Source of the DNA: Alphaproteobacteria bacterium
Lineage (GTDB): Bacteria; Pseudomonadota; Alphaproteobacteria; UBA2966
NCBI GenBank assembly: GCA_964291395.2
Contig: OZ219858.1
Location: 1,184,001-1,248,000, forward strand
DNA length: 64,000 nt
Direction: 5' to 3'
Shown: positions 1 to 64,000 of the stretch, piece by piece
Position numbering within the stretch: position 1 is the stretch's first letter
Layout of the letters: every line of letters begins with the position of its first letter
Translations under genes and position numbers: made by a program
The notes under the pieces: generated by a model
Database searches by the model: none
What the model was told of the DNA's origin: nothing
The model's input: only the letters and a program-made list of their open reading frames with translations

Positions 1-67
1 GTCGCGACGCCGTCGCCGCCGACCTGATAGTCGATCATGGTGTCCTTCCGGGTTCCGGACGACGAGC

Positions 68-1276
68 TCAGACGCGCTCGATCACCGTGGCGACCCCCAT
101 GCCGGCCCCGATGCACAGAGTGCAGAGGCCGGTCTCGAGATCGCGCCGCTCGAGCTCGTCGAGCAGCGTTCCCAGGATCATGGCGCCGGTCGCCCCGAGC
201 GGGTGGCCCATCGCGATCGCGCCGCCGTTGACGTTGATCCTGTCGTGCGGCACCCCGAGGTCCTGCATGTAGCGGAGCACGACCGCCGCGAACGCCTCGT
301 TGAGCTCGTAGAGGTCGATGTCGCCCGTTTCCATCCCACCACGCGTCAGCACCTTCCGCGTCACGGGAGCGGGCCCGGTAAGCATGATGCTCGGTTCGCT
401 TCCGATGGAACCAAAGTTTCGGATGCGCGCCCGCGGTTTCAGTCCAAGCGAATCGCCGATCTCCCTGGAACCGACGAGTACGGCGCCCGCGCCATCGACG
501 ATGCCGCTCGAATTGCCCGCGTGATGCACGTGATCGATGCGTTCGACCTCCGGATAGCGCTGCAGGATCACCGAATCGAATCCCAGGTCGCGGCCCATCT
601 TCTCGAACGCCGGATCCAGCGCAGCCAACGCCTGCATGTCCGTGTCCGGGCGCACGTGCTCGTCACGGTCGAGGATGATCGCGTCGTTCTGATCCTTCAC
701 GGGCACCACGGAATCCTTGAAACGTCCGTCATCCCAGGCTTCCGCCGCGCGCTTCTGCGATTCGACGGCGTAGGCGTCCACATCGTCCCGGGAAAATCCG
801 TATTTGGTGGCGATCAGGTCGGCGGAAATCCCCTGCTGCACGTAGTACGTCTTGAACGCCACTTGAGGATCCGCGAACCAGGCGCCACCACTCGACGCCA
901 TCGCCACGCGCGACATCGACTCCACTCCGCCGCCGATGGCGAGATCGGTTTGTCCCGCCATGACCTGGGCGGCCGCCATGTTCACCGCCTCGAGCCCCGA
1001 AGCACAGAAACGGTTGATCTGCACGCCCGAGACGGATTGATCGTAATCCGCCATCAGCACGGCGGACCGGGCAATGACGGCCCCTTGCTCGCCGGCCGGC
1101 TCCGAGCATCCGAGCACCACGTCGTCGACGCATGACGTGTCGAGATCATTGCGGTCGCGCAGAGCGGCGAGCGCCGCCGCCGCCAACCTGACGGGCGACA
1201 CTTCGTTCAGGGCGCCCTTCGGCTTGCCTTCCCCGCGCGGCGTGCGAACGGCGTCATAGATATAGGCGTCGGTCAT
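68..1276 (-). CDS. acetyl-CoA C-acyltransferase (thiolase)
   Basis: Motifs [21 protein letters not shown] and CIGAGMG; last gene of the beta-oxidation operon. Confidence 0.95.
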
Positions 1277-1448
1277 GGCTCACTCTCCGTCCCGGTCATG
1301 GGCTGACCGATGTGGCGCGATCCGGGGCGCCGGCGCTCATCCTAACGCCGCCGCCGCCCCGCGCAAGCGAGGGGCTGGCCTACAGCGTACGGCGGATCGG
1401 CTCCTTCATGACCTCACGCGTGTTCCGCGCCGAACGGTTTGCGCACGA

Positions 1449-2090
1449 TCACCGCGAGACTTTCTGGAGGTCGCGCCCGTCGGCGATGCGTGTTTTGCCG
1501 GTGAGTGCATTGGACGCGAACTGGGGCCAGAATGTCCGGCCGTGCGGACCCTCGAACCCGATGGAGCCCGAAAGGTACTCGACGCAGAGGTCGACGATCC
1601 CGCCGTCCTCCTGATGCCAGACGACCCGCTCAACCATGCGCTTACGGTAGGCACGCGTGTCCCGTTCCTGGACGTACCGCCCCCAGAAAAAGGCACCGGC
1701 GCCGATGGCGAGACAGATCAGGGAGCCCTGCCAGAGAACCGGACCGAACATGGACGCAAGCGCCGCGCCGATGACGGCCGTCACCGCGCCGGTACCGAGC
1801 AGGATGATGCCGAAGCCCCGGTACATGTGGAAATTCGACAGGCTCGGATATTTGATTGAATGAAAGAACGGGTCGGGGACCAGCAGAACATCCCCTTCCG
1901 TCACCGCGTCGCGTATGTCTTCCCAATTCTTCCAGATGTCCTCGGCCGCCTTCCGGGCGGGACCCGAAAGCTCTTTGTTGAACGTTTCGTCTATGCGAAC
2001 ACGTATGTATTCGAATGCCGGCTTGACGAACGGCTCGACGTCCTCTTCACCCTCGTCGTCCGCATCGTCGATGGACGAAGGTTCGCTCAT
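1449..2090 (-). CDS. hypothetical membrane protein (acidic N-terminus, two TM helices)
   Basis: Co-oriented ORF inside the operon; hydrophobic segments GFGIILLGTGAVTAVIGAALASM and GSLICLAIGAGAFFWG; start ATG 2090 or GTG 2117. Confidence 0.7.
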   Translation of the reverse strand: MSEPSSIDDADDEGEEDVEPFVKPAFEYIRVRIDETFNKELSGPARKAAEDIWKNWEDIRDAVTEGDVLLVPDPFFHSIKYPSLSNFHMYRGFGIILLGTGAVTAVIGAALASMFGPVLWQGSLICLAIGAGAFFWGRYVQERDTRAYRKRMVERVVWHQEDGGIVDLCVEYLSGSIGFEGPHGRTFWPQFASNALTGKTRIADGRDLQKVSR

Positions 2091-2106
2091 TCCGTTGCCG
2101 GCACGC

Positions 2107-3288
2107 TCAGACGACACCTTCGGCCTTCAGTCGCACCACGTCCGTGGACGTGTAGCCGAGTTCAGACAGAACTTCCTCCGTGTGGTCGCCGTGGCCCGGC
2201 GCATGCCGTTCAACGGTGAACGTATCGTCGCTGAACTTGATGGGGAAGGCGATCTGTTTGACGGGACCGTCGGTGGGGTGCTCGGTGTCGACGAACATTT
2301 TCCGGTGCTGAAGCTGGGGGTTCTCCATTGATTCGGCGATGGTCAGAACCGGCGCGAGACAGCAGTCGTGCTCTTCGCCGACGGCAATCCAATGTGACTG
2401 GGGCTTGGACCGGAACAGTTCCGCGACCTCTTCCCTCGCCGCCCGCGCCGAATCGCCGGAGAGGACGTGCTTTTCCTTCAGGTCCGGACGTTCAACGGCA
2501 TCACAGAAGACATGCCAGAACTTCTCCTCCAGCGCTCCCAGCGACATGTGGCGACCGTCGGAGGTCTCGTAGATATTGTAGCACGGGAGCTCTCCCGAGA
2601 TGAATCCTTCTCCACGCTCCAACGGACGCTGGTAGGCCAGCATGTTGCTGAACGCGATCACCGCGTGGGCCAGGGTGCAGTCGGTCATGGATACGTCGAC
2701 GTACCGCCCCTCGCCGCTGGAACGGGCGTCAACGAGCGCGCCGAGAATGCCGATGACGGCGGATGCACCCCCACCCAGAACATCCGCGATCTGAAAATTC
2801 GGTACGACGGGCGGGCCGCCGGCAACGCCGATCTGATCCGTCACGCCCGCATAAGAGCAGTAATTGACGTCGTGGCCGGCCCGCAGGCGGTAAGGTCCGT
2901 CCTGCCCATAACCCGATATGGCGCAGTAAACGATCCGCCGGTTGGCCTCGCGGACGGCCTCATACCCTATGCCCAACCGGTCGACGACGCCCGGCCGAAA
3001 TCCTTCGACGACGACGTCGGCGTCCTTGGCCAACGACATGAAGATGTCGTGACCAGTCTCCGATCGCAGGTTGAGCGTGATCGACCGCTTGTTGCGGTTG
3101 AGGCAAAGGAAATACGGGGAGTGAACCACTTGGAGCGGCTCCAGCCATCGGACGTAGTCGCCCGCGCCCGTGTCTTCGATCTTGATCACGTCGGCGCCCA
3201 TGTCTCCGAGGTGCAGGGTGCAGATCGGACCGGGAAGCAGGCGGGTCAGATCCAGGACCCGCACGCCGTGAAGCGGCTTTTCGCGCAT
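2107..3288 (-). CDS. CaiB/BaiF family III CoA-transferase
   Basis: Motifs LHGVRVLDLTRLLPGP, NRNKRS, EGFRPGV, GHDVNY. Confidence 0.93.
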   Translation of the reverse strand: MREKPLHGVRVLDLTRLLPGPICTLHLGDMGADVIKIEDTGAGDYVRWLEPLQVVHSPYFLCLNRNKRSITLNLRSETGHDIFMSLAKDADVVVEGFRPGVVDRLGIGYEAVREANRRIVYCAISGYGQDGPYRLRAGHDVNYCSYAGVTDQIGVAGGPPVVPNFQIADVLGGGASAVIGILGALVDARSSGEGRYVDVSMTDCTLAHAVIAFSNMLAYQRPLERGEGFISGELPCYNIYETSDGRHMSLGALEEKFWHVFCDAVERPDLKEKHVLSGDSARAAREEVAELFRSKPQSHWIAVGEEHDCCLAPVLTIAESMENPQLQHRKMFVDTEHPTDGPVKQIAFPIKFSDDTFTVERHAPGHGDHTEEVLSELGYTSTDVVRLKAEGVV

Positions 3289-3300
3289 CGACGTCCGGCC

Positions 3301-5091
3301 TCAGAACTGCTCCGCCTCAAGCGCCATCATGGCATCCTTGCCCGACATGATCTTGGACAACAGTGACGACGTGTCGGGAAGCATTCGCGTGAGGAAGAAA
3401 TTGGCGGTCACAAGCTTCGCCTCGTAGAACGCGCGCTCGTCCGTCCCCCGGCCGAGCGCGTCTCGTGCCGTCTGCGCCATCCGCGCCCACAGATACCCCA
3501 CCACCACCAAGGCAAACAGGCGAAGGTAGTCACGGGACCCGCCGCCCGCCTGTTCGGGATCCTTCAGACCCTGCTCCCCGATCCACGCGGTGGCCAGTTG
3601 CAGTCGTCCGAAGGACTTGCCCAGAAGACCCGCCATATCCTTGAGGTCGTCATCCTCGGCGGCATCGGCGATGAACCGGTCGATCGGGTGGAACACCTGC
3701 CGCAGCGCGCGACCGTAGTGAGCCGGGATCTTGCGGCCCACGAGGTCGAGGGCCTGAACGCCGTTCGTACCCTCGTAGATCTGCGTGATCCTGGCGTCCC
3801 GCACGAACTGTTCCACTCCCGTTTCGCGGATGTAGCCCGCACCGCCGTGAACCTGGAGGCCGAGATTGGCCGTCTCGAAGCCCATATCCGTCAAATAGGC
3901 CTTCACGACGGGGGTGATGAGCGAGACCAGATCTTCGGCGTCACGGCGTGCCCGTTCATCGGGGTCGTGGCGTGACATGTCCAACGCAAAGGCGGTCCAC
4001 AACGCCAGGGCGCGACCACCCTCGGTGAACGCCCGCATGGTCATGAGCATGCGTCGCACGTCGGGATGAACGATGATCGGGTCGGCCGCCGCGCCCGGTG
4101 ACGTGCTGCCCGACAGCGCGCGGCCCTGAAGCCGTTCTTTCGCATATGCGGCCGCGTTCTGATAGGCGATTTCTCCCAGTGCCAGACCTTGGACGCCGAC
4201 GCCCAGGCGGGCCCGGTTCATCATCGTGAACATGGCGCGAAGGCCTCTGTTCTCTTCGCCCAGCAGATAGGCCGTGGCGCCGTCATAGTTCATGACGCAC
4301 GTCGCCGACGCCTTGATGCCCATCTTCTGTTCGATCGACCCGCAGGTGACGGCGTTGCGTTCTCCAGGCCCGTCGTCGGGCCCGGTCAGGAACTTGGGAA
4401 CGATGAACAGACTGATGCCACGGGTCCCCGTCGGCGCGCCGCTGATGCGCGCGAGAACCAGATGGATGATGTTTTCCGTCAGATCGTGTTCACCCGCGGA
4501 GATGAATATCTTCGTGCCGGTGATGCGGTACGTCCCGTCTTCTCGTGGTTCGGCTCGCGTCCGCAGGAGCCCCAGGTCGGTGCCGCAATGAGGCTCGGTC
4601 AAATTCATGGTGCCGCCCCATTCGCCGGTGAACATCTTGGGCAGGTAGGTCTCCCGTTGCGCGTCGTTGCCATGGGTGTCGATGGTGTGTGCCGCCCCCA
4701 CGGTCAATCCCGCGTAGGTCTCGAAGGAGAGATTGGCCGAACCTGCCATTTCGCCCACGCTCGTTGCGACGACCTGGGGCAGCCCGGCGCCGCCATGTTC
4801 CGGATTGCCCTCGAGACCGATCCAGCCCGCCTCGCGATAGGTTCGGTAGGCGTCCTTGAACCCGTGAGGCGTGGTGACGACACCGTCCTCGAAATGGCAT
4901 CCCTCTTCGTCGCCGCTGCGGTTCAGCGGAAAGAGAACTTCCTCCGCCATACGGCCGCCTTCTTCCAGCACGGAATCGACCGTTTCCCGCGCCGCGTCGG
5001 CGAAAGCCGGGATGTTCCGGTATCGCTCGACCCGCAACAGCTCGTGCAACACGAACCGATGGTCGCGCAAGGGAGCGTGATATGCAGTCAC
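3301..5091 (-). CDS. acyl-CoA dehydrogenase (long ~590-aa FadE/DmdC-like subfamily)
   Basis: Motifs TMNLTEPHCGTDLG, GTKIFISAGEHD, QIYEGTNGVQALDL. Confidence 0.95.
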   Translation of the reverse strand: MTAYHAPLRDHRFVLHELLRVERYRNIPAFADAARETVDSVLEEGGRMAEEVLFPLNRSGDEEGCHFEDGVVTTPHGFKDAYRTYREAGWIGLEGNPEHGGAGLPQVVATSVGEMAGSANLSFETYAGLTVGAAHTIDTHGNDAQRETYLPKMFTGEWGGTMNLTEPHCGTDLGLLRTRAEPREDGTYRITGTKIFISAGEHDLTENIIHLVLARISGAPTGTRGISLFIVPKFLTGPDDGPGERNAVTCGSIEQKMGIKASATCVMNYDGATAYLLGEENRGLRAMFTMMNRARLGVGVQGLALGEIAYQNAAAYAKERLQGRALSGSTSPGAAADPIIVHPDVRRMLMTMRAFTEGGRALALWTAFALDMSRHDPDERARRDAEDLVSLITPVVKAYLTDMGFETANLGLQVHGGAGYIRETGVEQFVRDARITQIYEGTNGVQALDLVGRKIPAHYGRALRQVFHPIDRFIADAAEDDDLKDMAGLLGKSFGRLQLATAWIGEQGLKDPEQAGGGSRDYLRLFALVVVGYLWARMAQTARDALGRGTDERAFYEAKLVTANFFLTRMLPDTSSLLSKIMSGKDAMMALEAEQF

Positions 5092-5101
5092 GACCGGTCT
5101 C

Positions 5102-7441
5102 CTAGTTCCGCAGGGGCCTGCCCGTGTCCAGCATATGCTCGATCCGATCCAGCGTCTTCGTCCGGCGAATCAGCGCCATGAACGCCGTGCGTTCCAGGGC
5201 GAGCAACCGATGCTCGTCGAGACTTCGCGTAACGTCGGTCTCGCCGCCCGTGACCACGTCCGCCAAGGTCCCTGCGACCACGCGATCGTACGCCGTCGCC
5301 TTTCCCCGCCGCACCACATCGTCCACGACGAGCGTCAAGGTCGCCCGTCCGCTCGGACCGGGAAGACTGATCTCGGGAGACGGAGGCGGTTCGTAGCCTT
5401 CGACCAGAGACAAGGCCCTGGCCTTGGCGTCCGCCAGCACCCGGCGCCGGTTCATGGTGATGCCGTCCTGCGGTCCCAGGTAATGAAGATCGAGGGCTTC
5501 CCGGGCCGACCCCGACACTTTGGCCAGGCTGATGGTCTCGAAGGTGTCGAGAACCGGCGGCATGGGCCCGCCGGGGCGGTCCTTCCGCGCGAATGCGCGG
5601 GTGATCAGTTCCTTGGTGCCGCCCCAGCCGGGGACCAGTCCCACGCCGGTCTCGACCAGGCCGATGTAGGTCTCGGCATGCGCCTGCACGGCATCGCAAT
5701 GCATCATGATCTCGCACCCGCCGCCGAGCGCCATGCCTGCCGGCGCCCCGACGACGGGGAAAGGCGCATACTTGAGCGCCAGGAACGCCTGTTGCCCCTC
5801 CGACAGCTTCCGTTCGATCAGCGCCCACATCGCGGCGTTGGCGGCGAACAGGGCGATACCGACGTTGGCGCCCACCGAGAAATCGTCGCCGTCGTGACCG
5901 ATGATCAGCGCCTTGTATCCGCGTTCGTGTATGGTGGCGGCCTCACGCACCATGTCGATCGTGCCGTCGTCGATGGCGTTCATCTTGGTGTGAAACTCGA
6001 GGCAGGCGACCCCGTCGCCCACATCCCAAAGGCTCGCGGATCCGTTCCTCGTGATCGGCTCGCGGTTGCGCTTCATGTCCGCGAGGCGCCACGCATCGGG
6101 CGACGCCTCGAGCGTGCCGTACTCGCCCGTCGGCGAAAGCTGCTGAACGTCGCGCTTCACCTGACGGTAGAGCGGGCGCCCCGCCGCGGCGTCCAGCAGC
6201 GGGGGGATCTCCCGCCCTTCCGCCTTCAGTTGATCGGCGAACCAGTCGCAGCCGAGTTGATCGATCATCTCCAAGGGACCGAATTTCCATCCGTACCCGG
6301 AGGTCATCGCCCGATCGATGTCGGAAATCGCCTCGGCCACGTCGGGCACCAGCGACGCGGCATAGGCGAGCACTCTGGACAGCACGTGCCAGGCGTACCG
6401 GCCACCCTTGTCGGGATGTTCCACAAGCGCCCGCAATCCGCCATCCTTGGCGGCCTCGACACTGTCCAGGCGGGGTTTCGACACGGCGCGATACTCGCCC
6501 GTCTCGATGTCCCGAGCCTGAAGTTCACGCGCCGTGCCGTCACGCAGCATGCGATAGAAACCACCCTTTCCCTTGCGGCCGATGTAGCCGTCCGCAATCA
6601 TGTCGGCGAGCAGGGAGACCAGCGGCCCCTCCGCGTCGAATTCACGACAAAAGGCGTCTTCCGGGGGAAGCATCGCGAGCATGGTGGCGTTGACCTTGGG
6701 TGCAAGGTCGATACCCGTCAGATCGACAAGCCCGAAGATCCCCGTCTTCGGGATGCCCATTGGCGGACCGACGACGGCATCCGCTTCCCCGACGGTCAGC
6801 CCCAAGGCAATCGCCTCGCTCATCGCGACGTAGGACCAGTAGATGCCGATTCGGTTGCCGATGAATCCCGGGGTGTCTTTGGCGCGCACGACCTCCTTGC
6901 CGAGGCGCACGTCGCAGAATTCACGGATCGAGTCACTCACCTCGGAACGCGTGTTCGGACCCGGCACGAATTCCAGCAGACGCATGTACCGGGGCGGGTT
7001 GAAGAAGTGCGTGATCGCGAAGTCGGAGGCAAAGGGCTCGGGCATCCCCCCGACCAGGCGGGAAAGCGGGATGGTCGACGTGTTCGACGTCACGATCGAT
7101 CCCGCTTTGCGGGCGGAGTCGGCAGCCCGATAGACTTTCTGCTTGACGTCGAGGTCCTCGACCACGGCCTCGCAGATCCAGTCCGCGTCGCTCAGAAGCC
7201 CGGTGTCGTCCTCGAGATTTCCCGGTGTGATCAGCCGTGCCGAACTTCGGTGCATGAACGGCGCCGGCGTTGCCTTAAGCATCGCCGCGATGGCGCCTTC
7301 CGCCAGTTCGTTCCGGTTGTCCGCTCCTTCGGGGACGATATCCAGCAGGACCACCGGTACGCCGGCGCTGGCGACATGCGCGGCGATGGCGCTTCCCATC
7401 TGCCCGGCACCGATCACGGCCACCTTGCCGATATCGGGCAT
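5102..7441 (-). CDS. 3-hydroxyacyl-CoA dehydrogenase/enoyl-CoA hydratase (FadN-like)
   Basis: Motifs GAGQMG (Rossmann), SNTSTIP, HFFNPPRY; C-terminal crotonase motif ALGGGCE. Confidence 0.93.
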   Translation of the reverse strand: MPDIGKVAVIGAGQMGSAIAAHVASAGVPVVLLDIVPEGADNRNELAEGAIAAMLKATPAPFMHRSSARLITPGNLEDDTGLLSDADWICEAVVEDLDVKQKVYRAADSARKAGSIVTSNTSTIPLSRLVGGMPEPFASDFAITHFFNPPRYMRLLEFVPGPNTRSEVSDSIREFCDVRLGKEVVRAKDTPGFIGNRIGIYWSYVAMSEAIALGLTVGEADAVVGPPMGIPKTGIFGLVDLTGIDLAPKVNATMLAMLPPEDAFCREFDAEGPLVSLLADMIADGYIGRKGKGGFYRMLRDGTARELQARDIETGEYRAVSKPRLDSVEAAKDGGLRALVEHPDKGGRYAWHVLSRVLAYAASLVPDVAEAISDIDRAMTSGYGWKFGPLEMIDQLGCDWFADQLKAEGREIPPLLDAAAGRPLYRQVKRDVQQLSPTGEYGTLEASPDAWRLADMKRNREPITRNGSASLWDVGDGVACLEFHTKMNAIDDGTIDMVREAATIHERGYKALIIGHDGDDFSVGANVGIALFAANAAMWALIERKLSEGQQAFLALKYAPFPVVGAPAGMALGGGCEIMMHCDAVQAHAETYIGLVETGVGLVPGWGGTKELITRAFARKDRPGGPMPPVLDTFETISLAKVSGSAREALDLHYLGPQDGITMNRRRVLADAKARALSLVEGYEPPPSPEISLPGPSGRATLTLVVDDVVRRGKATAYDRVVAGTLADVVTGGETDVTRSLDEHRLLALERTAFMALIRRTKTLDRIEHMLDTGRPLRN

Positions 7442-8578
7442 TCAGCAGGCCTCAAGGACCGTCGCGATGCCCTGTCCGCCGCCGATGCACATGGTCGCCA
7501 GCGCGAGTTCCTTGCCTTCGCGGTTCATGATCGACGCCGCTTTGCCGGTGATTCGCGCGCCGCTCGCCCCGAGGGGGTGGCCGATCGCGATGGCGCCACC
7601 GTCGAGGTTGAGCTTGTCCTGGTCGAACCCTGCTTCCTTGATGACGGCCAGCGATTGGGCGGCAAACGCCTCGTTGAGCTCGATAACGTCGATGTCGTCG
7701 ATCGTCAGTCCCGCGCGTTCGAGTGCCTTCCGGCTCGCTTCGACGGGTCCGATGCCCATGATCTCCGGTGCGCATCCGGAGACCCCGATACTCCGAATCC
7801 GTGCCAACTTCTCGAGGCCGTGACGGTCGGCGTAACCCTCGCTGCACACCAGCACCGAGGACGCGCCGTCGGTTAGCGGCGAGGACGTACCGGCCGTTAC
7901 GGTCCCTTCGGCGTCGAATGCGGGCTCGAGCGCGTCGAGCGCCTCTTGATTCGTACCCGGCCGAATGCAGCCGTCCTCCTCAACCCGAAGGTTTCCGAAG
8001 ACGATGGGGACGATCTCGTCGTTGAGCCGGCCTTCCCGTTGGGCTGCGTGAGCCTTGGCGTGGCTTGCCACCGCGAACTCCTGCTGTTCCTCTCGATCGA
8101 TGTCATATTTCCTGGCGAGGTTCTCGGCGGTGATGCCCATTGCCACGAACGCCTCGGGATATTTCTCCGCGAGACCCGGATGAGGCAGGAAATTGTATCC
8201 CCCCATGGGTACGCGGGTCATCGATTCGAGGCCCGCGCATACGAACGCCTCTCCGGCGTTCATCTTGACCGCGCCCGCGGCCATGTGAATGGACTGCATG
8301 GAGGACCCGCAGAAGCGGTTGACGGTCGTACCGGCCGTCGTTACGGGCAACTCGGACAGAAATCCGACGAGGCGCGCCACGTTGTCGCCTTGCTCCCCTT
8401 CGGGGAACGCGCAGCCAACGATGACGTCTTCCAGGTCCTCCCGGTCAATGCCCGCTTCCTCGATGAGCCCGCGGACGACTTGGCTGGCGATTTCGTCGGG
8501 CCGGACCTCCGCCAGCGCACCCTTGCGCGCGAACGTGAAGGGGGAGCGCGCGTAGCCCGCGATTATGACGTCGGTCAT
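7442..8578 (-). CDS. acetyl-CoA C-acyltransferase (thiolase, FadA-like)
   Basis: Motifs NRFCGSS, NEAFAAQ, GHPLGASG, CIGGGQG. Confidence 0.95.
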   Translation of the reverse strand: MTDVIIAGYARSPFTFARKGALAEVRPDEIASQVVRGLIEEAGIDREDLEDVIVGCAFPEGEQGDNVARLVGFLSELPVTTAGTTVNRFCGSSMQSIHMAAGAVKMNAGEAFVCAGLESMTRVPMGGYNFLPHPGLAEKYPEAFVAMGITAENLARKYDIDREEQQEFAVASHAKAHAAQREGRLNDEIVPIVFGNLRVEEDGCIRPGTNQEALDALEPAFDAEGTVTAGTSSPLTDGASSVLVCSEGYADRHGLEKLARIRSIGVSGCAPEIMGIGPVEASRKALERAGLTIDDIDVIELNEAFAAQSLAVIKEAGFDQDKLNLDGGAIAIGHPLGASGARITGKAASIMNREGKELALATMCIGGGQGIATVLEAC

Positions 8579-8681
8579 TTGTCATCGTCCTCCTGTTGCG
8601 AAAACTCGGCTCACGTGGGGCACCCGGAGTCCCAATCGACAACCTGTATCATGTGCGTTTGCGGCCGGCGACTCCCGGGGA

Positions 8682-10388
8682 TCACATCGCGTCGGCCGCG
8701 GAAACCCGACCGTAGGCCACCAATGGTGCGAACTGCCGCCGGCCGAGATCGTTTCCCGGGCCGATGCCCCGCCGCGGCCGAACGTCGAAGCGCTGCGTGG
8801 CATAAAGCCGGGCGACAACGGCCTTTCGCGCGTCGCCTTCCGCGAGGTCTCGGCTTGCTTCTTCCAGAAGAAGCGCCAGAGACATGGTGTCGGCGAGAAG
8901 CGACATCAAGCGCCGGGCGTGCCTTTCCCCTTCCTTGCCGTCCGTGGAGACGTAGTCGACGGCATCCCGGCAATCGTCGAGAGCTCCGCCCACCGTTCTG
9001 CCGACATCACTCAATTGAGGTGGAGCGGCGTAAGTGATGCCCTCGATCCGAGTCACGAACGCGGCGAATCCGGGGTACCGGTTCCCGAGAAGTCGCAGGA
9101 CCTCGAGCGCCTGGACGTTCGCCGGTCCCTCCCAGACGGTTGTCACCTGCGCGTCCCGCAGCAGGCGGGGTGTGACGAAATCATAGGTATAGCCGTTGCC
9201 GCCGATGATCTCGATGGCGCGCCTGGTGGCGGCAACGGCGTCCTCCGCCGTCTGGAATTTCGCCAACGCCGTGATCAGCCGCATCCAGGGACGGCGCGTG
9301 GCATCGTCGATGGGCAGGGCGTTGGCGTCGTCGAATGCATTCGCCGCTTCCAATGCCAGCGCCAGGCTCGCTTCCAGAGGGATCAGTATTCGCAGGATCT
9401 CGTCCTGGACCATCGCGTATTCGGTGATGACCCGACCGAAGGCTTCGCGGCCGCAGGCAAACGCCATGGCCTCGAGAAACGCGCGCCGCTGCAGGCCGAC
9501 CGACGCCATCGAGTTGTGCAGGCGGCTGAACTCCAGCGCCTCCATCATCAGCTTGAAGCCGTCGGGGGGCGGGGCGACCTCATGGGCCAGCGTGCCCTGC
9601 AGATCGATTTCGCCCGTAGGCACGCCGACGGTGCCGAGTTTCTCCTTGAGGCGGCGTATCCTCATCGGATTGGGGCGGCCGTCCTCCAGGTGCGTGGGCA
9701 CGAGGTAAAGGCCGAGCCCCTTGGTCCCCTCCGGAGCGTCGACCGGGCGGGCCGTGGCCAGCGCCAGCCCACCGTTTGCGTTCGACGTGAACCACTTGAG
9801 GCCGTCGAGACGGAATGCGTCTCCGTCACGGCGCGCCACCGTACGGGTCGCGCCGACGTCACTGCCGCCATGGCGCTCGGTCACCCAGGTGCCGCCGGTC
9901 AGGGCGCCGCCGTCGGTCCGCGTGAGGTCGGGCACCATGCGCGCTCGCAGTTCCTCCGGTCCGAATCGGTCAAGGACGTAGGCGACGGCGCCGGTCATCG
10001 TCACCGGGCAGTGCAGAGACACGTTCGTCTGCGAGAGCAGGTAACCCATGACGAAGGTGATCAGGAACGGCGCCGGGTCGTCGCCGTAGTTCAGCCCGAC
10101 GATGCCGTGTTCATAGACTTCGCGGCTGGTTTTCTCCCAGGCCGGATTGTGAACGATCCGATTCACCAGAGACCCGTTGCCGTCGTACGCCTCCAGACGC
10201 GGCGGCGCGAAACGGTCGGTATGTTCGGCCTCCGCGTCCGCGGGACCGCCGACCCAGGCGCCGAACCCAGTCAGAACCGTTCCGAACCGTTCCTCCAGGC
10301 CACCGGCAAAACGCCCGATCGCTCGCCGAAGATTGACGTCGATCCGGTAGAGGTTTTGACCTCGTATCACCGGTCCGTATCCGATCAT
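8682..10388 (-). CDS. AidB-like acyl-CoA dehydrogenase family protein
   Basis: Motifs CPVTMT, TERHGGSDVG, LKEKLG, VWEGPANVQALE. Confidence 0.85.
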   Translation of the reverse strand: MIGYGPVIRGQNLYRIDVNLRRAIGRFAGGLEERFGTVLTGFGAWVGGPADAEAEHTDRFAPPRLEAYDGNGSLVNRIVHNPAWEKTSREVYEHGIVGLNYGDDPAPFLITFVMGYLLSQTNVSLHCPVTMTGAVAYVLDRFGPEELRARMVPDLTRTDGGALTGGTWVTERHGGSDVGATRTVARRDGDAFRLDGLKWFTSNANGGLALATARPVDAPEGTKGLGLYLVPTHLEDGRPNPMRIRRLKEKLGTVGVPTGEIDLQGTLAHEVAPPPDGFKLMMEALEFSRLHNSMASVGLQRRAFLEAMAFACGREAFGRVITEYAMVQDEILRILIPLEASLALALEAANAFDDANALPIDDATRRPWMRLITALAKFQTAEDAVAATRRAIEIIGGNGYTYDFVTPRLLRDAQVTTVWEGPANVQALEVLRLLGNRYPGFAAFVTRIEGITYAAPPQLSDVGRTVGGALDDCRDAVDYVSTDGKEGERHARRLMSLLADTMSLALLLEEASRDLAEGDARKAVVARLYATQRFDVRPRRGIGPGNDLGRRQFAPLVAYGRVSAADAM

Positions 10389-10433
10389 GCCGACCTCCAG
10401 ATCCCGGAACTGGTCAACGCCGAAGCGGTCCTT

Positions 10434-10475
10434 CCGCGTTAAAACAGGCGACGGGCCGAGCCTATTTTAACGCGG
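10434..10475. repeat. 16-bp inverted repeat (1 mismatch) with 10-bp spacer in a divergent intergenic region
   Basis: CCGCGTTAAAACAGGC-N10-GCCTATTTTAACGCGG. Confidence 0.75.
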
Positions 10476-10657
10476 CAATACTGGATAGAATGCTCGTCGA
10501 CTCCGTTCGGGAAAGCGTGGTGGAGGGAGGTTCCAGTGTTGAAGATCGCAAAGCATGTCAGGTCGTCGCCGCTGCCGGCGCGACTTCGTCCGGCTGCGAC
10601 GTCGGCGGGGCGGGCACAGAAAGTGCAAGACCGACCGCCGCGCTTGCGATACGACCG

Positions 10658-13072
10658 ATGAAGACTCACGCGCGTGTCGTCGTTGTCGGCGGCGGCGTCA
10701 TGGGGGTCGGACTCCTTTATCACCTGACCAAGGAGGGGTGGTCGGACGTGGCCCTGGTGGAGAAGGGCGAGCTCACCTCCGGCTCCACGTGGCACGCGGC
10801 CGGACTGATCCCGCATTTCATCGCCAGTCTCAACATGGCCAAGGTCCACTGCTACGGCTCCCAACTGTACCAACGGCTCGAGGCGGAGACCGGACAGGCG
10901 ACCGGCTGGCACGGCTGCGGCTCGATCCGCCTAGCGACCAACCAGGACGAGGCGGATTGGTTTCATTACGTTCAAGGGGTGCTGCGCTGTGTCGGCGCGG
11001 AGTGTCATCTGATCGGGCCGTCCGAGATCGCCGATCTCCACCCGCTGCTGGATACCGACGGTGTCGTGCTCGGCGCCTACACCCCCGATGACGGTCATAC
11101 GGACCCCGCCAGCAGCACGATGGCGATGGCGGCCGGCGCGCGCGCGGGAGGAGCCGAGATCTACCTCCACAATCGAGTCGTCGACATCGGCCGGCGGGCC
11201 GACGGGAATTGGGACGTGGTCACCGAGCAGGGCACGATCGTCGCCGAGCATGTGGTCAACGCCGCTGGCGGTTTCTCATCCCAGGTCGGAGCCATGGTCG
11301 GTCTTGAGGTCCCGATCGTCAACATGGTTCATCAGTACCTGGTGACAGAGAATCTCGACGTCGTGTCGGCCCTGGACAGAGAGCCGCCGGTGGTTCGCGA
11401 CCCGCGGGCCTCGTGCTACTACCGCCAGGAGCAGCAGGGTCTGATCATCGGCCCCTACGAGACCGACGGCGCTCAGCCCTGGGCGCTCGAGGGGATCGAC
11501 TGGTCGTTCGATACCGAACTGCTGCCGCCGGATATCGACCGTCTGGTTCCGTGGCTGGAACTCGCGGCCAAGCGCATTCCGGTGTTCGAGAACGCCGGCA
11601 TCAAGCGGGTCGTCAGCGGACCCATCACCCATACGCCGGACGGCGGGTTCCTGATCGGTCCGGCCCCGGGATTGCCGAACTTCTGGATGTGTTGCGGCGC
11701 CGGTATCGGCATTACCCAGGGCCCCGGCGCCGGGAAATATCTGGCGCAGTGGATGGTCCACGGCCAAACCGAGATCAACGTCCGCGAAATGGAGACCAGG
11801 CGATTCGGCAAATGGGCAAGCGGCGGCTACAGCGTGCCCAAGGCCGTGGACGAATATCATCACATGTACCAGGTGCACTTTCCGGGTGAGTTCCGTGAGC
11901 CGGGTCGGCCGGTGAAGACCACGCCGATATACGGCAAGCTCGCGGCGCGCGGCGCCGTGTTCGCCGAGACGTTCGGCTGGGAGCGGGCGAAATGGTTCGC
12001 TGCCGACGGCGTCGAGGAGCGCTACAGCTTTCGCCGCACGAACTGGTTCGCGCCGGTGGCCGAGGAATGCCGGGCCGTGCGCGAGCGCGTGGGCGTGCTG
12101 GACCTGTCGAGCTTCGCCAAGTTCGACGTCACCGGTCGCGATGCGGCCGCTTTCCTCGACCGCATCATCGCCAATCGCGTGCCGCAGCGGAACGGCCGTA
12201 TAGCCCTCGCGCATGCGCTTACCGAGCTCGGCGGCATCGAGTGCGAGTTCACGGTGACCCGGTTGGACGAGAGCCGCTTCTACCTCCTTTCGGCCGCTGT
12301 CGCCCAAATCCATGACTACGATTGGCTGGTGCAGCACAAGGACGATGCCGAGGACGTCACGGTGGAGGACGTCACCGGCGATTACGCCGTCTTGCTGGTA
12401 AGCGGCCCACGTTCGAGAGAGCTGCTGGCCAAGCTGACCGACGCGGAACTCGACAACGAGGCCTTTCCATGGTTGTCGGCGCGTGAGATCGAGATCGCGG
12501 GAGTCCCGGTCCGGGCGCTCAGGGTCTCCTATGCGGGTGAGCTCGGTTGGGAGCTTCACCATCCGATGACCCGTATGGAAGCACTCTATGACGCTGTAAT
12601 GGCTGCGGGTGAAGAGTACGGCATCGCCGACTTTGGCTTGTACGCCGTCAACTCCCTTCGTATGGAGAAAGCCTACCAGGCCTGGGGGCTGGAGTTGACG
12701 ACCGAGATCACGCCGTTGGAATGCGGTCTGGACCGGTTCGTCGACCTGAACAGCCCGTTCATCGGCAGGGACGCGGTCGCCGAGCGCGCCGGCAAGGGCG
12801 TGGACACCCGCCTGGTATACCTCTCCGTGGACGCCGCGGATGCCGACGCCCACGGGAACGAGCCGGTCTACGCGAACGGTCGCGTCGTAGGCCTCACGAC
12901 CAGCGGCGCCTACGGGCACACGGTAGGCCAAAGCATCGCATTCGCTTTCGTCGAACCGGATCGCTCGGAGCCCGGCACCGAGCTCGAAGTCGCGATCCTG
13001 GGCCGCCGATGTGCTGCCAGGGTGCTCGACGAGCCACTGTACGATCCCCTGAACCAGCGGCTGAGAGCGTAG
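10658..13072 (+). CDS. GcvT-family FAD-dependent oxidoreductase (dimethylglycine/sarcosine dehydrogenase-like)
   Basis: Motifs VVVGGGVMG, ELTSGSTWHAAG, GPITHTPDG, plus C-terminal GcvT domain (SYAGELGWE, SLRMEK); ATG 10658 preferred over the ORF-track start. Confidence 0.92.
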   Translation: MKTHARVVVVGGGVMGVGLLYHLTKEGWSDVALVEKGELTSGSTWHAAGLIPHFIASLNMAKVHCYGSQLYQRLEAETGQATGWHGCGSIRLATNQDEADWFHYVQGVLRCVGAECHLIGPSEIADLHPLLDTDGVVLGAYTPDDGHTDPASSTMAMAAGARAGGAEIYLHNRVVDIGRRADGNWDVVTEQGTIVAEHVVNAAGGFSSQVGAMVGLEVPIVNMVHQYLVTENLDVVSALDREPPVVRDPRASCYYRQEQQGLIIGPYETDGAQPWALEGIDWSFDTELLPPDIDRLVPWLELAAKRIPVFENAGIKRVVSGPITHTPDGGFLIGPAPGLPNFWMCCGAGIGITQGPGAGKYLAQWMVHGQTEINVREMETRRFGKWASGGYSVPKAVDEYHHMYQVHFPGEFREPGRPVKTTPIYGKLAARGAVFAETFGWERAKWFAADGVEERYSFRRTNWFAPVAEECRAVRERVGVLDLSSFAKFDVTGRDAAAFLDRIIANRVPQRNGRIALAHALTELGGIECEFTVTRLDESRFYLLSAAVAQIHDYDWLVQHKDDAEDVTVEDVTGDYAVLLVSGPRSRELLAKLTDAELDNEAFPWLSAREIEIAGVPVRALRVSYAGELGWELHHPMTRMEALYDAVMAAGEEYGIADFGLYAVNSLRMEKAYQAWGLELTTEITPLECGLDRFVDLNSPFIGRDAVAERAGKGVDTRLVYLSVDAADADAHGNEPVYANGRVVGLTTSGAYGHTVGQSIAFAFVEPDRSEPGTELEVAILGRRCAARVLDEPLYDPLNQRLRA

Positions 13073-13210
13073 GCGGGCTTGCCTTGAGTCGGCGGGGACA
13101 TCACCGTCCTCTCCCGTCATTAGCGATCAGCGACGGTGTTGCCGCGGGAATGGTCCGCCGCGTGAACCGTACTCGACGGATGCAATCATTTAGATGCGAT
13201 CATTTCCCGA

Positions 13211-13305
13211 TTTGTTTCGTCTGCGACAAATTTGTTTTGTCCGCGACAGATTTGTTTTGTCAGAGACAGAATTGTTTTGACGGGGGATAGAATTTGTATT
13301 GACGG
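13211..13305. repeat. tandem array of ~20-bp degenerate direct repeats (3 good + 2 weak copies), probable operator
   Basis: TTTGTTTCGTCTGCGACAAA / TTTGTTTTGTCCGCGACAGA / TTTGTTTTGTCAGAGACAGA / ATTGTTTTGACGGGGGATAG / AATTTGTATTGACGG. Confidence 0.85.
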
Positions 13306-13368
13306 CGTTTGATTCTCCCCACGAAGATCGCGTCACACGAAGATCGATCGTGAGGGGAGTATCCGGGA

Positions 13369-14535
13369 ATGAACGAGATCGCAACGATGGCCGAATTCCG
13401 CTTCGGCCCCCGCTATCGCAAGTCGCCATTTTTCGAGGCCACGCGCCGGGCCGGGTGCAGGTCCTGGGGCATCTACAATCACATGTACCTTCCGGACTAC
13501 TACGACGATCCGATCGAGGAATACCGAAGTCTGACCAATGACGTCACGCTGTGGGACGTAAGCGTCGAGCGCATCGTCGAGATCACAGGGCCGGACGCGT
13601 CCGAATTCACCAACCGGCTGACGTCTCGCGATCTGACCAAATGCGCGGTCGGGCAGGGCAAGTACGTGCTGATCACCGCCGAGGACGGTGGCATCGTCAA
13701 TGAGCCCGTGCTGCTGCGGCTGGGCGAGAATCAGTGGTGGCTGGCGCTTTCCGATTCCGATGCCGGCCTGTGGGCGCGCGGATATTCGGTGAGCTCGGGA
13801 CTCGACGTGAAGGTTCGCGAACCCGAGGTCTACCCGGTCCAGGTGCAGGGTCCGAGGTCCAGGGACGTGATGACCCGCCTGTTCGGCGATTCGGTCATGA
13901 ACATCCGCTATTACTGGACCATGGAGACCGACCTCGACGGGATTCCGGTGGTCATCAGTCGTACCGGCTGGAGTGCCGAGATCGGGTTCGAGATCTATCT
14001 CCGCGACCCGAGCCGCGGCGAGGAGCTATGGGAGCGGATCATGGAAGCGGGCAAGCCGTATCGCATCCGACCGATCGCGCCTTCGCAGATCCGCCGCATC
14101 GAGGCCGGAATGGTCCGTTACGGCGCCGATATAACCATCGAGAACAATCCGTTCGAGGTCATGGGGCTCGAACGGCTGGTGGAGGACCAGGACGCGGACT
14201 ATATCGGCAAGGAAGCGCTGATGCGGATCAAGGCCGAGGGCGTGAGCCGGAAGCTGGTCGGCTTCATACTCGACAACGACGAACCGGTCCAGGGATTACC
14301 GGACGCGGCACCTGCCTTCAGAGACGGCGAGGAGACCGGCCGCGTCACTACGATCGTCTGGTCGCCGCGCATGGAACGGAACATCGGTTATGTCTGGGTA
14401 CCGATCGAACTCGCCGCCCCCGGCAACAAGCTCGAAGTTCGCACGTTGACCGGTACCGCCATGGGTCAGACGGCGGCGATGCCCTTCTTCGATCCCAAGA
14501 AGACCATGCCCAGTCAAGGCCTTTCCGCCGATTGA
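13369..14535 (+). CDS. THF-dependent aminomethyltransferase/demethylase (DmdA-like GcvT family)
   Basis: Motifs YNHMYLP, LWDVSVER, RDLTKC, SDSD, QVQGPRS, SRTGWS, RRIEAG, NPFE; GAGGGGAG RBS-like sequence upstream. Confidence 0.88.
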   Translation: MNEIATMAEFRFGPRYRKSPFFEATRRAGCRSWGIYNHMYLPDYYDDPIEEYRSLTNDVTLWDVSVERIVEITGPDASEFTNRLTSRDLTKCAVGQGKYVLITAEDGGIVNEPVLLRLGENQWWLALSDSDAGLWARGYSVSSGLDVKVREPEVYPVQVQGPRSRDVMTRLFGDSVMNIRYYWTMETDLDGIPVVISRTGWSAEIGFEIYLRDPSRGEELWERIMEAGKPYRIRPIAPSQIRRIEAGMVRYGADITIENNPFEVMGLERLVEDQDADYIGKEALMRIKAEGVSRKLVGFILDNDEPVQGLPDAAPAFRDGEETGRVTTIVWSPRMERNIGYVWVPIELAAPGNKLEVRTLTGTAMGQTAAMPFFDPKKTMPSQGLSAD

Positions 14536-14868
14536 ACCGATTCGCGGTAGGGAGTTTCCCATTCGCCCGCCGGCGCGATAACGGAGGGGGCCGTTTATGG
14601 GCCGTGCGGGCGAATGCAGCGGATGAGACACTCGGCGACCGGTCTTTCAAGAGGCGAGGCGCAAGTACCTTCTTCTCCGGTAATCTGAAGTACGTGTATG
14701 GTTCGGCTTGCCGCGATCAAGCCGTCCGCTTCCGATGGGAGGTTGGATACGGACCGAGCCTGAGTGTCGCCGCGGCCACGATATTGTGATTGGCTCGCAT
14801 GGGGCCCATGAACCATATGATGGCCCCGGGCAGACCAACCAGCGGCTCAAGCGAACAAACTTACGCCG

Positions 14869-15612
14869 ATGGCCACGCTTGACATTACATTCGCGGCGGC
14901 AGGCGGCGCGGGGATCGTCAGTTTCCTGTCGCCCTGCGTGCTGCCGCTGGTGCCGGCCTACCTGTGCTTCGTCGCGGGCACGTCTCTCGACCAGGTCCTC
15001 GAGGATGGCACGGTCGAACGGTCCATGGGCCGTCCCGTAGCGCTGGCGGCGTTCGCGTTCGTGCTCGGGTTCTCCACCGTGTTTGTTCTGATGGGAGCTT
15101 CGGCCTCGGCCATCAATCGGCTGGTCCTCGAGTACATCGATATCGTCGCCAAGGTCGCGGGCGCCGTCATCGTGCTCTTCGGCCTGCATTTCATGGGCCT
15201 GCTGCGAATTCCCCTGCTCTATCGAGAGGTTCGGTTCAACCCGGCCGCGAGCCCCTCGGGACTGATCGGCGCCTACGTCATCGGGCTCGCGTTTGCGTTC
15301 GGCTGGACGCCCTGCGTCGGCCCGATCCTTGCGACGATCCTGACCATTGCCGCCAGCCGCGACTCCCTCGGCTATGGCGTGTCCCTGCTCGCCGTCTACG
15401 CGCTCGGGCTGGGGATACCGTTCATGATCGCCGCGCTCTGCCTCAATCCCTTCATGAATTTTCTGTGGCGCTTCCGGCGGCACGTCCGCAAGGTCGAGGT
15501 CGCCACCGGCGCGCTGCTGGCACTGACGGGCATCCTTATTTTCACCAGTACCCTGTCGACGTTCGGCTTCTATCTTCTGGAGGTCTTTCCCGTTCTCGGA
15601 GAGATCGGCTAG
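14869..15612 (+). CDS. ccdA: cytochrome c biogenesis protein CcdA
   Basis: Motifs SFLSPCVLPLVP and FGWTPCVGPIL; six TM segments. Confidence 0.93.
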   Translation: MATLDITFAAAGGAGIVSFLSPCVLPLVPAYLCFVAGTSLDQVLEDGTVERSMGRPVALAAFAFVLGFSTVFVLMGASASAINRLVLEYIDIVAKVAGAVIVLFGLHFMGLLRIPLLYREVRFNPAASPSGLIGAYVIGLAFAFGWTPCVGPILATILTIAASRDSLGYGVSLLAVYALGLGIPFMIAALCLNPFMNFLWRFRRHVRKVEVATGALLALTGILIFTSTLSTFGFYLLEVFPVLGEIG

Positions 15613-15654
15613 GGCGGTTCAAGCCCGGCTCGAACGGCCATGGTCCGGCATCCG

Positions 15655-16506
15655 TTACCGGGCCGAATTCAACACGATCACGCCGGCGGCTACGAGAACC
15701 GCTGCCGCAATCCGCCTCCCGCCAAATCGTTCGCCGAGAACGAGCGCACCGATCATCGCAGCGAAGATCACGCTCGTCTCGCGCAGCGTGGAGACCGCCC
15801 CCATCGCCGAGACACTCATCGCCCAGATCACCGTGCCGTAGGCCATCATCTGAAGCGTGCCTCCCGTCACGCCCTTCAGGAACTCGGCCTTCAGCAAGGC
15901 GCGCACTTGGCCGCGCCGGGTGACCTGGGCAAACACCGCAATGGGAATCCCGTCGATAAGATACAGCCAGGCGATGTAGGCGAACGCGTTTCCCGCGAGA
16001 CGCACGCCCAACCCGTCGACGACCGAATAGGCCGCGATACAAATCGCCGTTGCCGTCGCGAAAAGGACGGGGCGGGGATCATTCCTCCAGGGCAGTCCCC
16101 TTTCGAATGCGAGGCTGATGATCCCGAGGCTGGCGACACATACTCCGACCCATGCGAGGGGTGCCAGGAACTCACCCGCGAAAAGGGCAGCCGAGCCGGC
16201 GACCAGCAGGGGCGACAGACCGCGCGCCAGGGGATAGACGTGGCTCAGATCGCCGACACGGTACTGCTGAACGAGGAGGAAGTAGTACGCCGTGTGAAGC
16301 ACGGCCGACGCGGCCAGGTAGGGCCAGCATCCCGGCTCGGGAATCCCGACAAAGGGCAGCGCCACGGCTCCGATGAGCCCGGCCACTCCGTTTATGATCG
16401 CGAGGGTCACCAGTCTGTCGCCGCCGACTTTGACGCACGCGTTCCAGCACGCATGCAGCAGAGCCGCCACCAGAACCAGCGCGACGACTTCGATCTGCAG
16501 CGGCAT
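15655..16506 (-). CDS. EamA/DMT family transporter
   Basis: Motifs AALLHACWNA, DLSHVYPLARG, LRETSVIFA; start set at MPLQIEV. Confidence 0.9.
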   Translation of the reverse strand: MPLQIEVVALVLVAALLHACWNACVKVGGDRLVTLAIINGVAGLIGAVALPFVGIPEPGCWPYLAASAVLHTAYYFLLVQQYRVGDLSHVYPLARGLSPLLVAGSAALFAGEFLAPLAWVGVCVASLGIISLAFERGLPWRNDPRPVLFATATAICIAAYSVVDGLGVRLAGNAFAYIAWLYLIDGIPIAVFAQVTRRGQVRALLKAEFLKGVTGGTLQMMAYGTVIWAMSVSAMGAVSTLRETSVIFAAMIGALVLGERFGGRRIAAAVLVAAGVIVLNSAR

Positions 16507-16559
16507 TCCTCGCCAATCGATCCGGGGGTCGGGTCGCGCCCGAGAGGCGCACGGGAAGA

Positions 16560-17429
16560 TCACCCACCCAGGAACAGCCGGCCGACCTCCGGATTCTCCA
16601 GAAGCTCGTCGCCCGGGCCGGCAATGGCGATCTGTCCCGACACCAGAACGTATCCGATATCGGCGAATTCCAGGCCCTTCTTGGCGTTTTGCTCCACCAT
16701 GATGATGGTCTTGCCCTCGGTGTTCTGAAGATCCCCAAGGATCTCGAATACCATGTCGATGAAGCGCGGTTCCAACCCGATCGAAGGTTCATCCACCAGC
16801 AGTACGTCGGGCTGCATCACCAGGGCGCGGGAGATTTCCAGCAGGCGACGCTCGCCGCCCGACAGGACCCGCGCCGGCTGTTTGCGGCGCGCGGCAAGAC
16901 GCGGGTATTTGTCGAACACCCGCTCGGCGGTTTCCTTCGCCCGCGCCGGCTTCTCGAAGAGAAAACCGCCCATCCACAGGTTCTCTTCGACCGTCATGTC
17001 AGGAAAGATGGACTTGTCCTGAAGGATGTAGGCAATACCGGCATGGCGAAGCTTGTCCTTCGAGTTCATCGCCGTGATGTCCCGCCCGTCAACCGAGACG
17101 GTGCCGGAGAAGATGTTGGTGAAGCCGAAGATCGAGTGAAGGATCGTCGATTTCCCGGCCCCGTTCGGCCCGATGAGGCACAGCGACTGGCGCTTCGCCA
17201 CCTGAAGATTGAAATCGTGCAGGATTTCCATCTTCCCGTAACCCGCATTCAGGCCGTCGATGCGCACGTACGGCGCATGGCCGCAAAGCTCGGCGATACG
17301 TTCCTGACCCGGCCGTTCGCGGGCGAGCTTCTGCGCCTCTCGGGTGACGTCGTCGACGGACAGGACCGGCGCATCGGCCAAGCCGCCGATGCGGCCGTGG
17401 CCGACCGCCCGATGATCGGGGGCGGGCAC
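16560..17429 (-). CDS. branched-chain amino acid-type ABC transporter ATPase (LivF-like)
   Basis: Motifs GPNGAGKS, LSGGERR, DEPSIGL, VEQNA. Confidence 0.93.
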   Translation of the reverse strand: MPAPDHRAVGHGRIGGLADAPVLSVDDVTREAQKLARERPGQERIAELCGHAPYVRIDGLNAGYGKMEILHDFNLQVAKRQSLCLIGPNGAGKSTILHSIFGFTNIFSGTVSVDGRDITAMNSKDKLRHAGIAYILQDKSIFPDMTVEENLWMGGFLFEKPARAKETAERVFDKYPRLAARRKQPARVLSGGERRLLEISRALVMQPDVLLVDEPSIGLEPRFIDMVFEILGDLQNTEGKTIIMVEQNAKKGLEFADIGYVLVSGQIAIAGPGDELLENPEVGRLFLGG

Positions 17430-18217
17430 TAGGAATCCCCCGTCTGGATATAACCACCGAGATAGGCGTCGATGACTCGTTGGTCGTTCTGGATCTCCTC
17501 CGGCGGTCCTTGGGCAAGCAACTGACCGTTGGCCAGGCAGTAGATATGCTCGGCCAGCCCCATGATCACGGGCATGTTGTGCTCGATGACGAAGAGCGTC
17601 ACGCCGAGCTCCTGGTTAGCCCGCTTGAGCCGGTCGATCAGGCCGTTGATGAGGGTGGGATTGATTCCCGCCGTGGGCTCGTCCAACAACAGAACCTTGG
17701 GCTCGTTCATCAACGCCATGGCGAATTCGAGCAACTTCTGCTGACCGAACGACAGATCGCCCGAGATCAGCCGGCGTTTCGAATAAAGCCCGACGAACTC
17801 CAGCAGAGCCTCCGCACGGTCGGCGACCTCCGGCGGATAGGTCGCGAACATGTCGCCGAAGCTCTCGTTGCGGTGCGACAACGAGATCAGCATGTTGTCG
17901 ACGCAATTCATGTTCGAGTAGATGCGGGTTTGCTGGAACGTCCGCAGCAAGCCCAGGCGCGCGATCTGCTGGACGCGGAGCTTCGAGATTTCCCGTCCCT
18001 GGAAGAGAATGGACCCAGAGTCGATGGGGTGGAAACCGACGATCGAATTGAACAAGGTGGTCTTGCCCGATCCGTTGGGGCCGATCAGGCCCGTGATACG
18101 TCCTTCCGGGACATCCAGCGAGATCTCCTGGTTGGCGATCACGCCGCCAAAGGCCTTGGAGACGTCGGAAACCTCGATGAGCGCGGTCATGGGGGAAACT
18201 TTCGGCTGCCGGCTCAC
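17429..18217 (-). CDS. branched-chain amino acid-type ABC transporter ATPase (LivG-like)
   Basis: Motifs GPNGSGKT, LSFGQQK, LDEPTAG, IEHNM. Confidence 0.93.
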   Translation of the reverse strand: MSRQPKVSPMTALIEVSDVSKAFGGVIANQEISLDVPEGRITGLIGPNGSGKTTLFNSIVGFHPIDSGSILFQGREISKLRVQQIARLGLLRTFQQTRIYSNMNCVDNMLISLSHRNESFGDMFATYPPEVADRAEALLEFVGLYSKRRLISGDLSFGQQKLLEFAMALMNEPKVLLLDEPTAGINPTLINGLIDRLKRANQELGVTLFVIEHNMPVIMGLAEHIYCLANGQLLAQGPPEEIQNDQRVIDAYLGGYIQTGDS

Positions 18218-19281
18218 GCCGCCTCGCGCCGAGCGCCGCCTTCGGCCCCGTCCTCCGAGGCCTCTTCGACGACAAGACCGAATCTCTCAGGCCATTTCTC
18301 CTGGGCCCACCCGAGAATTCCCTGCTGGAAGAAGACGATATTGACGATGATGAGGGTACCGAGCGCCACCCACTGCCAGCCCAGCATGTAGGTCCAGGTC
18401 GTCTCCTTGATCAGGTGGAACACCACGGCTCCGAGGATCGGACCCCAGAGCGTACCTTTGCCGCCCAGCAATGCCATGACGACCATGAAAATACCAAAGG
18501 TCACGGTGGGGAAGGCGACCTCCAAAGGCTCGATGAACCCGATCATGTTGCCGAAGAGACCTCCCGAAAGTCCGAGAAAGAACGCCGCCACCGCCCACGC
18601 CGCCGTTTTGTAGCGCAGGGTGTGAAGCCCCATGCCCTCGGCCTTTTCCTCGTCGTCGCGGATGGCATTGATCGCCAGCGCAAAGCGGCCGCGATAAAGC
18701 CACTTGAGGAACACGAACGTGAAGATCGCGAACAAGAAGCAGAGGAAGTAGAAGAGCAGCGCCCGCTCGTCGGGTTCGCCCGGATAGATGGGCACCGTGA
18801 TGCCGCCGCCGCCGCCGAGATAATCCCAGGTGCCGACGAGTTCCCCGGCCGCGATCGCGACGCCGAGCGTGCCAATGGCGAAATAAGGCCCGCGCAGGCC
18901 GAACACCGTCCAGCCGAACAGGACGGCAAACAGGGTCGACCCCACGGCCGCCGCGATCAGGCCCAAGGTCAGACCCGTGAAGTATTGATCCTCGGTGAGC
19001 TCGATCTTGACGGCGCCGAAATGGGCCGTGTACTCCGCGACGTCGTAGTAGAGACCGATCTGGACGACGGCACAGATGTACATGCCGGCGCCGAAGAAGA
19101 AGATGTTGCCGAGCGAGTTGTATCCCATCTGCCCGCCCATGATGTCCCAGGTGAGGGCGAACAGGATCATGATCCACAGCACGGCCAGCTGGAACGTGTA
19201 GTTGGGGAACAGGAAAGGTCCGACGACCCCGAACAGAAGGATGGCGCCGTAACCGGCCACCTTGCGGTCTGGGACCGTCAT
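18214..19281 (-). CDS. ABC transporter permease (LivM-like)
   Basis: Motifs LRGPYFAIGTL, AIRDDE, GGKGTLWGP; ATG 19281 overlaps the upstream stop. Confidence 0.92.
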   Translation of the reverse strand: MTVPDRKVAGYGAILLFGVVGPFLFPNYTFQLAVLWIMILFALTWDIMGGQMGYNSLGNIFFFGAGMYICAVVQIGLYYDVAEYTAHFGAVKIELTEDQYFTGLTLGLIAAAVGSTLFAVLFGWTVFGLRGPYFAIGTLGVAIAAGELVGTWDYLGGGGGITVPIYPGEPDERALLFYFLCFLFAIFTFVFLKWLYRGRFALAINAIRDDEEKAEGMGLHTLRYKTAAWAVAAFFLGLSGGLFGNMIGFIEPLEVAFPTVTFGIFMVVMALLGGKGTLWGPILGAVVFHLIKETTWTYMLGWQWVALGTLIIVNIVFFQQGILGWAQEKWPERFGLVVEEASEDGAEGGARREAA

Positions 19282-20258
19282 ATCACCGCCTGCCGATGTC
19301 GGCGCTGCTGCAACTGACGAATGACCAACACCAGGATGAGCATCCCGACCACCAGGGCCTGTTGATACTCTGCGCCAAAGACGAAACCGCCGAACTGCTC
19401 GGTGGCACCGAGTCCGAGCCCCGCCGCGATGACACCCGGCAGGTTCCCGAGACCCGCCGCGGTGACGATGACGAAAGCGCGGATTGAATGTGCCAGACCG
19501 AAATACGGCTGGATCACCCATATCATCGAGATGAGCACGCCGGCGGCGCCGCAGATCGCCGCGTTGAGGGCGAAGGTGAAGGCATAGACGCGGTCGGTAT
19601 CGATGCCCATCACCCGCGCTGCCCTGCGGTCTTGGGCCGTGGCCCGGATGGCCTGGCCCATGCGGCTGTATTTCATGAACACGACCACGATCCCCGCCAG
19701 GATCACGGTCAGGATGAACGAGATCAGTTTAATATCCGCGACCGTTACCAAACCCTCGAAGAGGAAACGCGTGTCGAATCCGGATTCCGCGACCCTGACC
19801 TCCGGGCCGAACAGCAGGTTGAGCAGCTGCTGCAGAACGATCGCCAAGCCGAACGTTGCCAGCAGCGACGTGAACATGTCCCGGTCGACGACGCGGCTGA
19901 CGATGACGCGGTAAATCCACCAGCCGAACCCGAACATCAGAACGATCGCCACCGGCAGGCCGAAGATCGGGTGGATGGCCGGTTTGATGAATTGGACGAA
20001 GGTGATCTCCGGAATCGGAAGCCAAAGGAATCCTTCCGGAATCCCGATCCACACCGGAAGATCGATAGACAGCACGTAGGCGATGTAGCCGCCCATGATG
20101 ACGAAATCGCCCTGGGCCAAGTTCTTGACGTTCATCACCCCCCAGACGAGGGCGAGACCGTAGGCCGCCAGCACGAAAATCGCGCCTATGAACAGCCCGT
20201 CGAGCAACAACTGGATGTTGAGGACGGGTGCTTGAGCGAGCAGCGACAGGTTTGACAT
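19278..20258 (-). CDS. ABC transporter permease (LivH-like)
   Basis: Motifs YGLALVWGVM, NLAQGDF, GQAIRATAQD. Confidence 0.92.
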   Translation of the reverse strand: MSNLSLLAQAPVLNIQLLLDGLFIGAIFVLAAYGLALVWGVMNVKNLAQGDFVIMGGYIAYVLSIDLPVWIGIPEGFLWLPIPEITFVQFIKPAIHPIFGLPVAIVLMFGFGWWIYRVIVSRVVDRDMFTSLLATFGLAIVLQQLLNLLFGPEVRVAESGFDTRFLFEGLVTVADIKLISFILTVILAGIVVVFMKYSRMGQAIRATAQDRRAARVMGIDTDRVYAFTFALNAAICGAAGVLISMIWVIQPYFGLAHSIRAFVIVTAAGLGNLPGVIAAGLGLGATEQFGGFVFGAEYQQALVVGMLILVLVIRQLQQRRHRQAVI

Positions 20259-20291
20259 GATCGCCAGTCCGACAGCGCCTTACACGCGGCG

Positions 20292-20323
20292 CGTCCGCCC
20301 CTGCCGGCCAGCGGGGGCGGACG
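20292..20323 (-). terminator. GC-rich stem-loop between the SBP and permease genes (attenuator or mRNA stabiliser)
   Basis: CGTCCGCCCC...GGGGCGGACG. Confidence 0.5.
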
Positions 20324-20356
20324 TCACCACGACTGCTCCAGACCCGCTACCGTGGC

Positions 20357-21607
20357 TTAGCTGCCCGGCACCTTGCGCGGAAACTCGACCGGATGCGACG
20401 CCCACTTGGACGGCGCCACCACGTTCAGCTTCCCGTCCTGGATCTGACGCAACACCATCGGCTTGGCGATGTTGTTGCCGGCTTCCGAGAACTTGATGTT
20501 GCCGTAGAAGGTCGACATGTTGGTTTCGGCAAGGGCCTGCCGCAGCTTCTCCGTATCGAAGCTCTGGGCCCGCTCGAACGCGTCCTTCCACACCATCACG
20601 GCCGCGGAGGCTTGGGCCGCCTGATAGGGCACGTTCTTGTAGCCATCGAACGTGGCCTTGAAGAGCTTGTCGTAATCAGCCGCCGAGCCGAACAGGTCGT
20701 CGCTGTAACTCAGCGTCTCGGCCCATTGCGTCGGGCACAGGAAACCGTCGGTCGCCGCACCGAAGTTCTTGATCACCTTCGCCGACTCGCAGTGAGTCAT
20801 GGCGATCATCGGCACGTCGATCCGCATTTCCTTGATCTGCCGGGCCGCCGTGGCAGCGCCCTTCGAATGTCCGGACACCACCAGAATGTCGGGCTTGACC
20901 GCCTTGACCTTGGTCAGTGTCGCCGACATGTCACTCAAGTCGCGAGGCAGCTTATCGTCGATCACGATCTGCATGCCGTACTTCTTTGCGTCGTCGACCA
21001 CGCCAGCCCGGACGTCGAGTGAGAACGGATCGTTCTCGAACGCCATGGCGAGTTTCACGTCCGACGGCTTACGGCCGTTCTTCTTGGCGATTTCGGCGGC
21101 GAGATCGATCGAGCTTGCGAGGTACTGTTCGGAGGTGGACAACACGGCGAACAGGTACCTGTAGCCCTGCGTGAACAGCGAGCGAGACGCGCCTTCGGCC
21201 TCCACCATCGGGATCTTGTATTTCTCGGTCACAGGCGCGACCGCCTTGGTCAAGCCAGACGAGTACGGGCCCAGCATGAATTTGACGCTATCCTGCTTGA
21301 TCAGGCGTTCGGCAAGCTGAGCGCCACGCGCCGGGGTCGATTCGTCGTCGTAGTACTTGACTTCCAGCTTGTACGACTTGTCGCCAACCTTCACGCCACC
21401 CGCCTTGTTGATCATGTCAACGGCAAGGTTATAGCCGTTCGAAGCATGGATGCCGTTAGTCGAGTATTTGCCGGTAAAGGAGATCGCCGAGCCGAGGACG
21501 ATCTTGTCTCCCTCGACCTTGGCATCCACCGGACCGGCCGTGGCCAGACCGACCGCAAACACGCCGGCTGCGGCGGTGGCCAGGGACACTTGTGGTGAAC
21601 GCTTCAT
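20357..21607 (-). CDS. amino acid ABC transporter substrate-binding protein (LivJ/K family)
   Basis: Signal peptide; motifs YYDDES and LGPYSSGLT; GGAGG RBS. Confidence 0.93.
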   Translation of the reverse strand: MKRSPQVSLATAAAGVFAVGLATAGPVDAKVEGDKIVLGSAISFTGKYSTNGIHASNGYNLAVDMINKAGGVKVGDKSYKLEVKYYDDESTPARGAQLAERLIKQDSVKFMLGPYSSGLTKAVAPVTEKYKIPMVEAEGASRSLFTQGYRYLFAVLSTSEQYLASSIDLAAEIAKKNGRKPSDVKLAMAFENDPFSLDVRAGVVDDAKKYGMQIVIDDKLPRDLSDMSATLTKVKAVKPDILVVSGHSKGAATAARQIKEMRIDVPMIAMTHCESAKVIKNFGAATDGFLCPTQWAETLSYSDDLFGSAADYDKLFKATFDGYKNVPYQAAQASAAVMVWKDAFERAQSFDTEKLRQALAETNMSTFYGNIKFSEAGNNIAKPMVLRQIQDGKLNVVAPSKWASHPVEFPRKVPGS

Positions 21608-21652
21608 CTTGATTTCCTCCCAAGTTGCCCAGGGTACGTTCCCATCCGCACC

Positions 21653-21668
21653 TTAATTCGACCTTAAC
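21653..21668. promoter_or_regulatory. CtrA-consensus box TTAA-N7-TTAAC
   Basis: TTAATTCGACCTTAAC ~50 bp upstream of the SBP start. Confidence 0.45.
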
Positions 21669-21832
21669 AAGAGTGAGGGCACGAATATCGAAGAATATCC
21701 TATTTTTCTCGGGTAGCGATGGAAAGCGCAATCCGTGGGCCCAAGAGACCCGAAAACAGACCGAAGACCGGTCGGTAGGCCGGCGAGAGAAGCCACAGTC
21801 GATCGGTCCCGGGAAGAGAGGAGGGGAGCGTT

Positions 21833-23030
21833 GTGACGGGAGAGGGGTCGGGCTCGAACGTGAATTCACCCGCCAACCGTTCCGGCGGCCCGCGGGCGCG
21901 GCTCTACACCATCCTCGAGTCGCCGGGAGACCGCGACCCGCTCAACCGGATCGTCGATGTCGGGTTGGTGCTGCTGATCGCCTTGAATGTCGGCGCCGTC
22001 GTTCTCGAAACGGTCGAAACCATCGGGAGGACCTACGCGGAACTCTTTTATGCCTTCGAAGCGCTGTCCGTTCTCGTCTTCACGGCGGAATACGGGCTCC
22101 GGGTCTGGGTGTCCGTCGAAAAGCCACAAGCCGCTCCCATCAAGCCATGCGTGCGGCTCCATGGTGACGCCGCTCTGATTGAGCCCTTCTATCTGGCGAC
22201 GTTTATCGGCATTGATCTCCGCTTCATGCGGCTTTTCCGGCTGCTGCGCATCCTCAAGCTGACGCGACATTCCGCGGCGCTCCATGGTGGGGACGGTAAT
22301 TTATTCGGAACGGCGGGCCTTGACCGCATCCGTGACGGTGATGCTCGTGCTTCTCGTGGTGGCTTCGGGACTCATGTATTTCGCCGAGCGGAGGGCTCAA
22401 CCGGAAGCCTTTGCCAGCATCCCGCACGCCATGTGGTGGGGCGTCGCCACGCTCACGACGGTGGGCTTTGGCGACGTCACGCCCGTCACGCCCGTCGGCA
22501 AGGTGCTCGGAGCCGTCGCGATGCTGCTGGGCATCGGCATGTTCGCCATGCCGGCGGGGATCCTGGCCTCCGGGTTCTCCCAGGAGATCAAGAGCCGTGA
22601 CTTCGTCATCGAGTGGCGGATGGTGGCCAAGGTCCCCGTCTTCGGCCGACTCGAGGCATCGCTGATCGCGGACATCGTCTCGATGCTGAAACCGCAGGTC
22701 GCCATCCAGGGAGAGGTCATCGTGCGGGAAGGCGAGCAAGCGGACTGCATGTATTTCATCGCATCGGGCGAGTGCGAGGTCGACGTCTCACCAAAACCCG
22801 CGGTCCTCGGTCCGGGCGACTTCTTCGGCGCGATCGAATTATTCAAACACGACCGCCGTCACGCCACCGTTCGCGCCCGCACGACATGCCAATTGTTGAT
22901 GCTGACGGGCGACGACTTCGACGATCTGCTCGGGCGTAGCGAAAACCTGAATCAAGCGATCATGCGGATTGTGAACGATTCGCCGAGTCATCAGGGCCAT
23001 CGAAAAATTGGCAACGATGCCAATGAATGA
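21833..23030 (+). pseudogene. cyclic-nucleotide-gated K+ channel (6TM + cNMP domain), frameshifted
   Basis: S4 RFMRLFRLLRILKLTR lies in one frame; pore TTVGFGD and the cNMP domain lie in another (22284-23030); additional disruption in S3 near 22160. Confidence 0.85.
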
Positions 23031-23155
23031 TCACCGCACCTGTCACATCACATGGTCGGCCGAAGATGGCGAGCATGTCGGTCTGTCCGCCGAATCTCCG
23101 TCGTTGAGCTGGCTTGCCCTTACCCCTGAAAAGACATTGGCCGGCATCGCTCGAT
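23023..23155 (+). pseudogene. HicB-like antitoxin N-terminal remnant
   Basis: MNDHRTCHITWSAEDGEHVGLSAESPSLSWLALTPEKTLAGI resembles the HicB N-terminus, then similarity stops. Confidence 0.65.
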
Positions 23156-23205
23156 CAGGGCGCGCGGGCTGGACTACGATTCATGAACCGAGCAGGAGGA
23201 TATCA

Positions 23206-23496
23206 ATGCCCAGGATGGCGCTCGCCGTGGAAATACCGGTTCGTCCCGAGCATCGCGACGCCTTCGAGGCCGAGCTTAAAGACCACGCGGCCAAGACGCT
23301 CGCCGGCGAAGAAGGCTGCATGCAATTCGATACCCATGCCTCGCTCGAGGATCCGAACCTGTTCTTCATCTACGAGGTGTACGCGGACGAGAAAGCGCTT
23401 GAAGCGCACCGCGCGAACCCACAGCTCGCCAGCTACCGAGAGGCGACCGCCGACATGGTGATCGAACGTCGGCTCAGGGAATGGTCGGTGCTCTGA
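23206..23496 (+). CDS. ABM-family (putative quinol) monooxygenase
   Basis: Motifs EEGCMQFD, FFIYEVY, LEAH; AGGAGG RBS before ATG 23206. Confidence 0.88.
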   Translation: MPRMALAVEIPVRPEHRDAFEAELKDHAAKTLAGEEGCMQFDTHASLEDPNLFFIYEVYADEKALEAHRANPQLASYREATADMVIERRLREWSVL

Positions 23497-23512
23497 CGGG
23501 GATGACGAACGG

Positions 23513-24127
23513 TCAGTAGAGCTTGGCGCGGTAGGCCTCTTCGACCGCGGCCTCCGCCACCTCGGGAGATTGCACGCCGGTCTGATCGGCCAGAATGCGC
23601 CCGAGGCTCGGAAAGGACTTGCGGTCGATGTGCCGCTCCGGATCCCAAAGCTTCGAGCGCATCAGCGCTTTGGCGCAGTGCAGGAACGCCTCGTCCACCT
23701 TGACGACGAGACCCGTCCTGGGCTGCTTGCCGTTGACGGAAAGCGGTTCCAGCAGGGAGTCATCCGTAGTGATCGTGGCCTTGCCGTTGACCCGCAACGT
23801 CTCGTTCATGCCCGGCACGAGGAAGATGAGGCTGACGTTGGGGTTCTCGACGATGTTCGACATCGAGTCGACGCGGTTGTTGCCGAGCCGGTCGGGGATC
23901 AACAGGGTTTCGTCGTCGAGCACCTGAACGAACCCCGGCGCATCCCCCTTCGGCGAACAGTCGGCCGAGCCGTCGGCGGCAGCCGTCCCCAGCACGCAGA
24001 ACGGCGAGAGGCCGATAAAGGCGCGGCAGTGCTCATCCAGTCTGGGCAATACTTTGTTGGCGGCGCGTACGTTCGGCTGCCCGTACAAGGTCCGCAGTTC
24101 GGCGGTATCGATGATCCGGTAGCTCAT
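23513..24127 (-). CDS. pyridoxamine 5'-phosphate oxidase-like FMN-binding protein (MSMEG_1061 family)
   Basis: Motifs DCSPKGDAPGFV, PDRLGNNRVDS, ETLRVNG, HCAKALMRSKLW. Confidence 0.9.
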   Translation of the reverse strand: MSYRIIDTAELRTLYGQPNVRAANKVLPRLDEHCRAFIGLSPFCVLGTAAADGSADCSPKGDAPGFVQVLDDETLLIPDRLGNNRVDSMSNIVENPNVSLIFLVPGMNETLRVNGKATITTDDSLLEPLSVNGKQPRTGLVVKVDEAFLHCAKALMRSKLWDPERHIDRKSFPSLGRILADQTGVQSPEVAEAAVEEAYRAKLY

Positions 24128-24267
24128 CGCTTCGTCTCCTTCCCTGCCAGTATCGCCCAAAACGGTGCAACCGCACAGAGGGGCATCCCCGATGCCGCGC
24201 CACGTTGCGACGATCGAGAGTTTAAGTGCTATGTGGCCCTCTGGTCCGTGTTCCTTTGAGGCCGCAT

Positions 24268-24294
24268 TGTCAATCGACTTTCAAGATTGACCCT
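24268..24294 (+). mobile_element. isolated IS21-family-like terminal inverted repeat
   Basis: TGTCAATCGACTTTCAAGATTGACCCT resembles TGTCAA...TTGACCC IS21 ends; no istAB in the window. Confidence 0.5.
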
Positions 24295-24495
24295 CTGGGT
24301 GCCTGTTGGCCCACCGGGGTAACCGAGCCGGGCGCGACCAGCCCCGAGGGGCCGCCCTTCGGGCAGATGGTCGCGCGGGTCGGGATTTCGAACGGACCCC
24401 AGGAAGGCCCGCCTGGCGGATCGACGCAGCCCACATCCCCCCGCGCGGTCCGGCGGGGGCGATTTTCGCGTTCGAGGGTTTGAGCCCTTCCTCCG

Positions 24496-25155
24496 CTAGC
24501 ACCCGTCTCGCGGGCCACATGACTCGGGCCGCTCTTCGCGGGCGCGGCCCCACGCGTTCCAGTGTGTCCGGTCGCGGGCGGGGAGGCGTGGCGCCGGACG
24601 GAACTGGTCTCCGGTGAAGTAAGCGATGGGAAGCAAGGCACCTTGCGTCATGCCGTCTGGGATTTCCAGGAGTGTCGCGGCTTCGCGCTCGTAGGTCAGG
24701 TGAAGAGAGGTCCACGCCGAGCCCACCCCTCGAGCGCGAAGCGCCAGCATCAACGACCACGCGGCCGGCAAAATCGACCCGTACATGGTAGCTTGGGCCA
24801 TTGGTGACGCATTCTCCACCCGCCCTTCGATGCACGGGATGACGTGCACGGGAACCTCGTGGAGGTGCTCGGCGAGGTAAGCGGACGACTCGAACACGCC
24901 CTGGCTATAGATCCCGCGCATGCGTTCCAAATGCGCGGCTGCTGCCTTCCTGTAAAGGTCGGCCAACCCCGCACGTTTTGCGGCGTCCGTCACCACAACA
25001 AAATGATACAGCCCCCGATTGCCGCCGTTGGGTGCCTGGAGCGCAATTTCGATACACCGCTCGATGACCTCGGGTTCGACAGGACGCGTTAGATCGAGGC
25101 GCCTGCGGACCGAACGGGTGGTGGTCAGGAGGTGGTCGACGGTGGCGAGGTCCAT
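24496..25155 (-). CDS. nitroreductase family protein
   Basis: Motifs LLTTTRSVRRRL, QAPNGGN, ALRARGVGSAWT. Confidence 0.9.
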   Translation of the reverse strand: MDLATVDHLLTTTRSVRRRLDLTRPVEPEVIERCIEIALQAPNGGNRGLYHFVVVTDAAKRAGLADLYRKAAAAHLERMRGIYSQGVFESSAYLAEHLHEVPVHVIPCIEGRVENASPMAQATMYGSILPAAWSLMLALRARGVGSAWTSLHLTYEREAATLLEIPDGMTQGALLPIAYFTGDQFRPAPRLPARDRTHWNAWGRAREERPESCGPRDGC

Positions 25156-25204
25156 ACCGCTTCTTCCCGGCGCTTGGGGTCATTGGTCGCGATCCCTACC
25201 GGCC

Positions 25205-25316
25205 GCGCGCGCAGCTCAGGTGGATAGAGCGCCCCGTTGTCGTGTGTGCGGAGAGAATGCCCGTCGCGACTGTATCGGCGGGGAGGTCGCGGGTTCAAGT
25301 CCCGCCGCCGTGTGCC
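25205..25316 (+). ncRNA. tRNA-like RNA with extended (42-nt) anticodon arm
   Basis: D arm GCTC-AGGTGGATA-GAGC; stem CCCCG/CGGGG; variable region AGGTC; T arm GCGGG-TTCAAGT-CCCGC; imperfect acceptor stem. Confidence 0.65.
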
Positions 25317-25353
25317 GCCCTCACCTTTCCTCGCTGCTACCCGCCCGCCCGCG

Positions 25354-25440
25354 ATGCGGAAGGCGCATCTACAAGAGAAGATAGCGTCGATGCGGGAGCG
25401 CAGGGAGGTGTTGGAGGATCATCGGCGGACGCTATGGAGG
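25354..25440 (+). mobile_element. transposase fragment (IS1182-like)
   Basis: HLQEKIASMRERREVLEDHRRTL resembles the helix preceding the SLTDPD motif of IS1182 transposases. Confidence 0.35.
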
Positions 25441-25692
25441 CGGGAGGTTGTTGTTGCTGCTGAACTCGGTCGGCGCCCCGCTCGCTCATATCGAAGTGGC
25501 TGATATCCGAAAATGGTGGATAACGGACCAGGGACGGGCGCCTGAGGGTGGAGCTGAAGTGAACGGCCCGCTCGGACAGCTCTATGGCGCGTTGCATGAA
25601 CCGATCCGCTTCCGTGGTCACGAGCAGTCTCCGATGATTACTCTTCAGCGGCCAGCGAGGACAGGGCGGCCCAGGGAGTCGGACACGAACAA

Positions 25693-26763
25693 TCACGGAC
25701 TCGAGCCGCCATACTCCAATACCGGATTTCGATAGACGGTGTGGTAGTGTCCCTGGCCGCCGCGGGCACCGCCGCCTGTCGAGAGGAGTTCGATGATCAC
25801 GGTGGGGCCTTGCACGATCATATAGGTAGGGGTGTTTACGTCGTTGGCGCCGGTCCAAGCGAAGGTTGTCCGATCCAGTTCGGCTTCAAGCGCTGCCAGT
25901 CGACGCTGAGCGTTCCTGGAAGGCTGAATCGAGACCCACTGATTTATGGCGGCCAGAAGCAGGCCCTTCTGGTTCGCGGTCATGTCGGCGGCGCTCACGC
26001 CGATCGCCGGAGGGACGACACCGTCTTTGCCGGGGCCGGTGAGCAGCTTGTCGGGCACCTCGCCGGCATCGGCCGAGGCCTTCTGCGCGGCGTCAAGTGC
26101 GTGGTAGAGCGCGTAACCTGCCCGATGCATGTCGACCACTACCTCGTACGCCACTCCGTCGTAGGAGAAGACTGCCGGCTCGGTGCCGATAAAGCTCGGG
26201 GACATGGAGATGATGCGGTTGCCTTCCACGGACAGGTTCAGCGCCAGGTGATGCCCGCCGAATTGCCATCCCCAGGGAGATGTCGCGGATGGGGTGCCAA
26301 AGAATGAGATCCAATAGTTCTCAGGCGACCAACTCCACAATCTGGCCGTCCAGGCATCGCTCAGAAAGGCTTCGGCGACCAGGGCGTCCATGACCCTGCG
26401 ATAGCCCGCCTCGCTGAGCGAGGACGTCAGGAAATCGAAGAGCAGCCTGCGCTGATTGTCCGACAGCTCGCCGATGGACATTCCGGCGCGCTTGACATAC
26501 CTGGCGGGAAGGTTGGACCAGCCCGCGCGCTCCTTGGCGTCGAGGTCGTACATGAGCTGCGCCCTGGTCGCCTCGTCGAAGCTGGCGAGAAACACTTGGG
26601 CGGCCTGCAGCGAGGCTGCGGCGCTGGCCTCGCCAAAAGGCGGATTGTACTCCGGGACCGGCACCAGTTCGGCATGTTCGTGGGTGGGCGCCTCATGCGC
26701 CAGACAAGGCAGAGCCAAGCTAAGCGCCAAAACCACCACAGCCAGGTACTGCAGTGTTTTCAC
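25693..26763 (-). CDS. DUF3500 domain secreted protein
   Basis: Signal peptide; motifs WSNLP, WGWQFGGHHLALN, PSFIGTEP, HYHTVYR. Confidence 0.85.
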   Translation of the reverse strand: MKTLQYLAVVVLALSLALPCLAHEAPTHEHAELVPVPEYNPPFGEASAAASLQAAQVFLASFDEATRAQLMYDLDAKERAGWSNLPARYVKRAGMSIGELSDNQRRLLFDFLTSSLSEAGYRRVMDALVAEAFLSDAWTARLWSWSPENYWISFFGTPSATSPWGWQFGGHHLALNLSVEGNRIISMSPSFIGTEPAVFSYDGVAYEVVVDMHRAGYALYHALDAAQKASADAGEVPDKLLTGPGKDGVVPPAIGVSAADMTANQKGLLLAAINQWVSIQPSRNAQRRLAALEAELDRTTFAWTGANDVNTPTYMIVQGPTVIIELLSTGGGARGGQGHYHTVYRNPVLEYGGSSP

Positions 26764-26891
26764 GAGAGTTCCTCCCTTTGTGCGGGTTTTCGGTGAGAGG
26801 CCGTCACAGGATCTGAAGAACTACAATCTCGACCCACACCGGAAAGATAACCCACAGGATGTACCAGCCGCGCGTTTCTCCTCCAACCAGG

Positions 26892-27195
26892 CTACATCTC
26901 GAGCAGCTTTTGGCCCGCCTTAGTCGGCGTGCCGTCCCGCATCACGTACATGTAGAGAAGGGACCGCGACACGCCGAGATGCTGCGCGAGAGCCTGGACG
27001 TCAGTCTCGCGGTCGGCCATGGCGCTCATCGCGATGCGCATCATCGCCTGGTCCATCTTGCGCGGCCGCCCGCCTGCGCGACCGCAAGCCCGGCTCTGGT
27101 GCGCTCGGCAATGAGCTCGCGCTCGAACTCGGCGAGCGACGCGAAAATCCCGAACACGAGCCGGCCGTTCGCTGTCGTGGTGTCGATCAGAGCTC
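26892..27195 (-). pseudogene. serine resolvase/invertase C-terminal remnant, frameshifted
   Basis: IDTTTANGRLVFGIFASLAEFERELIAERTRAGL in one frame, GGRPRKM and an HTH in another; catalytic N-terminus missing. Confidence 0.85.
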
Positions 27196-27333
27196 ACGGC
27201 GGGTCCTGGCCGATACCCGCGGCTCGTGAAACAGAATGGCCAAAAGTGTTCGAGGCCTACAGGAGGCCTCCGGACGATTGCCCCCTGCCGCCCGGTCATT
27301 CGTCATGACAGACGGGATGCCGGTCTTACAAGA

Positions 27334-27672
27334 TCAGGCGCCGAGAGAAGCAAGCGCCTCGGTCCTGGACGGATGAATGGAGATGATCCGGTCGAAACCG
27401 CTGATCTTGAAAACCTCCCGAAGCTCATCCGACAAGGCGCAGAGCGCGAACCGGGCATCCCGACTTACAACCCTCCTGGCGATCAGGAGGACGACGCGGA
27501 GACCCGAGCTGCTGATGTAGGAAAGATTCCCGAAATCCATCATCACGCCGCGGTCGTTTTCCTCGATCGCGGCTCTGGCCGTTTCCTCGAACGCCGCGGC
27601 GTTGGAACCGTCGACGCGTCCGCTCACCAGGAGCGACAAGATGTCGTCCTGCCGGTCTGTTTCAATTTCCAT
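27334..27672 (-). CDS. STAS-domain anti-sigma factor antagonist
   Basis: Motifs GRVDGSNA, LSYISSSGLRVVL, EVFKISGF. Confidence 0.9.
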   Translation of the reverse strand: MEIETDRQDDILSLLVSGRVDGSNAAAFEETARAAIEENDRGVMMDFGNLSYISSSGLRVVLLIARRVVSRDARFALCALSDELREVFKISGFDRIISIHPSRTEALASLGA

Positions 27673-27695
27673 CGCTTTGCTTCTCCCCAGTTCTG

Positions 27696-27941
27696 TCAGC
27701 CGCCCTCCACGGGGGTATCCGGCACCCGTCGCGGCTTCCTGAGGAAGGGCGGCAGGTCGAGCGGATGAGCCACGTCGCTTCCGAACGGTGAATTTCTCCA
27801 ATGCCGCCAGTAGACCTCGCGCTCTTCCGGCGTCATCCGCTCCGGCGCCCCACAAGTCTCCATGGGCATTTTCTTCCGCCCACGGCGGCTGACGGCGACC
27901 CCGCGGGTCGCGATCTCGCAGTTCATGTCTGTGCCGCTCAC
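27696..27941 (-). CDS. small hypothetical protein
   Basis: 81-aa ORF overlapping the upstream stop, within a co-oriented cluster. Confidence 0.45.
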   Translation of the reverse strand: MSGTDMNCEIATRGVAVSRRGRKKMPMETCGAPERMTPEEREVYWRHWRNSPFGSDVAHPLDLPPFLRKPRRVPDTPVEGG

Positions 27942-28120
27942 CGCGCCTCCTCGACCTCTGGAGGATCTCCACCGGCCCGACCTTCGCTCTCCCCGGACTT
28001 GCCTCCGACCGCCTGCGGTTTCCGTTTCCGGGCCCGGGCTTCCAGCCGCGCCGCCTTCTTCTCGGCTTTCGCGAGTTCCCGCTGGCGCTTTTCGAAACTG
28101 TAGTTCGACCTTCGGGGCAA
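27938..28120 (-). CDS. small basic coiled-coil protein of the type often found next to csp genes
   Basis: Sequence NYSFEKRQRELAKAEKKAARLEAR; GAGGAG RBS. Confidence 0.65.
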   Translation of the reverse strand: MPRRSNYSFEKRQRELAKAEKKAARLEARARKRKPQAVGGKSGESEGRAGGDPPEVEEAR

Positions 28121-28151
28121 TACGCGCGCTCCTCGGTGTTCAGGTGGGGCG

Positions 28152-28361
28152 TCAGCCGGCGAGCGCGAGGTTCTCGGCGGACGACTTGCCGTCCCGGCCG
28201 GGCACGACCTCGAAGGACACCTTCTGCCCTTCGTTCAATGTGCCGAGACCGGCCCTCTCCACGGCGCTGATATGGACGAACACGTCCCGAGAGCCATCCT
28301 CGGGCTCGATGAACCCGTAACCCTTGGCCGGGTTGAACCACTTGATAGTACCTGTAGCCAT
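28152..28361 (-). CDS. cspA: cold-shock protein (CspA family)
   Basis: Motifs GTIKWFN, KGYGFI (RNP1), DVFVHISA (RNP2). Confidence 0.95.
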   Translation of the reverse strand: MATGTIKWFNPAKGYGFIEPEDGSRDVFVHISAVERAGLGTLNEGQKVSFEVVPGRDGKSSAENLALAG

Positions 28362-28817
28362 GATCGCTTTTCCTCTCACGACAGTTGAGCGAGGCGCCGC
28401 CTCATGCGGCGCCCCTGAAAAACGTTCACAATGTCGGGGAAGAAACCTGGCCGCCCGTTCGCGCGGGCAATCGGTTAAGCAACAACGACTTGGTAACGCG
28501 GGGTGAACCATACACGCACAATCCGTGCGCGCAAGCGCCCTCTTTCCCTTCTACGGACGCATTCGGGCAAGCGACCGGCCCGCCAGGGCCGGTCGCGTAT
28601 CAGGATACGAAGAATGCCAGCGCGATGATTGCTATCAGCACGGCGGATACCGTGACGATGGCTCAGTGGCCAACGCCCATTCTTCTCGGCAGGGTCATGA
28701 TTGTCTCGGAATCTGGCGAGACGGCCGACCGCTGGCTCGATGGGCTGGACAAGAGCACCGCGCGATAGCGGGCGGGGTTTCGCGCCCCAGCTACCCGGCG
28801 GGATCACCCATTGGAGG

Positions 28818-29645
28818 TCAACCACCCTTCTCCTCCATCAGGAATCGCACGATCATCTCGACGTTCTCGGCAGAGTCATAGACGTCGTGCGCGGCCTCCC
28901 CTTCAACCACGACGGATTGCGAGCGAGGGCGGCCGTCCATGAACTCCCCGCAGTGCCCCTGCTGTCCCCGCGTGCGGTCCGCGCCGTACCACGGGTCTCC
29001 GGACTTGACGATGGCGAGCACGGGGATGTGCGGCGGCGCGGCGATGCCTTCGACGATGGCTGCCCCGTGGCACGTCCATTGGGTGATGACGCGGGCGCGG
29101 AACTCGTGACCTCTGTAGAGCGCGGCGGCGACGCCGCCCTCCGACGTGCCGACGAGGAACAGATTATCGCGATCGACCCAGTCCAACGCCGACATCCGGT
29201 CCAGCGCGAAAGCGATCTCGGTTTGCCGGAAGTCGTAGACGAACCTGTTGAAGCCGCCGGTCTGCATTTCCGGATCGCATTGCAGCGGCCGGAACCGACG
29301 CGCCAAGCTGTCCGGAACGACGACCGCGAACCCCGCTTTGGCGAGGCGCTCGAAAAACGCAAAGTTTCCGATTCCCGTACAGCCGTGCATGTACAGCACG
29401 GTGGGGAGGCGGACACCGTGTCCGTAGCGTGCGATCCGCTCGCGCATCTCGCGCTCGTTCATCCCGGTGATCATCGGCCCGGCGGATCCCGCTGGCGGAA
29501 GAGCGACCACTGCCTCGTCCCACGTACTCTCGATATCGGAACGCCCGCCGAACCACGTCACGTTTTCGCAACCGGCCAGCAAGCCCAGCGCCATCGTGGC
29601 GACGAGGGCACGTCCCCTCACGGTCCGTACCGACTTTCTCATCAT
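28818..29645 (-). CDS. alpha/beta hydrolase lipoprotein (dienelactone hydrolase-like)
   Basis: Lipobox LLAGC; motifs MHGCTG and GTSEGG nucleophile elbow; ATGA overlap with the ispE stop. Confidence 0.75.
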   Translation of the reverse strand: MMRKSVRTVRGRALVATMALGLLAGCENVTWFGGRSDIESTWDEAVVALPPAGSAGPMITGMNEREMRERIARYGHGVRLPTVLYMHGCTGIGNFAFFERLAKAGFAVVVPDSLARRFRPLQCDPEMQTGGFNRFVYDFRQTEIAFALDRMSALDWVDRDNLFLVGTSEGGVAAALYRGHEFRARVITQWTCHGAAIVEGIAAPPHIPVLAIVKSGDPWYGADRTRGQQGHCGEFMDGRPRSQSVVVEGEAAHDVYDSAENVEMIVRFLMEEKGG

Positions 29646-30544
29646 GCGGTCCCGGGGCCGAGCATTCGGCCTGCCTTTACCCACCAGGCCGGGTGAGCTT
29701 CCGCCACCTCGGTTTCGGCGGACTTCGCCGCGCGCTCGTCAGCGAACAGGCCGAAACAGGTGGCCCCGCTCCCCGACATTCGCGACAGCAGACATCCGTC
29801 GAGCGCGTGCAGCGTGCCGATGACTTCGGCGATCTGGGGTGCCAACCGGACCGCCGTATCCTCCAGGTCATTTGATCGCCGCGAAAGAACTTCGGTCATG
29901 GCAGCGGCGTCGGCAGGTGACTCTTGAAACCGCGCTTCGGCGGACCACGCGGGATCGTGGCGCCGGAATACCTCCGCCGTCGCCAGGGGGACGCCGGGAT
30001 TGACGAGCAGGAGCCAGGCATCGGGCAACGCCGGAGCCGGACTGACGATCTCTCCCACCCCCCCGACGTAGACCGGTGATCGGCCCAGGCACGCGGGGAC
30101 GTCGGCCCCCAATCTCCTGGCAATGGCCTGAAGTTCGCTTTCGGAAACATCCAGATCCCACAGCTTGCAGAGCGCTCGAAGCGTGGCGGCCCCGTCCGAA
30201 GAACCACCGCCGAGGCCCGCGGCGACGGGCAGGTTCTTGTGCAGTGTGAGCGACACGCCCTCGTTCTCGCCCGACGATTCCGCCAGCGCGCGGGCCGCCA
30301 GGATGACGATGTTCGCGCCCCGGTCGACGGCCTCCAGCTGCCGGGCGAAGGGCCCGACCAGCTTCAACCCCAGGCGGTTGGCCCGCGACACCTCGATCTC
30401 GTCGAAGACGTCGGCAAACACGATCAGGCTGTCGATGTCGTGATATCCGTCCGGGCGACGGTTCAGCACGTGCAGGTAGAGGTTGACCTTGGCGGGAGCC
30501 CGGCAGTGGATGGAGCCGCCGTCTCCACGCCCGTCAATCGCCAT
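29642..30544 (-). CDS. ispE: 4-diphosphocytidyl-2-C-methyl-D-erythritol kinase
   Basis: Motifs APAKVNLYL, GYH, PVAAGLGGGSSD, GADVP, MSGSGATCF. Confidence 0.97.
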   Translation of the reverse strand: MAIDGRGDGGSIHCRAPAKVNLYLHVLNRRPDGYHDIDSLIVFADVFDEIEVSRANRLGLKLVGPFARQLEAVDRGANIVILAARALAESSGENEGVSLTLHKNLPVAAGLGGGSSDGAATLRALCKLWDLDVSESELQAIARRLGADVPACLGRSPVYVGGVGEIVSPAPALPDAWLLLVNPGVPLATAEVFRRHDPAWSAEARFQESPADAAAMTEVLSRRSNDLEDTAVRLAPQIAEVIGTLHALDGCLLSRMSGSGATCFGLFADERAAKSAETEVAEAHPAWWVKAGRMLGPGTA

Positions 30545-32300
30545 CGCCCCCGGCCGGGATGTCCGGAGCGCTCAATTTCGAGATCGGCGGCAGACCCTTA
30601 TCCAATTTTTCCCGTATCTTCGGAACGGCCTCGGTCTCCGGTTTCAGGGCCAGCGCACGCCGCCATTGGAACGTCGCTTCGCGTTTCCGGCCAACGCGCC
30701 ACAACGCATCGCCCAGATGGTCGTTGATGAGGGGGTCTTCTGGACGCAGGCTGACGGCGCGTTCCAACTGATCGACGGCGTCGTCGAATTCTCCGAGCCG
30801 GTAGAACGCCCACCCCAGGCTGTCGACGATGTACCCATCCGTCGGCCGGAGCTCGACTGCCTTTTCGACCATCTCGCGGGCGCGTTCGAGGTGTTCTCCC
30901 CGTTCGATCCAGGAATAACCCAGGTAGTTCAGCACCAGCGGCTGCTCCGGCTTGAGATCGAGCGCCCGGAGAAAATCCAGTTCGGCCTTGCGCCACTCGT
31001 TCGATCGCTCATGGGCGATCGCCCGCGAATACAACAGGGTCCAGTGCCGCTCTCGCAGTTCACCGACCCGCTGGATGGCGCGGCCGTACTCGTCCGCGGA
31101 GGCTTTGTACTTCTCGCGCAGGCGGAAGATGTCGCCGAGCTCGACCAACGGATCGATACGGTCCGGGCGCTCCTTATCGAGTTGACGAAGCAGCTTCACG
31201 GCCGCGGACAGTTTGTCCATTTCGTTCAGATTGGACGCCATGCGCAATCGTGCGTTCCAGCCACGGGGGGATCCGGCGTCGATGCGCTCGTAGAGCTCGT
31301 TGGCCGACTCATAGCGTTCATCGCCTTCCATGATACTGCCGATCAGAGTCAGTGCGACCGGCATATCGGGATTCAACGCCAGGGCCAGCCGGCCATAGAT
31401 CAGCGCCAACTCCCGGGCGTTCTCCTGCAACAGGCCGCCGGCAATCCCGTAGAAGGCTTCCGCAGCTCCTTCCCTGGCACCGGCGATCAGCGGAGGGACC
31501 GGCTGTTTGCTCTTCGCACGCTCCAAGGCGGTGGGGATCAGAAGGTTCCGTGGTTCCCGCGTCAGATAGTCGCGATACAGTTTGATCGCGTCCTGCTGCC
31601 GTCCCGCGCGCTCGAGAAACGTACCGAACGCCTCCACCAAGCGAAGCGATCCACCCTCCTGGGCCTCGATCGTCTCGCGGTAGGCGGCCTCCGCCGCCTC
31701 CGTCCGGCCCAGGAATTCGTTTATGAGGGCATCGTGATAGGTTCGGAACAGCGCGTATCCCTTCTTCTTCTCGAGGAACGCCAGCGTCTTGAAGGACTCA
31801 TCTCCGCGGCCGTCACCCGCCAGCGACCAAGCCTCGACGAGCGGCACGATCAGCGCGTTCATACGCGAGCGAGACGCCTTCCGCAGGATGTCGACCGCCC
31901 GACCGAACTCGCCCTTGGCGATGTGCTCGACGGCGATAACTTGACTCGCCAGGCTGGAACTCCGGTTGATCTTGTCGATCTTGTGGGCCAGCGTCGTCGC
32001 GCTCTCGAAGCGACCGTCTGCCAGCATCAGGAGGAAGGCGCGGGTCAGGATATCGGAATTGTCCGGATCCCCCTGAAGAACGCGTTCGTAGTATGTCGAT
32101 GCAGACGTAATGTCGCCGACGGAACGGGCGTATCTGCCGGCGAGGTATTGACCGAAGACGGACCCTTCCTCGGCCCACGTCTCGCCGCCGGCCGCCGCAT
32201 GTGCCGGGGCCGTCGGGACCGCAAGGACCAACGCGGCAACGGCAGCCGCTCCGAGCCATCTACCGGCGGCCAACCGGGAACATACGAAATCCGGCTTCAT
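30534..32300 (-). CDS. exported tetratricopeptide repeat protein
   Basis: Motifs LNYLGYSW, YIVDSLGW, INDHLGDALW; conserved position before ispE. Confidence 0.92.
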   Translation of the reverse strand: MKPDFVCSRLAAGRWLGAAAVAALVLAVPTAPAHAAAGGETWAEEGSVFGQYLAGRYARSVGDITSASTYYERVLQGDPDNSDILTRAFLLMLADGRFESATTLAHKIDKINRSSSLASQVIAVEHIAKGEFGRAVDILRKASRSRMNALIVPLVEAWSLAGDGRGDESFKTLAFLEKKKGYALFRTYHDALINEFLGRTEAAEAAYRETIEAQEGGSLRLVEAFGTFLERAGRQQDAIKLYRDYLTREPRNLLIPTALERAKSKQPVPPLIAGAREGAAEAFYGIAGGLLQENARELALIYGRLALALNPDMPVALTLIGSIMEGDERYESANELYERIDAGSPRGWNARLRMASNLNEMDKLSAAVKLLRQLDKERPDRIDPLVELGDIFRLREKYKASADEYGRAIQRVGELRERHWTLLYSRAIAHERSNEWRKAELDFLRALDLKPEQPLVLNYLGYSWIERGEHLERAREMVEKAVELRPTDGYIVDSLGWAFYRLGEFDDAVDQLERAVSLRPEDPLINDHLGDALWRVGRKREATFQWRRALALKPETEAVPKIREKLDKGLPPISKLSAPDIPAGGDGD

Positions 32301-32399
32301 TCGTCAGCCATGCCCCGGACGTCGGACCCATGTACCGTTATTGTATCGGCCTTGTCCCATGTTTGTTAGCCAGACGAAGGCTTCGGGATCTCGGCATCT

Positions 32400-34055
32400 T
32401 CACATGTTGGGGTAGTTGGGCCCACCACCGCCTTCGGGCACCACCCAGTTGATGTTCTGGCCGGGATCCTTGATGTCGCATGTCTTGCAGTGCACGCAAT
32501 TCTGCGCGTTTATCTGGAGGCGTGGCTTCTCGTCGTCCTGGCCGACGATCTCATAGACGCCCGCCGGGCAGTAGCGCTGTTCGGGCGCATCGTATTCGGC
32601 CAAGTTGACCTCGATGGGGACGCTCTCGTCCTTCAGGGTCAGGTGAACCGGCTGGTCTTCCTCGTGGTTCGTGTTCGACAGGAATACGGACGAGAGGCGG
32701 TCGAACGTGACCTTGCCGTCCGGCTTCGGGTAGTCGATCCCGGGGCAGTCGGCGGCCTTCTTGAGGCGTGTGTGGTCCGGGTGATGGCGAAACGTCCACG
32801 GCGCAAGGCCTCGCAATACCTTGAGGTCGAGGCCCCCGTACAGCGTTCCGAACAGGAGCCCTCGGCGGAACGCGGGCCGGAAATTGCGGGCGCGATGCAG
32901 CTCATCGTAAACCCAGGACTCCCGAAACCGTCGGGGGTAGGCCTCCAGCGTATCTCCGCCGCGTCCCTCCCGGATCGCTTCGAAGACGGACTCCGCCGCC
33001 ATCATCCCGCTTTTCATCGCGGTATGGCTACCCTTGATCTTGGGCACGTTCAAAAATCCGGCGGCACAGCCCAGCAGCACGCCGCCCGGGAACGCCAGCC
33101 TTGGTACGGACTGAAACCCGCCTTCGTTGATGGCGCGAGCGCCATAGGCGATCCGCCGCCCCCCTGCAAACACGGGACGGATGGAGGGATGGGTCTTGAA
33201 CCGCTGGAATTCCTCGAACGGGGAGAGATGCGGGTTCTCGTAGTCGAGGCCAACGACGAATCCCACCGACACCATGTTGTCTTCCAGATGATAGAGGAAG
33301 CTGCCACCGTAGGTCCGCGAGTCCATGGGCCAGCCCGCGGAATGCACGACGAGTCCCTGCTGGTGCTTGCCCGGTTCCACTTCCCACAGTTCCTTGATGC
33401 CGATGCCATAGGTCTGGGGATCCACGCCGTCGCGCAGCCGAAATCGCTCGAACAAGGTCTTGGTCAGGGAGCCGCGGCAGCCTTCGGCGAACAGCGTGTA
33501 CTTGGCGTGGAGCTCCATGCCAGGCTGGAACTCTGGTTTCCGGCTGCCGTCCCTGGCGACCCCCATGTCGCCGGTGGCGACGCCTTTGACATCGCCCCGA
33601 TCGTTGTAGACCACCTCGGCCGCCGCGAATCCGGGGAAGATCTCGACTCCCATCTCCTCCGCCTGGCTGGCCAGCCATCGGCACAGATTACCCAGGCTGA
33701 CGATGTAGTTGCCGTGGTTGTTGAGTTGTGGCGGTAAGAGGAAATTGGGGAGTCGAACGGCGCCTCCCTCGGTGAGGAACAGGAACTTCTCGTCCGTTAC
33801 GGGTGTGTTCAGCGGCGCGCCCCGATCCTTCCAATCGGGAAGCAACTCATCGATGGCACGGGGCTCGAGAACGGCGCCCGACAGGATATGGGCCCCGACT
33901 TCCGAACCTTTCTCCAGGATACAGATACCGAGATCGACATCATGCTCGACGCAGAGCTGCTTCAGCCGGATCGCGGCACTCAAACCCGAAGGTCCCGCGC
34001 CGACGATCACCACGTCGAATTCCATCGAGTCCCGTCCTTGCGCCTCTTCGGCCAT
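32400..34055 (-). CDS. electron transfer flavoprotein-ubiquinone oxidoreductase
   Basis: Motifs [33 protein letters not shown]. Confidence 0.97.
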
Positions 34056-34184
34056 TCCGGCCTCCCTCTCCGCCACAGGGCTCATCCAGACACCGAAGAG
34101 ACCGGTATACGCGCGCGCGGCAAGACAGGTCAATTGATCCGCGCACTGCCGGGCGGTCGATGAATCTGTGCCTGTCTGCTAACC

Positions 34185-35075
34185 TTGCGGAGAAGCGAGT
34201 TCTCCAAGCCGCGATCGCGGGAACACGGTACGTTGCCTACCCGAGCCGAGCTCCTTGATCTCCTGCGCTGGCACATCGATGCCGGCGCCGACGAGGCCAT
34301 CGGAGATTCCCCGACGGACCATTTCAAAGCGGCATCCGTCCCGGAGCGCATGCAACGACAGGCGGTTGCCACTGGCCGCGTGCAAGCGGCAGCCGCGCCG
34401 CCGTCCTCCGAGGCGCCTCGGCGCCAGGCGAGCGTCCCGTTGTCCTTGGAAAGCCCGGCGGCGGCGGAGGGAAACGCGGACCAGCTCGCGAACGCGGCAT
34501 CGACACTCGCCGAACTCAGGGGTGCCATGCAGCAATTCGAAGGTTGCTCACTCAAGCACACGGCCATGAACCTCGTATTCGGCGACGGCAATCCCGATGC
34601 GGACGTGATGTTCATCGGCGAGGCGCCGGGGGCTGACGAGGACCGCGAGGGCCTGCCCTTCGTCGGGGTCAGCGGGCGGCTCCTCGATCGGATGATCGCG
34701 GCGATCGGAATGGACCGAACATCGGCCTACATCACGAACATCCTGCCGTGGCGCCCGCCGGGAAATAGAAAGCCGACGACGAACGAAGTCACCATCTGCC
34801 TGCCCTTCATCCGGCGTCATATCGAGCTTATGGCGCCACGGGTTCTGGTCTTGGTCGGAGGCACGTCGGCCAGCGCCCTCCTGGGCCGGTCGGAAGGGAT
34901 CACCAAGCTAAGGGGCCGGTGGCTCGTCTACCGCAGCGGCGACTCGGGCGGCGGGTTCGAGATCCCGTGCATGCCCATCTATCATCCCGCCTACCTGTTG
35001 CGGCAGTCGGCGCTCAAACGGGACGCTTGGCGAGACATCCTGGCGATCCAGGAACGTCTCCAATCCATGGAGTGA
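34185..35075 (+). CDS. uracil-DNA glycosylase family 4
   Basis: Motifs [28 protein letters not shown]; true start may be TTG 34233. Confidence 0.93.
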
Positions 35076-35165
35076 CGGCGCAAACGGAGGTGGCTGGAAC
35101 ACCCGTAAGCTTGCCGCGAATCGCTGCATCCGCTATGTAGCCGCCATGTTTCGGGGAACCGGAAG

Positions 35166-36998
35166 GTGTCTGCCGTGAAACGCGGGATCGGGTCCGACCA
35201 GCTCGTCGGCCCCGCGGTCCTTTGCGTATCCATTCTGATCGCGACCCAGGCCGTCGCACCGGCCGCCTCGGCGACCACCGAAGGCGGAGGCGTGTTTGCC
35301 GTGGAAGCCGTGGCGGACCCGATCGACACCGGAATCCTCAACCCGGAAGACGTCGCCCGCTATCAACGTATCTTCGAGCTTCAGGAAGACGGCGATTGGA
35401 AGGGGGCGGACAAGGAAATCGCCAAGCTTGGCGACCGTATCCTGATGGGCCACGTGCTCTATCAGCGGTACATGCATCCCACGAAATATCGCTCCAAGTT
35501 CAAGGAGCTCTCCATCTGGATGACTCGATACGCCGATCACCCGGGCGCCGACCGCGTCTATCGTTTGGCGCGTAAGCGGAAACCCGTGCGTGCACGGGCC
35601 CCGAAACGACCCGTACGGCCGAACGACCACAAAACCACGCAGATCACGGCTGTCGAGATCGGGAAATACGTCTCGTCTCGCAAGAGGAATCGCGCGACGC
35701 GCCGTGAGGTGCGGCGTCTGCATGCACATGTCCGGAGCCACATTCGCAGCCGCCGCCTGAATGGGGCGATCAAGCATCTCAAGAGTCGCAAGTACCGTGA
35801 GCTCCTGGACGACACGGAAACCGCCATTCTCTATGCCGGTATCGCCAAGGGGTACTTCCATCTTGGCCACGACGAGCGGGCATTCGCCCTGGCTTCGGAA
35901 AACGCCGCGCGAGCACGGACGTATGAACCGACGGTCGATATGTACGCGGGCCTGACGGCCTGGCGCCTGGGCCGGCCAACCGATGCCGCCATCCATTTCA
36001 GCGCCCTCGCTGAATCGCGAACCGCGTCCGAAAGGGAGGTCTCCTTCGGCGCGTTCTGGGCTGCCCGGGCACATCTCGTGGTCCGCAGTCCGGAACGCGT
36101 GACGCATTACCTGCGCATCGCCGCCGATCAGCCCCGCACCTTCTACGGACAGATCGCCCGCAGGCTCCTGGGCAACAGCGGGCCTCCGGCTTGGGAGGCC
36201 CCGGTCCTGTTTCCTTCGGACTACGCCAGGCTGAAGACCAGCCCCTACGTGCGGCGGGGTGTGGCCCTGTCGCAGATCGGGCGGCTCTATTGGGCCGAAC
36301 GCGAACTGCGGGCCGCGTTCATCGAAGCGCCGGGTGACGCCCGCAAAGCCGTGCTGGCGCTCGTGGTCAGGCTGGGGCTGCCGGGCGCGGAGCTGCGTCT
36401 GGCTCGGGCCATTCTCGCGTCCGACGGCGACGCCTATGACCGCGCGCTGTTTCCCGTACCGCCGTGGGAACCGGAAGGTGGCTTCAAGATCGATCGCGCC
36501 ATCCTATTTGCCCTGATGCGTCAGGAGTCCGGGTTCAACAGCCGGGCGAAAAGCGGCGCGGGAGCGCGAGGGCTGATGCAGTTGATGCCGCGGACGGCCA
36601 GTTTCATGGCCCGCGACCGGAGCCTCCACGGACGCAACAAGCGGAAGCTGTTCGCACCCGAGTACAACGTGCAACTCGGTCAGAAATATGTTGTGCACCT
36701 CATGACCGAGCACGAGTTCCTGGACAACCTGGTGATGGTGGTCGCGGCTTACAACGCCGGACCGGGCAACGTGAGGAAGTGGAAACGCCGGATCAAGGAG
36801 TCGAACGATCCGCTCTTGTTCGTCGAGAGCCTGCCTTCACGCGAGAACCGGGAATTCGTGCGGCGCGTGTTCGCGAACATGTGGATCTACCGGGCCCGAC
36901 TCGAACAGTCCGCCCCCTCGCTGGATGCGATCGCGGCGGGACGCTGGCCGGTCTACCATAGCCTCGACTTCCGGACGGAAACGGCGGCCAGCGAGTAG
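35166..36998 (+). CDS. soluble lytic transglycosylase (SLT domain)
   Basis: Motifs RQESGF, GARGLMQLMP, AYNAGPG. Confidence 0.93.
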   Translation: MSAVKRGIGSDQLVGPAVLCVSILIATQAVAPAASATTEGGGVFAVEAVADPIDTGILNPEDVARYQRIFELQEDGDWKGADKEIAKLGDRILMGHVLYQRYMHPTKYRSKFKELSIWMTRYADHPGADRVYRLARKRKPVRARAPKRPVRPNDHKTTQITAVEIGKYVSSRKRNRATRREVRRLHAHVRSHIRSRRLNGAIKHLKSRKYRELLDDTETAILYAGIAKGYFHLGHDERAFALASENAARARTYEPTVDMYAGLTAWRLGRPTDAAIHFSALAESRTASEREVSFGAFWAARAHLVVRSPERVTHYLRIAADQPRTFYGQIARRLLGNSGPPAWEAPVLFPSDYARLKTSPYVRRGVALSQIGRLYWAERELRAAFIEAPGDARKAVLALVVRLGLPGAELRLARAILASDGDAYDRALFPVPPWEPEGGFKIDRAILFALMRQESGFNSRAKSGAGARGLMQLMPRTASFMARDRSLHGRNKRKLFAPEYNVQLGQKYVVHLMTEHEFLDNLVMVVAAYNAGPGNVRKWKRRIKESNDPLLFVESLPSRENREFVRRVFANMWIYRARLEQSAPSLDAIAAGRWPVYHSLDFRTETAASE

Positions 36999-37008
36999 GA
37001 TCCCGACG

Positions 37009-37557
37009 ATGTCTGCCAAGATTGACGAGACACGGCCGTTCGTTCCCGTGAGGATCGCCGTCCTGACCGTATCGGACACGCGGACTCTGGAGGACGACAA
37101 GTCGGGAAACGTCCTCGTCGAGCGTCTCCAGGCCGCCGGACATCGGTTGGCCGACCGGGATATCGTCAAGGACGATTTCGACATCATCGTCGCACGGCTT
37201 CGCGCCTGGATTGCCGACACGGACGTCGATGTCGTCATCGCGACCGGCGGCACGGGAGTCACAGGACGGGACGTCAGCCCCGAAGCCTTTCAATCGGTCT
37301 ACGAGAAGGAGATCGCCGGCTTCGGCGAGGTCTTCCGGATGCTGTCCTACGAGAAGATCGGCACGTCGACGATCCAGTCGCGGGCGACCGCGGGCGTGGC
37401 CGGCGGCACCTATCTGTTCGCGGTCCCGGGTTCGCCCGGCGCCTGCAGGGACGCCTGGGACGGAATCCTCGCCTCGCAGCTCGACTACCGGCACAGGCCG
37501 TGCAATTTCGTCGAGTTGATGGATCGCCTGCTGGAGCACGACTCGGGCGACGCCTGA
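37009..37557 (+). CDS. moaB: molybdenum cofactor biosynthesis protein B
   Basis: Motifs LTVSDTR, TGGTGVTGRD, GFGEVFR, PGSPGAC, PCNF. Confidence 0.95.
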   Translation: MSAKIDETRPFVPVRIAVLTVSDTRTLEDDKSGNVLVERLQAAGHRLADRDIVKDDFDIIVARLRAWIADTDVDVVIATGGTGVTGRDVSPEAFQSVYEKEIAGFGEVFRMLSYEKIGTSTIQSRATAGVAGGTYLFAVPGSPGACRDAWDGILASQLDYRHRPCNFVELMDRLLEHDSGDA

Positions 37558-37688
37558 CGTCGCGTTCGCCGAAGCAGATCGCACCTCCTCCGGTATCCGA
37601 GGTTGCTGTCATCCAGAGGCTTGATGGGGCCGCGCCGGTCTCGGTCCCGGTGTTGGCTGCCCGCCTAGCACCTGCGCCCGGAGCGGCC

Positions 37689-38315
37689 CTACTTGCCGAG
37701 TATTGGGAGACCGCCCAGGGATCCCAGATCCTCGCCGGTGTCCACGTCGCGCAGCGTTTCGAGCGTCCGGACGTGCCAGGTGGCCGGAAACGTGGCAAGG
37801 GTGTCCTGCAGGGCGTGGGGACCGGACCAGCGAACGTCCCGGAACAGGTGCGGCCGCCAGCGTCCCGGAGGGGCCGGCCGCCGGGAGAACCCGATGAGCC
37901 AGTATCCGCCATCGTGGGCGGGGCCGACGACGGCATCATGGGTCTCCAATGCATCGAAGGCGGAACGGACGTGCCGTGCCGTGAGATCCGGAATGTCGCT
38001 GCCGACGATGACGACGGGTCCGGATGACATGGTGTGCAGGACCCGTGCCATGCGCGCGCCCAAATCCCCGGGACCCTGGGGAATTCGCGGGACTTCCTGC
38101 GGCCAGAACCGGCCGCGCCAGGCGAAGCCGTCGGGCGTGACGGCCAGGTGAAGCTCGATACCGCCAAGGGAGCGAAGCTCGGCGATCAGTCGAGCGGTCT
38201 CATTCCGGTAATAGCGCCACGCGGCATAATCCCCGATGTCGCCGGCGAGCCGTCGTTTGACGGTACCGATTCGGGGCGCCCTTGCGAATATCGCCACATG
38301 ACGGGTAGGCCGCAT
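37689..38315 (-). CDS. TIGR04282/DUF2064 glycosyltransferase-like protein
   Basis: Motifs VKRRLA, GDLGARM, GSDIP, GPAHDGGYWLIG, DVD. Confidence 0.88.
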   Translation of the reverse strand: MRPTRHVAIFARAPRIGTVKRRLAGDIGDYAAWRYYRNETARLIAELRSLGGIELHLAVTPDGFAWRGRFWPQEVPRIPQGPGDLGARMARVLHTMSSGPVVIVGSDIPDLTARHVRSAFDALETHDAVVGPAHDGGYWLIGFSRRPAPPGRWRPHLFRDVRWSGPHALQDTLATFPATWHVRTLETLRDVDTGEDLGSLGGLPILGK

Positions 38316-38324
38316 GCCGGGGCT

Positions 38325-39020
38325 TCACCGATAGAATCGGGCGATCGTGCCCGGCGCTACGCCCAGGAAGTAGAGCGCGAGACAGAATAGATTGCGGACA
38401 CCTCGGCGAACGTAACCCTCCCGGCGATAGCGCCCCGGCGACGTCACCGCTTTCGCCGGAAGGATGACGAGCCGGCCCGAGCCGATGCGCCGCACCACGT
38501 CGACGTCCTCCATCAGCGGCATCGGGCGATAACCACCGATCTCGTCATAGAGCTTCCGCGATATCAGCAGGCCCTGATCCCCGTACGGCAGGGCGGCGAT
38601 GCGGCAGCGCCACCTCACGAGCCATTCCAGAACGCGCGCCGCAATCGACGGATCGTCGAGGGCGAACGAAAAGGCAGCGGCACGGCCTTGCGCCCCTTGG
38701 TCGGCCATCAACTCTCGGGCCGTCCGCTCCCAGCTAGCCGCCAGCCGCGTGTCCGCGTGGAGAAACAGGATCCACGGCGACCGGGCGGCCATGGCGCCGG
38801 CCGCGAGCTGCCGCCCCCGGCCCGGCGGTCCGCGTTCGACCCGCGCCCCGGCTGCGTCGGCGATCTCCGGGGTTCGGTCCGTCGAGCCGCCGTCGCTGAC
38901 GATGACGGCCCGGACCAAGCCTTCTTCGCGGGCGGCGGACAGGCTCCGCAGCGTCGCGTCCAGTGTCGCCGCGGCATTCAACGTCGGGATCACGACGTCG
39001 ATTTCGGGAACTTCTCGCAC
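38325..39020 (-). CDS. TIGR04283 family GT2 glycosyltransferase
   Basis: Motifs VIPTLN, DGGSTD, FLHADT, LPYGDQG, LMEDV; start set at GTG 39020. Confidence 0.88.
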   Translation of the reverse strand: MREVPEIDVVIPTLNAAATLDATLRSLSAAREEGLVRAVIVSDGGSTDRTPEIADAAGARVERGPPGRGRQLAAGAMAARSPWILFLHADTRLAASWERTARELMADQGAQGRAAAFSFALDDPSIAARVLEWLVRWRCRIAALPYGDQGLLISRKLYDEIGGYRPMPLMEDVDVVRRIGSGRLVILPAKAVTSPGRYRREGYVRRGVRNLFCLALYFLGVAPGTIARFYR

Positions 39021-39724
39021 AGACGGAGGAAGTTGCGATACAGCCGTTCCGCGTCGGCGTTGAATTCCGGGAGATATTCCGCGACCTCGTCCTCGAAGGC
39101 GCGCAGGGTTCCCGGTCCCAGGGTGTTCTCGAGCGCCTCGCGGTAAGCGGGAACCTCGCCCCACTCGGGAACGGTCTGCGGCGTCTGTTCGACGTGGTAT
39201 TGGATGCCGTAAGCGGTGTCGCTCACCGCGAAGGCCTGCACGCCGCAGAGCGTCGATTCGCAGAGCACTCTGGCGCCCGCGGGAGGCTCGCTGACCTCGT
39301 AGGAGTGCCACTGCAGGCAGCGGACGTTCGGTGTGAATCCGTCGAACAGGGGATCGTTCCGCCCGGCGGCGGTCAGACTGACCTCCATGACCCCGACCTC
39401 GGAGGCTGCCATGGGAGCGACGGTGCCGCCGAGCGCGTCAGCCAGCAATTGGGCGCCCAGACAGACGCCGAGGAAAGGCATTTCGAGCTCCAGCACGGCG
39501 TCCCGGATCGCCCGCTTCTCGTCGACGAGCCAGGGATAGTCATCCTCCTGCCAGGTGTCCATGGGGCCGCCCATGACCCACAGCATGTCGAAGTCGGCGA
39601 GATCCGGAATCGACTCGCCCGCATCGAGCTCGACGGCCTGCCAGTCGTGTCCGTCCTCCGCGAGGAAATCCCGGAATACGCCGGGATGCTCCACGGGGAT
39701 GTGCTGGAAGACGCAGACGCGCAT
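38990..39724 (-). CDS. class I glutamine amidotransferase-like protein
   Basis: Motifs MGGPM, LGVCLGAQL, QYHVE (Cys-His-Glu triad). Confidence 0.9.
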   Translation of the reverse strand: MRVCVFQHIPVEHPGVFRDFLAEDGHDWQAVELDAGESIPDLADFDMLWVMGGPMDTWQEDDYPWLVDEKRAIRDAVLELEMPFLGVCLGAQLLADALGGTVAPMAASEVGVMEVSLTAAGRNDPLFDGFTPNVRCLQWHSYEVSEPPAGARVLCESTLCGVQAFAVSDTAYGIQYHVEQTPQTVPEWGEVPAYREALENTLGPGTLRAFEDEVAEYLPEFNADAERLYRNFLRLCEKFPKSTS

Positions 39725-39791
39725 GCGCCGAGCGTAGCATCGGGAGCGAGCGCATACGACCGCCGATTGAACATCCACCTCTTTTAAATTT

Positions 39792-39806
39792 GTTCTTTAT
39801 TTGTTC
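39792..39806 (+). promoter_or_regulatory. alphaproteobacterial LexA (SOS) box
   Basis: GTTC-TTTATTT-GTTC ~25 bp upstream of the rSAM ATG. Confidence 0.8.
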
Positions 39807-39830
39807 TCATATTGCAGTATGCTTCCCGTG

Positions 39831-40958
39831 ATGAAACGGGACATCGCACCGACGCTCAGGGACGGCGTTGTGCACGAGGACGGACGGCGCGGCCGAGGGG
39901 CCGTCACGAACCCCACGGGACGGTTCGAGGCCGGACGCCGGGTTCTCCGCGACGCGCATTGGGAGTTCGACGACGGCTGGGACGGCGGGGACGAGCCGCC
40001 GCCGCCCTTGCGGACGACGGTCACCGAAGAGACCTGCCGCACCATCATCACCCGCAACGAGTCGCCCGACATTCCGTTCAGTACGTCCATCAACCCGTAT
40101 CGGGGCTGCGAGCACGGCTGCATCTACTGCTATGCCCGGCCGACCCACAGCTACTACGGGCTGTCGCCGGGGCTCGACTTCGAAAGCCGCTTGTTCGTCA
40201 AGCCGGACGCCGTCAGGGTTCTGCGGCGGGAACTGTCGCGTCCCGGCTATCGATGCGATGTCATCGCGCTCGGCACGAACACCGACTGTTATCAGCCCCT
40301 GGAGCGGGAACGGCGCGTCACCCGCGGCATTCTCGAACTGCTGTCGGCGTGCGACCACCCCGTGGGGATCGTCACCAAATCCCATCTGGTCACCCGCGAC
40401 ATCGATCTCCTGGCGCCAATGGCCGAGAAGGGCCTGGCGCAGGTGTTCGTCTCGATCACCACGCTCGACCGCAAGCTCGCTCGCCGCATGGAGCCGCGGG
40501 CCGCGACCCCGCCCCGGCGTCTCGCCGCCATCCGACGGATCTCGGCGGCCGGCATTCCCGTCGGCGTCCTCGCCTCCCCGATCATTCCTGGCCTGACCGA
40601 TCCGGAACTCGAGAGCATTCTCGGCGCGGCGCGAGACGCCGGCGCCATGAGCGCCAGCTATGTGCTCGTGCGCCTGCCGCACGAAGTGAAGAACCTGTTC
40701 CGTGAGTGGCTGAGCGAAATCGTCCCCGAGCGCGCCTCGCGCGTCATGTCGCTGATCCACGACATGCGCGACGGCCGCGACAACGATCCGCGTTTCGGAT
40801 CGCGCATGAAAGGCAGCGGGCCTTACGCGGAGATGATCGGGAAACGCTTCAAACTGGCGGTCGGTCGGCTCGGTCTCAACGAGCGCCGGATCAGCCTGGA
40901 TACCACACTGTTCCGGCCTCCGGATCGGGACGACGCTCAACTGTCGCTGCGACTATGA
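39831..40958 (+). CDS. PA0069/Rv2578c family radical SAM protein (SplB-like)
   Basis: Motifs NPYRGCEHGCIYCYARP, GTNTDCYQP, MEPRA. Confidence 0.93.
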   Translation: MKRDIAPTLRDGVVHEDGRRGRGAVTNPTGRFEAGRRVLRDAHWEFDDGWDGGDEPPPPLRTTVTEETCRTIITRNESPDIPFSTSINPYRGCEHGCIYCYARPTHSYYGLSPGLDFESRLFVKPDAVRVLRRELSRPGYRCDVIALGTNTDCYQPLERERRVTRGILELLSACDHPVGIVTKSHLVTRDIDLLAPMAEKGLAQVFVSITTLDRKLARRMEPRAATPPRRLAAIRRISAAGIPVGVLASPIIPGLTDPELESILGAARDAGAMSASYVLVRLPHEVKNLFREWLSEIVPERASRVMSLIHDMRDGRDNDPRFGSRMKGSGPYAEMIGKRFKLAVGRLGLNERRISLDTTLFRPPDRDDAQLSLRL

Positions 40959-41038
40959 CGGCAGGGGCGATCGGATGACACCGGTCGCCCCCGCGCATCC
41001 CTCGTCCTCCGTGCGGACGGAGCGGGAGCGTTCTGCCG

Positions 41039-41425
41039 TTACGCGGGTTCGAGGATCCTCTCGAGCTCCGGCGTCCCTCCGTCGAGCGGCGGCAGCTGGC
41101 CGCCTCCCGAGATGCACATGTGCTGCTCGAACTCGTGCACCATGCAGATCATCTCGTCGGGCGAGGTGCCGATCTCCTTTTCCATGACCTTGTGGGCATG
41201 GTCGAAGAGCGCCTTGGTCCGTTCGGCCTCCTGGCCACGGCCCGGCCGCACGCCGCAGGACAGGAGCACGGTCTTGTCGCCGGGCTCGGCGTACATGTCG
41301 CGGATGGCGATCCAGATGTGCTCCTTGAACCAGCTCTTCGCGATGGCGTCATGGAGACCCTTGTGGATCCGGGACTTGGTCTCCCGACCCAAGCCTTCGG
41401 GAACGTCGACTCTGACGAACGGCAT
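41039..41425 (-). CDS. tautomerase-superfamily protein
   Basis: N-terminal Pro (MPFVRVDV), two beta-alpha-beta units; AAGGAG RBS. Confidence 0.7.
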   Translation of the reverse strand: MPFVRVDVPEGLGRETKSRIHKGLHDAIAKSWFKEHIWIAIRDMYAEPGDKTVLLSCGVRPGRGQEAERTKALFDHAHKVMEKEIGTSPDEMICMVHEFEQHMCISGGGQLPPLDGGTPELERILEPA

Positions 41426-41569
41426 GCTCTACTCCTTGTGATTGCGTTTCCGCGAAGATAGCACGGAGTCGGGCCGCGGCAACACTCGGCCTCCTCGTGG
41501 CACGGGGCGCGATCAATTTGGAAAAACACCTCTATGATATTCTCCATTGTCGAAAACAAGAGGCTCGAC

Positions 41570-42203
41570 ATACCCGATCTGTCATTGGAGTCTGTGCTCG
41601 CGCCGCCCGTCGCCGGTATCGACGAGGCCGGGCGGGGCCCATGGGCCGGGCCGGTCGTCGCAGCCGCCGTCATCCTTCCCGCCGACGGTGTCCCGGACGG
41701 GATCGACGATTCCAAACGCCTGCCGCGGGAGCGGCGGGTCGAACTGTACGAGCAAATCCGAGCGACGGCGACCGTCGGCATCGGCGAGGCCAGCGTCGAA
41801 GAGATCGACGTCCTGAACATACTCGAGGCCACCATGCTGGCCATGCGCCGGGCCGTCGAGGCGCTCGAGACCCGGCCCTCTCACGTCCTAGTGGACGGCA
41901 ACCGCCTGCCGGACCTCGCCTGTCCCGCCCAGGCTATCGTCAAGGGCGATTCGCGCTCGCTCTCCATCGCGGCGGCGTCGATCGTCGCATGCCGGCTATC
42001 CGCTGCCGTGGCGGCCAAGCTGACGCAAGGAGACCCGCGACCGGACCATGCGGCGGCTGGCGCGGACCTACCCCGGCTACGGCTGGGAGCACAATGCCGG
42101 CTATGGTACGCGGGAACATGCCCGGGCGCTCGAAACTCTCGGGCCGACCCCCCATCACCGGTGCTCGTTCCGGCCCGTGCGGGCGGCGCGGCGGTCTTTC
42201 TAG
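41570..42203 (+). pseudogene. rnhB: ribonuclease HII, disrupted (ATA at expected start; 37-bp frameshifting insertion)
   Basis: [17 protein letters not shown] and [12 protein letters not shown] in one frame; KETRD...GYGT...HHRCSF in the next frame after 41989-42025. Confidence 0.85.
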
Positions 42204-42263
42204 GCCGGCCGCGCCGGAGGCGTCGCCGAAGCGCGTGACGCGAGGGAGGGTGACCCCGCCTAG

Positions 42264-43037
42264 TCAGATGACGACCATGCCGCCGTCGACGGAGAGGATG
42301 ACGCCGTTGACCAGACGCGACTCGTCGGAGGCCAGGTACAGCGCCGCGTTGGCGATGTCGATCGGCTGGCCGCTCCCCAGCGGGTGCTGGTGGAGAACGG
42401 TGGTGGTCATCTCGTTGGTCCAGCCCGCCTTCACGGCGACGTTGCGGTCGGTCTCGACGAAGCAGGGCGCGACGGCGTTGCAGCGAATGTTGTCCTTGGC
42501 GTACTCGGCCGCGATGCAGCGGGTGAGCGCCGAAACTCCGCCCTTGGCGGCGGAATAGGAGTGCCGCGGCGGGAAGCCGCGCATCTCGCCGAGGAAGTTC
42601 ATCACCGAGCTCATGTTGATGATCGATCCGCCGCCGGCCTTCTTCAATTCCGGGATACCGAAGCGGCTGCCGAGGAACGTGCCGTAGAGGTCGAGTTGGA
42701 TGCTGCGGTCCCAGGCCTCGATCGGCATTTCGGTCACGGAGTCGTCCGGGGGCGCGGAGCCGCCGGCGCAGTTGTAGAGGACGTTGAGCTGGCCGAAGGC
42801 CTCGACCGTCTCCTTGACGGCACGCTCGACGTCGTCGGGCCGGGTGACGTCGGCCTGGATGGCCACCGCCTTGCCGCCGTCCGCCTTGATCATGCCGGCG
42901 GTCTCGTTGCCCGTCTCCGGATTGATCTCGACGACGCCGACACTGGCGCCTTCTTTCGCAAAGAGGCGGCTCGCCTCGCGCGCGATGCCTGCGCCCGCGC
43001 CCGTGACCAGCGCGACCTTCCCGTCCAGTCTCGCCAT
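42264..43037 (-). CDS. SDR family oxidoreductase
   Basis: Motifs TGAGAGIA, INMSS, YSAAK. Confidence 0.93.
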   Translation of the reverse strand: MARLDGKVALVTGAGAGIAREASRLFAKEGASVGVVEINPETGNETAGMIKADGGKAVAIQADVTRPDDVERAVKETVEAFGQLNVLYNCAGGSAPPDDSVTEMPIEAWDRSIQLDLYGTFLGSRFGIPELKKAGGGSIINMSSVMNFLGEMRGFPPRHSYSAAKGGVSALTRCIAAEYAKDNIRCNAVAPCFVETDRNVAVKAGWTNEMTTTVLHQHPLGSGQPIDIANAALYLASDESRLVNGVILSVDGGMVVI

Positions 43038-43324
43038 GGTCTCCAATCCTCCCCGTATGATCCGTTCTCCGTCGATCATGCCGAATCGACCCGCGGGAGG
43101 TCCAGTAACGACCGACCGTCCCGACGGCCTGTCCGTCCAACGCGGAGTCGGCGAGGATATCCCCGGCCGGAAACAGGTTCCTGATGCTTTGCGGACATCT
43201 GCAATTCGGGGGCGGCGAGGGAGGGGGGCGTTGCCGCGCGTTTACCGGAGGCGGGGGATTCGCTAGGCTTCGCGCCGAAACCGCGACCGCGTTTCAGGCA
43301 ACGTGATATCGGGAGGCGAACGAG

Positions 43325-44710
43325 ATGGCCGTTCAAGAGCTCGACCCCGGCCAACGCGAGCTACGGAAGAAGCCGTTCAGCGGGTACCACTCGCGGGAGA
43401 TCACGGAGCCCGACGCCTTGCTGACGGAGACCGGGCCCCGGACGCCGATGGGCGAGTACTTCCGGCGCTTCTGGCTGCCCATCTGCCTGTCGGATCATCT
43501 CACCGACCTGCCCAAGGCGGTGAAGACGCTCGGTGAGGACCTCGTCGCCTTCCGGGACAAGTCGGGGCGGGCCGGCGTCATGCACCGGCACTGCAGCCAT
43601 CGGGGCACCTCCCTGGAGTACGGCATCGTCTCCGAGCGGGGCATCCGCTGCTGCTATCACGGCTGGCTGTTCGACGTCGACGGCACCATCCTGGAAACAC
43701 CGGGCGAACCGCCCGATTCGAGATTGAAGGACAGTTTCTTCCACGGTGCCTATCCGGCGACCGAGATCCACGGCATGGTCTGGGCCTACATGGGCCCTCC
43801 CGACCTGATCCCGGACAAGCCACACCTCGATTTCTTCGAGATGCCGGGCGTCAGGCTCATCCCCTTCGCCCTGCCGTACGAGAGCAACTGGCTGAACTCG
43901 CAGGAAAACTCCATGGACCCGTTCCACGCCGTGTTCCTGCACGGCACCGACGGCCAGCACTTTCAGAACCCGTCGATCGGCCTTCATCCCAACATCAAGT
44001 GGCGGATCACGGGCGCCGGCAACGGCATGGTCTACATGTCCGTACGCCGTCTCGACGACGACTGGATCTGGGCGCGCATGAACTACTGCTACATGCCCTT
44101 CGAGAGCTACGTGCCGACGACCATCGAACTGCCGAAGCCGACCTACTACAATGCGGCGATCTACTTGCGTCAGCACATCCCGGTCGACGACCTCCGGTCG
44201 ATCCTGTTCGGCTGGCGGGCCTACGGCACGGATCGCACCATCGGCCCCGATCACACCCGGAACGGCTGGAACCTGACGGACGTGGACGGCCAGACTCGGC
44301 GCCCCTCCTACGAAGCGGCGCAACGCAAGGCGGGCGACTTCGAGGCCCAGGGCAGCATCTGGTACGGCGTGCCGCGTCCCGCCATTGAGCACAAGGGAAC
44401 CACCGACACCGGTGTCGTCATGATGCGCCGGCAGCTCCGCGAGATACTCGAGGGCGACGTGCCCGCGGCCTGGCCGGAGCCGGCCAAGGGCCACGGGGAG
44501 ACGCCGAAGGCCAGGAAGATCCTGGCCCAGGACTCGGTGCTCAACGTCAGGCGGCGCGCCGGTCCGGACGAGGATTGGGACCTGCTGACCAGGGTGGGCG
44601 AGGAGATCACCGACGCCGTCGTCGAGGGCAGCGACCGATATGACGGCGAGGAGCGGGTCGGCTGGATCGTCGAGCGGGTCAAGGAAATCGAAGCCCGGCA
44701 CCGGGGCTGA
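43325..44710 (+). CDS. Rieske non-heme iron oxygenase alpha subunit (phthalate 4,5-dioxygenase/LigX-like group)
   Basis: Rieske motif CSH...CCYH; mononuclear Fe motif ENSMDPFHAVFLH. Confidence 0.9.
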   Translation: MAVQELDPGQRELRKKPFSGYHSREITEPDALLTETGPRTPMGEYFRRFWLPICLSDHLTDLPKAVKTLGEDLVAFRDKSGRAGVMHRHCSHRGTSLEYGIVSERGIRCCYHGWLFDVDGTILETPGEPPDSRLKDSFFHGAYPATEIHGMVWAYMGPPDLIPDKPHLDFFEMPGVRLIPFALPYESNWLNSQENSMDPFHAVFLHGTDGQHFQNPSIGLHPNIKWRITGAGNGMVYMSVRRLDDDWIWARMNYCYMPFESYVPTTIELPKPTYYNAAIYLRQHIPVDDLRSILFGWRAYGTDRTIGPDHTRNGWNLTDVDGQTRRPSYEAAQRKAGDFEAQGSIWYGVPRPAIEHKGTTDTGVVMMRRQLREILEGDVPAAWPEPAKGHGETPKARKILAQDSVLNVRRRAGPDEDWDLLTRVGEEITDAVVEGSDRYDGEERVGWIVERVKEIEARHRG

Positions 44711-44734
44711 ACCGACGCTTGAGGAGGCGAGTCG

Positions 44735-44824
44735 GTGGACCCGGACGACATCGAGCGCGCGGCGCGCAACCTCCTGGACCACCGCGACTGCGGCCGGAGC
44801 GGGCGCACGTCTGTTCATGTTTAG
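44735..44824 (+). pseudogene. truncated gene start after the Rieske oxygenase (possibly a 2-keto-4-pentenoate hydratase-like N-terminus)
   Basis: Strong GAGGAGG RBS and GTG; MDPDDIERAARNLLDHR then an abrupt stop at the low-GC junction. Confidence 0.35.
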
Positions 44825-44970
44825 CAGTCGTTGCCGGCGAACACTTCCTGGTAGCTCATGCTTTGTGCTTCCGACACCGGATGGACTAATTTTACCGGCG
44901 GTCTCTAGAGGGGATACGTGGCGGGATAGCTACAGCCATATGGCATTTTCCATGCTACAAATCCTAATGA

Positions 44971-44983
44971 AATCAGTCTGTTA
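44971..44983 (+). promoter_or_regulatory. IHF consensus site
   Basis: AATCAG-TCTG-TTA matches WATCAR-N4-TTR within an AT-rich patch. Confidence 0.45.
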
Positions 44984-45029
44984 CCTAGATTCCAATACCT
45001 CCGACATCGGAACAGAAAGCCCCAAAGGA

Positions 45030-45260
45030 GTCGGAGGCTTCGCATTCGAACTCCACGAGGACGGACAGATCGTCGTCAGCCGTGCCGACGCCGAGCATGA
45101 AGATCCGGCGATCGGTGCGTTCCTGGATCTGCTCGCCGGTGATATCCGGGCCGGTCGGCATGTTCGGGCAATTCCGGACGATCTGGCACAGGACATGCTC
45201 GAACATGCGCAGTGTGAAGCGGGACCGGACGAGGACATCGACGGCGACGTCGCCCTCTGA
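45030..45260 (+). pseudogene. prlF: PrlF/SohA antitoxin lacking most of its N-terminal AbrB domain
   Basis: AFELHEDGQIVVSRADAEHEDPAIGAFLDLLAGDI...DIDGDVAL; TGATG coupling to yhaV; upstream in-frame sequence is unrelated. Confidence 0.75.
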
Positions 45261-45844
45261 TGCGGCGCCACGGATGGACGCTGGTGTTCCACGATTGCCT
45301 CATCGACCAGCTGCGCAAGCTCCGCCACGCAGTCCAACGCGCGCAACGAAGTGGTCCGGCGGGGTTCGCATCCAATGTGAACGTCAAGCTGTTCCGCGCG
45401 CTGAGCCGGTTGATGCTGGAAGTCATCCCGCAGGATCCATCCCGGGGCGAGCACCGCCAGAGTGGCACGCTCGGCCCACGTTGCCGCCATTGGCGGCGCA
45501 CCAGGATCGGCAGACGGTTTCGATTGTTCTTCCGCTACGACGCGAGGGCGAAGGTGATCGTCTACGCGTGGGTCAATGACCAATCCACGCTGCGCTCCTC
45601 GGGGAGCAGAACCGATCCGTACTCGGTCTTCGCCAGGAAGCTCACGCGGGGAAATCCGCCCGACGACTGGGCCTCATTGATGAGGCTTCAAGGCAAGATT
45701 GGCAGGCGGGGAAGTAACCGCCATCAGACTGTGTCGGCCCGCGAAGGGGCGGAAATCCTCCAGAGAATACTCTCGGAATTCGCCACCGGGCGGCCGCGAC
45801 GATTTCCACCGGGCAAGCGGAGAATGCATGCGGCCTCGATTTGA
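45260..45844 (+). CDS. yhaV: YhaV-family toxin (RNase); C-terminal tail probably frameshifted (expected stop ~45717)
   Basis: Motifs HGWTL, IPQDP, RFRLFFRYD, VIVYAWVND, GNPPDDW. Confidence 0.88.
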   Translation: MRRHGWTLVFHDCLIDQLRKLRHAVQRAQRSGPAGFASNVNVKLFRALSRLMLEVIPQDPSRGEHRQSGTLGPRCRHWRRTRIGRRFRLFFRYDARAKVIVYAWVNDQSTLRSSGSRTDPYSVFARKLTRGNPPDDWASLMRLQGKIGRRGSNRHQTVSAREGAEILQRILSEFATGRPRRFPPGKRRMHAASI

Positions 45845-46231
45845 GCAGTTCCCGTTGTCGAACGATCCCGTCGCCGCGCCGAACGAATTCCGCCTCGAGC
45901 AGATGAGCGCCGGCATCGGAAAGTTCGAGTTCAGCAAAGACGTTGCCGCTGCCGCGTTCTATGCGGGCTGAATCCGCTTCCGTACCTGCAACTCAGTCAG
46001 TTGCCGTTGGCACCTGAGACGCGATGGCGATACGATTCCTTGCTTCACATCAATGGGTTGGGACGGTTCACACCGGAATCTCAATCAAGTGTCGGTCTCG
46101 GTGGTTGCGGGCCCCGGCTCAAAACGTTCTGTGCAGCAACATTCGGCGGGTCAGGCGGCGTCCCGGATACAGCAATGGCGGGTTTCGCGCTCGCTCTGGT
46201 TGCAACCTCGCTCCCGACCCACTTGGCTATG

Positions 46232-47719
46232 TCAACCCGAATGCGCCTGCGGAACCGCCTTGGCGATTTTTTCGATCCCTTCCGAAATAAGGGATTCGCC
46301 GATCACCGAATATCCCAGGCGGATGTGGTTGCGGTTGTTTTTTTCGTCCGAGAAGGTGAAACCGCCGGTCTCGAAGAACACGCCGTCGGCCTCGACCAGA
46401 TCGCGCAGGATGTCCGCATCCGACTCCTCCGGCAGGCGAAGCCAGATGATCGCACCGCCGTATTCCGGTTTGGCCGAAGCCCCCGGAAAATGGAACTCGA
46501 GCGCATCGTGCATCACTTCGCAGCGCTGCTTGTAGATCTTGGTGAGCTTGGCGACGAAGCGATCGAAATACCCCCGCTGGAGGAACAGCGCCACGCTCCG
46601 CTGGTTGTTCACCGGTGGGTGGCGAATGAGATGGTGGCGGAGCGCCCGCGCTTCCCGGATGAACTCCCGATCCGCAACCAGGTAGCCAATGCGCAGCCCG
46701 GGCATCAGGGACTTGGAGAGGGTGCCGATATAGATGACGTTGCCCCAGCCATCGAGGCCCTTCAGCGCCTGCGGCGGGGTCAGGTCGAAGCTGATGTCGG
46801 ATTCGTAGTCGTCCTCAATCACGAACTGGCCGTTCCGCTTGGTGATTTCCAGCAGTTCGAGCTTTCGATCGAGCGGCATTGTGATGGTCGTCGGAAACTG
46901 GTGGGTCGGGGTGACGAACAGACACTTGCAGTCGTTCAGCGCGTCGGACAGCACCAGCCCGTCCCGGTCGACCGGGAGCCGTCGCACACGCACGCGTTCC
47001 ATGCTCGCCATGTTGATGGCATCCGGATAGCCCGGGTCCTCGACACCGATGATTTCCCCTGGCGAGAGCAGCAGCCGGATGGCCAAATAGAGGGCCTGTT
47101 GGCCTCCCACCGTGACCAGGACCTCGTCGGGGTGCGCGACGATGCCGCGTTTCGAGAGTACGCGCTGGATGAGCTGTTCGATCAGCATCTGATCGTCCGT
47201 TTCCGAATAGTCCGCGGCCCAGTTTCTTACCTCGACAACGTTGACGGAATCGCGAACGCACTCGCGCCAGCTTTGGATCGGAAACAGCGACGGGTCTATC
47301 AACCCGCATACGAAGGGATAGCGGTACCGGACCAGGCAATCCGCGGGCTTCGCCACGTGCTGGAGGTCGAAGCTGCGGTCCCTGAAGAACGCGCGGTAGT
47401 CGATCCTGTCGCGCGGAACCGCCAGCTCAGCTGGTGCGTCCGGCTTCAGCGCGTGACCCGGATCGGTGAGAACGTCCGGGTTTATGAAGAAGCCCGAGCG
47501 GTTCCTAGACTCCACGAAGCCGTCCTGCTTGAGCCCGTCATAGGCCAGCGCGACCGTGGTCACGCTCACCTTCAGCTCCGTCGATAGCTGGCGAATCGAC
47601 GGTAGCGGTCGATGCAGCGGGTATTGGCGATTGACGATGCCGATCGCGATCTGGCGCCGGATCTGCTTCTGAATGCTCTCCGGCGACTCACGGTCGATCA
47701 CGATCATGTTCTCGTACAT
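46232..47719 (-). CDS. MocR/GabR-family PLP-dependent regulator (TauR-like)
   Basis: GntR wHTH LPSIRQLS...VSVTTVALAY; motifs YRYPFVCG, IEDDY, SKSLMPGLRIGY. Confidence 0.92.
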   Translation of the reverse strand: MYENMIVIDRESPESIQKQIRRQIAIGIVNRQYPLHRPLPSIRQLSTELKVSVTTVALAYDGLKQDGFVESRNRSGFFINPDVLTDPGHALKPDAPAELAVPRDRIDYRAFFRDRSFDLQHVAKPADCLVRYRYPFVCGLIDPSLFPIQSWRECVRDSVNVVEVRNWAADYSETDDQMLIEQLIQRVLSKRGIVAHPDEVLVTVGGQQALYLAIRLLLSPGEIIGVEDPGYPDAINMASMERVRVRRLPVDRDGLVLSDALNDCKCLFVTPTHQFPTTITMPLDRKLELLEITKRNGQFVIEDDYESDISFDLTPPQALKGLDGWGNVIYIGTLSKSLMPGLRIGYLVADREFIREARALRHHLIRHPPVNNQRSVALFLQRGYFDRFVAKLTKIYKQRCEVMHDALEFHFPGASAKPEYGGAIIWLRLPEESDADILRDLVEADGVFFETGGFTFSDEKNNRNHIRLGYSVIGESLISEGIEKIAKAVPQAHSG

Positions 47720-47757
47720 CGGGCAATTTCCCTCGACTGCGGCGATCCAGAGCGCCT

Positions 47758-47789
47758 CTGTATGTAATTCATTTTCTGACTGTATATAG
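47758..47789. promoter_or_regulatory. direct repeat, putative MocR-regulator operator
   Basis: CTGTATGTAA (47758) and CTGTATATAG (47780), 22-bp period, between the divergent genes. Confidence 0.5.
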
Positions 47790-47893
47790 GAGCCCGTTCG
47801 GACCCGCCATAGGCTCGCTCGCACCCACATCGTGCGAGGAGGCGGACCGTGCGGTCACCGCTTCCTCGGATCGGGAATTTCCGGGGAGCAGGT

Positions 47894-48523
47894 ATGCGGA
47901 GCGACGAACAATATCTCGGGATCGAGCGCTCTTTGCAGCGTGCCTGGGCCAAGGGCGCCGGGCTGATCGACGAGGAGTTCGAGCGGCCGATGATCGCGGT
48001 CGTGAACACCTGCCAGGAATTCTCGCCCGAGAACATCCATCTCCGGCAGGTGGGGGATGCGGTCAAGGCGGGCATCCGCATGGCCGGCGGCACGCCCTGC
48101 GAGTTCAACACCTTCCACGTCACCGACTCAGAGACCTTCGCCTCGGTCGGCATGCGCTACGTACTTCCGAGCCGCGACCTCGTGGCCGACATGATCGAGC
48201 TGATGGTCGAGGGCCACCGCTTCGACGCGATGGTGCTGATCGGCTCGGGAGACAAGGTTGTGCCCGGGATGGTGATGGCGGCCGCCCGCCTCGACCTCCC
48301 CTCCATCCTGCTCTATGGCGGGCCGATTGCGCTCGTGGAGGATGAGGATCCGATTCGGATCGACCTGTCGGAACGCAGACTGGACCTGGACGTGGCGCCA
48401 GCGGTGCTGGAGGAGCGCCGGAGCCGGTACGCGCCCATGCCGCCCCGGGTCGCGCGTAGCTATCTCAAGCACTACGCGGACACCGTGGCGCCCGCATCGG
48501 AAGGGGCGGTGATGCCCCGCTAG
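47894..48523 (+). pseudogene. IlvD/Edd-family dehydratase with a large in-frame internal deletion
   Basis: N-terminal motifs (MRYVLPSRDLVAD, DKVVPG, AARLDLP..YGGP) joined directly to the C-terminal GGPIALV...ASEGAV. Confidence 0.88.
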
Positions 48524-48526
48524 GCG

Positions 48527-49641
48527 ATGGACAGCCCAATACACATCGCCGTTGGCGACCGCGCTGAGAGCCCGGCCCCGCCATGCCCGGCCCGGGCGGC
48601 ACACAGCAAGGCCACGGGTAGCGTCGTCACAAACGCCGCGTCGACCGGTATCGGGATCGACCGCAAGCGGTTGAAGGCGCTGGCGCGCCGCAGCAATACG
48701 CCCGGGTTGATCTATCTGACTATCTGGGGTGCCGCGCTGGCGATCACCGGTATCGGGGTCTGGTGCACGCTGGGCACGGTCTGGGTCTGGCCGGCGATGT
48801 TCGTCTTTGGCGTGGCGATGTCGGTCCCGTCCTACGCGCTGAGCCACGAGACCGCACATGGGACGGCGTTCCGGACACGCTGGCTCAACGAGACCGTGTT
48901 CTGGTTCACCTCGCTGCTTTACGGCGAGGAGCCGCTGCACCGGCGCTACACCCACACAAACCACCACACCCACACCTGGTATGTCGGCCTCGACAGCCAG
49001 ATGCCGTTCGACACGCCGCTCGACTTCAGGGCTGGCTCTACGACATCAGCGGCCTCTCGGTGCACCGGTTCCAGGGCCGCGTGCTTTGGCAGCTCGCGAC
49101 CAGGCGCTACACGCGGCTGATGCGCGAGGTGTCGCCGGCCGCCGAGCTGTCCAAGATGACGCGCAACGCACGCCTGTTCGCGCTGGTCTATCTCGGCCTC
49201 GCCGGGGCGATCGCCGCCGGCGTCCCGTGGCCGCTCTGGTTCTACGTGCTGCCGCGGCTGCTCGGCGGCCCGATCATGCTGATGTTCAACATCGTCCAGC
49301 ACGCTGAGATGCAGGAGGACTCGCCCTCGATCGTCGAGAGCACGCGGAGCTTCCGTACGGATCGGGTGGGGCGGTTCCTCTACCTCAACATGAACAACCA
49401 CATCGAGCACCACCTCTACCCGCAGGTGCCGTTCTATTCGCTGCCGGCGCTGCACGGAGAGGTGGCAGACCAGACCCCGGAACCCGATCCCGGCTTCTGG
49501 CGCACCAATCTCGATCTCCTCTGGGTGGTGATCCGGCGGTCGCTCGGGCGCCGCACCAAGGCGGCCTGGATCCGCCAGGCGCCGCACATGATCACCGAGG
49601 GCGGCGGCTATTCGACGATCGCAAAGGCGACGATGCAGTGA
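48527..49641 (+). CDS. fatty acid desaturase-family membrane diiron oxygenase (MocD-like); 1-bp frameshift at GGG 49029-49031
   Basis: His boxes HETAH, HTNHH, QH, HIEHH; adding one G joins both ORFs (FRGWLY). Confidence 0.85.
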
Positions 49642-50480
49642 AGCGCAAGCGCATCTACAGCTATGGTGGCAAGTCGGCAACGCGAAATTTTACCGTCGCC
49701 GACATGATCGCGCTCAAGGGTAAGGCGAGGCTCTGCCAGACCTGCCCGGCCACCGAGGAAGAGGCGGCGGCCTGCGAAGCGGTCGGCATCGACGTGCTGA
49801 ACACCTCGGATGCCGACTACCCGGCGGTTCGCGCCGGCGCGCCCGAGACGTTCACCATCGCCGACCTGCCCATGACGGCGCACCAGACGCCGGACGACAT
49901 CCTGCGCGCGGCGGTCAGAGCGGCCGAGGCCGGGGCCGATGCGGTCTACACGCCGCGCAGCCTGCAAACCGTCGAGATGCTGGCGCGGGAGGGTCTGGCG
50001 GTGCAGGGCCATCTCGGTCTGGTACCCAGGCTTTCCACCTGGCGCGGCGGGCTCCGCATCGTCGGCAAGACGGCGGAAGAAGCCCTCGAGCTCTTGGAGG
50101 ATTTTCGCCGGCTCGAGGATGCCGGCGCCTACGCGGCCGAGGTCGAGTGCGTGGCCGCCGAGGCGCTGGCCGCGATCGCCCCGCGATCGAGGCTGGTAAC
50201 CCACTCGATCGGCGCCGGTCCGGCGGGCGACGTGATCTTCATGTTTCTGGTCGACATCTGCGGCGAGCTGGAACGGTCCCCAGGCCACGCCCGGGCATTT
50301 GCTGACCTGCGGTCGATCCGTCAGCAGATCGTTGCCGAGCGTCGGCGCGCGCTCGGCGAGTACCGGGCGGCGGTGACAGACGGCAGTTATCCGGACGCCG
50401 AGATCTCGGTGTCCATGCTGGTGGGCGAGCACGAAAAGCTGGTCGAGGCGCTGGATGCGCGCCCGGTCTTCGCGTCGTGA
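49638..50480 (+). CDS. divergent PanB-like (ketopantoate hydroxymethyltransferase fold) protein
   Basis: Motifs GHLGLVP, GKTAEEA, LEDAGA..EVECV and SIGAG retained; TAYD, GDS and KLEG absent. Confidence 0.8.
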   Translation: MKRKRIYSYGGKSATRNFTVADMIALKGKARLCQTCPATEEEAAACEAVGIDVLNTSDADYPAVRAGAPETFTIADLPMTAHQTPDDILRAAVRAAEAGADAVYTPRSLQTVEMLAREGLAVQGHLGLVPRLSTWRGGLRIVGKTAEEALELLEDFRRLEDAGAYAAEVECVAAEALAAIAPRSRLVTHSIGAGPAGDVIFMFLVDICGELERSPGHARAFADLRSIRQQIVAERRRALGEYRAAVTDGSYPDAEISVSMLVGEHEKLVEALDARPVFAS

Positions 50481-50490
50481 GGGTGTGACG

Positions 50491-50835
50491 ATGGCCGATT
50501 GGATTCACGCCTGCGCCTGTGACGAGATCGACGAAGAGGACCTCATCCGCTGGGACCACGGGGGCCGAACCTACGCGATCTACAACGCCGAGGATGAGTT
50601 CTACTGCACCGACGGCATGTGCACCCACAAGGCGACGCATCTCGAGCAAGGGCTGCTCACGGGACACGTCATCGAGTGCCCGCTGCACCAGGGCCGGTTC
50701 GACATCCGCTCCGGCAAGGTGGTCTCGCCGCCGCCCTGCAGGGAACTCAACACCTACCCGGTCAAGACCGAGAACGGACAGGTCTATGTGCAGGTCGGTT
50801 ACCGCAAGGAAGAGGAGAACTGGGAATCGTCCTGA
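50491..50835 (+). CDS. Rieske [2Fe-2S] ferredoxin (MocE-like)
   Basis: Motif TDGMCTH...IECPLHQGRFD. Confidence 0.92.
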   Translation: MADWIHACACDEIDEEDLIRWDHGGRTYAIYNAEDEFYCTDGMCTHKATHLEQGLLTGHVIECPLHQGRFDIRSGKVVSPPPCRELNTYPVKTENGQVYVQVGYRKEEENWESS

Positions 50836-50865
50836 ATTCGTGTGTCTTAAAACGAGGAAACAACT

Positions 50866-51879
50866 ATGCAAAACTCGCTGAGAAAATGGCTAATCCACGG
50901 TCTGGCTGCCACGGCAATTGCGGCTGCCGGAGCGGCGATGCCGGCACAGGCGAAGGAGAAGTTCATCTTCGCCCACGCCATGAACACCGATCACGTCTTC
51001 CACGCGCTGTCCGAACGCTTCATCTCGGAGCTGAAGGGCAACAAGGCGATCTCGATCGCCTATCACCCGGGCGGCGATCTGGGCGACTGGACGTCGCTGT
51101 TCGAGCAGTCGATGCAGGGCGTCGTTCCGATGACCCTGACCTGGGCGTCGTCCGATTTCGACAAGCGTCTGGACCTCATCTATCTCGGCTACATCGTGTC
51201 CAACTGGAAGGATGCGAAGAAGCTCTATGGACCGGGTGCCGACATGCTCGGGGTCTACAACGACATGCTCGGCGATCTCGGCCTGCACGCGGTCGGCATC
51301 ATCCCGACCGATTTCGGCTCTGTGGTGATCCGCAAGGGCGTCGGCAAGCTGCCGCTTAACTACCCGGGCGACCCGAAGGGTATGAAGATTCGGGTACCAG
51401 GGCTTTCGATCGCCGTCGACCGTTTCAACAGCCTGGGCTTCGCGGCCGTACCGATCCCGCTCTCCGAGGTCCATACCGCGCTGCAGCTCGGCACCGTGGA
51501 TGCGCGTTCGTTCTCGACCGCTGTCGAGACCTACACGCTGCGCGACGTGCTGGAGGCAAACATCCTCACCAACGACTATTTCGAGGTTGCCTTCTGGCTG
51601 GTCAACAAGAAGTGGTGGGACGGGCTCCCGGCCGACGTGCGCGGCGCGTTGCAGGGTGCGGCCGACAACACCATCGCCTGGTCCTGGGAGGAAGCGGAGC
51701 GCAAGAGCAACGAGTTTCTGCAAAAGGCGCGCGACGCCGGCATTAAGGTCGTCGAACTGAACGACGCGCAGATGAGTGCTGCCAAGCAGATCGTCTACGA
51801 CAAGGAGTGGCCAAAGATGGAGTCCGTCGTCGGTAAGGCGACAATGGACAAGATCAGGAAGATCGTCGGTGTCAAGTAG
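50866..51879 (+). CDS. dctP: TRAP transporter substrate-binding protein
   Basis: Signal peptide; motifs GMKIRVP and SEVHTALQLGTVD. Confidence 0.92.
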   Translation: MQNSLRKWLIHGLAATAIAAAGAAMPAQAKEKFIFAHAMNTDHVFHALSERFISELKGNKAISIAYHPGGDLGDWTSLFEQSMQGVVPMTLTWASSDFDKRLDLIYLGYIVSNWKDAKKLYGPGADMLGVYNDMLGDLGLHAVGIIPTDFGSVVIRKGVGKLPLNYPGDPKGMKIRVPGLSIAVDRFNSLGFAAVPIPLSEVHTALQLGTVDARSFSTAVETYTLRDVLEANILTNDYFEVAFWLVNKKWWDGLPADVRGALQGAADNTIAWSWEEAERKSNEFLQKARDAGIKVVELNDAQMSAAKQIVYDKEWPKMESVVGKATMDKIRKIVGVK

Positions 51880-51884
51880 TGTGA

Positions 51885-51930
51885 ACCGGGACGTGTCCCG
51901 GTAAACCACCCGGGCGCCTCGGCGCCCGGG
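51885..51930 (+). other. two stem-loops between dctP and dctQ (mRNA stabiliser or partial terminator)
   Basis: ACCGGGAC-GT-GTCCCGGT and CCCGGGCGCC-TC-GGCGCCCGGG. Confidence 0.55.
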
Positions 51931-51956
51931 CAGTCCATTGAGCACGAGGCGCGCAG

Positions 51957-52601
51957 ATGGACAGGAAATCGGAACAGCACCCGCGCCCGCCGGTCGGCGC
52001 GGACTCCTTTATCTACGATCCTGAGCTCGCATCCTCGGAGCCGCCGCCGCATCTGACAGCGATTCCGGAGGGCGCGCTGGCGGAGAGACTGCGGTTGCTT
52101 ATCGCCGTCGAGGCGGTTTTCGAGCGGATATTTTACGTCTTCATCATCGCGTTCGGGCTCTGTCTCGCTGCCCTGATGTTCACCCAGGTGGTGCTCCGAT
52201 ACGTCTTCGCATCGCCCTTCGTCGGCATCGAGGAGCTCTCGCTCCTGTTCGGCGCTTGGTTCTACTTCCTCGGCATCGCCTATGTAACGCGGAACGGCGA
52301 GCACATACATGGCGGCATCCTGACCATGGTGGTGGCGAACCGGAACGCGATACGCGCGGTCCGGCTCGCCATGACCGTGCTCGGCATCGCGGCCTGCGTG
52401 GTGTTCGGTTACTTCGCCATCAACTATGCCCTGTTTGAGATCCAGACCGGCCGGCTCAGCTCCTACATGCGCTGGCCCAAGGGCTGGTGGTCGGCGTCCC
52501 TCATCATCGGCTTCATCGGCACCGCGTTGTACATGGTGCTCCAGGCCGTGAACCAGGCGGTCGACCTCGTCGTCTACCTGCGCGAGGAGACGGAGGTATA
52601 G
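51957..52601 (+). CDS. dctQ: TRAP transporter small permease
   Basis: Motifs QVVLRYVF, EELS, GEHI; four TM segments. Confidence 0.9.
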   Translation: MDRKSEQHPRPPVGADSFIYDPELASSEPPPHLTAIPEGALAERLRLLIAVEAVFERIFYVFIIAFGLCLAALMFTQVVLRYVFASPFVGIEELSLLFGAWFYFLGIAYVTRNGEHIHGGILTMVVANRNAIRAVRLAMTVLGIAACVVFGYFAINYALFEIQTGRLSSYMRWPKGWWSASLIIGFIGTALYMVLQAVNQAVDLVVYLREETEV

Positions 52602-52603
52602 CC

Positions 52604-53908
52604 ATGCTGGCCTTCGTGATCTCCCTTGCGCTCATCGTCTTGCTGTTGCTCGCGGAGATGCCGATCGCCTTCGCCTTCGGGATCGGCGCGCTGGTCTTCG
52701 GCGTCTGGTCGGGATCGGACGTGTCATTCCTCATCCCCTACGCTTACCAGACCACCTCAAGCTTCGCCCTGCTCGCCTTGCCCCTGTTCGTCATGGCCGG
52801 GACGCTGATGGCACAGGGCGGGATCTCGGACCGCCTTCTCGCCTTCGTCAACGCCTTCATCGGCCGGCTCAAGGGCGGGCTCGGGGCTGTGACGGTGGTG
52901 ACCTGTGCGCTGTTCGGGGCGATCTCCGGCTCGTCGTCGGCCGCCATCGCGGCGATCGGCCAGATCATGATCCCGCGTATGATCAAGGAGGGATATCCGG
53001 CCGGCCACGCCACCGCGCTGGTCGCCTGCTCGTCGGTCCTCGCGTTGATGATTCCGCCCTCGATCCCGATGATCGTCTTCGCGGTGACCGGGGGGATTTC
53101 CGTAGGTGCGGCCTTCCTCTCGACCGTGATCCCGGGCGCCATCCTGACCCTCGTCTATGTCGGTCTTAACTTTCTGTTCCTGAGAAAGGTCGACACGATC
53201 ACCGTCGAGGAGCGGATTTCTCTGCCACAGGCGGTGAGGCGGATCGGCCGGACCGGCAAGGAAGCCTTCTGGGCGCTGCTGATGCCGGTCATCATCCTCG
53301 GGACCATCTACTCCGGCATCGCCACGCCGACCGAGGCCGCCGCCATTGCGCTGGTCTTCGCGCTTGCCGTTGGGTTCCTGATCTATCGCGGGCTCACGTT
53401 CAGCAACTTCCCCTCGACCATGGCCCGCGCCGCGATCACCACCGGATCGATCGTCGCCGTGCTGTTCTTCCTGTTCGTGATGAGCCGCGCGATGATCCTC
53501 CAGCAGGTGCCGAAGGAGGTCGCCGACACGCTGGTCGCGTTGACCGAGAACCGGATCCTCGCGCTGCTGATCATCAACGTCATTCTGCTGCTGATCGGCA
53601 TGATCGTCGACGACGTGTCCGGCAGCGTCCTTGCCGCAATCGTCCTGTTGCCGGTGGCAACGGAGATCGGTGTGCATCCCATCCACTTCGCGGCCATCGT
53701 CGGCACCAATCTCGGCCTGGGCAACGTTTCGCCGCCCTGCGCGCCGATGCTCTACATGGCGGCCGGGGTGAGCAAGCTCACGCTGGACAAGTACTTCATG
53801 CCGACCATGAAACTCCTGACGTTCGGCCACCTTCCGATGGTACTCATCGTCACATTCATCCCCGAACTCTCGCTCACCCTGCCGAGGATGATCCTGGGGA
53901 TCGCGTAG
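52604..53908 (+). CDS. dctM: TRAP transporter large permease
   Basis: Motifs LLALPLF, GAISGSS, IPPSIP, ATPTEA, SPP. Confidence 0.93.
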   Translation: MLAFVISLALIVLLLLAEMPIAFAFGIGALVFGVWSGSDVSFLIPYAYQTTSSFALLALPLFVMAGTLMAQGGISDRLLAFVNAFIGRLKGGLGAVTVVTCALFGAISGSSSAAIAAIGQIMIPRMIKEGYPAGHATALVACSSVLALMIPPSIPMIVFAVTGGISVGAAFLSTVIPGAILTLVYVGLNFLFLRKVDTITVEERISLPQAVRRIGRTGKEAFWALLMPVIILGTIYSGIATPTEAAAIALVFALAVGFLIYRGLTFSNFPSTMARAAITTGSIVAVLFFLFVMSRAMILQQVPKEVADTLVALTENRILALLIINVILLLIGMIVDDVSGSVLAAIVLLPVATEIGVHPIHFAAIVGTNLGLGNVSPPCAPMLYMAAGVSKLTLDKYFMPTMKLLTFGHLPMVLIVTFIPELSLTLPRMILGIA

Positions 53909-53979
53909 TCGAACGAAGCGCGCCGCTTGAGACGGCGTACCACGTCGTCGTCGAGTTGCCGCACGTTGATGGTCGCCAT
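53909..53979 (-). pseudogene. FitA/Arc-like ribbon-helix-helix antitoxin remnant
   Basis: MATINVRQLDDDVVRRLKRRAS, cut off at the dctM stop. Confidence 0.7.
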
Positions 53980-53997
53980 CGCACTGTTTTCCAGCAC

Positions 53998-54018
53998 ATG
54001 CTATCAAAATGACGGCAT
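53998..54018. promoter_or_regulatory. FitA-type operator inverted repeat
   Basis: ATGCTATCA-AAA-TGACGGCAT directly upstream of the remnant. Confidence 0.5.
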
Positions 54019-54126
54019 GCCGTGCCGGAACGGCAAGCGCCACGTCGGCGAGCAATGGGACCTTTGTGTTCACCGCCCGACCGCTTCCCGTGCCGACGCC
54101 CGGAAGCCGCGTAAAGCGCGGGGCTC

Positions 54127-55443
54127 TCAGAAGAAGACGTAGGAGCGGACCACGACGTTCTTGCGGCAGGGCGCGTCGGCGGGCGCGGTCGGGTCGATGC
54201 AGGCCGTGTGGAAGGACCAGCGCGACACGGAGCCGTCGGTGACGGAGTCGTAGCACTTGAGCATCGAGACTTCGGTCGGTTTCTGCCGGGGAAACCAGTA
54301 CCACTCGTGGTCGGGGCGGTAGGTGAAGCGGGTGGTCTCACCGACGCGGTCGTCGTAGACGCGATAGTTCGTGATGTAGGGCTGGTCGGCGAAAGAGGGC
54401 CAGGCGCACAGCACGAAGGGGAACTGACCCACGGTCTCCATCGGCTTGGCAAGGTTGAGCGACATGAAGCGCCGCGACATCTTCGCTTCGGCCTCCGCCT
54501 CCGTGTAATGCTGCTCGCGCCCGAAGTTCCGCAGATTCATCGTCAGCAGCTCGCGGCAGCGCACGCGGCCGCTGTTGTCGTTCAGGTCGTTGTGCACGAG
54601 GTTGACGTAACTGGCGTTCACGCCCGGGTTCTTGGCGTCCTGGTCTTCCGTGCGGTCGCCCTGATAATCCTTGTCGAAGACGTCGTGGTTGTAGACGAGC
54701 GCATCGGTGGCATCCGGGAAAAACTCCAGAAGGAGCTTCTCGATCTCCGGGTAGAACACACGCTCCACCTCCGCCGAGTCGTAGAAGTTCCTGCAACTGG
54801 ACTTGAAGTGGGCCAGGGAGACGCCAAGCTTGTCCATACATTCGGGACTGTCGACCGATAGACCCGGATAGTACTCTCCGATGCGCCGCCCATCGCGCAC
54901 CACCTGCGGGAAGTAGAGACTGCGATCCCGGTTGTACTCTTCGGCCTCGCCCAACAGCTTCGCCTCGGCCTCACGCGCCGGATCCTGCCAGAGCGAGTTG
55001 GACGGCACGATGATGTAGGACGGTCGCTCGTAGACGGTGTAGCGCAGCGGAAGCGCCAAGCCGCCTTCAGGGGCTTCGATCTTGTTCGCCAGAATATAGT
55101 CGAGGCAGTCCTCATACTCACGGAATCCAAGGCCCCACTTGGTCTCGATGGGTCCCTGGGGCGTACTTTCGATCCAATCGATAAACGCTTTCGCATGCCC
55201 TTCGGCAATCTGGTCGAGCGCCGCCTCGATCGCCGCGCCTGTTCCCGCATCTCCGTCCCGATCGAATGACATGTAGGACAATCCGCCATTCGCTGCGATG
55301 GGCGGGGGCTGTCCTTCCGTGAGTTGGAGGGGCGGCACATAGACCGATGAACATGCCTCCTCATCCGTGGCAACGTGATCCTCGATGGTTTCGTGAGGTT
55401 TCAAAGCATGTCCTCCGGTCAAAGACCCGTCGTCACGATACAT
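54127..55443 (-). CDS. CmcJ/NvfI-like oxidoreductase with long N-terminal extension
   Basis: Motifs FYPEIEKLL, VHND, WYWFP, LKCYDS, FHTA, VVRSYVFF; start uncertain. Confidence 0.7.
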   Translation of the reverse strand: MYRDDGSLTGGHALKPHETIEDHVATDEEACSSVYVPPLQLTEGQPPPIAANGGLSYMSFDRDGDAGTGAAIEAALDQIAEGHAKAFIDWIESTPQGPIETKWGLGFREYEDCLDYILANKIEAPEGGLALPLRYTVYERPSYIIVPSNSLWQDPAREAEAKLLGEAEEYNRDRSLYFPQVVRDGRRIGEYYPGLSVDSPECMDKLGVSLAHFKSSCRNFYDSAEVERVFYPEIEKLLLEFFPDATDALVYNHDVFDKDYQGDRTEDQDAKNPGVNASYVNLVHNDLNDNSGRVRCRELLTMNLRNFGREQHYTEAEAEAKMSRRFMSLNLAKPMETVGQFPFVLCAWPSFADQPYITNYRVYDDRVGETTRFTYRPDHEWYWFPRQKPTEVSMLKCYDSVTDGSVSRWSFHTACIDPTAPADAPCRKNVVVRSYVFF

Positions 55444-55684
55444 AGGATAGGCAAATTCCGAGACTCGAGCCCGATCGAGGTGATTGTATCGCAGTCCTTC
55501 AGTACGTGTAGCCGCGTAGCCGCGCTTTGGGCAAGATTGCGTCGGTCACCAATCTTCTGTTGCCGCATCTATCCGCTCCAAAAGGCCTACCCCAACCTCG
55601 TCGGGACCGGCCGCCTCGAGGCGAACGCCGGGCGGCTCTCGCGGGTCCGGACGTGAGCCGATCCGAGCGATCGTTGATCTCCCA

Positions 55685-55697
55685 TAACCTGTTGATA
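55685..55697 (-). promoter_or_regulatory. IHF consensus site
   Basis: Minus strand TATCAA-CAGG-TTA is a perfect WATCAA-N4-TTR match. Confidence 0.5.
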
Positions 55698-55752
55698 TAA
55701 AAGAGTTTTGAATCGAACTTTGCGATAGCTGAACGCGGGAGCGCAGATCATT

Positions 55753-56517
55753 ATGCGATTGGCGGGAAAGGTCGCCCTGCTCACCGGGGGCGGTGGCGGA
55801 ATCGGCGGGGCGACGGCCGTTCGCTTCGCGGAGGAAGGCGCGCGGGTCGTCGTCGGCGACATCAATCGGGAGCTCGGCGCCGAGGTGGCAGCAAAAGCCA
55901 AGGAAGCCGCAGGAAACAACGGCGGCGACGCGATCTTCGTCGGGCTCGACGTCACCGAGCACGACAGCGTCAGGAACGCAGTCGACACGGCCGTGGACCG
56001 CTATGGCGGGCTCCACGTGCTCTACAACCTGGCCGGCGGATCGACCCCGGAGGACGGTCCGGTGACGGAAGTGAGCGACGAGGAGTTCTGGCGCTGCATC
56101 AAGCTCGATCTGTTCGGCACCTTCCTCTGCTGCAAGTACGGCATCCCGGCGATCGAGAAGTCCGGCGGCGGCTCGGTCATCAACATGTCCTCGAACGTGG
56201 CGCTGATGGCCGTGCTGGGGCGGGATTCGTACACGGCCGCGAAGGGTGGCGTGGCCGCGCTGACCCGCTCGCTCGCGGTGCAGTACGCGCCAGGCAGGGT
56301 CCGCGTCAACGCCATCGCGCCCTCGATCACGCTCTCCGAGAGAGTGAAGAAGTTTCTTGAGATTTCCCCCGATCTGCAGAGCCTTGCGGACCAGCATCTG
56401 CTCGGACCCGGGCAGCCCATCCACGTCGCCAACATGGCGGTCTACCTGGCCTCGGACGAGTCCGAGATCACCACGGGACAGGTCATTTCGGTCGACAGCG
56501 GCGTGACCATCTACTGA
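55753..56517 (+). CDS. SDR family oxidoreductase (paralog of 42264-43037)
   Basis: Motifs TGGGGGIG, INMSS, YTAAK. Confidence 0.93.
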   Translation: MRLAGKVALLTGGGGGIGGATAVRFAEEGARVVVGDINRELGAEVAAKAKEAAGNNGGDAIFVGLDVTEHDSVRNAVDTAVDRYGGLHVLYNLAGGSTPEDGPVTEVSDEEFWRCIKLDLFGTFLCCKYGIPAIEKSGGGSVINMSSNVALMAVLGRDSYTAAKGGVAALTRSLAVQYAPGRVRVNAIAPSITLSERVKKFLEISPDLQSLADQHLLGPGQPIHVANMAVYLASDESEITTGQVISVDSGVTIY

Positions 56518-56595
56518 GGTTTTCCCGGCCGCTCCGGCATTCTCCGCCGATCGCGGCGGCGGCCCAAACGTCAATCCGCCGAAACGCGATCCGTG

Positions 56596-57762
56596 CTAAA
56601 AGCTCGCGCCGGCGATGCCGATGGTGGATTGTCCGGTGCCGAAAAGTTCCGTGTAGGTGGCCTTGCCGTTGGCGACGGCGAGGATCTCCTCGTAGATGCG
56701 CCGGCCGCCTTCCTCGATCGAGATCTCTCCGGTCAGGATGCCGCTCACCGAGACGTCCAGGTCGTCCGGCGCGTTCCCGGCCGTCGCAGGGTTGCCGCTG
56801 ATCTTGACCGTGGGGACGAACGGATGCGCCGAGGGCTGTCCGAGGCCGGTGTTGAACCCGATGATCTGGGCCCCGCCGGCCGCCAGGCCCGTCATCGACT
56901 CGCAGGCCGGCGACGGCGTGCTCATGAAATAAAAGCCGGGCGGGTCGGGGATGACCGGGTCGCAGTACCCCACGACGCCCTGCAGGGGCTTGCTGCCGCC
57001 TTTCTTGACCGCGCCGAGGGACTTTTCCGCAAGCGTCGTCAGGCCGCCCTCGATGTTGTCGGCCGAAGGATTGCCGCGGCGGATGTCGGGGACACCCGCC
57101 CGGCGGGCCAGCTCCTCCATCTCGGCGATGGCGTCGATGATATCGGAGGCCGCCTTGTCGTCGACGGCACGCTCGGCCATGAGGTGTTCGGCCCCCATGA
57201 TCTCGGCGGTCTCCGACAGCACGACCGAGCCGCCGGCCTCCATGAGCAGGTCCGCGGCGTGGCCGAGGGCGGGATTCCCGGCGATGCCGCTCGAGAAGTC
57301 GGAGCCGCCGCACTCGACCCCCATGACGAGACTGGAGAGCGGCTGCTCGCTGCGCTGTACGCCGGATACCTTCTTGGCCATCTTCGCGGCGATCAGCGTG
57401 CCCTGTTCGATGGTGCGGAGCGTGCCGCCGATGTCCTGATAGACGACACACTCCACGTCCTTGCCCGCCGCGGCGATGGGTTCGGCGAACGTCTCGGCGG
57501 AGACACCGTGGAGCGTCACCAGGATCACGCCGCCGAGATTCGGGTTCGTGGCCATGCCATGGATCGCCTTGAGACGCATTTCGTGGTTGAGCCCGATCAG
57601 CTTGCGGCCGAAGAGGTCGGTGACGAGCTCGGTGCCGCGGACGTTCCCGGCGATCTTGCGGGAGATGCCGTTGACGTTGTCCATCAGCGCGATGACGCCG
57701 ACGGTGTTCCGGATGCCGGCGGACCCGTCGCTGCGCGGATAACCATGGAACATGGGGCTCAC
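56596..57762 (-). CDS. UxaA-family dehydratase/sulfo-lyase large subunit (SuyB-like)
   Basis: Motifs GYPRSDGSAGIRN, NPN, ECGGSD, SETAE, GGLTTLAEKSLGA. Confidence 0.85.
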   Translation of the reverse strand: MSPMFHGYPRSDGSAGIRNTVGVIALMDNVNGISRKIAGNVRGTELVTDLFGRKLIGLNHEMRLKAIHGMATNPNLGGVILVTLHGVSAETFAEPIAAAGKDVECVVYQDIGGTLRTIEQGTLIAAKMAKKVSGVQRSEQPLSSLVMGVECGGSDFSSGIAGNPALGHAADLLMEAGGSVVLSETAEIMGAEHLMAERAVDDKAASDIIDAIAEMEELARRAGVPDIRRGNPSADNIEGGLTTLAEKSLGAVKKGGSKPLQGVVGYCDPVIPDPPGFYFMSTPSPACESMTGLAAGGAQIIGFNTGLGQPSAHPFVPTVKISGNPATAGNAPDDLDVSVSGILTGEISIEEGGRRIYEEILAVANGKATYTELFGTGQSTIGIAGASF

Positions 57763-57813
57763 GCCTCCCGCGCCGTTCGTTCCGCAACGAATGGAACCAT
57801 CGCTCTCACCAGC

Positions 57814-58095
57814 CTAGTCTACGACGTTGTGGGTGTGGACGTGTTGGCCCGGCGCGACCGCGGTGGACGCCTTGCCGATGACCTCGCCGTACTTGCGGAC
57901 GGCATCGCCGCTGGCGATCTCCTCGAGCGCGATCTTGTGGCCGCGCGGGATGGCGTCGGCGGCCGTTACGGTGATGACGTCCGGCCCCGACTTCACCGAG
58001 ACATCCGCGCCGGCCTCGACGGCGTGAAGGCAGGTCGCGACGTTGTCGCTCGTGTCGACGGCGATGGCATCGATCGCGGCGCCGGCGGAGGTCAC
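57814..58095 (-). CDS. UxaA-family SAF-domain small subunit (SuyA-like)
   Basis: Motifs DNVAT, IPRGHKIAL, VRKYGEVIG, HVHTHNV. Confidence 0.88.
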   Translation of the reverse strand: MTSAGAAIDAIAVDTSDNVATCLHAVEAGADVSVKSGPDVITVTAADAIPRGHKIALEEIASGDAVRKYGEVIGKASTAVAPGQHVHTHNVVD

Positions 58096-58217
58096 GCGAC
58101 CGACGCTCCGGATTCCGCGGCGAGGCTGTCCCGCGTCCAGGCCCGAGGCTCCCCCACCGACCGGCGCAGGATCCCGGTGGGCTGGTCCCGGGCCTCCAGT
58201 TCACGATCGACGGTCAT
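58092..58217 (-). pseudogene. 41-aa mini-ORF, probable internally deleted TauD/TfdA-like gene
   Basis: GAGGAG RBS; MTVDRELEARDQPTGILRRSVGEPRAWTRDSL...; stop overlaps the next GTG (GTGA). Confidence 0.45.
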
Positions 58218-58259
58218 GGTCCGCTCCTCGCGATCGTCGTGAGCCGGCAGAACGGGTCC

Positions 58260-59603
58260 TCAATGCATCCTTGCGCCCGGAGGGCAAAGTCGCTCCGCGG
58301 GATGCGCGAACCCGGTTTGAGCCATCTCTTCCAGCAGCATAGCGATGACGTGCTTTCGCCCCAAGCGCTGCGCCGAATCGGCCAGGATCTGCGTAAACAG
58401 ATTGCGCTGGGCGTGGCTGCCGCCGATCTGCCACAGGCTGTGCCGCGCCGGCAGCAGGTTTCCAAGCACCGCTTCATGGTCGCCGCGCTGGTGCGCGATG
58501 GCACCCTCCGCCGCCGGCAGGACCGCCGAGCGAACGCGGGCCGCGTTGTTGGTCTCGTCCGTGGACGCGTAGCCCCGCAGGGCCGTCAGGTAAGCTTCCA
58601 GGGCCGCGTCGCGGCCGGCCGCCGCCAAGGCGGTCGCGACATGGGCGCTGGAGAGCGGCGCGGCATGGTTGCCGATACGATCTTCGGCGAGATCGGCTAC
58701 CGCCTCCCAACGGTCGCCGACGTCGTACCCGTACATGTCGAGATGCTTCAACAGGTCGACGGCATTCTGAAAATCGCCGTAATGACCGGGATTGGCCCTG
58801 ATCAGCGGTGCCTCGGGATTGTGGACGTCGCGGTCGTAGATCTCCAGGACCGTGCCGAACTCACCCCGCAGCAGGTGGAACAGGCTGCGGTGCCACCACA
58901 AATGATGCACGAAGTTGTTGAGTTCCGCCCAATGGTCCTTGAGGCCATCGAGCCAGGCGATGCCGTCCTCGTGGCGTCCCTGCATCTCCATGACATGGGC
59001 GACCGCGTGCGCGCCCCAGCCGTTCGTGGGGTCGCGCTCCACCGCGTCACGCCCGTACCGTTCGGCGTCGGCGTAGAGGCCGTTCTCCTCGCAGCCGAAG
59101 GCGCGCATCGCCTGGAACGCGCTGAAACCGGGCACGTCGGTGGACCAGGCCGGTGCGCCGCGCTCGACGATATTGCGCATCCACACGGACTCGCCGATCC
59201 AGAACAACTCGAACTGGGCCAGGCGATGGGCTAGCAGGTCGCGAGGATTAGCCGCCAGGATCATCTCGTAATGGCTGACCGCATCCAGGGTGCGGCCGCG
59301 GATCAAGGCCGAGAGCGCCGCCAGGTAGCCCTTTTCCCGCTCGGTGGCGCCGCCGCTCGCCGCTTCCGCGGCATCCAATTCGGCTTGCGCTTCCCGATAG
59401 CGATGCGGCAGTCGGACGCCGACGATGAGCAGGCCCTTCATGACGCGTGCCAGAACGCAGCCGGGGTCCGCCTCCAGCGCCGCGTTCACGTGAGCCATGG
59501 TGTCCAACCTGTGACTGACGAGACTCGCGGCCGCGCGGCTCAACGCCTCGGCGGCGCCGGCGCTCGACGTCGTCAGTTCCAGGCCGCGGTCGTCGCGTTG
59601 CAC
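58260..59603 (-). CDS. TTC38-like tetratricopeptide repeat protein
   Basis: Motifs PRDLLA, AFGCEE, WGAHAVAHVMEM, HLWWH, IGGSHAQR. Confidence 0.88.
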   Translation of the reverse strand: MQRDDRGLELTTSSAGAAEALSRAAASLVSHRLDTMAHVNAALEADPGCVLARVMKGLLIVGVRLPHRYREAQAELDAAEAASGGATEREKGYLAALSALIRGRTLDAVSHYEMILAANPRDLLAHRLAQFELFWIGESVWMRNIVERGAPAWSTDVPGFSAFQAMRAFGCEENGLYADAERYGRDAVERDPTNGWGAHAVAHVMEMQGRHEDGIAWLDGLKDHWAELNNFVHHLWWHRSLFHLLRGEFGTVLEIYDRDVHNPEAPLIRANPGHYGDFQNAVDLLKHLDMYGYDVGDRWEAVADLAEDRIGNHAAPLSSAHVATALAAAGRDAALEAYLTALRGYASTDETNNAARVRSAVLPAAEGAIAHQRGDHEAVLGNLLPARHSLWQIGGSHAQRNLFTQILADSAQRLGRKHVIAMLLEEMAQTGFAHPAERLCPPGARMH

Positions 59604-59617
59604 GATTCTGGCTCGGA

Positions 59618-59730
59618 CTAGACGGCGAGTCCCGCCTCGGCGTCCTTGAACCGCCGCGCAACGAATTCCTGCCGCTCCATGCCGCGGTAGGCGTCACCCT
59701 CCAACATGGCCTCGGTCAGGCGCGCGTCCC
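59618..59730 (-). pseudogene. C-terminal tail remnant of a third Rieske oxygenase paralog
   Basis: LTEAMLEGDAYRGMERQEFVARRFKDAEA aligns with the tails of both intact Rieske proteins. Confidence 0.55.
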
Positions 59731-61146
59731 CTATTCCGCCGCCTCGAGATAGCCGCCGTCCAAGTCGTCGAAGCGAGCGCGGATGTGCTCCTCGCGGTTG
59801 GCGCTGGGGACGTCGTCGCCTTCCTGCATGATCGCGAAGACCTGCTGGCCCACGCGACGCATCAACTCCAGATCGTCCTTGCCCGGCTCCGGAGGCACGT
59901 TCATCACGGAATCCTGAGTGTAGGTATGGAGCCTGTTCCTCCCGCTCCCGTCGATCTCCAGCGATTCGTGCGGCGGCGTGTTCCCGCGGACGCATTCGCG
60001 CAGGAGCTTGCGGCACATGTAAACCCCGGCGTCAGCGGAACCCGGGTTCTCGTAATCGTGGATGGCGATGGCGCGCTGGCCGATCAGCGCCTCGTAGTCG
60101 CCGGGCGCGCGCTGGCCTTCCTCGTAAGTGCGATTGCCCACGACGCCGCCGAGAAAGTCGAGCTTTTCGTAACCGACCTCCTCTTCCTTTCCGAGGCGGA
60201 GCGGGTCGACCTCGTCGTTGAAGTGGCGCCAGCCGAGGACCAGCATGTTCTCGTCGTCGACGGGAACGTGCCAGCGCGTCCACACGGTTTGCGAACGCCG
60301 CGACGTCCGCGCCGAAGGAAACGTGCAGCCGATCTGCAGGTAATTCGGAAAGATGGTTTCGACGATGCGGACCCACACCGTCCGCTGGTCGGGATTGCGC
60401 CGGCTGGCGATGAAGCACATGCCGTTTCCGCCGCGGGTCTTCTCCCAATCGAGCGCCGGCTGCTCGGTGAAGCCCATGGGCGCCGCGTAGTCCATGCCTT
60501 CGATCTCGGAGGCGTTCACGCCCTCGACTGTCATCATCTGCGGGTTGTGCAGGGTGCCGACGTGGAGGTGGTCCATGATGTTCTCGTAGACCTGCAGCCA
60601 GTTGCAGGGGCTGAAGATCGACATGGGCAGAAGCTTGTTGCTGTCGGGCCGGTGATAGGTGTCGTACTCGGGGAATTCCGGCTTCTCCTCGGGTGGTCCC
60701 ATGTAGGCGAACACCAGCCCGTCGCGCTCGAACGCCGGATAGGACCCGTGATAGACGGTCTCGTAGATCCTGCTGTCCTCGGGCTCCGCCGGCATCTCAA
60801 GGATCGTGCCGTCGATGTCGTAGACCCAGCCGTGGTAGCAGCAGCGGATGCCCTTGGGCTGGATGATGCCGTACTCGAGCGACGTGCCCCGGTGGCTGCA
60901 ATGGCGCTGCAGGACGCCGACGCGGCCCGAGCGGTCGCGGAAGGCGACGAGGTCCTCGCTCATGATACGGATGGCGAGCGGAACGTCGGTGAGCTGTTCC
61001 GACATGCAGACCGGCTGCCAGTGCTTGCGCATGAGCTCACCCATCGGCGTACCCGGACCCGTGTGGGTAAGCTCCGGATCGTGCGCCGGTATCCCTGTTT
61101 TGTAGTAGGCGCCGTAAGGGATGTGGACGGGCCTGTCCTTACTCAT
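59731..61146 (-). CDS. Rieske non-heme iron oxygenase alpha subunit
   Basis: Motifs CSH...CCYH and ENIMDHLHVGTLH; start MSKDRP with GAGGA RBS. Confidence 0.9.
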   Translation of the reverse strand: MSKDRPVHIPYGAYYKTGIPAHDPELTHTGPGTPMGELMRKHWQPVCMSEQLTDVPLAIRIMSEDLVAFRDRSGRVGVLQRHCSHRGTSLEYGIIQPKGIRCCYHGWVYDIDGTILEMPAEPEDSRIYETVYHGSYPAFERDGLVFAYMGPPEEKPEFPEYDTYHRPDSNKLLPMSIFSPCNWLQVYENIMDHLHVGTLHNPQMMTVEGVNASEIEGMDYAAPMGFTEQPALDWEKTRGGNGMCFIASRRNPDQRTVWVRIVETIFPNYLQIGCTFPSARTSRRSQTVWTRWHVPVDDENMLVLGWRHFNDEVDPLRLGKEEEVGYEKLDFLGGVVGNRTYEEGQRAPGDYEALIGQRAIAIHDYENPGSADAGVYMCRKLLRECVRGNTPPHESLEIDGSGRNRLHTYTQDSVMNVPPEPGKDDLELMRRVGQQVFAIMQEGDDVPSANREEHIRARFDDLDGGYLEAAE

Positions 61147-61346
61147 GTCGATTCCTCTCGCAGAAGACCGATGGAGCGCGAGTGCAACGATTTCGCGAAG
61201 CCGGGTCGGACCTTCGGCCCCCGAGGGCCGCCGCAACCGTCTCGAGGAGGATGATATCCGCTCGGCAAGGGTCATGCCTAGCGTGTTTCCAGTTCGGTTG
61301 AAACCGCCGGAGGGCGACTCGGCGACGTCTCCGAATCCACCCCCTT

Positions 61347-61383
61347 ACTCCCTTCCCCTCGCGGGGGAGGGGCGGGCGGGAGT
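61347..61383. repeat. REP/RIME-like palindromic element
   Basis: ACTCCCTTCCCCTCGCGGGGGAGGGGCGGGCGGGAGT resembles alphaproteobacterial intergenic palindromes; single copy in the window. Confidence 0.55.
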
Positions 61384-61411
61384 GTGTTCGGACTGGTTCC
61401 GAGGGCAGTGC

Positions 61412-62665
61412 TTATGTGCCGCCGTAGCGGCCGCGGTATGCGGCGAGGGCGGTTTCGAAGCATTCGATCGGCGCTCGGACGACGCCGGCGCCGATCTGGC
61501 CGCCATCGCGCCCCGCGATGCCGATGTCCATGGTCGGCAGGATTCTCGTCTCGACGACGCGTACGATATCGATTCCGGTGGGCGTGCCGCGATAGCCGAG
61601 ATAGGGGATGTGATAGTCCGGGTTCTCGCCGACGGTGATCTCGTACATCTTGAGGTTCCGTTCGACCATCGCCTCGGCCGAGCCTCCTTGGTACCGCTGC
61701 AAGGGAAAGGCCGCGGCCTGGGCGAAGCCGCCGAGCCCGACGGTCTCGGCGATCGGGCTCTCGCCCCCCATCCACGCGATCTCGTCCTCCGTGTGTCCAT
61801 CGAACAGCTTCGCCTGGACGGTGGCGTGGGGCCCGGCAAACCAGGCGTTGCCGAGCCCGCTCACGCGGATGGCGAAGTTCCGGCAGTTGAAGGCCATGGC
61901 GGTCACGACGCTGGCGCCGTCGACGCCGGCGGCGGCATCGGCGGTGCACTTGGCGGCGGCCATGGAGAGGCGGAGGAAGAAATAGTGATCCTCCGTGAGC
62001 GCCTGCACCGTCCGCTCCACGGCCTCCCTGTCCGCGGAGTCCATGCGCAGCAGGTAGGGAAAGAGCTCGCGGGTGAAGAGCAGCGAGGTGGCGGTGTTCC
62101 GGCTGTGCAGCTCATCGCCCATGTGAAGCCCGCGCCGCATCAGCGGCTTCAGCGGTATGCCGCCGCTCATGCGGACGGCCTCGGCGATCACCGGCGCGAC
62201 CACGTCCTGCACGAACAGCAGACGCTCGCGCACGCCCTCGTCGTAGACGCCGTAGTTGAGGCGTCGTGGGTTGGTGCCCTCGTACATGTTGCAGTAGCCG
62301 GCGTTGCCGTGGGTGCTGTTCTGCACCACGAACACGGGCATGGAGGCGGTATAGATCCCGGCCAGCGAACCGACGCAGCCATGGTCGTGGCAGCCGTCGA
62401 CCTGGATCTCGCCGCCGGCGAGTTTGGCGTCGGCCTCCTCGCGGCTCGCCGCGAGGCCTTCGAAGAGCGCGCCGCCGATCACGGCATCCCGCTGCCCGCC
62501 CACGTAGTCTCCCCAGGCCATCGGAGGCCCGGACGTGAGGATGGTGCCGGCGGTCATGCCTGGGAGAACCTCTCCCGCGGGCCGGATATCCACCAGCACC
62601 GGGTCGGCGGCACACAGACGGTCAAAGGCTTCCCGGTTGGCGGCGGTTCGATCGATGTCGGCCAT
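61412..62665 (-). CDS. DUF1116 (YlbE/YahG, AllG-like) protein
   Basis: Motifs SGPP, CHDHGCVGSLAG, MGDELHSRN, GESPIAETVGLGG, GQIGAG. Confidence 0.88.
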   Translation of the reverse strand: MADIDRTAANREAFDRLCAADPVLVDIRPAGEVLPGMTAGTILTSGPPMAWGDYVGGQRDAVIGGALFEGLAASREEADAKLAGGEIQVDGCHDHGCVGSLAGIYTASMPVFVVQNSTHGNAGYCNMYEGTNPRRLNYGVYDEGVRERLLFVQDVVAPVIAEAVRMSGGIPLKPLMRRGLHMGDELHSRNTATSLLFTRELFPYLLRMDSADREAVERTVQALTEDHYFFLRLSMAAAKCTADAAAGVDGASVVTAMAFNCRNFAIRVSGLGNAWFAGPHATVQAKLFDGHTEDEIAWMGGESPIAETVGLGGFAQAAAFPLQRYQGGSAEAMVERNLKMYEITVGENPDYHIPYLGYRGTPTGIDIVRVVETRILPTMDIGIAGRDGGQIGAGVVRAPIECFETALAAYRGRYGGT

Positions 62666-62738
62666 GGGCCCTCGGCGTCGTGATCGGCAGGACGTTCGGA
62701 AGCACTCCCTTCGAAGTCTTGCTTGCGGAGACGACCGG

Positions 62739-63494
62739 TCAGGTGCGGGGTTCGTGCACCTCGGGATCGTAACCGGCGATTTCCACAAGGCGGTCCGCAT
62801 CCATGATCCGCAACACGCCGTCCCTGACCGTCAGGATGCCGTCCTCGCGCAACGCCCGAAGCGTGCGGTTGACGTGGACCGACGTCAGACCCAGCGCGTC
62901 TCCGATGTGCTCCTGCGTGAGGGGCAATCGGATCGCATGCCCGGCCCCGTCCGGCGACGTCAACCGGACCCGCAGGAACAGCTCGAGCAGGAGGTTGGCC
63001 ACGCGCTCCTGTGCGGTCCGGCGGCCGACGCTGGTGAGATGCTGGAAGGCGAAGTTCTGCTCGCGCGTCGCGATACAGGCCATGCGGAAGGACATGTCGG
63101 GTTTCTCGTGAAACAACTCTTCCAGCCCCTTGCGGGGAAAGGTGCAGACGCGAATGTCGGTGATCGCCCGCGCCGTGTAGGCGATTGGCCTATCGGGGTC
63201 GACCTGAAACCCCAGGAAGGCTCCGGGGAGGCAAAACTCCATGATCTGCCGGCGTCCATCCTCAAGCGTCTCGTAGAGCATCGCCCACCCCTCCAGGAGG
63301 GTGTAGACCCGGGGATTGACCTCTCCCTGGGCGAACAACTCGGCGCCGGCCGGGACAGCGCGCACACCGCTGCGGAACGACTCGACGACGGCCAGTTCAT
63401 CGATGTCGAGCGGGGCGCACACGGCCTGGTTGCGCACTCCGCATTGCGCACAGAAATCCCCGGGCTTCGTTCCCACCGTTCGCTGGCCAGCCAC
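62739..63494 (-). CDS. Crp/Fnr family regulator with FnrN-type cysteines
   Basis: N-terminal CAQCGVRNQAVC, central RVCTF; HTH motif LTQEHIGDALGLTSVHVNRTL. Confidence 0.9.
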   Translation of the reverse strand: MAGQRTVGTKPGDFCAQCGVRNQAVCAPLDIDELAVVESFRSGVRAVPAGAELFAQGEVNPRVYTLLEGWAMLYETLEDGRRQIMEFCLPGAFLGFQVDPDRPIAYTARAITDIRVCTFPRKGLEELFHEKPDMSFRMACIATREQNFAFQHLTSVGRRTAQERVANLLLELFLRVRLTSPDGAGHAIRLPLTQEHIGDALGLTSVHVNRTLRALREDGILTVRDGVLRIMDADRLVEIAGYDPEVHEPRT

Positions 63495-64000
63495 CTCGCC
63501 CTCCCGAGAGATTAGGCACGCCTAACCTACGGCAAGGTCGCGGGTCCCACAATCACCGGGAGCAGCGGAACCGAAGGCCTCATGCGGCCGCGCTCTTCCC
63601 GTCGAACCATCCCTTCCCGCATCCGGCTGCCGATGCCATCAGAACATGCCCGACGTCGATCTCTGGGCGAGGGTCAGCACGCCGGGCTGGGTCAACAACG
63701 CGCAGCATCAAGAGGTGATGAGCCGCGCATTGAAGGCGAGCGCCAATGAACGCTGAGCCGGCATCGAGAGGGGATCGGCCGACGTCGGAGGCGTCGAGCC
63801 GCGTCTGCGTCGCCGCAGCCGTCATGGTCTGTGCCGCGAGCCTGCCGGCCGCGGAGGGCCTGATGATCACGTTGAAGGCGGCGTTTGCCTGCAAGTGATC
63901 AGGCGTCGTTGGCGCCTCTCCCGCAGCCGCGGCGACGGGCCCGGCGCTTGGCCGCTTTCAAGGCCTTCCTGAGCTCCGGGAAATACCGGACCGGCTCCTC

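What the first reader, a model, noticed from the sequence alone, without database searches (positions are those of the whole stretch)
25205..25316. tRNA-mimic RNA with the anticodon loop replaced by a 42-nt hairpin
Seen: D arm (GCTC/GAGC), anticodon stem (CCCCG/CGGGG), variable loop (AGGTC) and T arm (GCGGG-TTCAAGT-CCCGC) sit at canonical tRNA spacing. However, 25237-25278 forms a further imperfect helix (GTCGTG/CGCGAC, GCGG/CCGT) instead of a 7-nt loop. Position 8 is C, the acceptor stem has a bulge and there is no encoded CCA. The insert is too short for a group I intron, and the order is not permuted as in YrlA. Inference: a non-decoding tRNA-like ncRNA that keeps the D/T elbow, reminiscent of tRNA-like RNAs near Ro60/RtcB loci although none is present here. 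Alternatively it is a tRNA disrupted by an element scar.
Basis: partly seen in the sequence, partly recalled or inferred. Interest (0 to 1): 0.72.

Follow-up and report, generated by a model that had tools for sequence, protein, structure and literature searches.

The report
Orphan long-armed tRNA-Arg mimic
This is a real tRNA-shaped gene, but it looks like a stranded and decaying copy of an apparently undescribed family of arginine-tRNA look-alikes with a long extra hairpin that plasmids and genomic islands carry right behind a small DNA-binding protein gene.

Summary
Window 25204-25313 (+) is a cloverleaf with about 35 extra nt in the anticodon loop (Rfam tRNA 31.3 bits, cut-off 29). ARAGORN misses it.

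It is not a scarred host tRNA. A pattern scan found 28 copies of the same architecture in 25 loci, mostly Proteobacteria. All helices covary. A covariance model built without the window scores it 74.5 bits. Members score 84-115 and ordinary tRNAs 64 or less.

Members keep bacterial arginine identity marks (A20, invariant C35, G/U36, G2-C71, C3-G70). They carry a 28-44-nt closed hairpin just 3' of the anticodon-like bulge. A small winged-helix (wHTH) gene ends 5-14 nt upstream in most loci.

Homologs of that gene elsewhere precede Abi_2/HEPN genes, DUF3800 genes or toxin-antitoxin toxins, so the RNA sits in the effector or RNA-partner slot of a conflict module.

The window copy lacks the wHTH gene. 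It has a unique acceptor bulge, C instead of U8 and an eroded hairpin, and it diverges between strains as fast as spacer DNA. It is most likely an orphan relic. The family's function is inferred, not shown.

The parts
25204..25313 (+). tRNA-Arg-like RNA gene with an extended anticodon arm, from acceptor position 1 to the discriminator
   Evidence: Model R1, built without this sequence, scores it 74.5 bits, E 4e-18, over model positions 1-111. Rfam tRNA scores 31.3 bits.
25204..25212 (+). Acceptor 5' strand CGCG(C)GCG plus position 8. It holds an extra bulged C at 25208 and C at 25212 where U8 is expected.
   Evidence: 0 of 42 distinct relatives have a residue at the bulge column, and 42 of 42 have T at position 8. 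A related strain in a coral metagenome reads T at 25212.
25214..25230 (+). D arm GCTC-AGGTGGATA-GAGC, with A20 at 25224
   Evidence: A follows the GG in 40 of 42 relatives. A20 is the main bacterial arginine identity mark (PMC9976931, passages read).
25232..25243 (+). Anticodon stem 5' strand CCCCG, then U25237 (pairs with G25278), then the bulge UGUCGU. The anticodon-like triplet is U25240 C25241 G25242.
   Evidence: The alignment to R1 is. The C column is invariant in 43 of 43 sequences and is followed by G or U in 41 of 42 relatives.
25244..25276 (+). 33-nt insert homologous to the family hairpin. The 5 base pairs at its foot are kept and the distal part is eroded.
   Evidence: The foot pairs are. 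The G25244-C25276 pair is a compensated flip of the family's C-G pair. The insert alone folds with z +0.55, against a family median of -2.27. 38 of 42 relatives fold as one closed hairpin.
25277..25288 (+). Unpaired G25277, G25278 (pairs with U25237), anticodon stem 3' strand CGGGG, and variable loop AGGTC
25289..25313 (+). T arm GCGGG-TTCAAGT-CCCGC, acceptor 3' strand CGCCGTG and discriminator T. No CCA follows.
   Evidence: The 3' half is 93% identical over 42 nt to the copy on a 13-kb Acidisoma plasmid.
25168..25203 (.). Left junction. Homology to the nitroreductase locus of a same-genus genome ends at 25167, and family homology starts at 25204. There is no room for the wHTH gene that the family normally has here.
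   Evidence: No wHTH homolog was found anywhere in the genome (tblastn, E 1e-2, 18 queries).
25561..25632 (-). 72-nt fragment (98.6% identical) of the 5' end of a deaminase-like gene whose full copy lies on contig C1. It marks a rearrangement scar in the spacer to the right of the RNA gene.

Best explanation
Window 25204-25313 is a diverged, orphaned copy of a family of tRNA-Arg-derived RNAs carried by plasmids and genomic islands, mainly in Proteobacteria.

Intact members have this anatomy:
- A normal acceptor stem, D arm and T arm.
- An anticodon stem extended by one pair.
- A 5-7-nt single-stranded bulge that still reads like the 5' side of an arginine anticodon loop (U-U-N-C-G/U-A).
- Directly after it, where position 38 would follow, a closed 28-44-nt hairpin.

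The RNA gene lies a few nucleotides behind the stop codon of a small winged-helix (wHTH) gene, so it is probably cut out of a shared transcript by tRNA-processing enzymes. This step is inferred.

Homologs of that wHTH gene in other elements are followed by Abi_2/HEPN genes, DUF3800 genes or toxin-antitoxin toxins. I therefore read the RNA as the RNA component of a two-part conflict module. My best guess is a stable mimic, chargeable by ArgRS but unable to decode, that acts as a decoy or antitoxin-like RNA against tRNA-targeting factors. The function is inferred, not shown.

The window copy has lost the wHTH gene. It carries damage at tRNA core positions and changes between strains as fast as the neighbouring spacer. 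It is most likely a relic left after the rest of the element was deleted.
For: Family and membership
- A pattern scan of one genome per species gave 55 loci. 25 of them hold 28 copies of the same architecture.
- On 27 of these sequences, 95.4% of pair cells are standard pairs, against 38-55% when partners are slid. 15 of 27 pairs change on both sides, and 0 of 500 shuffles reach this.
- Model R1, built without the window, scores the window at 74.5 bits. That is the top hit in its genome; the next are the host tRNA-Arg TCT (63.0) and CCT (62.6).
- The 44 other copies score 84.3-114.6 bits, and other tRNAs in the searched loci score 64.2 or less.

Arginine ancestry, in 42 distinct relatives
- The triplet is NCG or YCU in 37 of 42.
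- The C is invariant.
- The next base is A in 37 of 42.
- G2-C71 occurs in 36 of 42 and C3-G70 in 42 of 42.
- A follows GG in the D loop in 40 of 42.
- These are the bacterial arginine determinants listed in Table 1 of PMC9976931 (passages read).

Partner gene
- Of the 24 pattern-found loci with enough upstream sequence, 22 have the wHTH ORF directly upstream and 2 have only fragments.
- The gap between the stop codon and the RNA is 6-14 nt in 16 of the 18 first loci.

Slot logic
- In 80 loci found with the wHTH protein, the element just downstream is: the RNA in 19; a conserved hairpin plus an ORF in 30 (Abi_2 family in the 3 such ORFs scanned); a DUF3800-like ORF in 13; a second motif in 7 (the ORF behind it was Abi_2 in 1 of 2 scanned); something else in 11. 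Of 6 of those 11 that were scanned, 3 were TA toxins (ParE-like, Gp49-like, YhaV).

Mobile setting
- Four plasmids carry the RNA. The two read in full for this point have a separate RepA gene.
- 1 of 150 other genomes of the class, each from a different genus, has a member.
- In five of the pairwise locus comparisons, homology stops at or within a few nt of the RNA's 3' end.

Relic status
- No wHTH homolog was found in the genome.
- Window 25168-27333 has no match in 5 same-genus genomes.
- The acceptor bulge is unique (0 of 42) and position 8 is C (0 of 42).
- The insert no longer folds as a closed hairpin: z is +0.55, against a family median of -2.27.
- No promoter-like or terminator-like site flanks the RNA gene; the single terminator-like hit in 24950-25750 lies inside the nitroreductase gene.
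- Against a 97%-identical coral-metagenome contig, listed differences are 4 in 356 coding nt, 6 in the 110-nt RNA and 3 in 50 nt of downstream spacer.
- The only other copy without a wHTH gene, on the Acidisoma plasmid, is the next-lowest scorer (84.3 bits) and the window's closest relative.
Against: - The anticodon stem, T arm and D arm of the window copy are perfect. The foot of the hairpin is kept through a compensated C-G to G-C flip. This shows long purifying selection in its lineage, so the decay may be recent, or the copy may still work.
- In the related strain, 25205 G>A turns G2-U71 into A2-U71, which improves a pair.
- The strain comparison rests on 13 listed differences in one contig.
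- The junction with the nitroreductase gene is shared by at least one other strain, so the orphan state has persisted.
- The Acidisoma plasmid copy also lacks the wHTH gene and has a different small ORF 8 nt upstream. The two could form a subfamily that does not depend on wHTH.
- No expression data exist for any member.
- The first 27 sequences were found with a pattern that fixed the D loop and part of the T arm, so invariance there is partly built in. The 14 further distinct copies found through the wHTH protein or on plasmids are free of that bias, and all still have A after the D-loop GG.
- No recurrent gene follows the RNA, so no target of the proposed decoy is identified.
Confidence: 0.6

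Rival explanations
1. The window copy is still a working ncRNA. Together with the Acidisoma plasmid copy it forms a subfamily that no longer needs the wHTH gene, and it is transcribed from the divergent nitroreductase promoter region.
For: - The D arm, T arm and anticodon stem are intact, and the foot of the hairpin is kept through a compensated flip.
- The window copy and the Acidisoma plasmid copy share the acceptor 3' strand CGCCGTG, the GTATC-GGC foot, and the lack of a wHTH gene.
- The nitroreductase-RNA junction is kept in a second strain.
Against: - The acceptor bulge and C8 occur in no other member.
- The hairpin is eroded.
- The RNA diverges at the spacer rate, 6 differences in 110 nt against 4 in 356 coding nt.
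- No promoter-like site was found.
- These two copies are the lowest scorers of 45.
Confidence: 0.25
2. The family consists of intron-bearing tRNA-Arg genes. The hairpin sits where the canonical 37/38 intron sits and is removed by an unknown bacterial activity. The product is a decoding tRNA-Arg (mostly UCG) supplied by the mobile element.
For: - Removing the hairpin would leave a 7-nt loop U-U-N-C-G/U-A-G on a 6-bp stem.
- 37 of 42 triplets are arginine anticodons, and all arginine identity marks are kept.
- 19 of 42 relatives encode N73-CCA.
- The host genome has no tRNA-Arg UCG.
Against: - There is no bulge-helix-bulge: the hairpin starts right after the A, with 0-1 nt opposite.
- It is far too short for a group I intron, and no Rfam ribozyme or intron family matches.
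- No RtcB was found in this genome.
- The hairpin's stem covaries, and by my reading (not counted) its apical loop holds a recurring G/A-C-A-A/C. That suits a working domain better than a discarded one.
- 5 of 42 triplets are not arginine (GCT, ACT, TCA).
- The stem would have 6 pairs.
Confidence: 0.08
3. The RNA is mainly a cis-acting 3' element of the wHTH mRNA. RNase P cutting sets the 3' end and stability of the message, or the gene serves at the DNA level as an attachment site for further islands. On this view it has no trans function.
For: - The gap between the stop codon and the RNA is a constant 6-14 nt in 16 of 18 loci.
- In five pairwise comparisons, homology between loci ends at or within a few nt of the RNA's 3' end.
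- An integrase fragment or a resolvase gene lies just downstream in some loci.
Against: - This does not explain the conserved long hairpin, the invariant C, or the retained arginine identity marks.
- No att-like repeat of the RNA gene was found in any of 33 loci (one 13-nt chance-level match).
- Three loci have tandem copies of the RNA.
Confidence: 0.05
4. It is a host tRNA gene hit by a random insertion or element scar, or a chance tRNA-like sequence.
For: - The Rfam score is low.
- ARAGORN makes no call.
- The fold is no more stable than shuffles.
Against: - No host tRNA shares more than 23 nt with it.
- The insert is single-copy in the genome.
- 44 other copies have the insert at the same place, with covariation.
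- The host already has a full tRNA set of 50 genes.
Confidence: 0.02

Closest known systems
Canonical bacterial tRNA-Arg (Rfam RF00005)
   Same: - It has the cloverleaf, the D/T elbow sequences, A20, C35, G/U36, G2-C71 and C3-G70.
- The host's tRNA-Arg genes are the next-best hits of the family model.
   Different: - A 28-44-nt hairpin follows the anticodon-like bulge, so there is no 7-nt loop.
- The genes sit on mobile elements behind a wHTH gene.
- The window copy also has C8 and an acceptor bulge.
YrlA / bacterial Y RNAs with a tRNA-like module
   Same: It is a non-decoding RNA that keeps a tRNA elbow and has a long helical arm.
   Different: - The order of arms is not permuted, and the ends lie at the acceptor stem.
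- No Ro60/TROVE or RtcB gene was found in the genome.
- There is no Rfam Y RNA match.
- The partner gene is different (wHTH).
RNA partners of Abi_2/AbiF and DUF3800 genes: the abiF motif and RCd22 antitoxin RNA (bioRxiv 10.1101/2025.04.15.648962, abstract read) and the DUF3800-I to -XI motifs (PMC5737381, passages read)
   Same: It is a structured RNA in mobile conflict modules. In homologous wHTH loci the same slot holds a hairpin motif followed by an Abi_2 gene, or a DUF3800 gene.
   Different: - No Abi_2 or DUF3800 gene follows the tRNA-like RNA (0 of 24 downstream ORFs; none among the flanking ORFs scanned).
- The fold is a tRNA, not those motifs.
- There is no Rfam abiF match.
- The supplements of PMC5737381 could not be seen and may describe related motifs.
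tRNA genes with introns: group I in bacteria, bulge-helix-bulge in archaea and eukaryotes (general knowledge, recalled)
   Same: The extra sequence lies at the 3' side of the anticodon, at or next to position 37/38.
   Different: - It is too short for group I and has no bulge-helix-bulge.
- The hosts are bacteria.
- The hairpin itself is conserved in structure.
Engineered tRNA scaffolds for expressing RNA hairpins (recalled: Ponchon and Dardel 2007; not read)
   Same: A hairpin is grafted into the anticodon arm of an otherwise intact tRNA. In the engineered case this gives processing and stability.
   Different: This one is natural, keeps the anticodon-like bulge, and is linked to a wHTH gene. 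Whether stability is the point is untested.

Membership tests
Canonical tRNA (RF00005) | Score at or above the Rfam gathering cut-off | tested here: met
   31.3 bits against 29 in the local scan and the genome scan. The hit was not reported in the whole-window gathering scan.
Canonical tRNA (RF00005) | A 7-nt anticodon loop that can decode | tested here: not met
   42 nt lie between the stem strands. ARAGORN makes no call.
Canonical tRNA (RF00005) | U8 and an uninterrupted 7-bp acceptor stem | tested here: not met
   C at 25212 and a bulged C at 25208.
   74.5 bits, against 64.2 or less for other tRNAs and 84.3-114.6 for members.
   C25241, G25242, A25224 and C25206-G25310. The base after the triplet is U, where 37 of 42 relatives have A. 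Pair 2-71 is G-U, where 36 of 42 have G-C.
   The five foot pairs are kept. The 33-nt insert does not close end to end and has z +0.55. 38 of 42 relatives close, with a median z of -2.27.
   No homolog in the window or the genome. The upstream neighbour is a divergent nitroreductase gene.
Group I intron in a tRNA gene | An intron of roughly 200 nt or more with the group I core; Rfam Intron_gpI match | tested here: not met
   The insert is about 35 nt. No Rfam match other than tRNA reaches significance.
Bulge-helix-bulge tRNA intron | Two 3-nt bulges 4 bp apart, with a splicing endonuclease and an RtcB-type ligase | tested here: not met
   There is a 5-7-nt 5' bulge with 0-1 nt opposite it. No RtcB was found in the genome. 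The endonuclease was not searched for.
YrlA / Y RNA | Ro60 (TROVE) partner, permuted tRNA-like module, Rfam match | tested here: not met
   No TROVE hit in the genome, the order of arms is not permuted, and there is no Rfam match.
tmRNA | tRNA-like domain plus a tag reading frame | tested here: not met
   ARAGORN finds no tmRNA in the window. A full D arm and anticodon stem are present.
AbiF-type or type III RNA antitoxin | Adjacent toxin gene (Abi_2/HEPN or an endoRNase) and direct RNA-protein neutralisation | tested here: not met
   No Abi_2 or DUF3800 gene lies next to the RNA in the window, and none among the 24 downstream ORFs scanned (from 17 member loci) or the flanking ORFs scanned. 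Neutralisation cannot be tested with these tools.

The most novel reading that the evidence does not exclude
The family is a working tRNA mimic that ArgRS can charge. Its grafted hairpin blocks decoding, and it serves as the RNA half of a new two-part conflict module (wHTH regulator plus tRNA-shaped decoy, antitoxin or effector RNA) on plasmids and islands. It would be, in effect, a natural tRNA scaffold. The window copy would then be either a disarmed remnant or an orphan decoy retained by its host.
Probability: 0.3. Interest if true: 0.8.

Novelty: new variant of a known kind. Interest (0 to 1): 0.6.

Why it matters
tRNA-shaped RNAs that do not decode are rare in bacteria; YrlA and tmRNA are the known kinds.

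This one is a coherent family with strong covariation. It has a fixed graft point at the anticodon, retains the arginine identity marks and has a tight gene partner.

It sits in the same genetic slot as Abi_2/HEPN genes, DUF3800 genes and toxin-antitoxin toxins. If the RNA is a decoy or an antitoxin-like molecule, it would add a tRNA-mimic class to the RNA components of plasmid and phage conflict systems. It would also show that nature uses the tRNA scaffold trick.

There is a practical point too. Generic tRNA models match these genes with an apparent long insertion. Locus-tag gaps on three plasmids hint, unverified, that annotation pipelines record an RNA gene there.

For this window alone the stakes are small. 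It most likely records a lost mobile element.

Tried and rejected
- Host tRNA duplicate. BLAST of the whole gene and of its halves against the 50 ARAGORN tRNAs gave only generic 18-23-nt arm matches.
- Repeat or MITE insertion. The insert and flanks are single-copy, apart from the 72-nt deaminase fragment.
- Synteny or empty-site test. The only same-genus ortholog of the nitroreductase gene lies in another context, and homology ends at 25167.
- Linkage to DUF3500. None of the 45 DUF3500 loci scanned (of 80 fetched) holds the RNA.
- Replicon idea (wHTH as Rep, RNA as primer or origin). Dropped because the Methylocaldum and Xanthobacter plasmids have their own RepA, and an E. coli ColE1-type plasmid carries the wHTH gene as cargo.
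- att duplication. No repeat of the RNA gene within 33 loci, apart from one 13-nt chance-level match.
- A recurrent gene downstream of the RNA. None found.
- Phage origin. The wHTH protein matched 1 of 50,697 phage records. Only 1 of 12 viral-contig pattern hits is a member.
- E. coli genomes and plasmids searched with one enterobacterial member: no match.
- Rfam identity of the hairpin motif upstream of the Abi_2 ORFs: none. I noticed a similarity between that motif and the RNA's 3' half and did not find it convincing.
- Expression. The one RNA run laid gave a contig over 24803-25196 only. Lack of cover over the RNA gene is not evidence.
- Literature. Three full-text searches for such an RNA found nothing relevant. 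Two more gave context on AbiF and DUF3800 RNAs.
- The earlier-findings tool was not open.
Full report
**What is at the site.** Window 25204-25313 (+) reads as a tRNA cloverleaf.
- The acceptor 5' strand is CGCG(C)GCG, and position 8 is C.
- The D arm is GCTC-AGGTGGATA-GAGC.
- The anticodon stem is CCCCG/CGGGG, the variable loop AGGTC, and the T arm GCGGG-TTCAAGT-CCCGC.
- The acceptor 3' strand is CGCCGTG, followed by T and no CCA.
- 42 nt lie between the two strands of the anticodon stem.

ARAGORN reports no tRNA in the window, and the whole-window Rfam scan at gathering thresholds reports nothing. A local scan gives tRNA RF00005 at 31.3 bits (cut-off 29) with a 38-nt insertion in the loop. 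The same hit is the weakest of 47 tRNA hits in the genome.

**Genomic setting.** The genome has 4.16 Mb in 3 contigs, 64% G+C and 50 ordinary tRNA genes, including four arginine isoacceptors and none with UCG. The element copies none of them; the longest shared stretches are 18-23 nt of generic arm sequence. The insert occurs only once in the genome.

The gene lies in a 537-nt spacer. On one side is a divergent nitroreductase gene (24496-25155, minus strand) and on the other a DUF3500 gene (25693-26763, minus strand). No match to window 25168-27333 exists in 5 same-genus genomes. In 40 relatives, the 251-nt query found only tRNA-arm matches of 24-42 nt, in 7 of them. The one same-genus ortholog of the nitroreductase gene sits elsewhere, and homology ends at 25167.

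The spacer to the right holds a 72-nt fragment, 98.6% identical, of the 5' end of a deaminase-like gene whose full copy is on contig C1. The RNA gene is therefore flanked by rearrangement joints.

**A family with the same architecture.** I scanned one genome per species for a tRNA-Arg-type D arm followed 45-75 nt later by a T loop. This gave 55 loci. 25 of them, almost all Alpha-, Beta- or Gammaproteobacteria by record title, hold 28 copies of the same design. The rest are tandem tRNAs, assembly gaps, archaeal intron-bearing tRNAs and other insert-bearing bacterial tRNAs.

On an alignment of 27 copies without the window, a structure of acceptor, D, extended anticodon, hairpin-foot and T helices has these properties:
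- 95.4% of cells are standard pairs, against 38-55% when partners are slid by 1-3 columns.
- 15 of 27 pairs change on both sides.
- 0 of 500 shuffles reach the observed values.

The pattern fixed the D loop and part of the T arm, so invariance there is partly built in.

A covariance model built from these 27 copies (R1) scores the window sequence at 74.5 bits, E 4e-18. That is the best hit in its own genome, ahead of the host tRNA-Arg TCT (63.0) and CCT (62.6). Training members score 97-115 bits, and all other tRNAs in the searched loci score 64.2 or less. The window sequence is therefore a homolog, but the most divergent of the 45 copies collected.

**Anatomy of intact members** (42 distinct sequences without the window).
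- The anticodon stem is extended by a sixth pair (C-G or U-G).
- The 5' strand then carries a single-stranded U-U-N-C-G/U-A.
- A hairpin of 28-44 nt starts at once, and only 0-1 nt (a G) lies opposite the bulge.
- 38 of 42 inserts fold as one closed hairpin. The median z is -2.27 against mononucleotide shuffles, and 28 of 42 are below -2.
- The hairpin sequences differ widely, but the pairs at the foot covary.
- The C in the bulge is invariant.
- The triplet ending the bulge is TCG 18, TCT 8, ACG 7, GCT 3, GCG 2, and CCT, ACT, CCG and TCA once each. That makes 37 of 42 arginine anticodons.
- The next base is A in 37 of 42.
- G2-C71 is present in 36 of 42 and C3-G70 in 42 of 42. A follows the D-loop GG in 40 of 42.

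These are the bacterial arginine identity determinants listed in Table 1 of PMC9976931: A20, C35, U/G36, G2-C71, C3-G70 and A/G73 (passages read). The first triplet base varies freely while the second is fixed. That is the pattern expected if ArgRS recognition, or something reading the same bases, is under selection. This is an inference.

19 of 42 encode N73-CCA, and 12 more have CCA elsewhere in the 5-nt tail.

**The partner gene.** Of the 25 pattern-found loci, one is cut by a contig end.
- 22 of the remaining 24 have, directly upstream on the same strand, an ORF of about 140-230 aa matching HTH_36, DnaD_N and the N-terminal domain of RepC. The other 2 have only fragments of it.
- PHROGs matches cover the N-terminal winged-helix part of replication initiators of 175-455 aa. 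NCBIfam and PADLOC give only sub-threshold winged-helix matches.
- The gap from the stop codon to the RNA is 6-14 nt in 16 of the 18 first loci. It is 68 nt in one locus, and in one the ORF call overlaps the RNA.
- In five of the pairwise comparisons, homology runs through the wHTH gene and stops at or within a few nt of the RNA's 3' end.
- No recurrent gene follows the RNA.

**Where it lives.**
- The RNA is on four plasmids: Caulobacter 298 kb, Acidisoma 13 kb, Xanthobacter 30 kb and Methylocaldum 26 kb.
- The Xanthobacter and Methylocaldum plasmids have their own RepA genes, so the module is cargo and not the replicon.
- Gaps in locus-tag numbering at the RNA's place on three plasmids suggest that the original records annotate an RNA gene there. 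I could not verify this, because the table omits RNA genes.
- Chromosomal copies sit among integrase fragments, resolvases, toxin-antitoxin pairs, methylases and ArdC. One sits between mraY and a Mur ligase gene.
- In a sample of 150 other genomes of the host's class, each from a different genus, 1 has a member.
- The wHTH protein matches 351 plasmid records and 1 phage record.
- Of 12 viral-contig pattern hits, 1 is a member.

**What the slot tells.** I searched genomes with the wHTH protein, independently of the RNA, and kept 80 loci. Just downstream of the wHTH gene they hold:
- The tRNA-like RNA in 19 loci.
- A conserved hairpin motif followed by an ORF in 30. The three such ORFs scanned match Abi_2, and two of them also match HEPN families.
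- A DUF3800-like ORF in 13, of which 3 of 3 scanned were confirmed.
- A second motif in 7. Of the 2 ORFs scanned behind it, 1 is Abi_2.
- Other genes in 11. Of the 6 scanned, 3 are toxin-antitoxin toxins (ParE-like, Gp49/HigB-like and YhaV), and two of those starts overlap the wHTH stop by 3 nt.

Abi_2 proteins are toxic RNases that are neutralised by an upstream structured RNA in Clostridioides difficile (abstract of bioRxiv 10.1101/2025.04.15.648962).

The wHTH gene is thus the leading gene of exchangeable conflict modules, and the tRNA-like RNA occupies the place of the effector or of its RNA partner.

This is what supports my mechanistic reading. The RNA is probably released from the co-transcript by tRNA-processing enzymes, is probably recognised by ArgRS, cannot decode because of the grafted arm, and acts as a mimic (decoy, antitoxin-like or effector RNA). 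None of these steps is shown.

**State of the window copy.**
- No wHTH homolog exists in the window or anywhere in the genome (tblastn with 18 proteins, E 1e-2).
- Against 42 distinct relatives, the copy has an extra C in the acceptor 5' strand (0 of 42) and C at position 8 (0 of 42 have anything but T).
- It has a compensated flip of the hairpin's closing pair and small insertions.
- Its 33-nt insert keeps the five foot pairs but no longer closes as a hairpin (z +0.55).
- No promoter-like or terminator-like site flanks the RNA gene; the one terminator-like hit in 24950-25750 lies inside the nitroreductase gene.
- Its closest relative is the Acidisoma plasmid copy: 93% identity over the 3' 42 nt, the same acceptor 3' strand and the same flipped pair. 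That copy also lacks the wHTH gene and is the second-lowest scorer, at 84.3 bits.

**Population data**.
- A coral-metagenome DNA contig spans 24800-25363 with the same nitroreductase-RNA junction.
- Its listed differences are 4 in 356 coding nt, 6 in the 110-nt RNA (25205 G>A, 25212 C>T, 25232 C>T, 25266 G>T, 25281 G>A, 25313 T>C) and 3 in 50 nt of downstream spacer.
- That strain has U8, so C8 is recent in the window's lineage.
- One change there improves pair 2-71. One turns a C-G pair into U-G. One breaks pair C25234-G25281.
- No insertion or deletion is listed at the bulge there, so the bulge appears to be shared.
- The RNA evolves at the spacer rate, not at the rate of a constrained tRNA. 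This rests on a single contig.
- An RNA-library contig from the same sample covers 24803-25196 only, which says nothing about the RNA gene.

**Verdict.** The scar hypothesis is rejected.
- The family appears undescribed. Rfam has no model for it, generic tRNA models hit it with an insertion, and three literature searches found nothing.
- The specific copy in this window is most likely a relic of a lost mobile element (about 0.6). The main alternative is a still-active orphan (about 0.25).
- The intron reading (about 0.08) is kept alive by the exact 37/38-like graft point. It is weakened by the missing bulge-helix-bulge, the missing RtcB and the structural conservation of the hairpin.

Noticed in passing
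window 25561-25632 (-); full copy at G000:C1:1035072-1035608: A 72-nt, 98.6%-identical fragment of the 5' end of a deaminase-like gene lies in the spacer just downstream of the DUF3500 gene. I judged the gene to be a deaminase from its HAE and PCxxC motifs by eye.
   Followed up: partly
L155-L234 (loci found with the wHTH protein), about 10-90 nt after the wHTH stop codon, e.g. L186:3005-3065: A conserved hairpin motif (…CCCCGGGCGCAURCC-N3-GGCAGAGGCGGGUCCGGGG…) lies between the wHTH gene and an Abi_2/HEPN ORF in 30 of 80 loci. It has no Rfam match. It could be an AbiF-type RNA partner.
   Followed up: partly
L157, L158, L161, L162, L177, L180, L182, downstream of the wHTH gene: A second conserved motif (GGGAGGAGGCTYTCGCC…) follows a terminator-like hairpin in seven loci from Enterobacterales, Caballeronia and Enhygromyxa. 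It lies upstream of an Abi_2-type ORF in the one case where that ORF matched a family.
   Followed up: no
L020, L021, L022, L031, L045, L047, L048, L051, L065; viral contigs L242, L243, L246, L249: Other bacterial and phage tRNA-like genes carry 30-60-nt insertions in the anticodon region but are not members of this family (52-64 bits with R1). They include Planctomycetes, Flavobacterium, Thermaceae and Acidobacteriaceae loci, and about 122-nt forms in large viral contigs with 43% G+C.
   Followed up: no
L015, L017, L042 (Phenylobacterium and a related MAG): Two tandem copies of the long-armed RNA, about 45 nt apart, follow a single wHTH gene.
   Followed up: no
G000:C1:1963661-1964281 and G003:C102:19105-19725: A paralog of the window's nitroreductase gene (73-74% identity) has one in-frame TAG in both genomes.
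   Followed up: no
window 21833-23030 (+): A cyclic-nucleotide-gated ion channel appears split over two overlapping ORFs. One holds the Ion_trans N-terminal part; the other holds the pore plus the cNMP-binding domain. This may be a frameshift or a start-site artefact.
   Followed up: no
L062:5626-7908 (+): In one locus the RNA is followed, 15 nt later, by a 760-aa AAA_13 ATPase that matches the PADLOC candidate system PDC-S06. This is a single case.
   Followed up: no

Follow-up and report, generated by a model that had tools for sequence, protein, structure and literature searches.

A putatively horizontally acquired operon that links a membrane di-iron oxygenase to a non-canonical PanB-fold protein and may encode oxidative C-demethylation

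Why would a bacterium encode a relative of PanB in one operon with an oxygenase, a ferredoxin, and an importer? We examined such a locus in a window of 64,000 nucleotides from an alphaproteobacterial genome. A MocR-family regulator (46232-47719, - strand) is divergent from an operon (47894-53908, + strand) that comprises a remnant of ilvD, a di-iron oxygenase, a PanB-like protein, a MocE-family Rieske ferredoxin, and dctPQM. The first-pass annotation had placed seven gene products here, and Pfam and NCBIfam models find all seven at those positions. The features of the region are as follows:

44640..45844, + strand: toxin-antitoxin pair resembling PrlF (antitoxin; PF15937, 29.7 bits, under its cut-off of 32) and YhaV (toxin; PF11663, 170.7 bits)
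46232..47719, - strand: MocR-family regulator, GntR HTH plus aminotransferase fold (PF00392, PF00155)
47758..47813, no strand: candidate operator in the divergent promoter region (conserved columns in orthologous intergenic regions)
47894..48523, + strand: remnant of an IlvD-type dehydratase (IlvD profile matches; comparison with an intact copy)
48527..49641, + strand: membrane di-iron oxygenase of the FA_desaturase family, MocD-like (PF00487 on both halves)
49638..50480, + strand: PanB-fold protein (PF02548, 110.6 bits, starting only at profile position 69)
50491..50835, + strand: MocE-family Rieske [2Fe-2S] ferredoxin (PF00355, 67.1 bits; TIGR02377, 137.1 bits)
50866..51879, + strand: TRAP solute-binding protein DctP (PF03480, 113.4 bits)
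51957..52601, + strand: TRAP small membrane subunit DctQ (PF04290, 77.6 bits)
52604..53908, + strand: TRAP large membrane subunit DctM (PF06808, 308.2 bits; TIGR00786, 329.1 bits)

Along the operon, the genes are separated by a 3-nt gap, a 4-nt overlap, gaps of 10, 30, and 77 nt, and a last gap of 2 nt, which would fit a single transcript. Three starts lie within longer open reading frames. The regulator's longest frame is 46232-47830 (- strand), with the conserved start at the ATG at 47719; the ilvD remnant's is 47849-48523, with a conserved ATG at 47894; and we reset the start of DctM to an ATG that follows GGAGG and the stop of dctQ. (Orthologue matches to the long DctM frame begin near residue 34-39.)

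Comparisons to related genomes show that the cluster is an island, probably acquired horizontally. The region from ~44711 to 54130 has no match among the matches listed in four genomes from the same genus, and the flanks of the island, which are 13.5 kb apart here, are ~5.0 and 5.8 kb apart in genomes G001 and G002. The toxin-antitoxin pair is a neighbor at the island's left edge and is outside the pathway.

Could this copy be a decaying, non-functional leftover of horizontal transfer, whatever its chemistry? The absence of the island from the same-genus genomes and its position beside a toxin-antitoxin pair would fit, and two genes look damaged. First, ilvD has an in-frame internal loss of ~340 codons, which fuses residues ~1-144 to the last ~67 (junction at 48317-48326). 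In the IlvD profile, the N-domain part of the remnant matches positions 1-120 and the C-domain part matches 129-191. Second, the assembly breaks the reading frame of the oxygenase: its two parts (48527..~49030 and ~49033..49641) lie in different frames because one base is missing from a run of G near 49028-49031. (The first-pass annotation did not mention this split.)

However, the deletion in ilvD does not shift the frame, and the 3-nt spacing to the oxygenase gene is intact. Also, another contig of this genome carries an intact copy (G000:C1:944881-946613) that is 99.6% identical to 47819-48326 (its first 508 nt) and 97.6% identical to 48317-48525; the two matches overlap by 10 nt where the deletion joins them. 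This near-identical copy would have to replace the broken gene in trans. As for the oxygenase, public contigs have one more base (A or G) at 49027/49028. One of these contigs, otherwise identical over 255 nt, has the base that restores the frame, so the apparent frameshift is probably an assembly error. The remaining genes are all open and are 70-90% identical to their orthologues. Overall, we think it unlikely that this copy is a relic.

Similar clusters are found in other genomes. Among 22 loci that we retrieved by the PanB-like protein alone, nine have the order IlvD, oxygenase, PanB-like, which far exceeds chance, and seven of these nine also have the divergent MocR. The first-pass annotation had staked its proposal on such co-occurrence. 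These nine loci are from marine Alpha- and Gammaproteobacteria, and each has a full-length IlvD-type dehydratase in the same place, so the dehydratase belongs to the system. The whole arrangement, from MocR through DctPQM and with the Rieske ferredoxin gene kept downstream of the PanB-like gene, is complete in five loci (L014, L015, L017, L018, and L019). In L016 and L024, the cluster is interrupted by contig ends, and in L020 and L023, MocR is missing and AsnC-type and GntR/FCD-type regulators are nearby. That the ilvD gene is a remnant in our window, as had been annotated, is correct, but it is not incidental: it is the intact and conserved first gene of the orthologous clusters. Because of this conservation and the intact copy elsewhere in the genome, we included a step from a 2,3-dihydroxy acid to a 2-oxo acid in our pathway model.

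The first-pass annotation had called the MocR protein TauR-like. The best NCBIfam model for this protein is PdxR (331 bits versus a cut-off of 320), and it scores far below the cut-off of the model for the rhizopine MocR (239.7 versus 650). Orthologues of 75-80% identity occupy the same position in seven loci. Between the divergent genes, a candidate operator contains a direct repeat (CTGTATGTA at 47758-47766 and CTGTATATA at 47780-47788, 22 nt apart) and TAGG at 47787-47790 and 47810-47813. The CTGT...TAGG columns are invariant in all seven aligned orthologous intergenic regions, where the mean column identity is 46%. Among binding proteins with solved structures, the closest to DctP are only weakly related (best E = 4.7e-19). 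The solute class that the first-pass annotation had suggested, a methylated amino acid or a sulfonate, gained no direct support in our analysis.

The first-pass annotation had described the PanB-like protein as non-canonical, and several results bear this out. It scores just 96.8 bits on the equivalog model for panB (TIGR00222; cut-off 207.55), and it falls in a clade that is separate from five canonical PanBs (SH-aLRT 100). Compared to E. coli PanB, the counterparts of D84, H136, and E181 are kept (D76, H125, and E170), but K112 and E114 are replaced (Y104 and P106). The AlphaFold model (pLDDT 93.4) has PanB as its best matches among PDB folds (E = 2e-17, TM 0.65), followed by methylisocitrate and dimethylmalate lyases. 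With both K112 and E114 gone, the enzyme may not carry out PanB chemistry at all, which would count against the pathway that we propose below.

If the protein were nevertheless a divergent ketopantoate hydroxymethyltransferase, then with the IlvD paralogue it could provide an extra, regulated supply of 2-oxoisovalerate and ketopantoate (salvage of pantothenate or branched-chain precursors), and the oxygenase would be unrelated or accessory. IlvD and PanB do catalyze consecutive steps towards pantoate, the PanB-like gene is the sole PanB homologue in two of five genomes that we checked, and several PanB-like genes lie in housekeeping-like contexts, so some members of the family may be true ketopantoate hydroxymethyltransferases. 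In L015, moreover, a reductase of the PanE/ApbA family is encoded two genes past MocR. But this is the only PanE-like gene across six flank-scanned loci of the window's type (L014-L019), and L020 and L023 lack one as well. Furthermore, the source genome encodes two canonical-type PanBs as well as a housekeeping IlvD, and one would not expect a gene for vitamin biosynthesis to be tied to an importer, an oxygenase, and a ferredoxin. Together with the low score and the missing lysine and glutamate, this makes the biosynthetic role very improbable for the protein in our window.

Instead, we tentatively propose, as the likeliest reading although it falls short of even odds, that this MocR-controlled, horizontally acquired operon serves the catabolism of a small organic acid, which is imported by the TRAP system and undergoes oxidative C-demethylation. 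The conserved core would be four enzymes: a divergent IlvD-type dehydratase, an FA_desaturase-family di-iron monooxygenase, a MocE-type Rieske ferredoxin, and a PanB-fold enzyme. The imported compound, or its first product, would be a methyl-branched 2,3-dihydroxy acid, from which the IlvD paralogue would form a beta-methyl 2-oxo acid by dehydration. With electrons from the ferredoxin, the di-iron enzyme would convert a methyl group to hydroxymethyl. PanB catalyzes a reversible transfer of a hydroxymethyl group at C3 of a 2-oxo acid. Running in reverse, the PanB-like enzyme would take the hydroxymethyl group off the carbon that adjoins the 2-oxo group, as formaldehyde or as 5,10-methylene-tetrahydrofolate. 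The net result would be a shorter 2-oxo acid. Our data establish the gene content, the shared synteny, the island, the family to which each protein belongs, and the altered PanB active site; from these we infer each of the chemical steps, as well as their order and the substrate.

The dehydratase is a specialized, divergent paralogue of IlvD. It scores 618.1-624 bits on TIGR00110 (cut-off 618.15). It shares 41% identity with the housekeeping IlvD, whose score on PRK00911 is 860 bits. This type of dehydratase is single-copy in five of five other cluster-bearing genomes and was found in none of 14 relatives. Furthermore, in the PanB-like family (alignment A1), the group that includes the window's protein and the IlvD-linked proteins has D76 in each of its 28 sequences, whereas the remaining 22 sequences all lack it, which fits a 2-oxo-acid substrate from the co-resident dehydratase.

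A dehydratase and a PanB-fold protein could also form a pathway like those of Dahms or the non-phosphorylative Entner-Doudoroff route. An IlvD/EDD enzyme would form a 2-keto-3-deoxy (4-hydroxy-2-oxo) acid, the PanB-fold protein would act as a class II aldolase and yield a 2-oxo acid and an aldehyde, and the oxygenase would only prepare the substrate, by hydroxylation or demethylation. TRAP systems are common importers of sugar acids, and NCBIfam matches place sugar-acid dehydratases within the IlvD/EDD family. PanB itself is in the ICL/PEP-mutase fold class, which stabilizes enolates of 2-oxo acids; the lyases among the fold matches and the dehydrogenases and TIM-barrel sugar enzymes that often adjoin PanB-like genes would also fit. 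But the cluster dehydratase scores best on models for true IlvD (618-650 bits) and much lower on those for arabinonate, xylonate, or gluconate dehydratases (186-389 bits), and the operon has no conserved kinase or aldehyde dehydrogenase. We consider this route improbable.

C-demethylation is also supported by the link between the PanB-like protein and the oxygenase. The oxygenase has three histidine boxes (HETAH, HTNHH, and HIEHH) that are invariant in 14 homologues. (AlkB, XylM, and sterol C4-methyl oxidase, which are classic methyl hydroxylases, are membrane di-iron enzymes.) Of 27 related loci, 25 encode a di-iron oxygenase within 6 kb, and the window's PanB-like protein belongs to a clade of 12 rows that are all oxygenase-adjacent. 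When we sampled 400 genomes evenly across the class, 11 of 29 PanB-like loci had a di-iron oxygenase within 8 kb, and our home-made HMMs detected none in the other 18, several of which have housekeeping-like surroundings. Thus the coupling is not a property of the whole family.

Alternatively, as proposed for rhizopine MocD/E, the oxygenase and ferredoxin could hydroxylate an O- or N-methyl group, and the hemiacetal would release formaldehyde. The PanB-like protein would then trap the one-carbon unit on tetrahydrofolate or a 2-oxo acid, and the dehydratase would act on the demethylated diol acid. The rhizopine proteins MocD/E/F are proposed O-demethylases, and O-demethylation requires no retro-aldol step, which counts against our scheme. 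The ferredoxin, which is presumably the electron donor to the oxygenase, clears the cut-off of the MocE-family model (TIGR02377; 136.15). Also, distant relatives of the oxygenase/PanB-like module lie inside clusters for inositol or sugars that include ABC transporters. Among Hyphomicrobiales MAGs and on plasmids of Rhizobium and Marivivens, the module is beside LacI, sugar ABC transporters, IolG (433 bits), iolC/iolD, and MocF-like reductases, a setting in which O-methyl-inositols would be processed. These modules have no obvious 2-oxo-acid substrate, and their PanB-like proteins have lost D76, the counterpart of a magnesium ligand. A partner that handles one-carbon units would explain why the same pair appears in diverse catabolic contexts and with either of two families of membrane di-iron oxygenases (FA_desaturase or sterol-desaturase/FA_hydroxylase). 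As a precedent, the marine P450 sugar demethylase clusters with formaldehyde-detoxifying genes.

On the other hand, a protein that captures free formaldehyde should be indifferent to the type of oxygenase. Among 63 loci with at least one full-length PanB-like match, we found a membrane di-iron partner in 36 and no partner in 27. Our HMMs are blind to Rieske-type or P450 demethylases, but a Pfam scan of 18 of the 27 partnerless loci (ORFs within ~4 kb of the PanB-like gene) found neither. The cluster also lacks folate-cycle genes, and the window's clade retains the counterparts of both PanB metal ligands and of the catalytic glutamate, which suggests that the enzyme acts on a 2-oxo acid through an enolate. 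We view O- or N-demethylation as rather unlikely.

Oxidative C-demethylation has weaknesses of its own, besides the broken ilvD. Both MocR and the AsnC-type regulators hint at an amino compound, which the scheme does not explain. And as previously noted for the cluster, there is no MocF-type reductase for the Rieske protein; nor did we find one in the genome by tblastn with a MocF-like query (at best 28% identity over part of the query).

The combination of oxygenase and PanB-like protein had not been recognized as a characterized pathway, and our full-text literature searches likewise gave no description of it. This pairing, which recurs in many bacteria, probably removes one-carbon (methyl) groups from a nutrient.

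All of the genes that the first-pass annotation had named are present in the window, according to Pfam and NCBIfam scans. A regulator gene faces an operon on the opposite strand (47894-53908), in which the first three genes are followed by a Rieske ferredoxin and a TRAP transporter (dctPQM):

46232-47830 (longest ORF; conserved start at 47719), minus strand: MocR-type regulator, with a GntR helix-turn-helix (HTH) and an aminotransferase fold
224-aa ORF at the start of the operon, plus strand: ilvD remnant, which retains ~150 residues from the start of IlvD and ~65 from its end
48527-49641, plus strand: MocD-like oxygenase, a membrane di-iron protein of the FA_desaturase type
49638-50480, plus strand: PanB-like protein

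The regulator belongs to the MocR family by its architecture (N-terminal GntR HTH, PF00392, 44.4 bits; class-I aminotransferase fold, PF00155, 77.8 bits) and falls below the cut-off of the rhizopine-MocR equivalog (239.7 vs. 650 bits). It scores narrowly above the cut-off for PdxR (331 vs. 320 bits), and pdx genes are absent nearby. Both halves of the oxygenase match PF00487 (29.5 and 86.7 bits), and the histidine boxes HETAH, HTNHH, and HIEHH are present, with the matching histidines invariant in 14 homologues. The ferredoxin is a borderline member of the MocE family (TIGR02377, 137.1 bits with a cut-off of 136.15; PF00355, 67.1 bits). The transporter has all three components: P (PF03480, 113.4 bits), Q (PF04290, 77.6 bits), and M (PF06808, 308.2 bits). 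As had been noted, the cluster lacks a MocF-type reductase; the best match in the genome to a MocF-like query (by tblastn) has 28% identity and covers part of the query.

The junctions between the plus-strand genes are, in order, a 3-nt gap, a 4-nt overlap, and gaps of 10, 30, 77, and 2 nt. This spacing would fit a single transcript. A scan of 45800-54400 for promoter and terminator consensus sequences gave counts that were not above those in shuffled sequences. Parts of ilvD, the oxygenase, and the PanB-like gene also match contigs of run X17, a metatranscriptome, but as such libraries may contain DNA, we do not count this as expression.

We then examined the PanB-like protein, which had been described as non-canonical, and the comparison with PanB agrees. 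First, it matches PF02548 (110.6 bits; the gathering score is 28.7) at profile positions 69-258 only, and it is far below both NCBIfam cut-offs for panB (TIGR00222, 96.8 vs. 207.55 bits; PRK00311, 97.7 vs. 272 bits). PanB is the sole family among solved structures that phmmer matches (75.7 bits), and the identity to PanB from E. coli (PDB:1M3U) or M. tuberculosis (PDB:1OY0) is 23-28%. Second, its active-site set is incomplete. (We take this set to be D45, D84, K112, E114, H136, and E181 in the E. coli numbering, with their roles from the 1M3U work.) D84, H136, and E181 are retained as D76, H125, and E170, but K112 and E114 are replaced by Y104 and P106; D58 is a possible counterpart of D45 on the MAFFT alignment only. 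Relative to PanB, the protein lacks about 21 residues that follow the first strand. The PanB-like family has invariant residues of its own, including E42, R65, E97, D101, E168, D206, and H217, of which the glutamate E168 is family-specific and distinguishes it from PanB. Third, in a tree of 61 rows, 56 PanB-like proteins are separate from 5 canonical PanBs (SH-aLRT of 100). (The tree is from a quick maximum-likelihood search with IQ-TREE, with midpoint rooting, and partial matches of under 200 profile positions were left out.) The fold is nevertheless that of PanB: the AlphaFold model has a pLDDT of 93.4, and its best Foldseek matches are PanBs (E = 2e-17 to 5e-17, TM ~0.65), followed by lyases of the ICL/PEP-mutase type at ~1e-7.

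A plainer but less likely explanation would be that the protein is a divergent PanB. This gains some weight from the five genomes checked, in two of which the PanB-like gene is the only PanB homologue. But the gene is encoded beside oxygenases, not beside pantothenate genes.

How general is this association? Among 27 PanB-like loci that were gathered by similarity to the window's protein, 25 have a membrane di-iron oxygenase within 6 kb. The exceptions are L036 and L038, although Pfam detects an FA_desaturase fusion at a distance of 3.5 kb in L036. (Oxygenases were detected with home-made HMMs for two membrane di-iron families, built from 14 and 4 sequences, which missed at least one Pfam-detectable case, L036.) With these HMMs, neither of the two loci with only a canonical PanB (L033 and L034) has such an oxygenase. 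Since the set of 27 is biased towards relatives of the window, we also drew an even sample of the class. The PanB-like gene is present (E <= 1e-60) in 22 of 400 other genomes, and 11 of 29 loci (30 places) have a di-iron oxygenase within 8 kb. The surroundings of the other 18 are varied and partly housekeeping-like. As the chance expectation is, by a rough estimate, a few per cent, the enrichment is real, but it is not universal. It also varies across the tree: all 12 rows in the window's clade are oxygenase-linked, vs. just 1 of 8 in another clade, which includes this genus's own paralogue.

The gene contexts of the pair are diverse. In Hyphomicrobiales MAGs, Rhizobium leguminosarum WSM1325, and Marivivens, an FA-desaturase, MocE, an FAD reductase, and the PanB-like gene occur with a LacI regulator, iolG/iolC/iolD, and a sugar ABC transporter. 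In Bradyrhizobium and Mesorhizobium, the PanB-like gene is accompanied by an AraC regulator, ribokinase, a sterol-desaturase-family protein, a Rieske protein, and a reductase; in Phaeobacter, by a LysR regulator, a MIOX-family protein, and a sterol desaturase. Locus L021 combines a LysR regulator, a class II aldolase, an FA-desaturase, the PanB-like gene, a DddP-like M24 protein, and a TRAP transporter. Culturable bacteria with the module include R. leguminosarum WSM1325 (pR132502), Marivivens sp. JLT3646, and Phaeobacter inhibens DOK1-1.

A canonical-type PanB can also neighbour a di-iron enzyme. In an Arenicellales MAG (L020:14027-15886), the gene immediately preceding a canonical PanB (PF02548, 314 bits) is of the FA_hydroxylase family, and the two are a few kb from the window-type cluster. 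On another contig of the source genome (C1, 1072485-1073747), there is a second pair of a desaturase-like protein and a Rieske ferredoxin (34-44% and 41% identical to those of the window), with no PanB-like gene adjoining.

Longer fused forms of the PanB-like protein were absent at E <= 1e-20 among 8000 candidates scored, which is weak evidence. Among 120 matches listed, there was a 388-aa PanB-like plus Rieske protein (P0104), which is either a true fusion or the result of a missed stop. The predicted complex of the oxygenase and the PanB-like protein from L016 (alignments A3 and A4) scored 0.00 with a mark of 0.32, which is uninformative in either direction.

The window's full cluster is also conserved. 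With the PanB-like protein as the only query, a search of a single genome from each species yielded 22 loci, and we compared the window's proteins to these by tblastn. The cluster genes, which had been proposed to form one system, occur in the same order in nine other loci. Five (L014, L015, L017, L018, and L019) have the complete order, with MocR divergent from IlvD, oxygenase, PanB-like, Rieske, and DctPQM; two (L016 and L024) have the same order interrupted by contig ends; and two from Arenicellales (L020 and L023) have the order without MocR, with AsnC- and GntR/FCD-type regulators nearby. Window-type clusters were found repeatedly in MAGs of several marine lineages, and among the matches listed, about 100 metagenome protein clusters are 75-91% identical to the PanB-like protein.

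Some other genes near these clusters deserve mention. Just beyond MocR, L014 and L015 have a transaldolase/FSA-family gene and L015 has a PanE/ApbA-family reductase (1630-2643); neither has a counterpart in the window, and the reductase has none in L014. An ankyrin-repeat protein (L019:9662-10705, minus strand) and Fic-domain proteins (L017:10653-12185, minus strand; L020:365-739, plus strand) are encoded near orthologous clusters. Ankyrin-repeat and Fic-domain genes are frequent in host-associated marine symbionts. Of the 24 sequencing runs listed, 9 are labelled as sponge metagenomes and 2 as coral metagenomes; from these, the comparison to the window covered X3 and X17. One run labelled as a sponge metagenome (X3) contains pieces that are ~98% identical to the window.

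IlvD is full length (~551 aa) in each of the nine loci, so that ilvD is, on comparative grounds, a genuine member of the cluster. It is also a distinct paralogue of IlvD. Its orthologues have both IlvD/EDD domains, and it travels with the cluster. Intact orthologues score 618.1-624 bits on TIGR00110 (cut-off 618.15), while the housekeeping IlvD of this genome (C1, 1777445-1779076) scores 697 bits, and 860 on PRK00911; the two types are 41% identical. The cluster copy is the sole representative of its type in all five of the other genomes that carry the cluster, with the next best being 40-41% identical. None of 14 relatives (five from the genus, four others from the family, and five from the order) has a cluster-type IlvD at E <= 1e-150.

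The window's own copy of ilvD is internally deleted. In the nine loci, the two parts that match it are separated by 1,020 nt that the window lacks, which is an in-frame loss. The remaining 209-224 aa lack ~340 internal residues and fall short of a full-length two-domain IlvD (TIGR00110 or PRK00911). But an intact copy of the paralogue is present on C1 (944881-946613; retrieved as L039, L051, and L052), so the dehydratase survives in trans. Window positions 47819-48326 and 48317-48525 are 99.6% and 97.6% identical to parts of the intact copy, and their 10-nt overlap (48317-48326) marks the deletion junction. The homology is limited to the gene, with ~75 nt before its start and 2 nt beyond its stop. 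The C1 copy is isolated among unrelated genes. (On one side are a sulfatase and an ORF with no Pfam match; on the other are a short ORF with no Pfam match and then a PHO4 transporter.) A caveat is that unitigs break at the junction and none of the contigs listed crosses it with 31 nt on each side, so the deletion rests on the assembly alone.

The oxygenase also appears damaged, which had gone unmentioned: the assembly is one base short in a G-run near 49028-49031, and the gene is read in two frames. This base loss is shared with L014, and the other eight orthologues are in frame. However, contigs from 3 of 4 public runs that we compared to the window insert an A or G behind 49027/49028, and one of them (record 4 of run X1) has the extra base and is otherwise identical over 49003-49257. 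Because of these contigs, we regard the frameshift as probably either an error in assembling the homopolymer or a minor variant.

The cluster lies in an island. For ~44711-54130, which includes a PrlF/YhaV pair as well as the cluster, there was no match listed in four genomes of the same genus. The flanking genes are separated by 13,539 nt in the window vs. 4,976 and 5,785 nt in two of the genus's genomes (G001 and G002), and the best match to the PanB-like protein among 40 relatives is just 46% identical. The toxin-antitoxin pair (PrlF-like/YhaV-like; 44640-45844, plus strand) is at the left edge, and a paralogous stretch on C1 is 71% identical. Further left is a Rieske oxygenase large-subunit gene (43325-44710, plus strand), whose centre (~43400-43950) has dozens of DNA matches of 66-80% identity in this genome and four others of the genus; it looks like a member of a paralogue family that is strongly expanded in the genus. 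To the right, all on the minus strand, are two long high-GC3 ORFs with no Pfam match (54127-55443, 438 aa, which has an 80% identical DNA match in one genome of the genus, and 58260-59603, 447 aa) and other catabolic genes, for an altronate/galactarate dehydratase-family protein (56596-57762), a LigXa-like Rieske oxygenase (59731-61275), and an AllG-family protein (61412-62800).

What might the cluster act on? In the 174-bp region between the conserved start codons, a direct repeat (CTGTATGTA and CTGTATATA, at a distance of 22 nt) is followed by two copies of TAGG. All seven orthologous intergenic regions share the CTGT and TAGG columns without variation, although their mean column identity is only 46%. 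This repeat region is a plausible candidate for the MocR operator. The homology to the C1 copy of ilvD starts downstream of the repeats, and therefore that copy is probably regulated differently. The MocR regulator, and AsnC in L020, suggest an amino compound as the effector. For the transporter, the best match of DctP among solved structures is 4ovt (E = 4.7e-19), binders of sialic acid, DHPS, and isethionate are at ~1e-13, and as all of these are distant, no ligand can be inferred from DctP. We also considered B6 vitamers, pantoate, carnitine/DMSP-type compounds, and sulfonates as substrates, each with no more than circumstantial support. (Such hints include the borderline PdxR score, the PanE-like gene in L015, and the DddP-like M24 protein in L021, which scores 243 vs. 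600 bits.)

The mechanism that we favour is oxidative C-demethylation. The dehydratase would form a beta-methyl 2-oxo acid, the di-iron enzyme would hydroxylate its methyl group, and the PanB-like enzyme would expel the resulting hydroxymethyl by the reverse of PanB chemistry. We favour this for three reasons. First, where a partner is found, it is a membrane di-iron enzyme, which is a classic type of methyl hydroxylase. Second, the native reaction of PanB is a reversible transfer of a hydroxymethyl next to a 2-oxo group. Third, D76, the counterpart of the Mg ligand D84, is confined to the window/IlvD-linked group in alignment A1 (28 of 28 vs. 0 of 22 in the rest). The metal/2-oxo-acid site is thus best preserved where a dehydratase that forms 2-oxo acids is co-encoded, and this correlation possibly reflects one evolutionary event.

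O- or N-demethylation is the main rival; here, the PanB-like protein would trap the formaldehyde. This would better fit the inositol contexts, and also the variety of contexts; the C-demethylation route draws on the partner's type, the native PanB reaction, and D76. A further rival is a dehydratase/aldolase route for sugar acids. The first-pass annotation had proposed that the cluster imports a methylated solute, hydroxylates its methyl group, and removes the one-carbon unit with the PanB-fold protein. This is partly supported, with two amendments: the dehydratase has a role, and the module is distributed more widely, in part with a link to sugars. In its general form, our tentative proposal, which we consider rather unlikely to hold, is that the PanB-fold protein and the adjoining hydroxylase are an undescribed two-enzyme route for stripping carbon-bound methyls from small metabolites. 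After conversion of the methyl to a hydroxymethyl, the PanB reaction run in reverse would expel this group from the carbon beside a carbonyl, perhaps with direct transfer to tetrahydrofolate. An IlvD-type dehydratase would provide the carbonyl in the marine TRAP clusters, and IolG, MocA, or SDR dehydrogenases would do so in the inositol/sugar clusters.

Several known systems resemble the cluster in part. Genes for the catabolism of rhizopine (3-O-methyl-scyllo-inosamine), including mocR and mocD/E/F, were reportedly described by Bahar et al. in 1998 from Sinorhizobium meliloti L5-30 and Rhizobium leguminosarum. Both systems have a MocR-family regulator, a membrane di-iron protein of the FA_desaturase type, and a MocE-family Rieske ferredoxin. 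But the window's cluster lacks MocA, MocB, MocC, and the MocF reductase, has a TRAP importer instead of an ABC importer, and adds the IlvD paralogue and the PanB-like protein. Its oxygenase is only ~25-30% identical to the moc-like oxygenases of inositol clusters in Hyphomicrobiales. Among NCBIfam models, the intact orthologous oxygenases match GntB best (E = 8e-12 and 3e-10); GntB is the transmembrane di-iron L-arginine gamma-hydroxylase of guanitoxin biosynthesis. At 40-45 bits, they are far under the 380-bit cut-off, so they are not orthologues of GntB, whose context is biosynthetic and not catabolic. GntB is evidence that this fold can hydroxylate small polar molecules. Some marine bacteria use P450 systems for the oxidative demethylation of 6-O-methyl-galactose, with linked detoxification of formaldehyde. 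Their catabolic loci also bring together an oxygenase, a ferredoxin, and a function for handling C1 units, but with a P450 instead of a membrane di-iron oxygenase, other C1 enzymes, and no PanB-fold protein.

The combination had not been recognised as a characterised pathway, and our search of the full-text literature (supplements were outside its scope) found no account of a PanB-like protein with oxygenases of the MocD/MocE or sterol-desaturase type, nor of the TRAP/IlvD cluster. The accessible parts of three related papers, on MocR regulons (PMC5320631, whose supplementary regulon tables could still list the cluster), pinitol (PMC9788770), and rhizopine signalling (PMC6668481), do not mention the pairing of the oxygenase with the PanB-like protein. 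Overall, catabolic clusters based on moc-type oxygenases were already known, and the conserved PanB-like partner enzyme is new to them and probably mis-annotated.

In the source genome, the window records a small evolutionary event: an operon gene was lost in frame after a gene-sized copy had settled elsewhere. More broadly, if our reading is correct, then a PanB-fold family that is currently annotated everywhere (plasmid records included) as an enzyme of vitamin B5 biosynthesis is mis-annotated and is instead a partner of membrane di-iron oxygenases in nutrient catabolism. This would give a function to the long-unresolved MocD/MocE-type oxygenases, a handle on a metabolite that is exchanged in such marine communities, and a folate-linked or aldolase-type reaction for C1 release, with possible biocatalytic use. 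If the two-enzyme route exists, sponge- and coral-associated bacteria and rhizobia would be able to catabolise branched or C-methylated acids and cyclitols by it.
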